From contig JAZUEE010000169.1 in NCBI GenBank assembly GCA_045639985.1, forward strand, positions 1 to 38,909: a stretch of 38,909 nucleotides of DNA, given 5' to 3'. This DNA is from Bacteroidales bacterium. Its GTDB lineage: Bacteria > Bacteroidota > Bacteroidia > Bacteroidales > WCHB1-69. The translations under genes and the position numbers were made by a program. The notes below the pieces were generated by a model. That model saw only the letters and a list, made by a program, of their open reading frames with translations. It was not told the origin of the DNA and made no database searches. Below, in pieces: positions 1 through 38,909 of the stretch. Numbering within the stretch: position 1 is the stretch's first letter; every line of letters begins with the position of its first letter.

Positions 1-2
1 CT

Positions 3-899
3 TTTAGCAGCATAGGTTACGATATGATTGATTCCCGCACACTCGATCCTATAGGAAAAATCTCCTACGAATATTCGGCAAAAGGCGGCCTAAATCAATT
101 ATATTGGGGTAATGCCTTCCGTATTTGCAAAGGACTTTCTCTCGGATTAAACGCATCATACATGTTCGGATCGGCATACTACTATAGCAATACGGAATTT
201 GACGGAGGATATTTCTACAACACCCGTATCAATGATGCTTATCATTTGGATGGTATTTATCTTACCGCTGGATTACAATATTTCCATACTGTCAAAGATA
301 ATCATCGCTTAGGTATCGGCCTTGTTTATAGCAATAGTGCCTATATTTGGGCTAAAGAGCTTCTGCTTATCAACTATTACGAAGGGGCTTACAGCAGTGT
401 GATTTCATACGATACCGCACACTCCGACAATTCAAGACGCGGAAACCTCTGCATTCCACAATCAATAGGGGGAGGCATTAGCTACTCTTATAAAGATAGA
501 TTAACACTTGCTGCCGATGTTGCTTGGAGTAACTGGGCAAAATATAGTTTTATGGGGCATAGTGATTCCCTGCAAAATTCTATAACCGCGTCTTTTGGAG
601 CACAATATGTTCCAGATCCTCTTTCCCCTAAATTTTTGAAAAGAATGGCTTTCCGATTAGGAGCCAAATATTCTACCGGAGAAATTTTCATCCACAATAA
701 ACCTATTAGTGAATTTGGAGTCACTATCGGTCTTGGTATTCCATTAACGACCTTCAACACACATTCAAGTATCAATATTATGCTTGAATATGGCAAAGTA
801 GGAACTTTGGAAAACGATCTTATCAAACAAAATTACTTTAGATGTACTCTGAACTTCACGCTCCAAGAGAAGTGGTACCAAAGAATGAAACTCGATTAG
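3..899 (+). CDS. Outer-membrane beta-barrel protein (FadL/OmpP1-like, Bacteroidota type), 5'-truncated by the window
   Basis: Frame is open from position 3 (FSSIGYDM...). Alternating amphipathic beta-strands, a GGLNQLYWG segment and C-terminal EKWY; lies upstream of TPR-lptC, an order typical of Bacteroidota. Confidence 0.7.
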   Translation, partial: FSSIGYDMIDSRTLDPIGKISYEYSAKGGLNQLYWGNAFRICKGLSLGLNASYMFGSAYYYSNTEFDGGYFYNTRINDAYHLDGIYLTAGLQYFHTVKDNHRLGIGLVYSNSAYIWAKELLLINYYEGAYSSVISYDTAHSDNSRRGNLCIPQSIGGGISYSYKDRLTLAADVAWSNWAKYSFMGHSDSLQNSITASFGAQYVPDPLSPKFLKRMAFRLGAKYSTGEIFIHNKPISEFGVTIGLGIPLTTFNTHSSINIMLEYGKVGTLENDLIKQNYFRCTLNFTLQEKWYQRMKLD

Positions 900-929
900 A
901 ACTGAATAACATTAATAAACAATAGAAAA

Positions 930-2378
930 ATGAAAAAATTATTTATTGCCACATTGCTGCTTGCTTTCAGCAGCGCCCTTTTTGCTCAATGTCCGTACAA
1001 ATACGGTGCTACAGAAGAAGATTCCTTGAAATGTCTTGAGCAAATGACGAACTTCAACATGTTCTACAAAGCAAAGAACTATACAGATGCCTACGAAGCA
1101 TGGCAATATATTGTAAAACAATGTCCATGCGCTTGGGATGGCATCTTCACAAACGCTCAAACCCTTTTCCAAAATCTTATAAAAAATGAAAAAGACTCTT
1201 TGAAAAAAGAACAACTCATTGATGCATTATTAAACTCATACGAAATTCGAAACAATTATTTTCCTGAAAAATTCAGCAAAGGATACTGCCTCGGATTCAA
1301 AGCTTACAACACATTACTTTATCGTGGCAAAAGCTGCACTTCCGACGAACTGATGCAAGTATTGGATTGGTTCATCCAATCTGTTGAAATGGAAAAGGAA
1401 AAAACGCAACCTGCTATTTGGGACAAATATTTCCAATTGGCCGAAATTGTTACAAAAGCCAAAAGAGACACCACATACGTAATTGAAGCGTACGGACGTG
1501 CAACCGATTATTTGGACCTTTCCATCAACAACGCTTTAGTGCAATACGAGAAGCAGGTTGACAACTTAGACACACTAACCGCTCAATACGAAGCCGGCCA
1601 ATTAGATAGAATGAGCTATGACAAACAAGCCAAAACGATTATTAGTGATACCACTCGTCAAATGAAATTGGTTGTTAACTATCGTAAAACTTTATCTAAG
1701 ATTGAAAAATCCGTAACTCCGTATGCTTCTTGCGAAGTATTGGAAGAAGTTTACTCTAAGAAAATTGAGACGAGCCGTGATGACATTTCCGCTATCAACA
1801 AAATTGTCATGACAATGTCCAAAGGTGGTTGCATCGGCAGCCCGATTTTCAAGGAAGCCCTGGAAATCCTTCATAAAGCCAATCCGAACCGCAACTCCGC
1901 ATACTGGATGGGCAACCTCTCTTTAAAGAGTTTTGTAACTACGAAAAACAATGCTGAATTGGATGCTGCCGTTAGTTATTTCCAAGAAGCTGTCCGTTTA
2001 AGCGAAACCAACGAACAAAAAGCAGATGCCAATTATATGTTGGCTTTGGCTTTCCAAACCAAACATTCATACTCCGAATCCCGTTCTGCCGCATACGCCG
2101 CTATCAAAGCACAACCGAACATGGGTAAAGCTTATATCCTCATTGGAGACCTTTACGCAAGTGGTTGCACAGATGAAATTCCTTTGTCATACGCATGGGC
2201 TGCGGCCGACAAATATGCCAAAGCTGCTGCCGTTGACCCAAGTTGCGCCAACGAAGCCAACGCACACCGCGCCAAATTAAGATATCCGAGCAAAGAAGAA
2301 CTCTTCAAACGTGGTCTCAACGCCGGTTCCTCTTATCACGTGGGTGGATGGATTCAAGAAAACACTACTATTCGATAA
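930..2378 (+). CDS. Exported tetratricopeptide-repeat protein
   Basis: SPI signal peptide (MKKLFIATLLLAFSSALFAQ), helical TPR-like repeats (ADANYMLALAF, GKAYILIGDLYA), C-terminal GGWIQENTTIR; 10 Cys. Confidence 0.75.
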   Translation: MKKLFIATLLLAFSSALFAQCPYKYGATEEDSLKCLEQMTNFNMFYKAKNYTDAYEAWQYIVKQCPCAWDGIFTNAQTLFQNLIKNEKDSLKKEQLIDALLNSYEIRNNYFPEKFSKGYCLGFKAYNTLLYRGKSCTSDELMQVLDWFIQSVEMEKEKTQPAIWDKYFQLAEIVTKAKRDTTYVIEAYGRATDYLDLSINNALVQYEKQVDNLDTLTAQYEAGQLDRMSYDKQAKTIISDTTRQMKLVVNYRKTLSKIEKSVTPYASCEVLEEVYSKKIETSRDDISAINKIVMTMSKGGCIGSPIFKEALEILHKANPNRNSAYWMGNLSLKSFVTTKNNAELDAAVSYFQEAVRLSETNEQKADANYMLALAFQTKHSYSESRSAAYAAIKAQPNMGKAYILIGDLYASGCTDEIPLSYAWAAADKYAKAAAVDPSCANEANAHRAKLRYPSKEELFKRGLNAGSSYHVGGWIQENTTIR

Positions 2379-2390
2379 CAGACGAGGTAA

Positions 2391-2957
2391 ATGCCCTATA
2401 ATATCCTCCATATAACCAAAAACATCATAACGGCTTTCTGCCTTATGATGTTTTTTATTTCCTGTAATACGCACAAAAACAAGGAACCCATTCTATACAT
2501 GTATAATGGAAAATTTCCCGATGAATCAGCCGAAAACATGTGTATTACCATGAGTGATTCAGGCAAAATCAGCTTCATTGTTGAAACGCCGTTAATGAAC
2601 CGTTATTATGGGGATTCCGCTTATACAGACTGTCCCAAAGGGGTTAAAATAGTATCTTACAATGAACATGGACTCAAACAAGCCATCCTGACAGCTGACT
2701 ATGCCTGCGAAATCAGAGCTATTTCCTACAAAGCATCCAAAAACGTGGTTATCATTGATGTCATTAAAGGAGACACATTGCAAACGGAAGAAATAACATG
2801 GGACAAAAATGCCCGTACCATTACGTGCAATACGTTGGTTAAACAATCCAAAGCGGATGGTTCTGTCAATTATGGCGACGGATTTACCGCAGATGACAGA
2901 TTTACCAAATATACGATTATTCACCCACGAGGTGTCATGTCGGGATTTGAGTTTTAA
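2391..2957 (+). CDS. lptC: LPS export ABC transporter periplasmic protein LptC
   Basis: N-terminal hydrophobic segment with lipobox-like FISC; LTADYA, DTLQTEEITWD and YGDGFTAD resemble Bacteroidota LptC; conserved context. Confidence 0.8.
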   Translation: MPYNILHITKNIITAFCLMMFFISCNTHKNKEPILYMYNGKFPDESAENMCITMSDSGKISFIVETPLMNRYYGDSAYTDCPKGVKIVSYNEHGLKQAILTADYACEIRAISYKASKNVVIIDVIKGDTLQTEEITWDKNARTITCNTLVKQSKADGSVNYGDGFTADDRFTKYTIIHPRGVMSGFEF

Positions 2958-3563
2958 CTAAAGAGTCGCCACAGTTACACTGCTGGCGACTTTTTTTAAT
3001 GCCGTTACTAACCTGTCTGCCTCCTTTTGACGAATACTAAAACGAATCGTGCAATTCAAATCACTCTGCTGACTGATAATAGTGACGTTGGGATCTTTCA
3101 TCAACTGCATTACGGCATTCATCTGCAGATATTCGAATACAACATCGTAGGTCTCGTCAATAGTTTTTTCCACAATAACGGCAGCGTCCAAGGCTTCTCG
3201 GGCTGCGATTTTATAGGCATTCTGCAACCCACTAACGCCTAATTTAATACCTCCAAAATAACGAACTACAACAACCAACGTATTGGTAAGGTCTTTCGAT
3301 AGTAATTGTCCGTGTATAGGCCGACCCGCCGTTCCAGAAGGTTCTCCATTATCATTGACACGATAAGCATCCTTACGAGGCCCCAAAATATAAGCATAAC
3401 AATGATGACGAGCATCGTTATGCTTTTTCTGAATTTCGAGTAATCGTTTTTTCACCTCATCCTCTGTCAAAACAGGGAAAGCATACGCAATAAATTTACT
3501 GCGTTTTTCACTATAACTTCCCGTTGCCGGTGCTGCAATTGTCTTATAAGTGTCTTCGAACAT
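2958..3563 (-). CDS. yigZ: YigZ/IMPACT family protein
   Basis: EKRSKFIA, ARHHCYAY, DNGEPSGTAG and VVRYFGGIKLG motifs. ATG at 3563 (MFEDTYKTI) is preferred over 3584. Confidence 0.92.
   Translation of the reverse strand: MFEDTYKTIAAPATGSYSEKRSKFIAYAFPVLTEDEVKKRLLEIQKKHNDARHHCYAYILGPRKDAYRVNDNGEPSGTAGRPIHGQLLSKDLTNTLVVVVRYFGGIKLGVSGLQNAYKIAAREALDAAVIVEKTIDETYDVVFEYLQMNAVMQLMKDPNVTIISQQSDLNCTIRFSIRQKEADRLVTALKKVASSVTVATL
2961..2997 (+). terminator. Intrinsic terminator for the lptC operon, embedded in the antisense yigZ coding end
   Basis: AGTCGCCA (2964-2971) pairs with TGGCGACT (2984-2991), followed by a T run to 2997, immediately after the lptC stop. Confidence 0.7.
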
Positions 3564-4515
3564 ACAATAACTTATTATTGTCAACGGTTACGGTTTCCAA
3601 ATATTCCATATCCAATGTTGGAGCAGAAAGACCTGCACCCCAAGTTTGATTTCCAACCAATATTCGCGCTTCATCCCATAAACCGGACTGAATAAAACAA
3701 TCCAATGTCTTACGACCTCCCTCAACAATAACAGACTGGATTTTTTGCTCATACATAACTTGAAGACAATCTTCCACATTCATTGAAACAGGAGTATATG
3801 TTATTGATGGAAGCACTTCATTCGAACATTGCATGACAAAACGTTGAGGATTCTTGCCGGGGTAACATCGCGTTGTTAATTGAGGATGATCATGAAGCAT
3901 CGTATTATAACCAACAAGAATTGCATCCTCCTCGCTACGCCACTTATGGGCAAGCACTTTCAAGGCAGGATTGGTAATCCAATACGTATGTGGTTTTCCA
4001 TCGCTGCGATCCACGTCCATATAACCATCTAACGTTTGCGCCCATTTCAAAATCACATACGGGCGTTTTTCCCGATGATATGTGAAAAAACGTTTGTTTA
4101 ACTCCTGACAATCGTCCTCGCAAACATGTTCCACCACTTCAATACCGGCATCTTTCAGTTTTTGAATACCTGAACCATTCACTTTTTGATTATAGTCAAC
4201 CGTTCCTACAACAACACGAGGAATGCCATAATGAATAATAGCATCCGCACAAGGAGGTGTTTTGCCATAATGAGAACACGGTTCCAATGAAACATAAATA
4301 GAAGATTCCCGTAACAATTTCGGGTTGGACACAGAGCTAATTGCATTCACTTCCGCATGCGGGCCGCCATATTGATGGTGATATCCTTCGCCAATTATAG
4401 TTCCATTATGCACAATCACTGCACCCACCATGGGATTAGGTTGTACTTTTCCCAAACCCAATCGGGCCAATTGCAAACAGCGCTGCATATATTTTTCATC
4501 ATCAGTACAGGACAT
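3544..4515 (-). CDS. ribD: Bifunctional diaminohydroxyphosphoribosylaminopyrimidine deaminase/reductase
   Basis: PNPMVGAVIV, HAEVNAI, LEPCSHYGKTPPC zinc motif, KWAQTLDG, VEGG. Confidence 0.95.
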   Translation of the reverse strand: MSCTDDEKYMQRCLQLARLGLGKVQPNPMVGAVIVHNGTIIGEGYHHQYGGPHAEVNAISSVSNPKLLRESSIYVSLEPCSHYGKTPPCADAIIHYGIPRVVVGTVDYNQKVNGSGIQKLKDAGIEVVEHVCEDDCQELNKRFFTYHREKRPYVILKWAQTLDGYMDVDRSDGKPHTYWITNPALKVLAHKWRSEEDAILVGYNTMLHDHPQLTTRCYPGKNPQRFVMQCSNEVLPSITYTPVSMNVEDCLQVMYEQKIQSVIVEGGRKTLDCFIQSGLWDEARILVGNQTWGAGLSAPTLDMEYLETVTVDNNKLLYVRRHL

Positions 4516-4530
4516 CTGCTAATGCAATGG

Positions 4531-5616
4531 TTATTGGGCTTGTTTTAAGAAATATGATAAGGGTTGAACCTGTCTGTCGAAATGGAAATACTGACATTGT
4601 AACAGGTTTTTCTTATTGCCATTGAGAATTGCATAGAATTTATCTCTATTATACGGGACATTGGTCTCTTCAACATTCCTTTCTAAAATAGCATCCAGAT
4701 AATAGGCATCCGGTGTCAGTTTCCGATACAAATCCAATGTGGTCTTTTTCCCTTCAACATCTGTCAATGTAATCGTTTTAAAGCGATTGTAACGGAATAT
4801 TGAGTCTCGTCCGCTTTTACTAATTCCCGTAATCAGTTTTTCATAATTTTTATCGCGGTACTCAGCCAACATATCTAATAATTTAACCGTATCATAATCG
4901 GCAATCTGTTGGTGTTGAGCATTGTAAAGATTAAAGAATCGAGCTCCTGATTTTTCAACTATGAAAGATTCTTCCGGATGTTCATAATCTTTCACTTCCA
5001 ATGTCTTGATGCGCGTGATTTTAGTAGTGAATAAATCGCAATTGTACCAATCAATTTCTTTAAAAGAATACGTTGGCGTTAGAAAACCTCTAAAACCAGG
5101 AATGTGGACAATACAAGGTTCATCAAAGCCATCCAAAATGGCAAAATTACCTACATTATCCATTGTGGCCGAACCCATATAATACGTCTTCACCAATCTT
5201 TCCTTATTAAAAAACTTCATTCCGAAAACCGTAAATTTTGGGGCTGTTTGATAAATTTCAACTTTCACTGAATTAACTGCCAAACCTTTAATAATATTGG
5301 ACTGAGCAGTTTTGGCCACAACCTGTTGCAGAGTAATATTGCAAATAGTGGAAAGAAGGTCATTGATTTTACTGGGCATAGCGGGGATTGTATCTTGGAC
5401 ATACCAAGTATTATCTCGTTTGGAGAGAAGAACATGTTCTCCCGTCATATCGGCAATAAAAACTTTTGTAATAGAAGCCGTGTCTTTCACCGCAAAAATA
5501 TCCGATTTGGGCATATTGTTTCTTCCGTGGAAAACACCTGTTTTTAAAAGTACAATAACCAAACAAACGACCAAAAGCACCGCAATGGCAATAAAATAAA
5601 CTCGATTTTTTTTCAT
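4531..5616 (-). CDS. Membrane-anchored DUF4340-like periplasmic protein
   Basis: N-terminal TM anchor; FAVKDTASITKVFIAD and IVHIPGFRGFL resemble Bacteroidota DUF4340 proteins. Confidence 0.6.
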   Translation of the reverse strand: MKKNRVYFIAIAVLLVVCLVIVLLKTGVFHGRNNMPKSDIFAVKDTASITKVFIADMTGEHVLLSKRDNTWYVQDTIPAMPSKINDLLSTICNITLQQVVAKTAQSNIIKGLAVNSVKVEIYQTAPKFTVFGMKFFNKERLVKTYYMGSATMDNVGNFAILDGFDEPCIVHIPGFRGFLTPTYSFKEIDWYNCDLFTTKITRIKTLEVKDYEHPEESFIVEKSGARFFNLYNAQHQQIADYDTVKLLDMLAEYRDKNYEKLITGISKSGRDSIFRYNRFKTITLTDVEGKKTTLDLYRKLTPDAYYLDAILERNVEETNVPYNRDKFYAILNGNKKNLLQCQYFHFDRQVQPLSYFLKQAQ

Positions 5617-5671
5617 ATTATATTACAAATGAGTTGATTACACTGTTTATATAGAATATTTACTAAGCGCG

Positions 5672-5679
5672 CAAAAATA
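5672..5679 (-). promoter_or_regulatory. Bacteroidota sigma-A -7 element for the DUF4340-ribD-yigZ unit
   Basis: TATTTTTG (TAnnTTTG) followed by CGC on the minus strand, about 55 nt upstream of the ATG at 5616. Confidence 0.55.
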
Positions 5680-5762
5680 CGAAAAAGTACATTAAAAAAA
5701 TTTTTCACAATTTTAAACTTCAATAGATATATAATGTCTTATTTAAGTTTTATTTTTTTGGT

Positions 5763-7079
5763 ATGAAAAAACATTTTGCTCTTTGTTTAGGCATCCTATT
5801 CTTGGTTTTTGGGACGTATGCACAAGAAACAACCAATACCGCATCTTTATCATTAGAAGATTGCATACGCTATGCCGAGGAGAACAACTTATCCCTTCAG
5901 AGTGCCGGATTAAACATACAATCTTCTGAGATCAATTTGCGTCAGGCAAAAGAAAACATTGCCCCTTCCATATCGGCTTCCGCTTCCCAAGGGTTCAACG
6001 CCAACAATTACCAGAGATCTGTTGGCTGGAATGGCAACTACGGAATCAGCGCCGGAATGACGCTTTTTAATGGATTAAGCAACTATAATTTCATCAAACA
6101 AAGCAAGTTACAAGTTGAGCAATCCAATTTGGAATTGGAACAAGACAAAAACAAAATACGAATTTCCATCATTCAGGCCTTTTTGACCATTATGGCTAAT
6201 CAGGACCTTTTGACCTACCAACAAGACGTCATCAGAAGCAGTAAAGAACAAATGGAACAGGGTGAGCAGCAATTTCGCGTTGGCCAGATTTTGGAAAGTG
6301 ATTATAAAATGCTTCAGGCGCAATATACTTCCGACATGTATAATGTGGAAAACACCAAAATCAATATTCAAAACAGTTTTCTCACCTTAAAAAATCTCCT
6401 CTCCATCAACCCCAATCAAGAGATTTCCATTGTACGTCCTGACAGCGCAACCTTGTTTAAAAGTCTGGAAATTCCTTCTATGCAGGAACTTATGAACAAA
6501 TCTATGGATTACTTGCCCGAATTAAAAATCATGCAAAACAACATCACCAATGCCGAATACGATGTAAAATTGCAGAAATCCAATTTTTATCCGAGTTTGT
6601 CTTTAAGCGCCGGCATCAGCACTGGATACAACAACAGCAACATAACTGAGAATCTTGGTTGGGGCACACAATTATGGCACGGATTAGGCGAAAACGTAGG
6701 ACTTAATCTGAGCATCCCTATTTATGAGCGCAGCCAAGTGCGCAACAACGTGAAACAGGCACAACTCCGCGTTCAACAAGCAGAATTAAACCAAAAGGAA
6801 ACAGAAATCCAAATCAATCAAGAGTTGCAACAATATTATTTGGACGTACAATCTGCCTACAACGACTATATCGTGGCAGAAGCGCAACGGGACGCGTACG
6901 AAGCCAATTTCAATGCCTATAGTTTCAAATTCAAATATGGCTCTGTCACTGCCGTTGACCTTATCCAACAGCAAACCAACTATTTAAACCAATTGAACAA
7001 ATACATGCAGGCCAAATATTCTTTTGTTTTGCAAAGAAAGATTTTGGATGTGATGATGGGCATTCCCGTGAAACTGTAA
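5763..7079 (+). CDS. TolC family outer-membrane efflux protein
   Basis: Signal peptide, LSLEDCIRYAEENNL, two OEP repeats (YPSLSLSAG, LNLSIPIY); precedes adaptor and ABC genes. Confidence 0.92.
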   Translation: MKKHFALCLGILFLVFGTYAQETTNTASLSLEDCIRYAEENNLSLQSAGLNIQSSEINLRQAKENIAPSISASASQGFNANNYQRSVGWNGNYGISAGMTLFNGLSNYNFIKQSKLQVEQSNLELEQDKNKIRISIIQAFLTIMANQDLLTYQQDVIRSSKEQMEQGEQQFRVGQILESDYKMLQAQYTSDMYNVENTKINIQNSFLTLKNLLSINPNQEISIVRPDSATLFKSLEIPSMQELMNKSMDYLPELKIMQNNITNAEYDVKLQKSNFYPSLSLSAGISTGYNNSNITENLGWGTQLWHGLGENVGLNLSIPIYERSQVRNNVKQAQLRVQQAELNQKETEIQINQELQQYYLDVQSAYNDYIVAEAQRDAYEANFNAYSFKFKYGSVTAVDLIQQQTNYLNQLNKYMQAKYSFVLQRKILDVMMGIPVKL

Positions 7080-7085
7080 TCAATC

Positions 7086-7117
7086 TATTAAGTTGTTAAA
7101 TTATTAAGTTATTAAGA
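7086..7117. repeat. Degenerate 8-bp tandem repeat (4 copies) between tolC and the adaptor gene
   Basis: TATTAAGT TGTTAAAT TATTAAGT TATTAAGA. Confidence 0.55.
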
Positions 7118-7133
7118 TACATTAATTGCTATA

Positions 7134-8369
7134 ATGGTGAAAAAGTTATCTAAGAAAAGTATGTGGCTGATAATCATCGCCGCTATCGTTATTTTGGCAA
7201 TCGTTTTGATTGCTTTAATGAAAGGTAAGAAAAAACAGGATGTTCAAATCATTGCACAACCGGCAGCGATTGACAGTATAGAAGTCACCGTAACGGCCAC
7301 AGGGGAAGTACAACCTGTTTATAAAGTGGAAGTCGGCACGCAAGTTTCCGGTATTGTTGAAAAAATCTATGTAGATTTCAACTCCATAGTGAAAAAAGGT
7401 CAGCTTTTGGCCGAATTAGACCGTTCCAACCTCAACGAGCAGTATTCACAGGCGCAGACCCTGGTTTCCAATGCAAAAAGCAACCTTACATTGGCACAAC
7501 AACAGTACGACCGTGTAAAAGCGCTTTATGACCATAAGGCAGCCACTCAGGAAGCATACGAATCCGTAGTCAATTCATTGAATCAGGCAAAGAACCAGCT
7601 CAAGACGGCTCAATCCGAACTGCAACGCGCTCAAACCAACTTGTCCTACGCCACCATCTATTCCCCTATCGATGGCGTTATTTTGGACAAAGCGGTGGAA
7701 CAAGGTCAGACCGTGGCCTCTTCGTTTAACACACCGACTTTATTTACAATCGCCAACGACTTAACCCAAATGCAGGTAGAAGCCGCTGTTGATGAGGCAG
7801 ACATAGGCGGTGTGAAATCCGGCCAATCCGTCACCTTCACCGTTGATGCCTTCCCCGAGGATATCTTTTCGGGTACGGTTAAAGAAGTTCGTCTTAACCC
7901 TACCGTCACATCCAACGTTGTAACCTATACCGTCATTATCGATGCTCCAAATCCAGATTCAAAACTCTTCCCGGGAATGACCGCCAATGTAACCATCACC
8001 ACTAAAAAAGAGAGCGGCATTAGCATCCCCATGCAAGCCCTGAATGTGATGCTTATTCCAGAATATCAGAAGCAATTGGAGAAGAAAGGTTACACTTTCA
8101 AATCTTTATACAAAGACCAAAAAGAGTTGGCACAAGGGTTGAAAGACATCACCAAAAAGGCCATCTGGGTACAACGTGGCGAGAAGAATTACGAGCAAGT
8201 CAACGTCACAATAGGACTGAATAATGGTGTTACGACTTTAGTAGAAGGCATTCAGGTCGGTGACCGCGTAGTAACAAACATCATGGCCATTTCAGATGGG
8301 AAAGATCCAAAAAATCAAAAAGGGAACAATCCGTTTATGCCGGGCCCTCCAGGTAGAACAAAGAGATAA
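7134..8369 (+). CDS. MacA-like periplasmic adaptor (membrane fusion protein)
   Basis: TM anchor, VEVGTQVSG, VKKGQLLAELD, coiled-coil hairpin, IYSPIDGV, VDEADIG, PGMTANV. Confidence 0.92.
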   Translation: MVKKLSKKSMWLIIIAAIVILAIVLIALMKGKKKQDVQIIAQPAAIDSIEVTVTATGEVQPVYKVEVGTQVSGIVEKIYVDFNSIVKKGQLLAELDRSNLNEQYSQAQTLVSNAKSNLTLAQQQYDRVKALYDHKAATQEAYESVVNSLNQAKNQLKTAQSELQRAQTNLSYATIYSPIDGVILDKAVEQGQTVASSFNTPTLFTIANDLTQMQVEAAVDEADIGGVKSGQSVTFTVDAFPEDIFSGTVKEVRLNPTVTSNVVTYTVIIDAPNPDSKLFPGMTANVTITTKKESGISIPMQALNVMLIPEYQKQLEKKGYTFKSLYKDQKELAQGLKDITKKAIWVQRGEKNYEQVNVTIGLNNGVTTLVEGIQVGDRVVTNIMAISDGKDPKNQKGNNPFMPGPPGRTKR

Positions 8370-8371
8370 TT

Positions 8372-9115
8372 ATGGCAAAAGATATTCTGAAAGTTGAAAA
8401 ATTGGAACGCATCTTTCGAGTGGGCAGCGAAGACGTGCATGCCTTGCGCGGCATATCCTTTACTATTCAGGAAGGTGAGTTTGTAAGCATCATGGGAACC
8501 AGCGGTTCGGGGAAGTCCACCTTGCTGAATATTTTGGGCTGTCTGGATCGCCCATCCGCTGGTGATTACAGCATTGACGGAACTTCCATCAACAATCTCA
8601 GCAAAAACGAGTTGTCAACTTTGCGTAATCGTAAAATCGGATTTGTATTCCAAAATTATAATCTGCTGGCACGTACCACAGCCATTGAGAACGTGGAGCT
8701 TCCGCTGTATTACAATTCCGATGTTCCCGCCAAAGAGCGTCGCGACCGCGCCATTGCCGCTTTGAAATTAGTGGGCTTGGAAAGTCGTATGGAGCACATG
8801 CCCAACCAATTGTCTGGTGGTCAGCAGCAACGTGTGGCCATCGCCCGCGCATTGGTCAACGACCCCGTGATTGTACTGGCCGATGAAGCCACTGGCAATC
8901 TGGACACACGCACTTCTTACGAAATCATGAGCCTGTTTCAGAACTTACACGAACAGGGCAAAACAATTGCCTTCGTCACGCACGAACCCGACATCGCCAC
9001 CTTTACCACCCGCAAAATCAAACTGCGCGACGGCAATATTATTGAAGACGAACCTATTGACACGCAATCGGCAGCCGATGCTTTGGCCGCCATCGATCGC
9101 CAAAAAGTGGAATAA
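8372..9115 (+). CDS. ABC transporter ATP-binding protein (MacB/LolD-type)
   Basis: Walker A GTSGSGKST, signature LSGGQQQRVAIAR, Walker B VLADE, VTH. Confidence 0.95.
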   Translation: MAKDILKVEKLERIFRVGSEDVHALRGISFTIQEGEFVSIMGTSGSGKSTLLNILGCLDRPSAGDYSIDGTSINNLSKNELSTLRNRKIGFVFQNYNLLARTTAIENVELPLYYNSDVPAKERRDRAIAALKLVGLESRMEHMPNQLSGGQQQRVAIARALVNDPVIVLADEATGNLDTRTSYEIMSLFQNLHEQGKTIAFVTHEPDIATFTTRKIKLRDGNIIEDEPIDTQSAADALAAIDRQKVE

Positions 9116-9117
9116 CT

Positions 9118-10338
9118 ATGAACATTGGAAATCTTATCAAAATAGCAATTAGTTCCCTATGCCGCAACAAAATGCGCACTTTGCTGACCATGCTTGGCAT
9201 CGTCATCGGCATCGCTTCTGTGATTGCCATGGTAAGTTTAGGACAAGCCTCCACGCAAAGTGTGCAACAGGAACTATCCTCAATGGGTTCCAACATGATT
9301 ATGATTATGCCTGCACGTCAAAACCGTGGCGGCGTAGATAGAGGAATGTCCACTTCCAAATCATTGAACAACAAAGATTTGGAATCTCTTAAAGAAAAAA
9401 CGCGCTATGTAGCAGCCGTTTCGCCCAACGTAAGCACCTCAGCACAACTGATTTACGGTTCCAAGAACCACTCCTGTTCCGTCAGCGGAGTAGATCCTTC
9501 ATACGCGAACATCCGTAAATACGAAATGAATATCGGTGTGATGTTCACTGAAGAAGACGTAAAACACTATTCCAAGGTCTGCGTTGTCGGACAAACTGTT
9601 GTTGATGCTCTTTTCCCCAACGGAGAAAGTCCATTGGGAAAAATCGTCCGTTTCAATTCCATTCCGATGACCATCATTGGTGTTTTATCTTCCAAAGGCC
9701 AAAATGGCATGGGTGAAGACCAAGACGACATCGTATTAGCCCCCTACACAACGATTCAGAAACGCTTTTTGGGCATTACCTATTTCAATATGATGTTTGC
9801 ATCTGCCACTTCCGAGGATGAATCCGAATTGGCGGCAACCGAAATCACATACATCTTACGCGCCAACCACGGCATTAAGAATCCGGATGATGATGACTTT
9901 GAAATCCGCACACAAGAAGAGTTGGTTTCCACAATGAGTTCCATTCAACAGATGCTAACCATGTTATTAGCCGCTATCGCCTCCATTTCATTGATTGTTG
10001 GTGGTATCGGCATTATGAACATCATGTACGTGACCGTTACGGAACGGACCAAGGAAATCGGTCTTCGAATGGCTATCGGCGCACATACCCGCGACATTAA
10101 AATGCAATTTCTGTGTGAAAGCGTCATCCTAAGTTTGATTGGCGGTGTCATCGGCATCATTTTCGGACTAATCATCTCCTACGCGGCCACGCGCCTGCTA
10201 TCATTCCCATACGTAATCAGCAAAACGGCTATCGGTATATCCTTTTTGGTGTGCGCTATCACCGGTGTCTTCTTCGGATGGTATCCAGCAAAGAAAGCGG
10301 CCAATATGGATCCGATATCGGCTTTGCGATACGAATAA
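9118..10338 (+). CDS. ABC transporter permease (MacB/FtsX-type)
   Basis: RTLLTMLGIVIGIASV, periplasmic core, GGIGIMNIM..VTERTKEIGLRMAIGA, PAKKAANMDPISALRYE. Confidence 0.95.
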   Translation: MNIGNLIKIAISSLCRNKMRTLLTMLGIVIGIASVIAMVSLGQASTQSVQQELSSMGSNMIMIMPARQNRGGVDRGMSTSKSLNNKDLESLKEKTRYVAAVSPNVSTSAQLIYGSKNHSCSVSGVDPSYANIRKYEMNIGVMFTEEDVKHYSKVCVVGQTVVDALFPNGESPLGKIVRFNSIPMTIIGVLSSKGQNGMGEDQDDIVLAPYTTIQKRFLGITYFNMMFASATSEDESELAATEITYILRANHGIKNPDDDDFEIRTQEELVSTMSSIQQMLTMLLAAIASISLIVGGIGIMNIMYVTVTERTKEIGLRMAIGAHTRDIKMQFLCESVILSLIGGVIGIIFGLIISYAATRLLSFPYVISKTAIGISFLVCAITGVFFGWYPAKKAANMDPISALRYE

Positions 10339-10354
10339 TACGGCCACCCTGAAT

Positions 10355-12013
10355 CTACAATTTCATTATTTTGAAAAACGCGGTCGTTCCGTTTTGGAAA
10401 TACACTTTCCCAACGTATGCGCCACGTGGCATATCCTGTACATCAATCGTACACAGATAGTCCTCTGGATTACAAACCAGTTTAATCATTTGCCCGGACG
10501 ACGTATAAAGTTCTACCTTACTAATTTGCAAATTGCTATTCGCGATATGCACAAAATCCGAAGTTGGATTCGGGAAAACTTCTATCGCATCCACCCTTCG
10601 TGTTGGAACAGCGGTATGGCGGGAATAGGCAGCATAAAAATCTGGAATGCCATATCCTAAGGAATCATTGGGATTTTGATAGCAAGAACCACTTTCGCGA
10701 ACAAATTGCATAATTTCAGAAACAGAAGCAGCTGGAAGGGCCTGCCACAAACAAGCACACAATCCTGCCACGATAGGACATGAAAAACTAGTACCATTAG
10801 CAACAGTCACCTGATTATCAGGTGCTATACAATACGTATTCATACCGACGGATGCCACATCCGGTTTAACACGACCATCGTATGAAGGACCATAAGAAGA
10901 AAAAAACGCAGACACACTGTCAAGCCCGACAGCACCAACCGTCAATATATTAAATGCATCTGCCGGATGACCTATATAATGCCATTCCTTGTTTCCATCA
11001 TTGCCAGCACTAACACACACTACCACCCCTTTTTCTGTTAACATAGTAGCCGCCAAAGAAGCAATACTGCTCACTCCATCCATATTTTCATACGTTACTG
11101 ATGCCTCTGGAAAATCTCTAAAAGCAGTATAACCCAAAGAAGAACTGACGACATCCGCACCAATACTGTCTGCAATAACCGCCGCCTGCGCCCAAAAATC
11201 CTCCTCTATAAGTTGTTCCTGATTGACCTCTTCTGAACGAATCAGAAAATAGCTGGCCTGCGGAGCCGTACCCACCAATACATTCTCCTCGCTCACCGCC
11301 ATAGTGGCTGTCACGATTGTCCCATGGTGATTGCCTTCAAAAACATTGTTGCTCCACGGCAACAAATCACAGGTTCCTAACATACGACCTTCCTCAAAAA
11401 CTTTTCTGAAAGATTCAATGGTATCCACACCATTCCATCCGCCATCTATAACCGCAATCAACATTCCGTCACCACGAAAACCTTCATTATGTAGCAAATG
11501 CCCATTGTGAATCGCAATTTGCCCATAACCGTAACCATAATCGTATGGGACAACTTCCTCTTTAAAATTATTAAAAACGACAGGGGTCTGTGTTTCTTCC
11601 ATATCTTCTTTCAATGAAAAGAGCGGCGCCTCCAAATTATAATTGGCTACCGGAAGGACATCCGACACAAATGGCAAAGTAGATAGCTGAGGCAAAACAG
11701 CAGCATTCGGGCAATAGACCGTTACCGTATTGAACCATTTGCAACTGCACAAGATACGAATATTCGTATCCATTGACAAAATCTGCTGTACATATTGCGG
11801 ATTAACGGGAAAATCCTGCTCTGTGATTGGAATGCTGAAACGGGAACGTTTTGCAATAGCTCTTTCCGATAAATAGGCCGTAGGGTTATCCACCGAATAT
11901 GGAGTGTTGTTTTTATCCGTGAAAGTAAGACGATAACAAGTAGGTGCCGTTTGCGCGAAAATCACTTGAGCCAAACAACACATAACCATTGTAAAAAGGA
12001 AACATTTTTTCAT
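10355..12013 (-). CDS. S8 (subtilisin-like) serine peptidase with T9SS C-terminal sorting domain
   Basis: Signal peptide; catalytic D (IAVIDGG), H (HGT), S (GTSFSCP); oxyanion SAGN; C-terminal VFPNPT...G.YVGKV...KIMKL type-A CTD. Confidence 0.9.
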   Translation of the reverse strand: MKKCFLFTMVMCCLAQVIFAQTAPTCYRLTFTDKNNTPYSVDNPTAYLSERAIAKRSRFSIPITEQDFPVNPQYVQQILSMDTNIRILCSCKWFNTVTVYCPNAAVLPQLSTLPFVSDVLPVANYNLEAPLFSLKEDMEETQTPVVFNNFKEEVVPYDYGYGYGQIAIHNGHLLHNEGFRGDGMLIAVIDGGWNGVDTIESFRKVFEEGRMLGTCDLLPWSNNVFEGNHHGTIVTATMAVSEENVLVGTAPQASYFLIRSEEVNQEQLIEEDFWAQAAVIADSIGADVVSSSLGYTAFRDFPEASVTYENMDGVSSIASLAATMLTEKGVVVCVSAGNDGNKEWHYIGHPADAFNILTVGAVGLDSVSAFFSSYGPSYDGRVKPDVASVGMNTYCIAPDNQVTVANGTSFSCPIVAGLCACLWQALPAASVSEIMQFVRESGSCYQNPNDSLGYGIPDFYAAYSRHTAVPTRRVDAIEVFPNPTSDFVHIANSNLQISKVELYTSSGQMIKLVCNPEDYLCTIDVQDMPRGAYVGKVYFQNGTTAFFKIMKL

Positions 12014-12047
12014 ATTATTTATTTTTATTTTGACTTTTTTGGAGCCG

Positions 12048-12055
12048 CAAAAATA
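12048..12055 (-). promoter_or_regulatory. Bacteroidota -7 promoter element for the S8 peptidase
   Basis: TATTTTTG followed by CGG on the minus strand, about 35 nt upstream of the ATG. Confidence 0.55.
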
Positions 12056-12091
12056 TTAAAATTACTTGTGCACTTAATGCAAAAAACCTTA

Positions 12092-12121
12092 TTTGGAAGT
12101 ACGAGAAATTGTGTAACTTTG
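12092..12121 (+). promoter_or_regulatory. Bacteroidota sigma-A promoter (-33 TTTG / -7 TAACTTTG) for the YD-repeat gene
   Basis: TTTG at 12092-12095, 18-nt spacer, TAACTTTG at 12114-12121; ATG at 12142. Confidence 0.65.
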
Positions 12122-12141
12122 CGCCCTCAAAATCCTTTGTT

Positions 12142-13032
12142 ATGAAAACTTTGAAAATTATCAAAAAAGAATATCAGCGCGTCGGTTACAATGAAAACGA
12201 CATCAATCCTATTGAATATGTGGAAGTTTCAGCTCAATACAACGAGCAAGGACAAATCATCCGAGAGGAACGTTTCGATCCGGACGGCAATCTTAACACG
12301 TTGACCATCAATACGTACAATGAAAACAATCTTCTTGCCCAAACCGAACAATTTGATATGGACGAGATTTTGTTGCAAAAAACGATTAATTACTATGATG
12401 ACAAACAGCTTTTAATACAACAAGGTAACTTTTTCGGAGATGATGAAAACGAGTACATCACTAAATATGTATATGACGAAGACGGCAATCTCCTGCGCTT
12501 GGAAATGTATTTCGAAGGTAATCTCGACTACATTGAAAAAGAAATGGAATACGCTGATGGCTTGATAGTTAAAGAAATTGAAAATGATGACTACGGCAAC
12601 CAAGTAAACGTTCATAAATACGAATACAATGACAAAGGACTATTAGTAAAACACGTTCGCGACGAAGTGCAAAACAAAGACCGCCGCACTTATGAATATA
12701 CCTACAATGAAAACGAAAACTGCATTAAAGAATTAGTTTACGACTATGGCAATGCTTTAATTGCCAAGGTCTATCGTCAGTACAATGAGAACAACAAATT
12801 AGTAGAAACAATAGAAGAGGATTTGGACAATTATCGTAGAATCACGATGGAATATGATGGTGATTTGGTAATGAAAAATTCCCTTTTCAATAAAGATGGG
12901 CAGTTGTTAGGATGGGCGGAATATACGTATGATGAAAACGGGAAGGAAAACTCCTCTCGCGAGTTCATTCAAGATGAGATCCAGCCCGAAAATTTCCGCC
13001 CAATCCGCGAAACACGCTACGAGAGAGCATAA
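12142..13032 (+). CDS. Stand-alone acidic YD/RHS-like repeat protein, no signal peptide
   Basis: Roughly 23-25-aa units with Y[ND]E.G[NQ]-like turns (YNEQGQ, YNENNL, YDEDGN, YNDKGL, YNENEN, YNENNK, YDENGK). Start moved to ATG 12142, downstream of the promoter. Confidence 0.65.
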   Translation: MKTLKIIKKEYQRVGYNENDINPIEYVEVSAQYNEQGQIIREERFDPDGNLNTLTINTYNENNLLAQTEQFDMDEILLQKTINYYDDKQLLIQQGNFFGDDENEYITKYVYDEDGNLLRLEMYFEGNLDYIEKEMEYADGLIVKEIENDDYGNQVNVHKYEYNDKGLLVKHVRDEVQNKDRRTYEYTYNENENCIKELVYDYGNALIAKVYRQYNENNKLVETIEEDLDNYRRITMEYDGDLVMKNSLFNKDGQLLGWAEYTYDENGKENSSREFIQDEIQPENFRPIRETRYERA

Positions 13033-13145
13033 AATTCTCAAATGTTAAAGTGAATTTAGAAATTGGCAGTAGAGAAGTGGCTTTATAGTAAGATTTTTGC
13101 CATAGAATCTATTGTTTACGGATTGTCGCTTATTGCATTATTTAT

Positions 13146-13153
13146 TATTTTTG
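13146..13153 (+). promoter_or_regulatory. Bacteroidota -7 promoter element for the serS operon
   Basis: TATTTTTG followed by CCG, 20 nt before ATG 13174. Confidence 0.6.
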
Positions 13154-13173
13154 CCGCCCAAAATTTTAAAACA

Positions 13174-14445
13174 ATGTTACAAATACAACTACTTAGAGAA
13201 AATCCACAAGAAGTAATTGACAGATTGAAAATTAAGAATTTTGATGCAACCGCTTTGGTTGAAGAAATCCGTCAATTAGATACCGATATTCGAAACCTGA
13301 AAAAAAGTTTGGACGACAATCTGATGGAGCAGAATCGCGGTGCCAAACAAATTGGCCAACTTTTCAAAGAGGGCAAAGGCGCTGAAGCCAGTGAATTAAA
13401 AAACAGAATGGCCGAGCTCAAAGAATCAGAAAAAACTGATCGCGCAAAACTTCAGGAACAAGAAGCCGAATTACTCAACAAAATGATGTTGCTGCCCAAC
13501 CTGCCCAACGCAGCTGTTGCCCCGGGCAAAGGCGCAGACGACAATGAAATCATCTATACCGAAGGCGACGCTTCCAATTTCAATTGGAATGCCCTACCCC
13601 ATTGGGATTTGGTGAAGAAATACGACATTATCGATTTCGAACTCGGCAATAAAATCACAGGCGCCGGATTCCCTGTTTATAAAGGCAAAGGTGCCCGCAT
13701 GCAACGCGCCCTCATCGACTTTTTCCTGGATAGCGCCACCGCTGCCGGCTTTACCGAAATCCAACCTCCCTACATGGTAAATGAGGATTCCGCCTACGGC
13801 ACCGGACAACTTCCCGACAAAGAGGGACAAATGTATCACTGCCAAGTCGACAACTTCTATCTTATCCCAACAGCAGAAGTTCCCGTTACCAACATCTATC
13901 GCGACGTCATCCTCAAAGAAAGCGATTTTCCATTGAAGAACTGCGCCTATTCCGCTTGTTTCCGTCGGGAAGCCGGCTCATACGGCAAAGACGTGCGTGG
14001 CCTCAACCGCCTGCACCAATTCGACAAAATTGAAATCGTAACCATCGAACACCCAGATCGTTCCTACGAAACGTTGGAAACTATGACCAATTACGCCAAA
14101 GGTTTGCTGACCAAACTCGGTCTGCCGTTCCGCGTACTCCGTCTCTGCGGCGGCGACATCAGCTTCACCTCCGCGCTCACATACGATTTGGAAGTCTATT
14201 CCAAAGCACAACAAAAATGGTTAGAGGTTAGCTCCGTTTCAAACTTCGAGTCCTATCAAGCCAACCGTTTGAAACTGAGATTCAAAGACTCTACGGGTAA
14301 AACCCGATTAGCACATACCTTGAATGGTAGCGCTTTGGCTCTACCCCGCGTGTTAGCCGCCATCCTTGAAAATTATCAAACCGACAAAGGCATCATCGTT
14401 CCCGAAGTTCTCCGTCCTTACACTCACTTCGACATTATTAACTAA
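13174..14445 (+). CDS. serS: Serine--tRNA ligase
   Basis: N-terminal coiled coil, LIPTAEVP, motif 2 FRREAGSYGKDVRGLNRLHQF, EVSSVSN, HTLNGSALALPR. True start is ATG 13174 (MLQIQ). Confidence 0.97.
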   Translation: MLQIQLLRENPQEVIDRLKIKNFDATALVEEIRQLDTDIRNLKKSLDDNLMEQNRGAKQIGQLFKEGKGAEASELKNRMAELKESEKTDRAKLQEQEAELLNKMMLLPNLPNAAVAPGKGADDNEIIYTEGDASNFNWNALPHWDLVKKYDIIDFELGNKITGAGFPVYKGKGARMQRALIDFFLDSATAAGFTEIQPPYMVNEDSAYGTGQLPDKEGQMYHCQVDNFYLIPTAEVPVTNIYRDVILKESDFPLKNCAYSACFRREAGSYGKDVRGLNRLHQFDKIEIVTIEHPDRSYETLETMTNYAKGLLTKLGLPFRVLRLCGGDISFTSALTYDLEVYSKAQQKWLEVSSVSNFESYQANRLKLRFKDSTGKTRLAHTLNGSALALPRVLAAILENYQTDKGIIVPEVLRPYTHFDIIN

Positions 14446-14453
14446 CTTGCTGA

Positions 14454-16322
14454 ATGAAACGGTTTCTTTTAGCCCTTCTTTTCGTATTGGCTTTCGTCGC
14501 ACTTTACGCACAGCAGAGTGATGACGAGAAGTTGGCATTGCAGTACTATAAGGATAAGGAATTTGACAAAGCCATAGAGCTTTTTGAAAAAATTCAAAAC
14601 AAAAACCCGAACACTTATCTGTACTACTATTACTATTCTTCTCTTTTAGAGTTGGAACGTTATGACGATTTGGAAAAGCTCACCAAAAAACAGATAAAGA
14701 ATTTTCCCAATGTCCAGCGCTACAAGGTTGATCAGGGATATGCTTACGAACGTTCCGGGAATGGGCAGAAAGCCGAGAAAATATATCAGGATTTATTGAA
14801 GAACCTCCCCGCCAAAGAGTTCTCCGTTCAAGAACTCTATAGCGCCTTTTATTCCAAAGGAAAGTACGATTATGCCATTGAAGTCATCCAAAAAGGCCGC
14901 CGACTTTTGAACAATGATAAACTTTTATCCAAAGAATTAATTGCCCTATATCAGCATTTAAATCAAACGGAAAAAATCATTGAAGAAGTCCTTTCATTGG
15001 TTAAAGATGAAGATAATACCTATTTGGAACAAGCCCAGACAGGCATTCAAAATCTGTTATTAGATGACGAGGACAATCAGAAATACAACACCGTAAAGAC
15101 GACCTTACAGAAATATTCTCAAAAAAATCCTTCCAACATCAATTACCTGACACTGCTATACTGGGTAAACCAATTACATAAGGAATATGGCGAGGCGTTG
15201 GTGCTGGCAAAAGCCATCGACAAACGACTGAAAATCGAAGGTATTCGCACGTACGAATTGGCCTGCGTGGCTGCTGAAAACCATGATTTCAATACGGCCA
15301 TAGAAGCTCTGGAATACATCCTAAACAAAGGGGAAGACGTACACAACTATGTACAAGCCCAAATGAAAATTTTGGATGTCCGTTACCAACAATTAGTAGA
15401 ATCATCTCCTATCAAAATGGTGGATGCCATCAATTTGGAACGTGACTTCAAAAAGGTTTTGGATGAAAACGGCCTTCATTCCGGAACTACTGATTGGATA
15501 CGGAAATATGCCCATTTGTTAGCTTTCTATGTCAACAAACCGGATGAAGCCGTTTCTGTACTTTCACAGGCAATGAGCAATGCCACTCGAGATGCCAAAG
15601 AAAAGAATCTGTACAAACTTGATTTGGCTGATGTTCAACTATATATGGGGAATATTTGGGATGCGTCCCTTAATTATTCCCAAATTGACAAAGACATGCC
15701 CAATGATGAAATCGGCAACGAAGCCAAATTCAAAAACGCCAAACTCTCTTTCTACATTGGTGAATTTGACTGGGCAAAAAGCCAGTTAGATGTGCTGTCA
15801 GCGGCCACTACCAAGCTTATTGCCAACGATGCCATCTACTTTTCCTTCCTGATTTCCGACAATCTTGAAGAAGATGAAGACGAAGAGGACGAAGACACCA
15901 CCTATTTGCTGTTTCAAAAACAGTCTGTCAATCTTCCACTTCAAAAATATGCACAAGCCGACTTTTTGATTTTTCAAAACAAAGACGACCAAGCATTGGT
16001 CATGTTGGATTCCGTGATTACACTTTCTCCATTAGGTTCACTGGTTGATGATGCTCTTTACCAGAAAGCGCTGATTCTCATCAAACGCAAAGACTACTTA
16101 GGAGCCGAAGCTCTATTAAAAAATATAGAACAAAACCACGGCTCCGAGCTTTTGGCCGACGACGCGATCTTTCGCTTAGCCGAGCTGTACGAATATTATC
16201 TGAAGGATGTTTCCAAAGCCATGGAATATTATCAGAAAATATTGCGTGATTTCAGCGGCAGTCTGTATGTTGTAGATGCCCGCAAACATTTCCGGGCACT
16301 GCGTGGCGACAATATTGAATAA
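14454..16322 (+). CDS. Exported tetratricopeptide-repeat protein
   Basis: Signal peptide, many TPR helices, C-terminal ARKHFRALRGD; lies between serS and rsmA; carries an acidic EEDEDEEDED stretch. Confidence 0.8.
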   Translation: MKRFLLALLFVLAFVALYAQQSDDEKLALQYYKDKEFDKAIELFEKIQNKNPNTYLYYYYYSSLLELERYDDLEKLTKKQIKNFPNVQRYKVDQGYAYERSGNGQKAEKIYQDLLKNLPAKEFSVQELYSAFYSKGKYDYAIEVIQKGRRLLNNDKLLSKELIALYQHLNQTEKIIEEVLSLVKDEDNTYLEQAQTGIQNLLLDDEDNQKYNTVKTTLQKYSQKNPSNINYLTLLYWVNQLHKEYGEALVLAKAIDKRLKIEGIRTYELACVAAENHDFNTAIEALEYILNKGEDVHNYVQAQMKILDVRYQQLVESSPIKMVDAINLERDFKKVLDENGLHSGTTDWIRKYAHLLAFYVNKPDEAVSVLSQAMSNATRDAKEKNLYKLDLADVQLYMGNIWDASLNYSQIDKDMPNDEIGNEAKFKNAKLSFYIGEFDWAKSQLDVLSAATTKLIANDAIYFSFLISDNLEEDEDEEDEDTTYLLFQKQSVNLPLQKYAQADFLIFQNKDDQALVMLDSVITLSPLGSLVDDALYQKALILIKRKDYLGAEALLKNIEQNHGSELLADDAIFRLAELYEYYLKDVSKAMEYYQKILRDFSGSLYVVDARKHFRALRGDNIE

Positions 16323-16328
16323 CAACTT

Positions 16329-17093
16329 ATGGAAGTACGCGCGAAAAAAAGGTTAGGACAGCATTTTCTCAAAAATGAAGAAATAGCCCGCAATATTGCG
16401 GAAGCTGTTCGCACACCCAATGCCCACGTGCTCGAAATTGGCCCCGGCATGGGTGTCCTGACGCAATTTCTTCTACAACAGCCGTTCGCTTCGTTTTCCG
16501 TTATAGAATTGGATGAAGAATCTGTTGACTATCTGCAAAAACATTTCCCACAATTAGGAGAAAACTTGATTGCAGGTGATTTTCTCAAACTGGATTTGAC
16601 AGCCCGCTATCCTGACAAATTCGTCATTGTGGGTAATTTCCCTTACAATATTTCCTCCCAGATTTTATTCAGGATGTTGGATTACAAAGACCAAGCCGTG
16701 GAATTGGTCGGCATGTTCCAAAAAGAAGTGGGCGAACGCATCACTGCTGCCGCAGGAAAAAAACAATATGGCATCGTAAGCGTGTTATTGCAAGCATTTT
16801 ACGACACAGAATACCTCTTTACCGTATCCGAGAACGAGTTTCTTCCTCCTCCAAAAGTCAAATCTGCCGTAGTGCGGGTAACCCGCAATTTCGATAAGAA
16901 GCTCAATTGTGACGAAGAAAAGTTCAAATTAATCGTCAAAACCGCCTTTAACTATCGTCGTAAAACACTACGGAATGCATTGCAGACATTGCCTTTCCCA
17001 CTAAAAGTAGTGGCTAATGATCCAATATTCACAAAACGTGCCGAGCAGCTCTCTGTAGCCGATTACGAATACTTGACTAATATGTTGCAATAA
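16329..17093 (+). CDS. rsmA: 16S rRNA m6,2A1518/A1519 dimethyltransferase
   Basis: KKRLGQHFL, VLEIGPGMG, GNFPYNIS, MFQKEV, F.PPPKVKS, RRKTLRN. Confidence 0.97.
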   Translation: MEVRAKKRLGQHFLKNEEIARNIAEAVRTPNAHVLEIGPGMGVLTQFLLQQPFASFSVIELDEESVDYLQKHFPQLGENLIAGDFLKLDLTARYPDKFVIVGNFPYNISSQILFRMLDYKDQAVELVGMFQKEVGERITAAAGKKQYGIVSVLLQAFYDTEYLFTVSENEFLPPPKVKSAVVRVTRNFDKKLNCDEEKFKLIVKTAFNYRRKTLRNALQTLPFPLKVVANDPIFTKRAEQLSVADYEYLTNMLQ

Positions 17094-17112
17094 TTTATAA
17101 CAACTATTGATT

Positions 17113-17508
17113 ATGAAGAAGTTATTTTATATCAACTTATTACTTGTACTTATGGCAAGTTGTGCTTCCGAAAAGAAATGTGCCTCAACAAAGGAAATGG
17201 TGGTTTTGGATAAAAACACCAATGAAGTAACTTTGAAAGTTGGGCAACCCTGTGAAATTCAATTTATCACAAATGCCTCCACAGGATATTGGTGGCAATG
17301 GGTGAACAGCAATGAAATCACAGTCGTGGACTCCATTGGCGAACATTACACCAGCACGGCACCTGTCGGAATGGTGGGAGCCTCCTCCACACGCCACTGG
17401 AAATTTGAAGCCAAGAAAAAAGGCACAGAAACTTTGAAGTTCGTATATGCACGCTCCAACCGTGATGATGCCATCAAGACGCGTGAAGTGACCATAAAAG
17501 TCAAGTAA
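17113..17508 (+). CDS. Chagasin/I42 cysteine-protease inhibitor family lipoprotein
   Basis: Lipobox MASC; NASTGYWW (chagasin NPTTGY-like loop), GMVGA, F.A.KKG...L.F.YAR. Confidence 0.75.
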   Translation: MKKLFYINLLLVLMASCASEKKCASTKEMVVLDKNTNEVTLKVGQPCEIQFITNASTGYWWQWVNSNEITVVDSIGEHYTSTAPVGMVGASSTRHWKFEAKKKGTETLKFVYARSNRDDAIKTREVTIKVK

Positions 17509-18725
17509 TGGTCTCTGGCAAAATATACGTGGCCATTCCGGCCATGAATGAGCTTGAAGACCTGCCTTTCACGCTACAGGACTTGGTCCAACAAGATAGC
17601 CATGTCCCTTTTGATGTCTATGTGTGCGTGAACCAGCCGGAAGAATATTGGACAAATCCTGAAAAACGCACAATATGTGAAAGCAACCAACAGCTGTTGG
17701 AGCTATTGAAATCTTTTGAAGGATTGTCACTCCACATAATTGACCGCGCCTCTCAAGGCAAAGGATGGCAAGGCAAAAAGTTCGGTGTCGGATGGGCGCG
17801 CAAAACACTTTTCGACCATATCCTCGCGTTTGCCGCCCCCGAAGATATCATTATCAGCTTGGACGCAGACACGCGCGTGCGACCTCACTACATACAGTCA
17901 GTGGCTGATAATATGTCCACACACCCACACATTCCGGCCATCTCGGTGCCGTACTATCACCCGCTCACCAGCAACGAATTGCAGGACCGCGCCATTTTAC
18001 GGTACGAATTCTACATGCGCAATTATGCCATCAACCTCTATCGGATTGGCAGCCCATACAGTTTCACTGCCATCGGGTCGGCAATAGTAATGCGTGCCGG
18101 TGCGTTACGCAAAATCGGAGGCATCACGCCCGTAAAAAGCGGAGAAGACTTCTATTTGATGCAAAAACTCCGCAAAATGGCGCCTATCAGTAACTACAAT
18201 GAAGAAATGGTCTATCCCGCCGCGCGATTCTCTGACCGCGTGTTTTTTGGCACAGGTCCCGCACTTATCAAGGGTTCGCAAGGCGAATGGAATAGTTACC
18301 CCATCTACCATCATCAACTTTTCAGCAGCATCGCACAGACATACGAATTGCTGCCGCAACTTTATAAACAAGACATACAAACGGAGTTCTTGGAATTCTT
18401 ACAAAAGCAGTTTAATGACGGCCATTTATGGCAGAACATTCGCAAAAACGTGAAAGACTACGCACATTTCGTCCATGCTTTTCACGAAAAGGCCGATGGT
18501 TTGCGCATCTTGCAATACCTACGTCAGAAACACAAAGACAACACCCTATCGGATGAAGAAGCGTTGAATCAAAACCTCGCAACGTGGTTACCGAATGAAC
18601 AACACCCCTACTTCAACACTGATTTCAAGAAGCTGACCGTGGAACAATTAAACCATATCCGAAATCGACTATTTGAAATAGAGGCAGGACAGCGAAAAGT
18701 AGAGGAGAAATTTTCCAACTTATAA
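17508..18725 (+). CDS. Glycosyltransferase family 2 (GT-A) protein
   Basis: VAIPAMNE, GVGWARK, DAD (DxD) motif, GEDFY; TAATG overlap with the upstream gene. Confidence 0.8.
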   Translation: MVSGKIYVAIPAMNELEDLPFTLQDLVQQDSHVPFDVYVCVNQPEEYWTNPEKRTICESNQQLLELLKSFEGLSLHIIDRASQGKGWQGKKFGVGWARKTLFDHILAFAAPEDIIISLDADTRVRPHYIQSVADNMSTHPHIPAISVPYYHPLTSNELQDRAILRYEFYMRNYAINLYRIGSPYSFTAIGSAIVMRAGALRKIGGITPVKSGEDFYLMQKLRKMAPISNYNEEMVYPAARFSDRVFFGTGPALIKGSQGEWNSYPIYHHQLFSSIAQTYELLPQLYKQDIQTEFLEFLQKQFNDGHLWQNIRKNVKDYAHFVHAFHEKADGLRILQYLRQKHKDNTLSDEEALNQNLATWLPNEQHPYFNTDFKKLTVEQLNHIRNRLFEIEAGQRKVEEKFSNL

Positions 18726-18812
18726 GCAGCAAGCCATATAAACAGGTAAGTATGTGATGTCGTCTTTTTGACTCAATCGGTTGGATGAAGGACAAAAGAT
18801 TCTCCAAAATTT

Positions 18813-18844
18813 TTTGTCTTTGTCCCAATAAAATTGTATCTTTG
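18813..18844 (+). promoter_or_regulatory. Bacteroidota sigma-A promoter of gap
   Basis: TTTG at 18813-18816, 20-nt spacer, TATCTTTG at 18837-18844. Confidence 0.75.
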
Positions 18845-18869
18845 CACGCTTTTTTGCAAAGTTCAATAA

Positions 18870-19901
<1,032 letters not shown>

Positions 19902-19922
19902 TCGTTTACGTTTACAATAGAA

Positions 19923-19956
19923 CGAAAAAGGATGCCGCAAAACGCATCCTTTTTCG
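19923..19956 (+). terminator. Intrinsic terminator after gap
   Basis: CGAAAAAGGATGC-cgcaaaac-GCATCCTTTTTCG, a perfect 13-bp inverted repeat with A/T tracts. Confidence 0.85.
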
Positions 19957-19986
19957 TATTTTATTAATAATCAATAAAATATAAAC

Positions 19987-20865
19987 ATGAAAGGTATTGT
20001 ACTCGCTGGTGGTTCCGGCACAAGATTGTATCCTATCACCAAAGGTGTCAGCAAACAAATGCTGCCCATTTACGACAAACCGATGGTTTATTACCCGATT
20101 TCCGTATTGATGTTGGCCGGCATTCGCGATATTCTCATCATTTCCACTCCACAAGACCTCCCTGGTTTCAAACGCTTGTTGGGTGACGGTAGCGACTACG
20201 GCGTGAAATTCCAATATGCCGAACAACCCTCTCCCGATGGATTGGCCCAAGCCTTCATCATCGGTGAGGAATTTATCGGCGACGACTGTGCCTGCCTCGT
20301 ATTAGGTGACAACATCTTCTATGGCAGCCATTTCACTGGAAAGTTGTTGGATGCAGTAAAAGCCGCAGAACAGGATAACAAAGCCACCGTTTTCGGCTAT
20401 TGGGTAAAAGACCCCGAGCGCTACGGCGTGGCTGAGTTTGACGAAGAGGGCAACTGCCTTTCTATTGAAGAAAAACCCGCCCAACCCAAAAGCAATTATG
20501 CCGTGGTAGGCCTCTATTTCTACCCCAATAAAGTGGTGGAAGTAGCCAAACACATCAAACCTTCTGCCCGTGGCGAGTTGGAAATCACTACGGTGAATCA
20601 GGAATTTCTGAAAGACGGCGAACTAAAGGTTCAATTGCTCGGACGTGGTTTTGCCTGGCTTGACACCGGCACACATGACTCGCTGACCGAGGCCACCAAT
20701 TTCGTGGAAACTATTGAAAAACGCCAGGGACTGAAAATTGCCTGCTTGGAAGGCATTGCATACGACAAAGGTTGGATTACCGACGAGCGCCTTCGCGAAA
20801 TCGCCAAACCGATGCTCAAAAACCAATACGGTCAGTATTTAATGCAGTTATTAGAAAAAAGATAA
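19987..20865 (+). CDS. rfbA: Glucose-1-phosphate thymidylyltransferase
   Basis: [42 protein letters not shown]. Confidence 0.96.
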
Positions 20866-20883
20866 CCTCTTAATCTCAACACT

Positions 20884-22122
20884 ATGAATATCGCTGTCGC
20901 CGGCACCGGTTACGTCGGCCTCTCTATCGCAACATTGCTCTCACAGCACAACCACGTGGAAGCTGTGGATATTGTTCCTGAAAAGGTGGAACTCATCAAC
21001 AACAAAAAATCACCCATCCAAGACGACTACATTGAGGATTATCTACTCAACAAACCGTTGGACTTGCACGCCACGTTGGATGCGGCTGCCGCTTATCGCC
21101 AGGCCGATTTTGTGGTTATTGCGGCTCCCACAAACTACGACAGTGTCAAGAACTTTTTTGACACTTCCGCTGTGGAAAGCGTCATCAAACTGGTGAAGGA
21201 GAGCAACCCCGAGGCCATTATGGTCATCAAATCAACGATTCCCGTGGGCTTCACAGAATCCGTCAGAAAGAAATACGACACGAAGAACATCATCTTCGCA
21301 CCTGAATTTTTGCGTGAGAGCAAAGCCCTGTATGACCATCTCTACCCCAGCCGCATCATTGTCGGTTATGATCAAGAGGATGCCCGTTTGGAGAAGGCAG
21401 CACATACTTTTGCCGAGATGATTCACGCCGGCGCCATCAAACAGGACGTTCCCATTCTCTACATGGGCTCCACAGAGGCAGAAGCCGTGAAACTTTTTGC
21501 CAATACCTATCTCGCACTCCGCGTGTCCTATTTCAATGAACTGGATACGTATGCCGAAATAAAAGGACTTAACACACAGCATATCATTGACGGAGTCTGC
21601 TTGGACCCGCGTATTGGCACGCAATACAACAATCCTTCTTTCGGTTACGGTGGCTACTGCCTGCCCAAAGACACCAAACAATTGCTGGCCAACTATGCCG
21701 ACGTCCCCGAGGATTTGATTCGTGCTATCGTTGACAGCAATCGCACACGCAAGGACTTCATCGCCGACCAAGTGCTGAAAATGGCCGGTTATTACGATTA
21801 CTACAATCGTGGAGATTACGATGCTCAGTCCGAAAAACAGTGTGTCATCGGCGTTTTCCGTCTAACGATGAAGAGCAACAGCGACAATTTCCGCCAAAGT
21901 TCCATCCAAGGCGTAATGAAGAGAATTAAGGCCAAAGGCGCCACCGTTATCATTTACGAACCTACTTTGGAAAATGGTACGACATTCTTTGGCAGCAAAG
22001 TGATAAACGACCTCAATGAATTTAAAAAATCTTGCCAGGCCATTATCGCCAATCGTTATGATTCCTGCCTTGACGATGTCGCCGAAAAAGTCTATACGAG
22101 AGATATTTTCAAAAGAGATTAA
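20884..22122 (+). CDS. ugd: UDP-glucose 6-dehydrogenase
   Basis: [49 protein letters not shown]-terminal RD. Confidence 0.95.
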
Positions 22123-22201
22123 TTATTAACATCAGAGGATGCGGTAAAAAAACTGGAAAACGTAGTGAAGTTGGCAGCATCCTTTGAAAAAAGACCAACC
22201 A

Positions 22202-23224
22202 ATGCGCAAATCGAACATTGAATTACTACGGATTGTAGCGATGTTTCTCGTACTCATCGTGCACGCGGGTTTCTTCTCGTTAGGTGTACCCACACCCACA
22301 GAGGCAAGCACCGTGCCCGTAGCCACCTTCACGCGCATTTTCTTTCAAGCCGTCTCCGTGATTGCCGTACTCGTATTCGTGCTAATATCGGGATGGTTCG
22401 GCATTCGGACAAAAGTCAAAAGTGTGGTTAACTTCCTGTTCCAATGCCTATTCTATTCACTTGTTATCTATGCAGTGATGCTCATAACAGGGCATGCAAC
22501 TTTCGATTGGAAATCCATACAGAATGTGCTGCTCTTTGTCAATTCCTTCTGGTTTATCAAGGCATACCTCTGCTTAATGATTTTTGCGCCCGTGCTAAAC
22601 GCCTTTGTGGAAGCGGCTTCTGAGAAACAGTTCCGCTGGATGCTCATCGCCTTTTTCATATTCCAGTCTATCTACGGTTGGTTGACCAAAGGAGCAGCGT
22701 GGTTTGAACGCGGCTATTCCGTGATTTCTTTCTTTGGACTGTACCTGTTGGCCCGTTACGTGCGGCTATACCCCGCCCGCCCGTTCACGCTGCCGCGCAA
22801 ATATGATATGCTCATCTACTGGGGTGTCGTGCTGCTTGTCACGGTGACCAGCTTCGTAATGCTGCGTTTCGGTGCCTCCGAAAACAGTATTGACGTGGTA
22901 TTCCGACTGACAAGCCCCATCATCATTGCAGAAGCCCTGTATCTGCTCCTCTATTTCAGCAAATTGGATTTTCAGAACCGCTTTGTAAACTGGGTGGCAG
23001 GCTCCTGCTTCGCGGTGTTCCTGATTCAGCAGAATCCCTATTTCGGACGCCCCGTCTATGCGTCTTCTATTGCTAAATTGTATGCTGACTACAACGGTCC
23101 CGTGTGCGTTCTGCTCATCGCGACCTTTATTATAGCCATATTTGTCGCCGCCATCCTCATCGACCAGGTTCGCAAACAAATCTGGAAATGGGTGGGCGAA
23201 CGAAGCGACAAACCGGTAAAATAG
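22202..23224 (+). CDS. Acyltransferase family 3 (integral-membrane O-acyltransferase)
   Basis: RKSNIELLRIVAMFLVLIVH, FVLISGWF, WF..AY; about 10 hydrophobic segments. ATG 22202 preferred. Confidence 0.85.
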   Translation: MRKSNIELLRIVAMFLVLIVHAGFFSLGVPTPTEASTVPVATFTRIFFQAVSVIAVLVFVLISGWFGIRTKVKSVVNFLFQCLFYSLVIYAVMLITGHATFDWKSIQNVLLFVNSFWFIKAYLCLMIFAPVLNAFVEAASEKQFRWMLIAFFIFQSIYGWLTKGAAWFERGYSVISFFGLYLLARYVRLYPARPFTLPRKYDMLIYWGVVLLVTVTSFVMLRFGASENSIDVVFRLTSPIIIAEALYLLLYFSKLDFQNRFVNWVAGSCFAVFLIQQNPYFGRPVYASSIAKLYADYNGPVCVLLIATFIIAIFVAAILIDQVRKQIWKWVGERSDKPVK

Positions 23225-23257
23225 TTTGTTATTGAAAAATCTTATATAAAACCCAAT

Positions 23258-24340
23258 ATGAAAATCACCATCGTCGGCTGTGGCAACTCAGGACTGATTC
23301 ACGCAGCCAAATTGTTAGAAAACAAAATGGAAGTCGGCATACTTAAAACTTCCAACACCTTCAATGACGAGTTTTTCAACGTCATCAGTCAGGAAGGCGG
23401 TTACAATGTCAAGGACGAAACCAATGGCGGCAATCGCTTTTTTGTACGTCCGGCGTTCATCACACGCGATGTGGAGAAGGCCATCACCTTTGCCGATGTC
23501 ATCATGGTGATGACCACAACGTCGCAGCACGACTTTGTGGCGCAGAAAATAGCCCCGTACGTGCGCGACGGCCAGATCATCATCCTTGTGCCGGGTTATA
23601 TGGGCAGCTTCATTTTCAAGAAATATATCCATAAAGATGTGATTTACAGCGAATGGGAGACAACGGCCTACAACGGCCGCATTGTGGATTCGATGTATGT
23701 GCGCATCACTTTCTATAATCCGAGAAATGCTATTTCGGTGCTGCCAACCGCCAAAACAGATTACGTGGTGGGCCTGATGTCCAAATGCTTTGCCAATACG
23801 AAATATTCCAGACGCCACATCTTGGAGTCTGCCTTGCACAATCCCAATATGATTGTACATCCGATAGGCATTCTGTTTTCCGCTTCTCGCATTGAACACA
23901 GCAAAGGCGAGTTTTGGATGTACAAAGAGGCGTTTACCGATTCGGTCATCAATGTCATCAAGGCATTCGACAAACAAAAGAATCTGATTTTGCAGGAGTT
24001 CGGGTGCGAACCGCTCGATTACTTCGAAGCAGCCAAATGGCGTAACGAGGAAAATCTCAATATTGACGCGATGACAGTGTTCCGTTCCTTTGCCGATTCT
24101 TCCAACAAGGGACCATCCTTTATCAACCATCGTTATCTGAACGAGGATGTCCCGATGGGCTTGGGCTTGTTTATTTCCATCGGAAAAATTGTCGGGGTAG
24201 ATACCTCCGTGCAGGAAGCCATTATGTCGTTGTCTTCCGCATTATTAAATAAAGACTTACGTCAAAATGCCCGCACCATTCAGTATCTTCTTCAAAAAGA
24301 CACGGTAAGTGTGGATGATATTCGTGCGGCCATTTTGTAG
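23258..24340 (+). CDS. NAD(P)-dependent opine dehydrogenase (octopine/nopaline/CENDH family)
   Basis: Rossmann GCGNSG; C-terminal domain motifs LHNPNMIVHP, FWMYKE and HRYLNEDVPMGL are characteristic of the octopine dehydrogenase family; 360 aa. Confidence 0.85.
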   Translation: MKITIVGCGNSGLIHAAKLLENKMEVGILKTSNTFNDEFFNVISQEGGYNVKDETNGGNRFFVRPAFITRDVEKAITFADVIMVMTTTSQHDFVAQKIAPYVRDGQIIILVPGYMGSFIFKKYIHKDVIYSEWETTAYNGRIVDSMYVRITFYNPRNAISVLPTAKTDYVVGLMSKCFANTKYSRRHILESALHNPNMIVHPIGILFSASRIEHSKGEFWMYKEAFTDSVINVIKAFDKQKNLILQEFGCEPLDYFEAAKWRNEENLNIDAMTVFRSFADSSNKGPSFINHRYLNEDVPMGLGLFISIGKIVGVDTSVQEAIMSLSSALLNKDLRQNARTIQYLLQKDTVSVDDIRAAIL

Positions 24341-24362
24341 TGATAAAGAATAACTGTTTGAT

Positions 24363-25811
24363 ATGGCAGGTTCTGAATTGAAAGAGAAAACCATCTCGGG
24401 AATGCTTTGGACGAGTGTCGGCAAGTTTGGCACGTCGGGACTTGCATTCCTCTCCAACCTCGTGTTGGCTCGTTTGCTGTTGCCGCACGACTTTGGCTGC
24501 ATTGCTATGTTGCAGGTTTTCATCGCCATATCAACCATCTTTGTGACGGGAGGTTTTGGCGCGGCGCTCGTTCAGAAAAAAGATCCCCAGCACATTGACT
24601 ATACTTCCGTCTTCTACTGGAACCTTGTATCTTCCATCTTTTTTTACGGCGTACTCTATTTCTGCAGCCCCGCCATCGCACGTTATTACGCTATGCCGGA
24701 GCTGAGCGCGGTGCTCCGCGTACAGAGTATTTCCCTGATCATCCAAGCCTTCTCAATGGTACAATCCAGCCAATTGCAGAAACAATTGCGCTTCAAGGAA
24801 CTTTCAGTCCGAAACATTGTCGCCGCCCTTGTTGGCGCGGTGGTCGCCATCATTATGGCTTTGTTGGGCTTTGGCGTCTGGAGCTTGGTGGCTTCCCAAA
24901 TCGTGACCAGCCTGGCCGGAGTCCTCCTCCTTTGGAAGATGAGCAGCTGGCGGCCAACATGGGAGTTCAGTATGCAGTCGCTGAAAGAATTGTTCGCCTT
25001 CGGCGGATTGATGGCGCTATCCTCACTGGTGGAAACCGTATATACCAACCTCCAAAGTCTTATCATCGGTCGATTATATTCTCCAGATGACCTCGGATAC
25101 TATAATCAAGCAAAGAAATTAGAGGCAATGCCGACTGACTCCTTGTCTCAAATTGTAAATCAGGTTTCCTTTCCCGTCTTCGCCGCATTACAGGATGATA
25201 AAGAACGGCTACTTGTAGGTGTGCGTAAAAATATCAAAGCCATTACCTACCTGAATTTCCCGATGATGGCCCTGATGATTGTGATTGCCCATCCCATCAT
25301 TACATTCCTGTATGGGAAAAATTGGGAACCTTCCGTGCCTTATTTCCAAATCCTTTGTATATCCAGTATGGTTTATACACTCAACACTTTGAATACTAAC
25401 GTAATAAAATCTTTGGGCAAAAGTAAAATTTACTTTTTCGTCCAATTGGCAAAACGATTGATTGGCATTGGATTGATTTTCTTCGGCGTTCAGTTTGGAA
25501 TTATGGGACTTTTGTGGGGCGTTACTTCTGTGGGCTATATTTGCGTTATTATCAATGCTATCGTAAATAAACGACTAATCAACTACGGCATCTGGGCGCA
25601 GATTAAGGATGTTGGAATCTGCTATCTGTTGGCAGCTTTGTTGGCTGTTGCCGTATATTATTTAGGAACTTTGATACCTGTTCACGAATATATTCTGATG
25701 TTTATCCAGGCAGCCATCTACGCAGGACTATATTGGTTATTCTCCGTCATCTTGAAACTTGATGGCTATCAAACGTACCGTGAAATTCTACTTAATAAAA
25801 TTAAACGATAA
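24363..25811 (+). CDS. wzx: Wzx-type polysaccharide flippase (MOP superfamily)
   Basis: LKEKTISGMLW, LARLLLPHDFG, LKELFAFG, IIGRLYS..DLGYY..A, VSFPVF; many TM segments. Confidence 0.9.
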   Translation: MAGSELKEKTISGMLWTSVGKFGTSGLAFLSNLVLARLLLPHDFGCIAMLQVFIAISTIFVTGGFGAALVQKKDPQHIDYTSVFYWNLVSSIFFYGVLYFCSPAIARYYAMPELSAVLRVQSISLIIQAFSMVQSSQLQKQLRFKELSVRNIVAALVGAVVAIIMALLGFGVWSLVASQIVTSLAGVLLLWKMSSWRPTWEFSMQSLKELFAFGGLMALSSLVETVYTNLQSLIIGRLYSPDDLGYYNQAKKLEAMPTDSLSQIVNQVSFPVFAALQDDKERLLVGVRKNIKAITYLNFPMMALMIVIAHPIITFLYGKNWEPSVPYFQILCISSMVYTLNTLNTNVIKSLGKSKIYFFVQLAKRLIGIGLIFFGVQFGIMGLLWGVTSVGYICVIINAIVNKRLINYGIWAQIKDVGICYLLAALLAVAVYYLGTLIPVHEYILMFIQAAIYAGLYWLFSVILKLDGYQTYREILLNKIKR

Positions 25812-25817
25812 TCCATT

Positions 25818-26561
25818 ATGTCATATATTTCCTTGTTATTCCGTTTCCTCCGCACCAACATCATTAAGACATTGATGGTAAATTTCTGTTTGCTGCCATG
25901 GAAACAGGCCATACGGCTTCCGATTTTCGTATATGGTCGATTTACATTGCGGGAACATAAAGGCCGCATCATACTCAAACAACCCGCGCGCGCGGAGATG
26001 ATTATTATCGGAAAAAAGTCATCTTACGTCACTACAACAGTACAGCGCACTATTTGGACAGTAAACGGCACGCTCGTTTTCGGTGGCCCTATGAAGTTCG
26101 CGTTTGGTTCCTACTTGCTGGTGACCGACAACGCTACGCTTTCCTTCGGCACAGGCGGTACATACTGCGGCTCCAATTTCAAGGTTTTCTGCTTTGACAA
26201 AATCACCATCGGTGACAATGTGCGCATGGCCTGGGACGTACAGATTATCGACAGCAGTTTCCATTATACCAAGAACCTTAACAAAGACGGCTATGTCGCC
26301 CCGCTTACCAAACCCATTCTCTTGGAGAGCAACATCTGGATTGGGAATCGTTCCACCATTTCTAAAGGCGCTGTAGTTCCCAACGAGACCATCATTGCAT
26401 CTAACAGTTTGGTCAACAAAGATTTCTCCGATAATCCACCCTATAGTCTCATTGCCGGAAGTCCCGCCACGCTCAAAGTTTCTGGCATCCAGCGTATCTG
26501 GGACGATAAAACACAGAAGGAATTGGATGAACAGTTTGGATATATTCGAACACACCTTTAA
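25818..26561 (+). CDS. Hexapeptide-repeat (left-handed beta-helix) acyltransferase
   Basis: ITIGDNV, IIDSSFH, WIGNRSTISKG, IIASNSLVNKDF, LIAGSPA. Confidence 0.85.
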   Translation: MSYISLLFRFLRTNIIKTLMVNFCLLPWKQAIRLPIFVYGRFTLREHKGRIILKQPARAEMIIIGKKSSYVTTTVQRTIWTVNGTLVFGGPMKFAFGSYLLVTDNATLSFGTGGTYCGSNFKVFCFDKITIGDNVRMAWDVQIIDSSFHYTKNLNKDGYVAPLTKPILLESNIWIGNRSTISKGAVVPNETIIASNSLVNKDFSDNPPYSLIAGSPATLKVSGIQRIWDDKTQKELDEQFGYIRTHL

Positions 26562-26575
26562 TAGATTTTAAGATA

Positions 26576-27733
26576 ATGCGCAAACATATTGCTTTCATAT
26601 ACCATTTGCTCGTTTGGACGGCTAAGTATCCGACCAAGCATAAGTTGCACGTTTTGTTCGACTACTTAAAACTTTATCGTCGCAAGGGGTTGAATATGAA
26701 CGAATATTATCAGTTTGAATTTGAGAAACGTACAGAATATTTCCGTCTGGATTTTTTGGGAGAGAACGAACAGCGTTTCTATCTTGATTGGCTCAATCCG
26801 AAGAAATACTATATTTTGGCACGCAACAAATTTATGGCCCATAAGATGCTTGAAAACACGGGTGTCCGTAAGTCGCCGCTGTATTGCTACTATCAGCCCG
26901 AGGGCAAAGTGGCTGCCAGTGCTGAAATCGCGAACGACCTGACCGGCGTCTGCCGTATATTGCAAGCCAAGCAGGTAACGGAGTGCGTCATCAAAACGAC
27001 TGAAAGCTCGCACGGCGACAATGTGTGGGTCATTCGCAACATTACTTTCAGCGATGGCGATGCCATACTGGAACGCTATGACGGACAGCAGCTCAAACTT
27101 TCAGAAGTGCTCGGTCACCAACCGCTGCTGTTTGAAGGTCTTATCCGACAAACAAAGCAATTTGCAGCATTCAACCCGTCATCGGTGAACACCGTGCGTT
27201 TTATGACAGCACTTTATCCAGACGGAACCGCGCGTGTGATTGCCACTTTCATCAAAATCGGTCGCGCAGGCAAATGTGTGGATAACGCTGGTGGCGGAGG
27301 CAACGTTGACGTTTGTGTCGATGTTGAAACTGGCACCGTGCAGTATGCTATCCGATACGATGGTTGGCGACATATTACCGACATTGACTGCCATCCGGAC
27401 AGCGGTGCCCAGCTCAATGGCGTGGTCATTGACAACTGGCAGCAGATTAAGGATGAGGTGGTCCGCTTCCAACAGGCCTTCCCTTATTGCAAAGTCGCCG
27501 GCTGGGATATTGCCATCACCGACGAAGGCCCTGTCGTCATAGAGGTCAACGATATGTGGGACCGCACAGGACAGTATTTCATCCGCCGCGGTTGGCGAAA
27601 CGAAATTCGCGACTGCTATTTGGCTTGGCGGCCGTTCGGCAAACCCGTAATGGGCCGACTTGAACAACGACTCACAGAAAAGAAACTTCAAAAAATAGTA
27701 AATCACACAGAAACCGACCACTTCACAAAATAA
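26576..27733 (+). CDS. Sugar-transfer-associated ATP-grasp protein (amidoligase) 1
   Basis: NK..AH, VIK...SSHG, NPSSVNTVRFMT, VDN..GG, HPDSG, GWDIAITDEGPVVIEVN (metal-binding ExN). Confidence 0.85.
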   Translation: MRKHIAFIYHLLVWTAKYPTKHKLHVLFDYLKLYRRKGLNMNEYYQFEFEKRTEYFRLDFLGENEQRFYLDWLNPKKYYILARNKFMAHKMLENTGVRKSPLYCYYQPEGKVAASAEIANDLTGVCRILQAKQVTECVIKTTESSHGDNVWVIRNITFSDGDAILERYDGQQLKLSEVLGHQPLLFEGLIRQTKQFAAFNPSSVNTVRFMTALYPDGTARVIATFIKIGRAGKCVDNAGGGGNVDVCVDVETGTVQYAIRYDGWRHITDIDCHPDSGAQLNGVVIDNWQQIKDEVVRFQQAFPYCKVAGWDIAITDEGPVVIEVNDMWDRTGQYFIRRGWRNEIRDCYLAWRPFGKPVMGRLEQRLTEKKLQKIVNHTETDHFTK

Positions 27734-27753
27734 TTCATAACCCGATATCTATC

Positions 27754-28827
27754 ATGTTCCAATCTCTATATCATAAATATTCGATAAAGCAACGAGAAAA
27801 AGCTGACATTGCCAATATTTGCGGGAAACTCAAACAATGTGACCGCAAACCGCTTTCTGCCGAACAGAAAAAGGAAATACAAAATTTTTATCAACCATTG
27901 GTCGGGCATACCGTTCCAACCTATTGGCATGAATATTTCTATTCTCGTAACGGACAATTCTCGGCACAATATATTCCAACCAGCTTTTATCACAAGGAAA
28001 TCATTTACCGACTCAACAATTTCCAGTTACGCCACGCATACGTGGACAAAGGGGTGTATGATATTTATTTCCCGGATTTGAATCGTCCCAAAACCATTGT
28101 GAAGAATATGAATGGCTATTTTTACGATGACCATTCTGCGATAACGAAGGAAGAGGCCATGGCACGCTGTCAGAATTTGGCCGGTGCGGTGGTGAAGCCC
28201 ACAATGGAGGGAATGTGGGGCGAGGGTGTCCACGTGTTCACATCCGCCAATGGCCAAACCGACATGGACCAATCGGTTGAAGAGCTTTTCAAAAGCTATG
28301 GAAAGAACTTCATCGTGCAGGAGAAAGTGAACCAGCACGTCGACATGGCCCGTTTGAACCCGACTTCGCTGAACACATTGCGCATTTTGTCCTATCGTCA
28401 AGATAATGAGGTACACATTCTTTATGCGGTGGTACGCATCGGACGTCTGGGCAAGAGCGTGGATAATGAGACCGCCGGCGGTATCAATGCGGATATCCAA
28501 TTGGACAATGGCACTATTCTCGAATGTGCGTACGGCACGCCAAGCGAGAAAAAAATCATGACCACCGACAACGGCACCGTACTCAAAGGTTTCCAAATCC
28601 CATCTTTCGAAAAGGCCTTGGCCGTCGTGCGCGAAATGCACCTCCGCCTGCCGTATTTCAACCTCGTGGGCTGGGATTTCGGCATCGACGAGTCGGGTGA
28701 GCCGATAATGATAGAATGGAACCGCGCTCCCGATCTCAGTCAGACAGCGCACGGGCCCGCATTTGGAGAAATGACGGAAGAAATTATTAGGACGGCACTC
28801 CAACGTCCAGATACAAGACTAAAATAA
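27754..28827 (+). CDS. Sugar-transfer-associated ATP-grasp protein (amidoligase) 2
   Basis: DK..YD, VVKPT....GEGV, FIVQEKVNQH, NPTSLNTLRILS, VDN..AGG, GWDFGIDESGEPIMIEWN. Confidence 0.85.
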   Translation: MFQSLYHKYSIKQREKADIANICGKLKQCDRKPLSAEQKKEIQNFYQPLVGHTVPTYWHEYFYSRNGQFSAQYIPTSFYHKEIIYRLNNFQLRHAYVDKGVYDIYFPDLNRPKTIVKNMNGYFYDDHSAITKEEAMARCQNLAGAVVKPTMEGMWGEGVHVFTSANGQTDMDQSVEELFKSYGKNFIVQEKVNQHVDMARLNPTSLNTLRILSYRQDNEVHILYAVVRIGRLGKSVDNETAGGINADIQLDNGTILECAYGTPSEKKIMTTDNGTVLKGFQIPSFEKALAVVREMHLRLPYFNLVGWDFGIDESGEPIMIEWNRAPDLSQTAHGPAFGEMTEEIIRTALQRPDTRLK

Positions 28828-28838
28828 AAACACACGAT

Positions 28839-29855
28839 ATGCTGATATTTGTAACAGGCGGTGCCGGCTTCATTGGCACACATACTTTAGTAGAACTTTA
28901 CAACGCAGGACACCAAGCTGTTGTAGTGGATAACCTATCCAACTCCAACGAACTGGCACTTAAACGTGTAGCTGAACTGACGGGCCACGAGGTTCCGTTC
29001 TACAAAGTTGATATCCGCGACCGCGCGGCTTTGTCCAAAGTGCTCGACCAGTATCACTTCGACGCATGTATCCACTTCGCCGGCTTGAAAGCCGTGGGCG
29101 AGTCGGTGGCCAAACCGTGGGAGTACTATGACAACAACATCTCCGGCACATTAGTGCTGTTGGACGAACTGCGTCGCCACGACTGCCGTAACCTCATTTT
29201 TTCCTCTTCGGCAACCGTGTATGGCGACCCCGAAATCATTCCGATTACGGAAACTTGCCCGAAAGGACATTGCACAAATCCCTACGGTCAGACGAAAAGC
29301 ATGTTGGAAGAAATCATGATGGACATGCAGAAAGCAGACCCTGCGTGGAACATCGTATTATTGCGCTATTTCAACCCCATCGGGGCGCACCCATCCGGCA
29401 GAATCGGAGAGAATCCTAACGGCATTCCCAACAATCTAATGCCATACATCACCCAAGTAGCTGTGGGCAAACGTGCGGAATTAGGGGTTTTCGGCAACGA
29501 CTATGACACGCCCGATGGCACGGGTGTGCGCGATTATATTCACGTCGTGGATTTGGCAAAGGGCCACGTCAGCGCGTTGGTGGCTATCGAGCGCCAGTGC
29601 GGACTGGCTATCTACAATCTCGGCACCGGCCACGGCTACTCCGTATTAGACGTGGTGAAGGCTTTTGTGAAGAGCACTGGAATGCCCGTACCCTACAGCA
29701 TCAAACCGCGCCGCGCCGGCGATATCGCCACCTGCTACTCCGATCCTGCCAAAGCCGCTGACGAACTCGGATGGACCGCCCAATACGATATTGAAGATAT
29801 GTGCCGCGACGCCTGGAACTGGCAAAAAAACAACCCCAACGGGTACGAGGAATAA
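28839..29855 (+). CDS. galE: UDP-glucose 4-epimerase
   Basis: TGGAGFIG, HFAGLKAVGES, FSSSATVYG, YGQTK, LRYFNP, DGTGVRDYIHV. Confidence 0.96.
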   Translation: MLIFVTGGAGFIGTHTLVELYNAGHQAVVVDNLSNSNELALKRVAELTGHEVPFYKVDIRDRAALSKVLDQYHFDACIHFAGLKAVGESVAKPWEYYDNNISGTLVLLDELRRHDCRNLIFSSSATVYGDPEIIPITETCPKGHCTNPYGQTKSMLEEIMMDMQKADPAWNIVLLRYFNPIGAHPSGRIGENPNGIPNNLMPYITQVAVGKRAELGVFGNDYDTPDGTGVRDYIHVVDLAKGHVSALVAIERQCGLAIYNLGTGHGYSVLDVVKAFVKSTGMPVPYSIKPRRAGDIATCYSDPAKAADELGWTAQYDIEDMCRDAWNWQKNNPNGYEE

Positions 29856-29892
29856 TGCGGTAATGCGGTAATGTGATAATGCGATAATGTGC
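29853..29892 (+). repeat. 8-bp tandem repeat TAATGYGN x5 starting at the galE stop codon
   Basis: TAATGCGG TAATGCGG TAATGTGA TAATGCGA TAATGTGC. Confidence 0.85.
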
Positions 29893-29938
29893 TACGCAGT
29901 CATATTAAATTATAACTTGAGTCTAAAAAATAAGCTAT

Positions 29939-31216
29939 ATGAAAGAAACTAAAATTTGTGTAATAGGACTTGGATACGTAGGTTTGCCATTGGCACGCCT
30001 ATTTTCCACCAAATATCCGACCATTGGTTTTGATATGAATCAATCCCGCGTGGATGCCTTGATGACGGGCCACGATGCCACATTGGAAGTGTCGGATGAA
30101 CTCTTGCAAGAAGCCATCAACGTACACGGGTTCAAATGTACCACCAACTTGGATGAGGTGCGTGACTGCAATTTTTACGTAGTAGCCGTGCCTACACCAG
30201 TAGATGAAAACAACCGCCCAGACTTGAAGCCACTTTGGGGCGCCAGCGAAACCGTAGGCAAGGTCATCTCCAAAGGCGATGTTGTAGTGTATGAATCCAC
30301 AGTCTATCCCGGTGTTACGGAAGAAGAGTGCCTACCCGTCGTGGAGCGTGTCAGCGGATTGAAATTCAACGTCGATTTCTATGCCGGTTACAGTCCGGAA
30401 CGTATCAACCCCGGAGACAAAACACATACGGTTGAGAAAATCAAAAAGGTAACTTCCGGTTCCACTCCCGAAATCGCGGATTACGTAGATGGCGTATATA
30501 ATTCCGTGCTCGTAAACGGCACGCACAAGGCACCGAGCATTAAAGTGGCAGAGGCCTCCAAGATTATCGAAAACTCCCAACGCGACGTGAATATCGCCTT
30601 TATGAACGAGTTGGCCAAGATTTTCAATGCTATGGGTATTGATACTCACGACGTTATCGAAGCCGCTTCCAGCAAATGGAACTTCATCAAGCTGAGCCCT
30701 GGTCTTGTAGGCGGCCACTGCATCAGTGTGGACCCGTATTATCTGATTCAAAAAGCGCAAGTCTATGGCGTACTGCCCCGCGTGATGAGCAATGCCCGCC
30801 GCCTCAATGACGGGATGGGCGCGTACGTTGCCAACCAGACAATCAAGTGCATGAACAAAAAAGGATTGGTCGTGAAAGATGCCAAAATCCTCATCCTCGG
30901 TATCACATTCAAGGAGAACTGCCCGGACATTCGCAATACAAAGATTGTGGATATCTATCATACGTTAACCGAATATACCAACAACATCACCATTTATGAC
31001 CCGTGGGCCAATGCCGCGCACGTGCGCCACGAATATGATGTGGATGTCGTCAATGATGTGGATATTGTCAAAAAAGTACAGTATGACGCAGTGATTTTGG
31101 CCGTCGCACACAAAGAATTTTTGAATATGGATGTCCAATCGTTGGTGAAACCCGATGGCGTGATTTACGATGTCAAGGGCATCCTTCCAAGAGACATCGT
31201 GGATGGTCGGCTTTAA
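29939..31216 (+). CDS. UDP-N-acetylhexosamine 6-dehydrogenase (TviB/WbpO-like)
   Basis: GLGYVGLP, ESTVYPG, YSPERINPGD, IENSQRDVNIA, PGLVGGHCISVDPYY, TFKENCPDIRN. Confidence 0.9.
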   Translation: MKETKICVIGLGYVGLPLARLFSTKYPTIGFDMNQSRVDALMTGHDATLEVSDELLQEAINVHGFKCTTNLDEVRDCNFYVVAVPTPVDENNRPDLKPLWGASETVGKVISKGDVVVYESTVYPGVTEEECLPVVERVSGLKFNVDFYAGYSPERINPGDKTHTVEKIKKVTSGSTPEIADYVDGVYNSVLVNGTHKAPSIKVAEASKIIENSQRDVNIAFMNELAKIFNAMGIDTHDVIEAASSKWNFIKLSPGLVGGHCISVDPYYLIQKAQVYGVLPRVMSNARRLNDGMGAYVANQTIKCMNKKGLVVKDAKILILGITFKENCPDIRNTKIVDIYHTLTEYTNNITIYDPWANAAHVRHEYDVDVVNDVDIVKKVQYDAVILAVAHKEFLNMDVQSLVKPDGVIYDVKGILPRDIVDGRL

Positions 31217-31307
31217 TGGTTTAATTGGTTGTGCAACATTCGGCATCAACAACTAGTATTTTTTAGTATCAATCGTTTTTAGGAACCTATATAATATTGT
31301 ATAGATT

Positions 31308-32759
31308 GTGAAAAGACTTTTTATTGTAGCATTAATGCTTATGGCAACAAGTTTGATTAAGGGACAGAACTATATGGTGTCTCCTTGTATGTATGGCTTG
31401 GAAGAAGCCAAAACAGACATTGAGCGCTTTTATGCTTTGTATAACACTCATGTAGAAGCTGTTAAATATGGCGTAGAGGTTGACTACGATGGTGTCAAGG
31501 AAATAAATATTGAAATTCCTGCTGATGCTAAAACCATTCCGCTGACTTCATACAACATTTTCAATGATCTTGTTATCAATGTTAAGAACAACAAAAAAAA
31601 CTTCTATCTGTTCTCCTTGACTCAACCCACAGACAGTGTTTTTGTCCCCAAAAAGACGATTGATGACGGGGATTTTACCAATGTAAAAGGTCTTCGCACA
31701 GGGCAACATCTTGTGATATTACAGGATGATCGTCTTTGGGTAGATAAACGGCAAGGGCACGAATATGGCCATACGCGCAAGGATTTACTTTATGTTGTGG
31801 ATGGTATCGCGGTTAACAAACCTATCATGCCCTACAACACCAAAGAGACGAAACCCAACGTGCGTATATGCCCTGTCACTGAGGACGTAAAAGTTATTTC
31901 TGGAATAACCATCAATCGTGTCAAAGGTTCCAAATACAAAACCTATTGTTTTGATATTCAAAATCAATACAACGTAGAGTTATGTGATGTAGTCATCAAC
32001 ACGCCGGAAAGCAATTTGACAGCAGATGCCGCTATCCGCATCAACAATTGTGCAAAAGTACAGGTTGATCATGTGAAAATAAACGGAACTTACTCAAGAA
32101 CAGATTACTACGGTTACGGAATTTCAATGAACAACGTATGGAAATCCGAAATTCTGTACCTCAATTCTCGTTCCAATTGGGGTATTTTCGGCACAAACAA
32201 TATTAACGAAGTACTTCTTGACCATTGCGATATAAATCGTTATGACATACACTGTTACGGCAAAGATGTAACCATTCAGAATTGCAAATTCAGCAATCTC
32301 TACAACCAGTTTTCCTCTGTTTATGGCACCGTACTTTTCGACAAATGTGTCTTTAGCAACCACGTGCCTGTGTTGTTGGAATCTAGTTATAATGCCTATA
32401 CTGGTTTTGAACTGAAATTCAACGATTGCGTCTTCAATATCAATAGCAAATGCAACTATTTGGTTGATGCAAGATATCTGACCGATATTCGTAATTCCCG
32501 CCCTGAAGTGGAGCAAAAGAATCTGCCTAATATTACTCTGACAAAGTCCACCATTAATCTGATAGAACCGGTGAAAAGATATTATATGTTCCGTTTCGGC
32601 AGCATCTCCTATACCGGAGATGTCGGATATATCAACTCTATAGACATTAAGGACTTAAAAGTGAACGGAGGAAAACTTCAGATGAAAGTCTCAAACATGG
32701 ATTTTCCGCACAAAAAAACACTAAAGTTTCCTTTGTATAACCAAGTGTTAGGTTTATAA
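31308..32759 (+). CDS. Exported protein with probable right-handed parallel beta-helix (pectin-lyase-like) region
   Basis: GTG start and signal peptide; repeated beta-coil units with Asn/Cys ladders (IRINNC, YGISMNN, LDHCDINR, IQNCKF, FDKCVF, FNDCVF). Confidence 0.55.
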   Translation: MKRLFIVALMLMATSLIKGQNYMVSPCMYGLEEAKTDIERFYALYNTHVEAVKYGVEVDYDGVKEINIEIPADAKTIPLTSYNIFNDLVINVKNNKKNFYLFSLTQPTDSVFVPKKTIDDGDFTNVKGLRTGQHLVILQDDRLWVDKRQGHEYGHTRKDLLYVVDGIAVNKPIMPYNTKETKPNVRICPVTEDVKVISGITINRVKGSKYKTYCFDIQNQYNVELCDVVINTPESNLTADAAIRINNCAKVQVDHVKINGTYSRTDYYGYGISMNNVWKSEILYLNSRSNWGIFGTNNINEVLLDHCDINRYDIHCYGKDVTIQNCKFSNLYNQFSSVYGTVLFDKCVFSNHVPVLLESSYNAYTGFELKFNDCVFNINSKCNYLVDARYLTDIRNSRPEVEQKNLPNITLTKSTINLIEPVKRYYMFRFGSISYTGDVGYINSIDIKDLKVNGGKLQMKVSNMDFPHKKTLKFPLYNQVLGL

Positions 32760-32792
32760 TAACTCTTGAAAAGAAATTATAATGTAATAAAC

Positions 32793-33332
32793 ATGCTTAA
32801 GAAAAGTGTATTTATTGTTTTGATGCTTCTTTGTACGGTGTTGGCTAATGCCCAAGGAAAACACTTTTTCACATTCGGATATGGATATTCGCCAGAAGTG
32901 AAACCTTATCTTACTAATGAATTTTCTAATGGCGTCGGACCTTTCTTTGGAGGATATTCATACAATGTCACTTCATGGTTAGAAGTGGGCGCGACATTAG
33001 GATATACACATGTGAATATGCCCGAAAACCCCGCATATTTGAGCGCTATACGATTGCAGGTAAAAAAATACAACAACATAATGTTGCTGGGTATGATAGA
33101 CTTCGTATGGTACCAAAAGCCTTATGTGAAGATGTACAGCGGTCTTGGAGCTGGAATAGACTGCCGAATTCAGTCAGGAGAACGAGGTTTTTACTCCAGT
33201 TGCTACTTTGCCTCACAAATTACGGTATTCGGAATCTCGGCAGGCAAACAAGTATATGGCAATCTGGAATTTGGATACGGAAACTTAGGTATGATCAGAC
33301 TTGGAATTGGGTATAAACTACAAAAAAAGTAA
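32793..33332 (+). CDS. Small outer-membrane beta-barrel protein
   Basis: Signal peptide ending ANA-Q; about 8 amphipathic strands; YSGLGAG, LEFGYGNLG, RLGIGYKL. ATG 32793 preferred. Confidence 0.7.
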   Translation: MLKKSVFIVLMLLCTVLANAQGKHFFTFGYGYSPEVKPYLTNEFSNGVGPFFGGYSYNVTSWLEVGATLGYTHVNMPENPAYLSAIRLQVKKYNNIMLLGMIDFVWYQKPYVKMYSGLGAGIDCRIQSGERGFYSSCYFASQITVFGISAGKQVYGNLEFGYGNLGMIRLGIGYKLQKK

Positions 33333-33343
33333 TCGTAACACGT

Positions 33344-34054
33344 ATGAAACGCATAATATTGATTCTCCTTATGACAATGCTTTGTCTTACTTCATGCTCG
33401 AAGAAAGATGATAACAATTCGGTGTCTAACGGACTATTGCAGACACTACAAGACGAGAACCCCACCCTATCAATCAGTTATTTGTACGAAGGAGTGGTGG
33501 AATTTATGCCTGAGAAACCAAAGGCTGGCATTGCCTTCTACCCTGGAGGGAATATTGAATATACGGCATACGCGCCACTTATGGTCGAACTGGCAAAGCG
33601 GAGATATTTGTGTCTGCTGATGCGAATGCCTGAAAACTTTGCCCTATTAGACACAAAAGCAGGAGTGAAACTGCGGAAGCAATATAAAGAAATCCCCCAT
33701 TTCTATCTTGCCGGACACTCTTTGGGTGGAATATCGGCTGCTATGGCACTATCCTCAAACCTCAATAACTTTGAAGGGCTGATACTTCTTGCGGCATATT
33801 CGACCAAAGACTTATCCGAAAGTGGGAAGACAGTCCTCTCTATCTACGGAAGCGAAGACGGAGTGATGAAACTCGAAAATTACAACAAATACAAAAGCAA
33901 CCTCCCTGAAAATTTGCACGAATTGATCATCAATGGAGGTAATCATTCTGGTTTCGGATACAATGTACTCCAAACTGGAGACAACAATCCCACGATCACA
34001 ACAGCGGAACAGATTACCCAAACAGCCGACTTTATTGATTTATATGCAAAATAA
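33344..34054 (+). CDS. Alpha/beta-hydrolase (esterase-like) lipoprotein
   Basis: Lipobox LTSC; FYPGG, GHSLG nucleophile elbow, GSEDG (Asp), GGNHSGF (His). Confidence 0.8.
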   Translation: MKRIILILLMTMLCLTSCSKKDDNNSVSNGLLQTLQDENPTLSISYLYEGVVEFMPEKPKAGIAFYPGGNIEYTAYAPLMVELAKRRYLCLLMRMPENFALLDTKAGVKLRKQYKEIPHFYLAGHSLGGISAAMALSSNLNNFEGLILLAAYSTKDLSESGKTVLSIYGSEDGVMKLENYNKYKSNLPENLHELIINGGNHSGFGYNVLQTGDNNPTITTAEQITQTADFIDLYAK

Positions 34055-34167
34055 TTTTATTCAAATTTCGCAAATTGATTTCATCCGATATCTTGTTGAT
34101 CCTCTAAATTGTCAATTTTCACAAGTTACTTTGAATCAGCGATATCTTTTTACGCATATTTAAAATT

Positions 34168-35637
34168 ATGACAACACCTACTTTTTACGACATTTTCAAA
34201 CAATTGAACAATACGCCGCGCCCATCCCATCATGAAGAACGCGTGGCTGACTTTCTCTGTGATTTTGCAAAACAACACGGCCTTCGCTATCGTCGTGACG
34301 CACAAAACTGCGTGGTGATTGAAAAGGACGCAACTCCTGGTCACGAAAACGCCGAACCTGTAGTCATTCTCAATCACATGGACATGGTATGCGTAGCCCA
34401 GGACGGTTATCTACGCGACGGACATCCGTTTGACCCATTGAACGACGAGATTCGTGCCTACACAGAAACTGCCAAGAATCCTGATGGCAGCGAGACCCGT
34501 TGGATGAAGGCCGAAGGCACCTCTTTGGGCGCTGATAACGGTCTGGGGCTCTCTATGGCGCTCGCCATTTTGGCGGACGACACCTTAGTGCACGGTCCAT
34601 TGGAAGTACTGACTACCACCAACGAAGAAGATGGAATGAGCGGCGCGGAGGCTCTCGCCTCTGATTTTATTCACGGTCGCAAGGTCATCAACTTGGACTC
34701 TGAGGCGTATGACGAAATTACGATGGGAGCCGCCGGTGCCTACCTGCAGATTGCCCATTTCAAAGCCGACTGGGCAAACGTTCCTGACGGCTACAATTCC
34801 CATCGCATAGTCATTGATGGTGGTTTAGGCGGCCATTCCGGGGTCGATATCAACAAGGGACGCTGCCACGCCAACCAGGAAATATGTCGATTTATCCAAA
34901 ATTTCGGCATTGATAAAATGTTGGTCTGCGCCATCAACGGTGGCACAGCCAACGCATCCATATCTTCCGTTGCGGAAGTAATAGTAGCCATTCAGCCCAA
35001 AGACGAAAAAGTACTATCAGAAGCTGTTAATGCGTATAATCATCAATTGAAACAACAATTTGCGGCTACGGATGCGAATATCAGTATGCACTACGAGGAA
35101 ATTGCGCCATGCAAACAGTATTTGCGCAATGCCGCTGACATCGTGCGCGCGTTTTGCGAATTACCCATCGGCATGTTGAAAATGCGCAATGACATGCCAG
35201 GCACGGTAATGACGAGCAACAACGCCGGTCGTATCTGCACGACAGAGGATGAAGTTACGGTTTCTTGCCATTCGCGTAGTTTCAGCAATGAAGAGATGCG
35301 TGCATTGGGGCAAGACATTACCGCCATCTTCCAAAAATACAATGCTGCAAATGTAGAACTATTGATGGACACACCCGCGTGGGTGGAACGTGCCGACTCT
35401 CCGTTAGTGGCGCTCACATGCCAGACATTCCAAGACGTGCTCGGTTTCGAGCCCAAGAAAGTGGCGATGCACTTCGTCTTGGAAGCCGCCTACTACGTGC
35501 AAAAGTATCCCGGTGTGGAGATTGCCTCCATCGGGCCACTCATCATTGAGCCGCACTCTACCTCCGAACGCGTCAACCTTGACACCGCCGACAACATTTG
35601 GAAAGTAACCATAGAATTGCTGAAACGGTTGGCATAA
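34168..35637 (+). CDS. pepD: M20C aminoacyl-histidine dipeptidase (PepD-like)
   Basis: PRPSHHE, HMDMV, LGADNG, EEDGM, INLDSE, GGHSG.DI..GR, PHS..E. Confidence 0.85.
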   Translation: MTTPTFYDIFKQLNNTPRPSHHEERVADFLCDFAKQHGLRYRRDAQNCVVIEKDATPGHENAEPVVILNHMDMVCVAQDGYLRDGHPFDPLNDEIRAYTETAKNPDGSETRWMKAEGTSLGADNGLGLSMALAILADDTLVHGPLEVLTTTNEEDGMSGAEALASDFIHGRKVINLDSEAYDEITMGAAGAYLQIAHFKADWANVPDGYNSHRIVIDGGLGGHSGVDINKGRCHANQEICRFIQNFGIDKMLVCAINGGTANASISSVAEVIVAIQPKDEKVLSEAVNAYNHQLKQQFAATDANISMHYEEIAPCKQYLRNAADIVRAFCELPIGMLKMRNDMPGTVMTSNNAGRICTTEDEVTVSCHSRSFSNEEMRALGQDITAIFQKYNAANVELLMDTPAWVERADSPLVALTCQTFQDVLGFEPKKVAMHFVLEAAYYVQKYPGVEIASIGPLIIEPHSTSERVNLDTADNIWKVTIELLKRLA

Positions 35638-35659
35638 AGGCGAAACCAATATATTCCGC

Positions 35660-35698
35660 ATTGGTGTCCGATAAAACTTTTTTTTTGAGGACACCAAT
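35660..35698. terminator. Hairpin between the convergent pepD and PPTase genes (probable terminator)
   Basis: Perfect 10-bp inverted repeat ATTGGTGTCC (35660-35669) / GGACACCAAT (35689-35698) with a 19-nt A/T-rich loop. Confidence 0.5.
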
Positions 35699-35772
35699 AA
35701 TAGCCAACAGCTGACAAAATCAATGTTTAAATGAGAAAGAATTAGTCATTGTGAAAAAAGCGCCGGCGGAAT

Positions 35773-36369
35773 TTATTTTCCACAACATACCGTGTAGGCA
35801 AACCCCTCGCGTTCACACACAACGGTTTTTAATTTCATTTCCGCGATCCTTTCTTGTAAAAGAAGTTCTGGCAATTGGTCATGGATTCCCTCTCCTGTGA
35901 ATTTCAACACCGATTCCTTCTTCGTCCAAAGGCGGATAAACTCTGCACCAGAATCATGTGCTGATCTAATAAAATCTATTTCCCGTGAGCAACAACATCT
36001 TTTCAGAAGGGCTTCACTGATATCTCGTTCAATGATCTCGATATCGCATCCCACAGGTCCTTCATCATCTATAACACATAAGATTCCTTTATTGCAATGA
36101 CTGAGGTTAAAATGGATGTTCGGATGTTCTTTTAAAATAGGTTTACCGTATTCCAAATAATCAAAGGTGACGGATTCTTTAATATTGAAATCTTGTTCCA
36201 GTCCTTCTTTGAGCATCAAAAAAGCTTTGGCACAGAGTACTTGTCCGAGTAGAAATTTGAATTTTAATGCTTGTTCGCGACGCCATGCCGGCAAAGCGGG
36301 CAATAGGTCCTGATTCAATTGTTCTCGGGTAATATTTTGAGGATTTTTAAACAAATAGATTTTCTGCAT
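35773..36369 (-). CDS. Sfp-type 4'-phosphopantetheinyl transferase
   Basis: YGKP, HFNLSH, VGCDIE, F.RLWTKKES.LK..GEG motifs. Confidence 0.9.
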   Translation of the reverse strand: MQKIYLFKNPQNITREQLNQDLLPALPAWRREQALKFKFLLGQVLCAKAFLMLKEGLEQDFNIKESVTFDYLEYGKPILKEHPNIHFNLSHCNKGILCVIDDEGPVGCDIEIIERDISEALLKRCCCSREIDFIRSAHDSGAEFIRLWTKKESVLKFTGEGIHDQLPELLLQERIAEMKLKTVVCEREGFAYTVCCGK

Positions 36370-36406
36370 GATGCATCTGGTTCAAGAGTCAAAAACAACA
36401 TTCCCC

Positions 36407-37585
36407 TTATTTGGCCAAACCGCCTTGGGAAGTTTCTTTATAGAGGGAGGGCAGGTCGTGGCCGGTGGCTTTCATCACTTGGACCACACGGTCAAAACTG
36501 ATAAGATGTTTGCCGTCAGAAACCAGTGCGAAAGCAGCGGAATCGAGTGCGCGCAGGGAGGCAAAAGCATTACGTTCTATGCAGGGCACCTGGACCAGTC
36601 CGCAAATGGGGTCACAGGTTAGGCCAAGATGGTGTTCCAAGCCCATTTCTGCGGCATATTCCACCTGGGAGGCAGAGCCACCAATCAGCTGGCAATAGGC
36701 ACCGGCAGCCATCGCACAGGCAGAACCGATTTCGCCTTGGCAACCGACCTCAGCACCGCTGATGGAAGCATTATTTTTGATAAGATTGCCGATCAAACCC
36801 GCCGTGGCTAATGCGTGGAGAATTTTTTTCTCATTATGCTCATGAAATTGATTGTAGGAATACAAAACAGAAGGAAGCACTCCACATGAGCCGCACGTGG
36901 GAGCTGTAACAATGGTACCGCCACTGGCATTCTCCTCGCTGGCTGCGAAAGCAAAAACTGCCGGCATATAGCATGCCTTAATGGCTTCGTTCATCGACTG
37001 TATGCGGGAAAACATGTTCGAGGCCTTGCGCGGCAAATGCAATCCTCCCGGCAAAGTGCTTTCATGCTCCAAACCATTCTGAATGCTCTTACTCATAGCA
37101 TCCCACACTTCTTTCAGGTAATCCCAAATATCACTATCTTCACAATCGGCTACGTATTCCCATAATTTTCGGGTTCCGATATGGGCCAAGATATCATTCA
37201 TGGTGGAATACTCATATATTTTCCAACCGTCTGTCCGTTTTCCATCTTCAGATATGTCGCCGCCACCTACACTGAAATATTTCTTGGATAGAATTTCTTG
37301 ACCATTTTCAGAAAACGCCGTAAATTGCATTCCGTTTGGATGTTCAGGAAGAAAGACTTCGGGTTTCCAAACGATATCCAACTTTTTGCCTTCAAACGTA
37401 TTTAGGATGGCTTTATCCGTTAAGTGTCCTTTCCCCGTAGCAGCCAAACTGCCAAAGAGCGTAACTTCATAATAATCAGCATCAGGAATAAGAGCAATAA
37501 ATTTTTCAGCCGCAAAAACAGGGCCCATGGTATGCGAACTGGAGGGCCCGCGCCCTATCTTAAATATATGTTTTATACTCTCCAT
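36407..37585 (-). CDS. sdaA: L-serine ammonia-lyase, single-chain Fe-S type
   Basis: GPSSSHTMGP, SLAATGKGHLTD, TAPTCGSCG, SGAEVGCQGE, HLGLTCDP..GLVQVPCIERN. Confidence 0.93.
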   Translation of the reverse strand: MESIKHIFKIGRGPSSSHTMGPVFAAEKFIALIPDADYYEVTLFGSLAATGKGHLTDKAILNTFEGKKLDIVWKPEVFLPEHPNGMQFTAFSENGQEILSKKYFSVGGGDISEDGKRTDGWKIYEYSTMNDILAHIGTRKLWEYVADCEDSDIWDYLKEVWDAMSKSIQNGLEHESTLPGGLHLPRKASNMFSRIQSMNEAIKACYMPAVFAFAASEENASGGTIVTAPTCGSCGVLPSVLYSYNQFHEHNEKKILHALATAGLIGNLIKNNASISGAEVGCQGEIGSACAMAAGAYCQLIGGSASQVEYAAEMGLEHHLGLTCDPICGLVQVPCIERNAFASLRALDSAAFALVSDGKHLISFDRVVQVMKATGHDLPSLYKETSQGGLAK

Positions 37586-37653
37586 AAAATAAATTTTTAA
37601 TGAGTAATGTCTTTTTGATTAGAATTGGATTTTTATAAGTAGTTCTTTTGTGT

Positions 37654-38862
37654 TTAACTGTTTATTCTAATATACATCATGGTAATATCATCACTTTGTT
37701 CGGCTCCTGCGGTAAAAAGAGCAATTGTCCGCATCATTTCATCAATGAAATCTTGGGAAGAATTTTTGTCCTTCAATGTAGTTATTGCCGACATGACGGC
37801 CTCATTACCCCAAAGTTTGCCGTCTCTATTTTTAGCTTCGGTAACACCATCCGTATAGAGGAAAAATCCGTTGTTATCGTGTAGTTGTAAACTCTTGGTA
37901 TGGTATTTAGACTCAGGGAATACGCCTAAAAGTCTGTCGCTTTCATCGGGGAGCCAGTCGGCACCGGAATCAGAAAGAATGATAGGCAGATTATGACCTG
38001 CGTTGCAGAAAGAGAGGACTCGGCTGTGCAAATCCAAAATACCCATAAACAATGTACAGAACATGCATTGTTCATTGCCGTCAGACATGGTGAGGTTGAT
38101 GCCGTGGACAATTTCCGCCGGATCGTTCAAACGATACGAGAGAGTATGAAATAAGCTTCGTACCTCACTCATAAAGAGTGCAGCGGGCACGCCTTTGCCA
38201 CTTACGTCGCCAATGCAGAAAAACAGTTTGTCATCATGAATGAGAAAGTCGTATAAGTCACCTCCCACTTGTTTTGCGGGATGGAGAACGGCATGAATAT
38301 CTATGGAAAAGTCTCGCAGATTTGGGCATTCTTTTGGCAACATTCCCATTTGTATATTGCTGGCAATCTGCAATTCCTCCTCCATGACCGCACGGCTCTC
38401 CGTAGTTTCTTGATATTGTTTTATATAAGGTCTCGCAATATACCTTATGCAGAATAAAATACTCAAAAGAAGGACGACCATGAGGACAATTCCAATGATG
38501 AGCATTATCAATAACATGGGTTGAGCCCTGCTTAATAATTTCCGAATTGGAAAAGTGAACACCACCGTCCAGCCTAAACGCGGAATTTCTTTTGTGATTA
38601 TCAAATTTTTGCTTCCACTATTGATAAGATTGCTGTCCGGCTCGCAAACATAATTTCCGTCCGCACCTATAATAGTAATATCACAAGCAGAATCAGGTTT
38701 CATTGATGACACCAGTTCACCTATCCAATCCAAGGAGACCTCCGCACCAAGGATAGCATAAACAGGACCATCAGGGGTTTTACGCAAAGGAATGGAATAA
38801 TTGACAAGGGAATGATACCCTTTAACATCGTAAGGAGTGGACCACTTAGGAGAATTAATCAT
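37654..38862 (-). CDS. SpoIIE/PP2C (RsbU-like) phosphatase with Cache-type sensor remnant and one TM helix; N-terminus missing (in-frame TGA at 38878-38880, window edge)
   Basis: EELQIASNIQ, VGGDLYD, IGDVSGKGVPAALFM, MFCT, NAGHN, YTDGVTEA, DDIT; begins mid-Cache domain at WSTPYD. Confidence 0.85.
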   Translation of the reverse strand: MINSPKWSTPYDVKGYHSLVNYSIPLRKTPDGPVYAILGAEVSLDWIGELVSSMKPDSACDITIIGADGNYVCEPDSNLINSGSKNLIITKEIPRLGWTVVFTFPIRKLLSRAQPMLLIMLIIGIVLMVVLLLSILFCIRYIARPYIKQYQETTESRAVMEEELQIASNIQMGMLPKECPNLRDFSIDIHAVLHPAKQVGGDLYDFLIHDDKLFFCIGDVSGKGVPAALFMSEVRSLFHTLSYRLNDPAEIVHGINLTMSDGNEQCMFCTLFMGILDLHSRVLSFCNAGHNLPIILSDSGADWLPDESDRLLGVFPESKYHTKSLQLHDNNGFFLYTDGVTEAKNRDGKLWGNEAVMSAITTLKDKNSSQDFIDEMMRTIALFTAGAEQSDDITMMYIRINS

Positions 38863-38909
38863 TTTAAAACCTGACCATCAAGTCGGATCGTAGCCATGTC
38901 GTTCTGTGA

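Follow-up and report, generated by a model that had tools for sequence, protein, structure and literature searches.

On balance, and with moderate confidence drawn from gene content and genome comparison, we favour the reading that the block at positions 19987–31216 of the window (the whole stretch of 38,909 nucleotides that was analysed) encodes one half of a small Wzx/Wzy-type pathway, namely the supply of sugar precursors, their modification and the export of the product, an amino-acid-bearing surface glycan or glycopeptide-like polymer. Conservation of the pathway extends throughout the family to which this Bacteroidales bacterium belongs. The repeated replacement, in one gene slot, of an opine-dehydrogenase-family enzyme (ODH) by an unrelated saccharopine-dehydrogenase/lysine-ketoglutarate-reductase-like one (LKR) argues strongly, though indirectly, for an opine-type reductive condensation within this pathway.

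Layout of the block and of the wider operon

The block comes from a gut Bacteroidales bacterium (genome label G000) and holds ten genes, all on the + strand with spacers of 6–91 nt, in the following order; the hairpin and the repeat array are listed with them.

19922–19957, +: terminator-like hairpin 3′ of the GAPDH gene (14-bp stem, 6 GC pairs, T-rich tail)
19987–20865, +: RmlA, glucose-1-phosphate thymidylyltransferase (TIGR01207, 497 bits, cut-off 361; Pfam NTP_transferase, 1e-75)
20884–22122, +: Ugd, UDP-glucose 6-dehydrogenase, giving UDP-GlcA (three UDPG_MGDP_dh domains; NF011631, 553 bits, under the equivalog cut-off of 757; TIGR03026, 308 bits)
22184–23224, +: membrane acyltransferase Acyl_transf_3 (PF01757, 2.9e-14; many hydrophobic segments)
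23258–24340, +: ODH, the gene in slot X (Octopine_DH, PF02317, 5.6e-31; 108 bits, cut-off 30)
24363–25811, +: Wzx-type MOP flippase, polytopic (Polysacc_synt_3, 8e-101, 337 bits; NCBIfam O-glycosylation flippase, 310 bits, cut-off of 720 not reached; PRK10459, 268 bits, cut-off 273)
25818–26561, +: left-handed beta-helix (LbH) acetyltransferase (NCBIfam LacA/WbbJ/WcaF-type, 4e-10 to 1e-7; Pfam Hexapep weak, 0.0018)
26576–27733, +: ATPgrasp_ST ligase 1 (PF14397, 2.9e-38, 132 bits, cut-off 31.4)
27754–28827, +: ATPgrasp_ST ligase 2 (PF14397, 6.9e-40, 137 bits, cut-off 31.4)
28839–29855, +: GalE-type UDP-hexose 4-epimerase (TIGR01179, 451 bits, cut-off 262)
29852–29891, +: the octamer RTAATGYG repeated five times in tandem, read from the sequence, in the GalE–TviB spacer
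29939–31216, +: TviB/WbpO-like UDP-N-acetylhexosamine 6-dehydrogenase, giving UDP-HexNAcA (NF011729, 519 bits, cut-off of 592 not reached; TIGR03026, 381 bits)

The hairpin marks the 5′ boundary of the block and parts it from the upstream GAPDH gene. A sequence-only reading had described a co-oriented, tightly spaced block with an octopine/nopaline-family dehydrogenase 22 nt before Wzx, an LbH and two ATP-grasp genes after it, and Ugd and a UDP-HexNAc dehydrogenase near the two ends. The ORF coordinates are as that reading gave them, the ODH stop ends at 24340 and the Wzx start lies at 24363, and the Pfam and NCBIfam profile matches bear out the remaining genes; RmlA, the Acyl_transf_3 gene and GalE, left unnamed in its reasoning, are also in the block. 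Within the ten genes no glycosyltransferase, Wzy or initiating transferase was found. The G000 assembly is only 80.6% complete. RTAATGYG arrays of at least three copies occur 39 times in G000, one of them, with 11 copies, adjoining the TupA gene on contig C135, and the array in the block is probably a dispersed intergenic repeat of this genome, outside the pathway. A depth spike and loose ends were seen at 29852–29891.

The block represents one variant of an operon found throughout the family, [X]-Wzx-(LbH)-ATPgrasp_ST(s)-TupA-like ATP-grasp-(Wzy-like+GT4)-GT2, and in related loci the LbH acetyltransferase again lies immediately 3′ of Wzx. The sequence-only reading had proposed an opine-making surface-glycan module. 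Its reductive condensation is upheld by the ODH family, the slot alternation and the gene linkage described below, while its gene set proved too narrow, the conserved unit also including a TupA-like ATP-grasp, a Wzy-like+GT4 fusion and a GT2. These three genes sit on another contig, C135, in G000; in most genomes the GT2 and Wzy-like+GT4 genes lie within the same operon. Both ATPgrasp_ST ligases of the block retain the Lys and D...ExN columns that are invariant across 61 family members (K140, D311, E323 and N325 in ligase 1; K148, D308, E321 and N323 in ligase 2). Among 53 genomes of the genus, a Wzx orthologue is present in 52, ATPgrasp_ST in 49 and TupA in 52, ODH being present or absent; the ligases therefore have no specific dependence on this ODH. 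Ugd, TviB and GalE genes next to the module are confined to the block lineage, the sister loci that carry LKR and a small number of further loci. With so narrow a distribution, uronic acids are plausible but weakly supported as amide acceptors.

The two occupants of slot X

The octopine/nopaline-family assignment of the dehydrogenase holds, the protein being a full-length opine-dehydrogenase homologue. Sequence search matched it to Arthrobacter CENDH (N-(1-D-carboxyethyl)-L-norvaline dehydrogenase, PDB 1bg6) at 3.6e-25, and with its AF2 model (pLDDT 90.7) the best 12 Foldseek matches were all opine dehydrogenases (12/12), with TM scores of 0.87–0.89 to 1bg6. The fold is shared with CENDH and with octopine dehydrogenase (3c7a) at 25% identity, the His/Arg/Asp and GxGxxG columns being kept; in an alignment of 14 sequences, G7/G9/G12, H201, R292 and D297 are invariant. 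The chemistry of these two enzymes, the NAD(P)H-dependent joining of an amino acid amine and a 2-oxo acid, is presumed for the block ODH as well. Known opine dehydrogenases work in pathways of free metabolites, for opine catabolism or anaerobic redox balance, whereas this ODH is encoded just before Wzx in a glycan operon. In several phyla, a distant clade of ODH occurs in a different cassette, made up of DegT, ATP-grasp, ODH and a B12-mutase-like protein.

The association of ODH with Wzx and with enzymes that form amides goes well past what chance would give, and the linkage that the sequence-only reading had put up for checking was found: of the 25 close-ODH loci retrieved, 22 have Wzx directly 3′ of ODH and on its strand, and 15 have an ATP-grasp gene (ATPgrasp_ST or TupA) no more than 10 kb away. 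A FemAB-like GNAT (Acetyltransf_6) is near ODH in 7 of the 25, and neither it nor an ATP-grasp in 3. Counted by hand over genomes, 17/29 close-ODH genomes carry ATPgrasp_ST or TupA on the ODH contig at a distance of at most 10 kb, and in the other 12/29 the ATP-grasp genes are on different contigs. In G180, G294, G396 and G432, ODH lies apart from Wzx and adjoins a GNAT.

Slot X is filled either by ODH or by the unrelated LKR-like gene (ODH only in 21 of the 53 genus genomes, LKR only in 29, both in one, G352, and neither in 2). In ODH-less genomes the gene before Wzx encodes P0124, which has its best match in the human AASS LKR domain (1.5e-30, residues 13–398) and also matches yeast saccharopine dehydrogenase (3.8e-14). 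Of the 36 LKR loci retrieved, 34 have Wzx as the immediate same-strand neighbour of LKR. A Fisher test on the 53 genomes gives 1.6e-11, a value that overstates the effect because the genomes are related; a fairer measure is the number of switches on the Wzx tree (62 rows), along which the ODH/LKR partner changes at least seven times. Three operon architectures are each seen with ODH and with LKR. The exchange is seen most directly in G421, G390 and G418, whose loci are collinear with the block (RmlA–Ugd at 76–79% identity, Wzx at 68–69%), in G421 also to GAPDH and in G390 also through LbH/ATP-grasp, GalE and TviB: the sole exchanged piece is 22125–24377 (Acyl_transf_3 and ODH, 2.25 kb), in place of which a single LKR gene is found.

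The LKR/saccharopine dehydrogenase family (AASS LKR domain, 8e8u; yeast Lys1, 2q99) is unrelated to ODH, and its relatives here sit in a Wzx operon rather than in lysine metabolism. The two families nevertheless have one reaction class in common (EC 1.5.1.-), in which an amine and a 2-oxo acid are condensed reductively. Since both carry out this condensation, what Wzx flips very likely includes an N-carboxyalkyl (opine-type) amino acid. Lactococcus N5-(carboxyethyl)ornithine synthase is, as the LKR-like gene, a member of the AlaDH/PNT family. In one protein of 790 aa, P0125, an ODH with 68% identity to the block ODH is fused with an LKR-like half that shares 50% identity with P0124; no sequence similarity was found between the ODH part of P0125 and P0124. 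Given this join and G352, ODH and LKR could act sequentially and not as alternatives.

Alternative readings

The ATP-grasps, together with a CapA-like PGA_cap protein, might build an oligo- or poly-amino-acid chain, attached to the glycan or co-exported with it and likened to teichuronopeptide or poly-glutamate, in which the acyl donors are not uronic acids and ODH/LKR cap or branch the chain in a saccharopine-like manner. We regard this as unlikely, though it draws on several features of related loci: up to 5–6 consecutive ATPgrasp_ST genes (L037, L154), PGA_cap among the ATP-grasps in 13/36 LKR loci and 1/25 ODH loci, a 738-aa ORF in L137 that matches the PGA_cap model at about twice the stand-alone length, and the near-universal TupA-like ATP-grasp. 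Linked ATP-grasp ligases are also described as catalysing successive peptide ligations, including in teichuronopeptides and O-antigen, in a comparative-genomics paper (PMC4431377). However, the block has two ATP-grasps only and no PGA_cap, and is flanked by two uronic-acid-forming dehydrogenases; the smallest loci, X-Wzx-TupA-GT4L-GT2, carry one ligase, and G410 has zero ATPgrasp_ST matches.

It is less probable still that ODH and LKR form no opine, acting for example in keto-sugar reduction or as plain amino-acid dehydrogenases, with the alternation reflecting another redox role. Although ketopantoate reductases and D-mandelate dehydrogenases follow the opine dehydrogenases among the fold neighbours of the ODH model, the latter are far ahead by both sequence and fold, and their His/Arg/Asp columns are invariant in ODH. 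Likewise, Pfam finds only AlaDh_PNT_N in the LKR-like protein and NCBIfam a weak alanine dehydrogenase, but its match to LKR is near full length (1.5e-30), whereas that to alanine dehydrogenase covers the first ~100 residues (1e-4), and reductive amine/2-oxo acid condensation is the sole reaction class common to both families. In favour of this reading, the distant ODH clade is always accompanied by the B12-mutase-like protein, which shows that the role of an ODH-like enzyme can vary with its partner. Least probable is that ODH and the ATP-grasps make a small secreted compound resembling staphylopine, an opine-type peptide or metallophore exported by the MOP transporter, with the sugar genes mere neighbours. 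Staphylopine, yersinopine and pseudopaline dehydrogenases are indeed within the best 12 fold matches (the opine dehydrogenase CntM of staphylopine-type CntKLM systems at rank 5–12), and no glycosyltransferase adjoins the most compact type of ODH locus, ODH-Wzx-LbH-G3PDH-FemAB-like GNAT. Against this, the Wzx profile scores are those of a polysaccharide flippase, the nucleotide-sugar genes are tightly spaced and co-oriented within the block, and most genomes place the GT2 and Wzy-like+GT4 genes in the operon; in G000 no nicotianamine-synthase-like (CntL) gene exceeds the Pfam cut-off (best 19 bits, on another contig), and the ODH context, different from CntKLM, is one of glycan genes.

Proposed pathway and comparison with known systems

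In the favoured glycan pathway, RmlA, Ugd, GalE and the TviB-like enzyme would, by their established family functions, supply dTDP-Glc, UDP-GlcA, 4-epimers and UDP-HexNAcA, and GT2 and the Wzy-like+GT4 protein of C135 would build a lipid-linked unit. The two ATPgrasp_ST enzymes and the TupA-like ligase of C135 would attach one or more amino acids by amide bonds formed via acyl-phosphates, most plausibly at a uronic-acid carboxyl in this lineage. With NAD(P)H, ODH would join the free amino group of the amino acid to a 2-oxo acid, so that the residue becomes N-carboxyalkylated (opine-type). The enzyme family and the slot alternation suggest this step, which may use the free amino acid or follow ligation; in related genomes the unrelated LKR/saccharopine-dehydrogenase-like enzyme would perform it. 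The LbH enzyme may O-acylate the product, the Acyl_transf_3 enzyme probably does so on the glycan, and Wzx would flip the finished unit. The product may also have the zwitterionic or metal-chelating character that the sequence-only reading put forward.

Products of the predicted kind, N-carboxyalkyl amino acids amide-linked to a sugar, occur in Providencia O-antigens: the review PMC10609480 gives N-epsilon-[(S)-1-carboxyethyl]-L-lysine amide-linked to GalA in P. rustigianii O14 and alanopine on Qui4N in P. alcalifaciens O35. These are known structures from Enterobacterales, whereas the block is known from genes alone; our opine- and saccharopine-directed literature searches returned no gene assignment for the Providencia residues. 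The Pfam family ATPgrasp_TupA takes its name from the teichuronopeptide/TupA system of alkaliphilic Bacillus. The likeness to that system lies in the TupA-like ATP-grasp of the conserved operon, in the uronic-acid synthesis genes of the block and in the proposed product, a peptide or amino acid joined to a uronic-acid polymer. In contrast, the system here is Wzx/Wzy-type and Gram-negative with the G000 TupA gene outside the block, and we know of no opine-type enzyme in the teichuronopeptide system. In the Campylobacter jejuni HS:2 capsule, an ATP-grasp amidoligase reportedly amidates glucuronate (PMC11800379). It provides a precedent for ATP-grasp amide formation on capsular glucuronic acid. 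That amidoligase reportedly belongs to another ATP-grasp family, with serinol/ethanolamine derivatives as amine donors and without an opine step.

Full-text searches directed at opines and saccharopine returned no paper linking ODH- or LKR-type enzymes to a glycan locus, and the ODH/LKR slot points to an unusual amino-acid decoration with previously undescribed genes.

The gene block and its surroundings

The block at 19987-31216 consists of ten ORFs, all on the + strand and separated by gaps of 6-91 nt, in agreement with the co-oriented and tightly spaced gene set described in the sequence-only reading. By Pfam and NCBIfam, the gene order is RmlA, Ugd, an Acyl_transf_3 acyltransferase, the opine-dehydrogenase-family gene (ODH), the flippase gene Wzx, a left-handed beta-helix acetyltransferase (LbH), two ATP-grasp ligases of the ATPgrasp_ST family, GalE and a TviB/WbpO-like UDP-HexNAc 6-dehydrogenase. 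Wzx starts 22 nt past the stop codon of ODH; this gap, and the order from ODH through LbH to the two ATP-grasp genes, are just as had been claimed. The GC content is 0.45-0.51 in the block, 0.42-0.45 just upstream and 0.37-0.42 just downstream. No glycosyltransferase, Wzy or initiating transferase was found within 19987-31216; the genome, G000, is a Bacteroidales MAG of 359 contigs with a completeness of 80.6%, and close homologues bear the name 'Bacteroidales bacterium'. Next on the 3′ side come two genes for secreted or membrane proteins that match no family, and then unrelated genes. Further features of the window are as follows.

5763-10338: MacAB-TolC-like efflux operon (OEP, HlyD, ABC ATPase, MacB/FtsX permease)
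10355-12013, strand opposite to the efflux operon: subtilase with a T9SS C-terminal sorting domain
17107-18725: chagasin-family peptidase inhibitor (I42) abutting a GT2-family gene with zero gap
19922-19957: strong terminator-like hairpin, 3′ of the upstream GAPDH gene
29852-29891: tandem octamer (RTAATGYG)n, 5 copies, in the GalE-TviB spacer
31308-32759 and 32766-33332: 483-aa and 188-aa proteins, directly 3′ of the block

Both the 483-aa and the 188-aa protein have a hydrophobic N-terminal stretch (flagged by the hydropathy scan in the 188-aa one only) and gave no Pfam match; the 483-aa protein, the only one of the pair scanned against NCBIfam, gave no match there either. L027, the closest relative, has the pair in the corresponding position, with 88-90% identity. 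A paralogous origin shared with the 482-aa and 188-aa pair at 930-2957 was considered and rejected, as the sequences are unrelated and fall into different clusters. The I42 and GT2 pair recurs near ODH/ATP-grasp loci of other members of the genus (L038, L039, L050 and L056). The 2.36-Mb genome has 39 arrays of the octamer with 3-11 copies each, namely the window array, one at C135:21329 and 37 at other places; on contig C135, one array stands beside the gene for a TupA-like ATP-grasp ligase and one at the contig end. Contigs from public runs pile up and break at the array in the window.

A sigma-70 promoter scan, whose model does not cover Bacteroidota promoters, gave 19 sites against 27.1 expected. 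Contigs of two RNA libraries (X1 and X2) match short pieces of the block at 90-100% likeness, touching parts of RmlA, Ugd, ODH (X1 only), both ATP-grasp genes, GalE and TviB; DNA carry-over is possible, and these matches show neither transcripts nor their levels.

The dehydrogenase and its partners

The C-terminal domain of ODH (residues 186-329) scores 108 bits with Octopine_DH (PF02317), for which the cut-off is 30. Across 14 aligned homologues, some close and some distant, the glycines of the Rossmann GxGxxG motif (G7, G9 and G12) are invariant, and so are H201, R292 and D297, which fall in the same columns as the 'HP' and 'RY..ED' stretches in 1bg6 and 3iqd. By comparison with CENDH and octopine dehydrogenase, H201 is presumably the catalytic histidine, and R292 and D297, the Arg and Asp of the R-Y-x-x-E-D motif, are presumably catalytic as well. 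Among solved structures, N-(1-D-carboxyethyl)-L-norvaline dehydrogenase (1bg6, 3.6e-25) is closest by sequence, and octopine dehydrogenase comes next. The AlphaFold model of ODH (pLDDT 90.7, pTM 0.91) starts with a strand-helix-strand unit, and a Foldseek search against the PDB placed opine dehydrogenases at all of ranks 1-12, with 1bg6 as the best match (E 1.1e-24, TM 0.87/0.89) and the octopine, staphylopine, yersinopine and pseudopaline dehydrogenases behind it; ketopantoate reductases appear only from rank 14. Judged from its sequence and modelled structure, ODH is a member of the opine dehydrogenase family (PF02317, EC 1.5.1.-) and is predicted to join an amino acid to a 2-oxo acid by reductive condensation.

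Wzx matches Polysacc_synt_3 with 337 bits and Polysacc_synt with 138 bits, and has the many hydrophobic segments of a polytopic membrane protein; its scores lie under the NCBIfam equivalog cut-offs (310 of 720 and 268 of 273). The two ATP-grasp proteins match ATPgrasp_ST (PF14397) with 132 and 137 bits against 31.4, and neither gave a match at E<=1 in a sequence search of the PDB. Their residues K140/K148, D311/D308, E323/E321 and N325/N323 are invariant in 61/61 family sequences, and the Lys and D...ExN columns are what we take to be the ATP and metal residues.

Of 301 genomes sampled from the order, 13 have an ODH homologue at a threshold of E<=1e-10, namely G000, three close relatives and nine genomes with 27-35% identity. 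Within the family the count is 32/151, with 23/53 in the genus of the window and 6/19 in a second genus, and this patchy distribution marks ODH as an accessory gene. Linkage was examined in 25 loci, which are the window and 24 further fetched loci with a close ODH (67-98% identity). Wzx lies directly 3′ of ODH on the same strand in 22 of them, while an ATP-grasp of the ATPgrasp_ST or TupA-like family is found within 10 kb in 15/25 and a FemAB-like GNAT (Acetyltransf_6) in 7/25, which upholds the proposed link of ODH to wzx and ATP-grasp genes. The remaining three loci (L032-L034) have neither ATP-grasp nor FemAB-like GNAT, and there ODH adjoins an ordinary GNAT, away from Wzx. In seven more metagenome contigs with a close ODH (L178-L184), Wzx, ATPgrasp_ST or a CapA-like PGA_cap gene lies nearby in 7/7. 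Since ORFs were called longest first, some genes were missed or merged (LKR, introduced below, in L150; ATP-grasps in L047 and L030), so that the locus gene counts and the partner counts on the Wzx tree are slight undercounts.

The ODH homologues with 25-35% identity belong to a separate and very regular cassette, usually consisting of DegT, ATP-grasp, ODH and a protein of 550-630 aa designated c4. In the 80 best of the 353 loci confirmed in named genomes (L057-L136), the unannotated c4 is the immediate neighbour of ODH 71 times, an ATP-grasp (L-amino-acid-ligase-like, Ter-like or Ddl-like) is no more than three genes away 61 times, and 48 loci include a DegT aminotransferase; these 80 loci come from Bacteroidota, Chloroflexota, Pseudomonadota, Bacillota, Patescibacteria, Cyanobacteria and Archaea. 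Cultured strains with the distant cassette are Polaribacter marinus MSW13, Heminiphilus faecis AM35 and Azoarcus indigens DSM 12121. Two examples of c4 are the following.

L085:11067-12929: c4 of Polaribacter marinus MSW13
L018:7577-9439: c4

No Pfam, NCBIfam or PDB sequence match was found for c4, and a PDB profile search of its family gave nothing significant. Its AF2 model (pLDDT 89.4) matches the E subunit of adenosylcobalamin-dependent glutamate mutase (6.7e-14), and further fold matches are ornithine and lysine aminomutases and methylmalonyl-CoA mutase. The N-terminus carries an invariant His-x-x-Gly within 'DVHTLG' (DxHxxG-like), which resembles the cobalamin-binding motif. By its modelled fold, c4 is B12-mutase-like. 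The distant clade is a thing apart from the window-type operon; it supports the general rule that ODH-like enzymes of glycan loci work with amide-forming ligases, and suggests that their roles can depend on the partner.

The genus operon and the gene before Wzx

The conserved operon extends beyond the window and is nearly universal in the genus. Among 53 genomes, ATPgrasp_ST was found in 49, the TupA-like ATP-grasp in 52 and the Wzx orthologue in 52, whereas ODH is present in only 23. The recurrent arrangement is [X]-Wzx-(LbH)-ATPgrasp_ST (1-6 copies, often with PGA_cap)-TupA-GT4L-GT2, where X is a slot before Wzx. GT4L (C135:19029-21317, the locus L054; also L040:4776-7058) is a protein of 767 aa with a polytopic, Wzy/O-antigen-ligase-like N-terminal half and a GT4 C-terminal half; the former shares 50% identity with a membrane protein that occurs on its own and matches Wzy_C weakly (E 4.6e-4), and the two halves are separate genes in other loci. 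CapA-like PGA_cap genes are interspersed with the ATPgrasp_ST genes in L053, L137-L141, L143, L146, L148, L150, L154, L167 and L168, and also in L037; an ORF in L137 that matches the PGA_cap model has 738 aa, roughly double the size of PGA_cap genes that stand alone.

In G000, TupA-GT4L-GT2 is located on contig C135, and of the flippase, polymerase-like and glycosyltransferase genes of a Wzx/Wzy-type pathway the block holds only Wzx. The TupA-like genes (C135 and C148) are outside the window, and Ugd and the TviB-like gene are inside it. The flanks of TupA-GT4L-GT2 on C135 (DXS and another GT4) are those of the whole operon in the genome G363, and therefore the operon has been split in the window lineage, which moved the X-Wzx-LbH-ATP-grasp half among nucleotide-sugar genes beside GAPDH.

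In the genomes that lack ODH, the gene directly before Wzx encodes a 402-aa protein with an AlaDh_PNT_N domain, P0124. Its nearest solved relative is the lysine-ketoglutarate-reductase domain of human AASS (1.5e-30, residues 13-398); it also matches the L-lysine-forming saccharopine dehydrogenase of yeast (3.8e-14), and alanine dehydrogenase over the first ~100 residues only (1e-4). This lysine-ketoglutarate-reductase/saccharopine-dehydrogenase-like gene (LKR) is found in 30/53 genomes of the genus; of the 36 LKR loci that were fetched, 34 have Wzx directly adjoining it, on the same strand. The 53 genomes split into 21 with ODH only, 29 with LKR only, one with both (G352) and two with neither (G400 and G439); this split counts 22 close ODHs, and G444, which has only a distant ODH (33% identical), is scored as LKR-only. 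In the second genus, six genomes have ODH, three have LKR and none has both. Each of three operon architectures was seen with ODH and with LKR in slot X.

Architectures seen with both partners in slot X
(i) PASTA/T9SS-protein flank - X - Wzx - TupA - GT4L - GT2
(ii) window type: RmlA-Ugd-X-Wzx ... GalE-TviB
(iii) X-Wzx-ATP-grasp/PGA_cap-Wzy-like-TupA-GT4-GT2

A maximum-likelihood tree was built from 62 Wzx proteins, of which 22 have ODH, 35 have LKR and five have neither adjacent (one of these being an ORF-calling miss). It requires at least seven changes between ODH and LKR, and on it the window clade, with three ODH loci, has five LKR loci as its sister clade. Compared with these sister loci, the DNA of the window is collinear over RmlA-Ugd (in G421 also GAPDH) with 76-79% identity and over Wzx with 68-69%, and in the case of G390 also through LbH/ATP-grasp, GalE and TviB. 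The sole exchanged segment is 22125-24377, in which the acyltransferase and ODH of the window correspond to a single LKR gene.

No similarity is detectable between the ODH and LKR proteins. Opine dehydrogenases and saccharopine-type enzymes share the NAD(P)H-linked condensation of an amine with a 2-oxo acid, giving N-carboxyalkyl amino acids such as saccharopine, octopine and alanopine. Because ODH and LKR have repeatedly been swapped in one slot and their common trait is this reaction class, the alternation is the strongest available evidence for an opine-type step in the pathway. In the 790-aa protein P0125, from one assembled contig, an ODH (68% identity to that of the window) is connected by a linker of ~25 residues with an LKR-like half (50% identity to P0124). 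A scan with P0125 found no further ODH-LKR tandem or fusion in 26 metagenome loci; this single case may represent a tandem in transition or a true fusion, or may have arisen by read-through or by an error of gene calling or assembly. Together with G352, it indicates that ODH and LKR can co-occur, and there is a small chance that the two act in sequence rather than as alternatives.

Proposed pathway and its meaning

The sequence-only reading held that the locus makes an opine and links it by an amide bond to the uronic acids of a surface glycan. The linkage and the ODH/LKR alternation support the heart of this reading, namely that a step of opine type goes with Wzx and amide ligases; its specifics (uronic-acid acceptor, substrates and order of steps) are hypothetical. 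The analysis shows to which family each gene belongs, that the catalytic columns of ODH and of both ATP-grasps are intact, how the operon is built and that the partner in slot X alternates. In the pathway envisaged, the ATP-grasp ligases would form amides with amino acids, the acyl donors in the window lineage would be uronic acids from Ugd and the TviB-like enzyme, and ODH would carboxyalkylate the free amino group, either before ligation, as first proposed, or after it. Ligation first would fit the O14 polysaccharide of Providencia rustigianii, which carries N-epsilon-(1-carboxyethyl)-N-alpha-(galacturonoyl)-lysine according to PMC10609480. The uronic-acid link is the weakest part of the scheme, because most related operons have no adjacent Ugd or TviB.

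What else could such a locus produce? A serious rival is a peptide chain, that is, a teichuronopeptide-like or polyglutamate-like product; it is favoured by the multi-copy ATP-grasps and the CapA-like genes of the sister loci, the latter hinting at a poly- or oligo-amino-acid component in those versions of the operon. A staphylopine-type metallophore was rejected as the main explanation: that pathway has CntL beside the opine dehydrogenase, whereas in G000 the best match to CntL-like nicotianamine synthase (PF03059), on contig C254, scores 19 bits against a cut-off of 27.1. On the whole we lean, by a modest degree, towards a pathway for an amino-acid-bearing surface glycan with an opine-type step. 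A bolder proposal, which we hold tentatively and at slightly less than even chance, is that the ODH and LKR-like families are interchangeable cassettes placed directly ahead of the flippase gene in a surface glycopeptide pathway found throughout this Bacteroidales family, both making N-carboxyalkyl amino acids.

The component families are known; the novelty lies in how they are combined, in the alternation of the cassettes and in the product that is predicted. Amino-acid and opine substituents of bacterial surface polysaccharides have been known for decades from structural chemistry, and they shape charge, antigenicity and recognition by phages and the immune system. Besides P. rustigianii O14, opine residues are known from Providencia alcalifaciens O35, Proteus mirabilis O13 and Shewanella fidelis KMM 3582. 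In the full-text literature searched, outside which most subscription journals lie, no gene assignment was found for the opine step of surface polysaccharides, and no opine or saccharopine dehydrogenase was found tied to any polysaccharide locus. The locus and its relatives offer candidates that can be tested, namely one ODH, one LKR-like enzyme and three ATP-grasp ligase families. They also offer a natural experiment, since in otherwise collinear operons the opine-type enzyme alone differs and the difference in product is therefore predictable and can be checked: ODH-type and LKR-type operons, such as the window and those of G390 or G421, would be expected to share a backbone and to differ in its carboxyalkyl group. 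If the cassette proposal is true, gut and rumen Bacteroidales would carry opine-decorated glycans whose side chain (e.g. carboxyethyl vs dicarboxypropyl) is switched by cassette exchange, and the opine residues long known in Proteus/Providencia O-antigens would gain their first genetic and enzymatic basis; the multi-phylum cassette of aminotransferase, ATP-grasp, ODH-like and B12-mutase-like proteins would then make another class of amino-acid-modified amino sugars. As the system is near-universal in a large Bacteroidales genus of animal guts, its product is probably a major surface component of these abundant and mostly uncultured bacteria.
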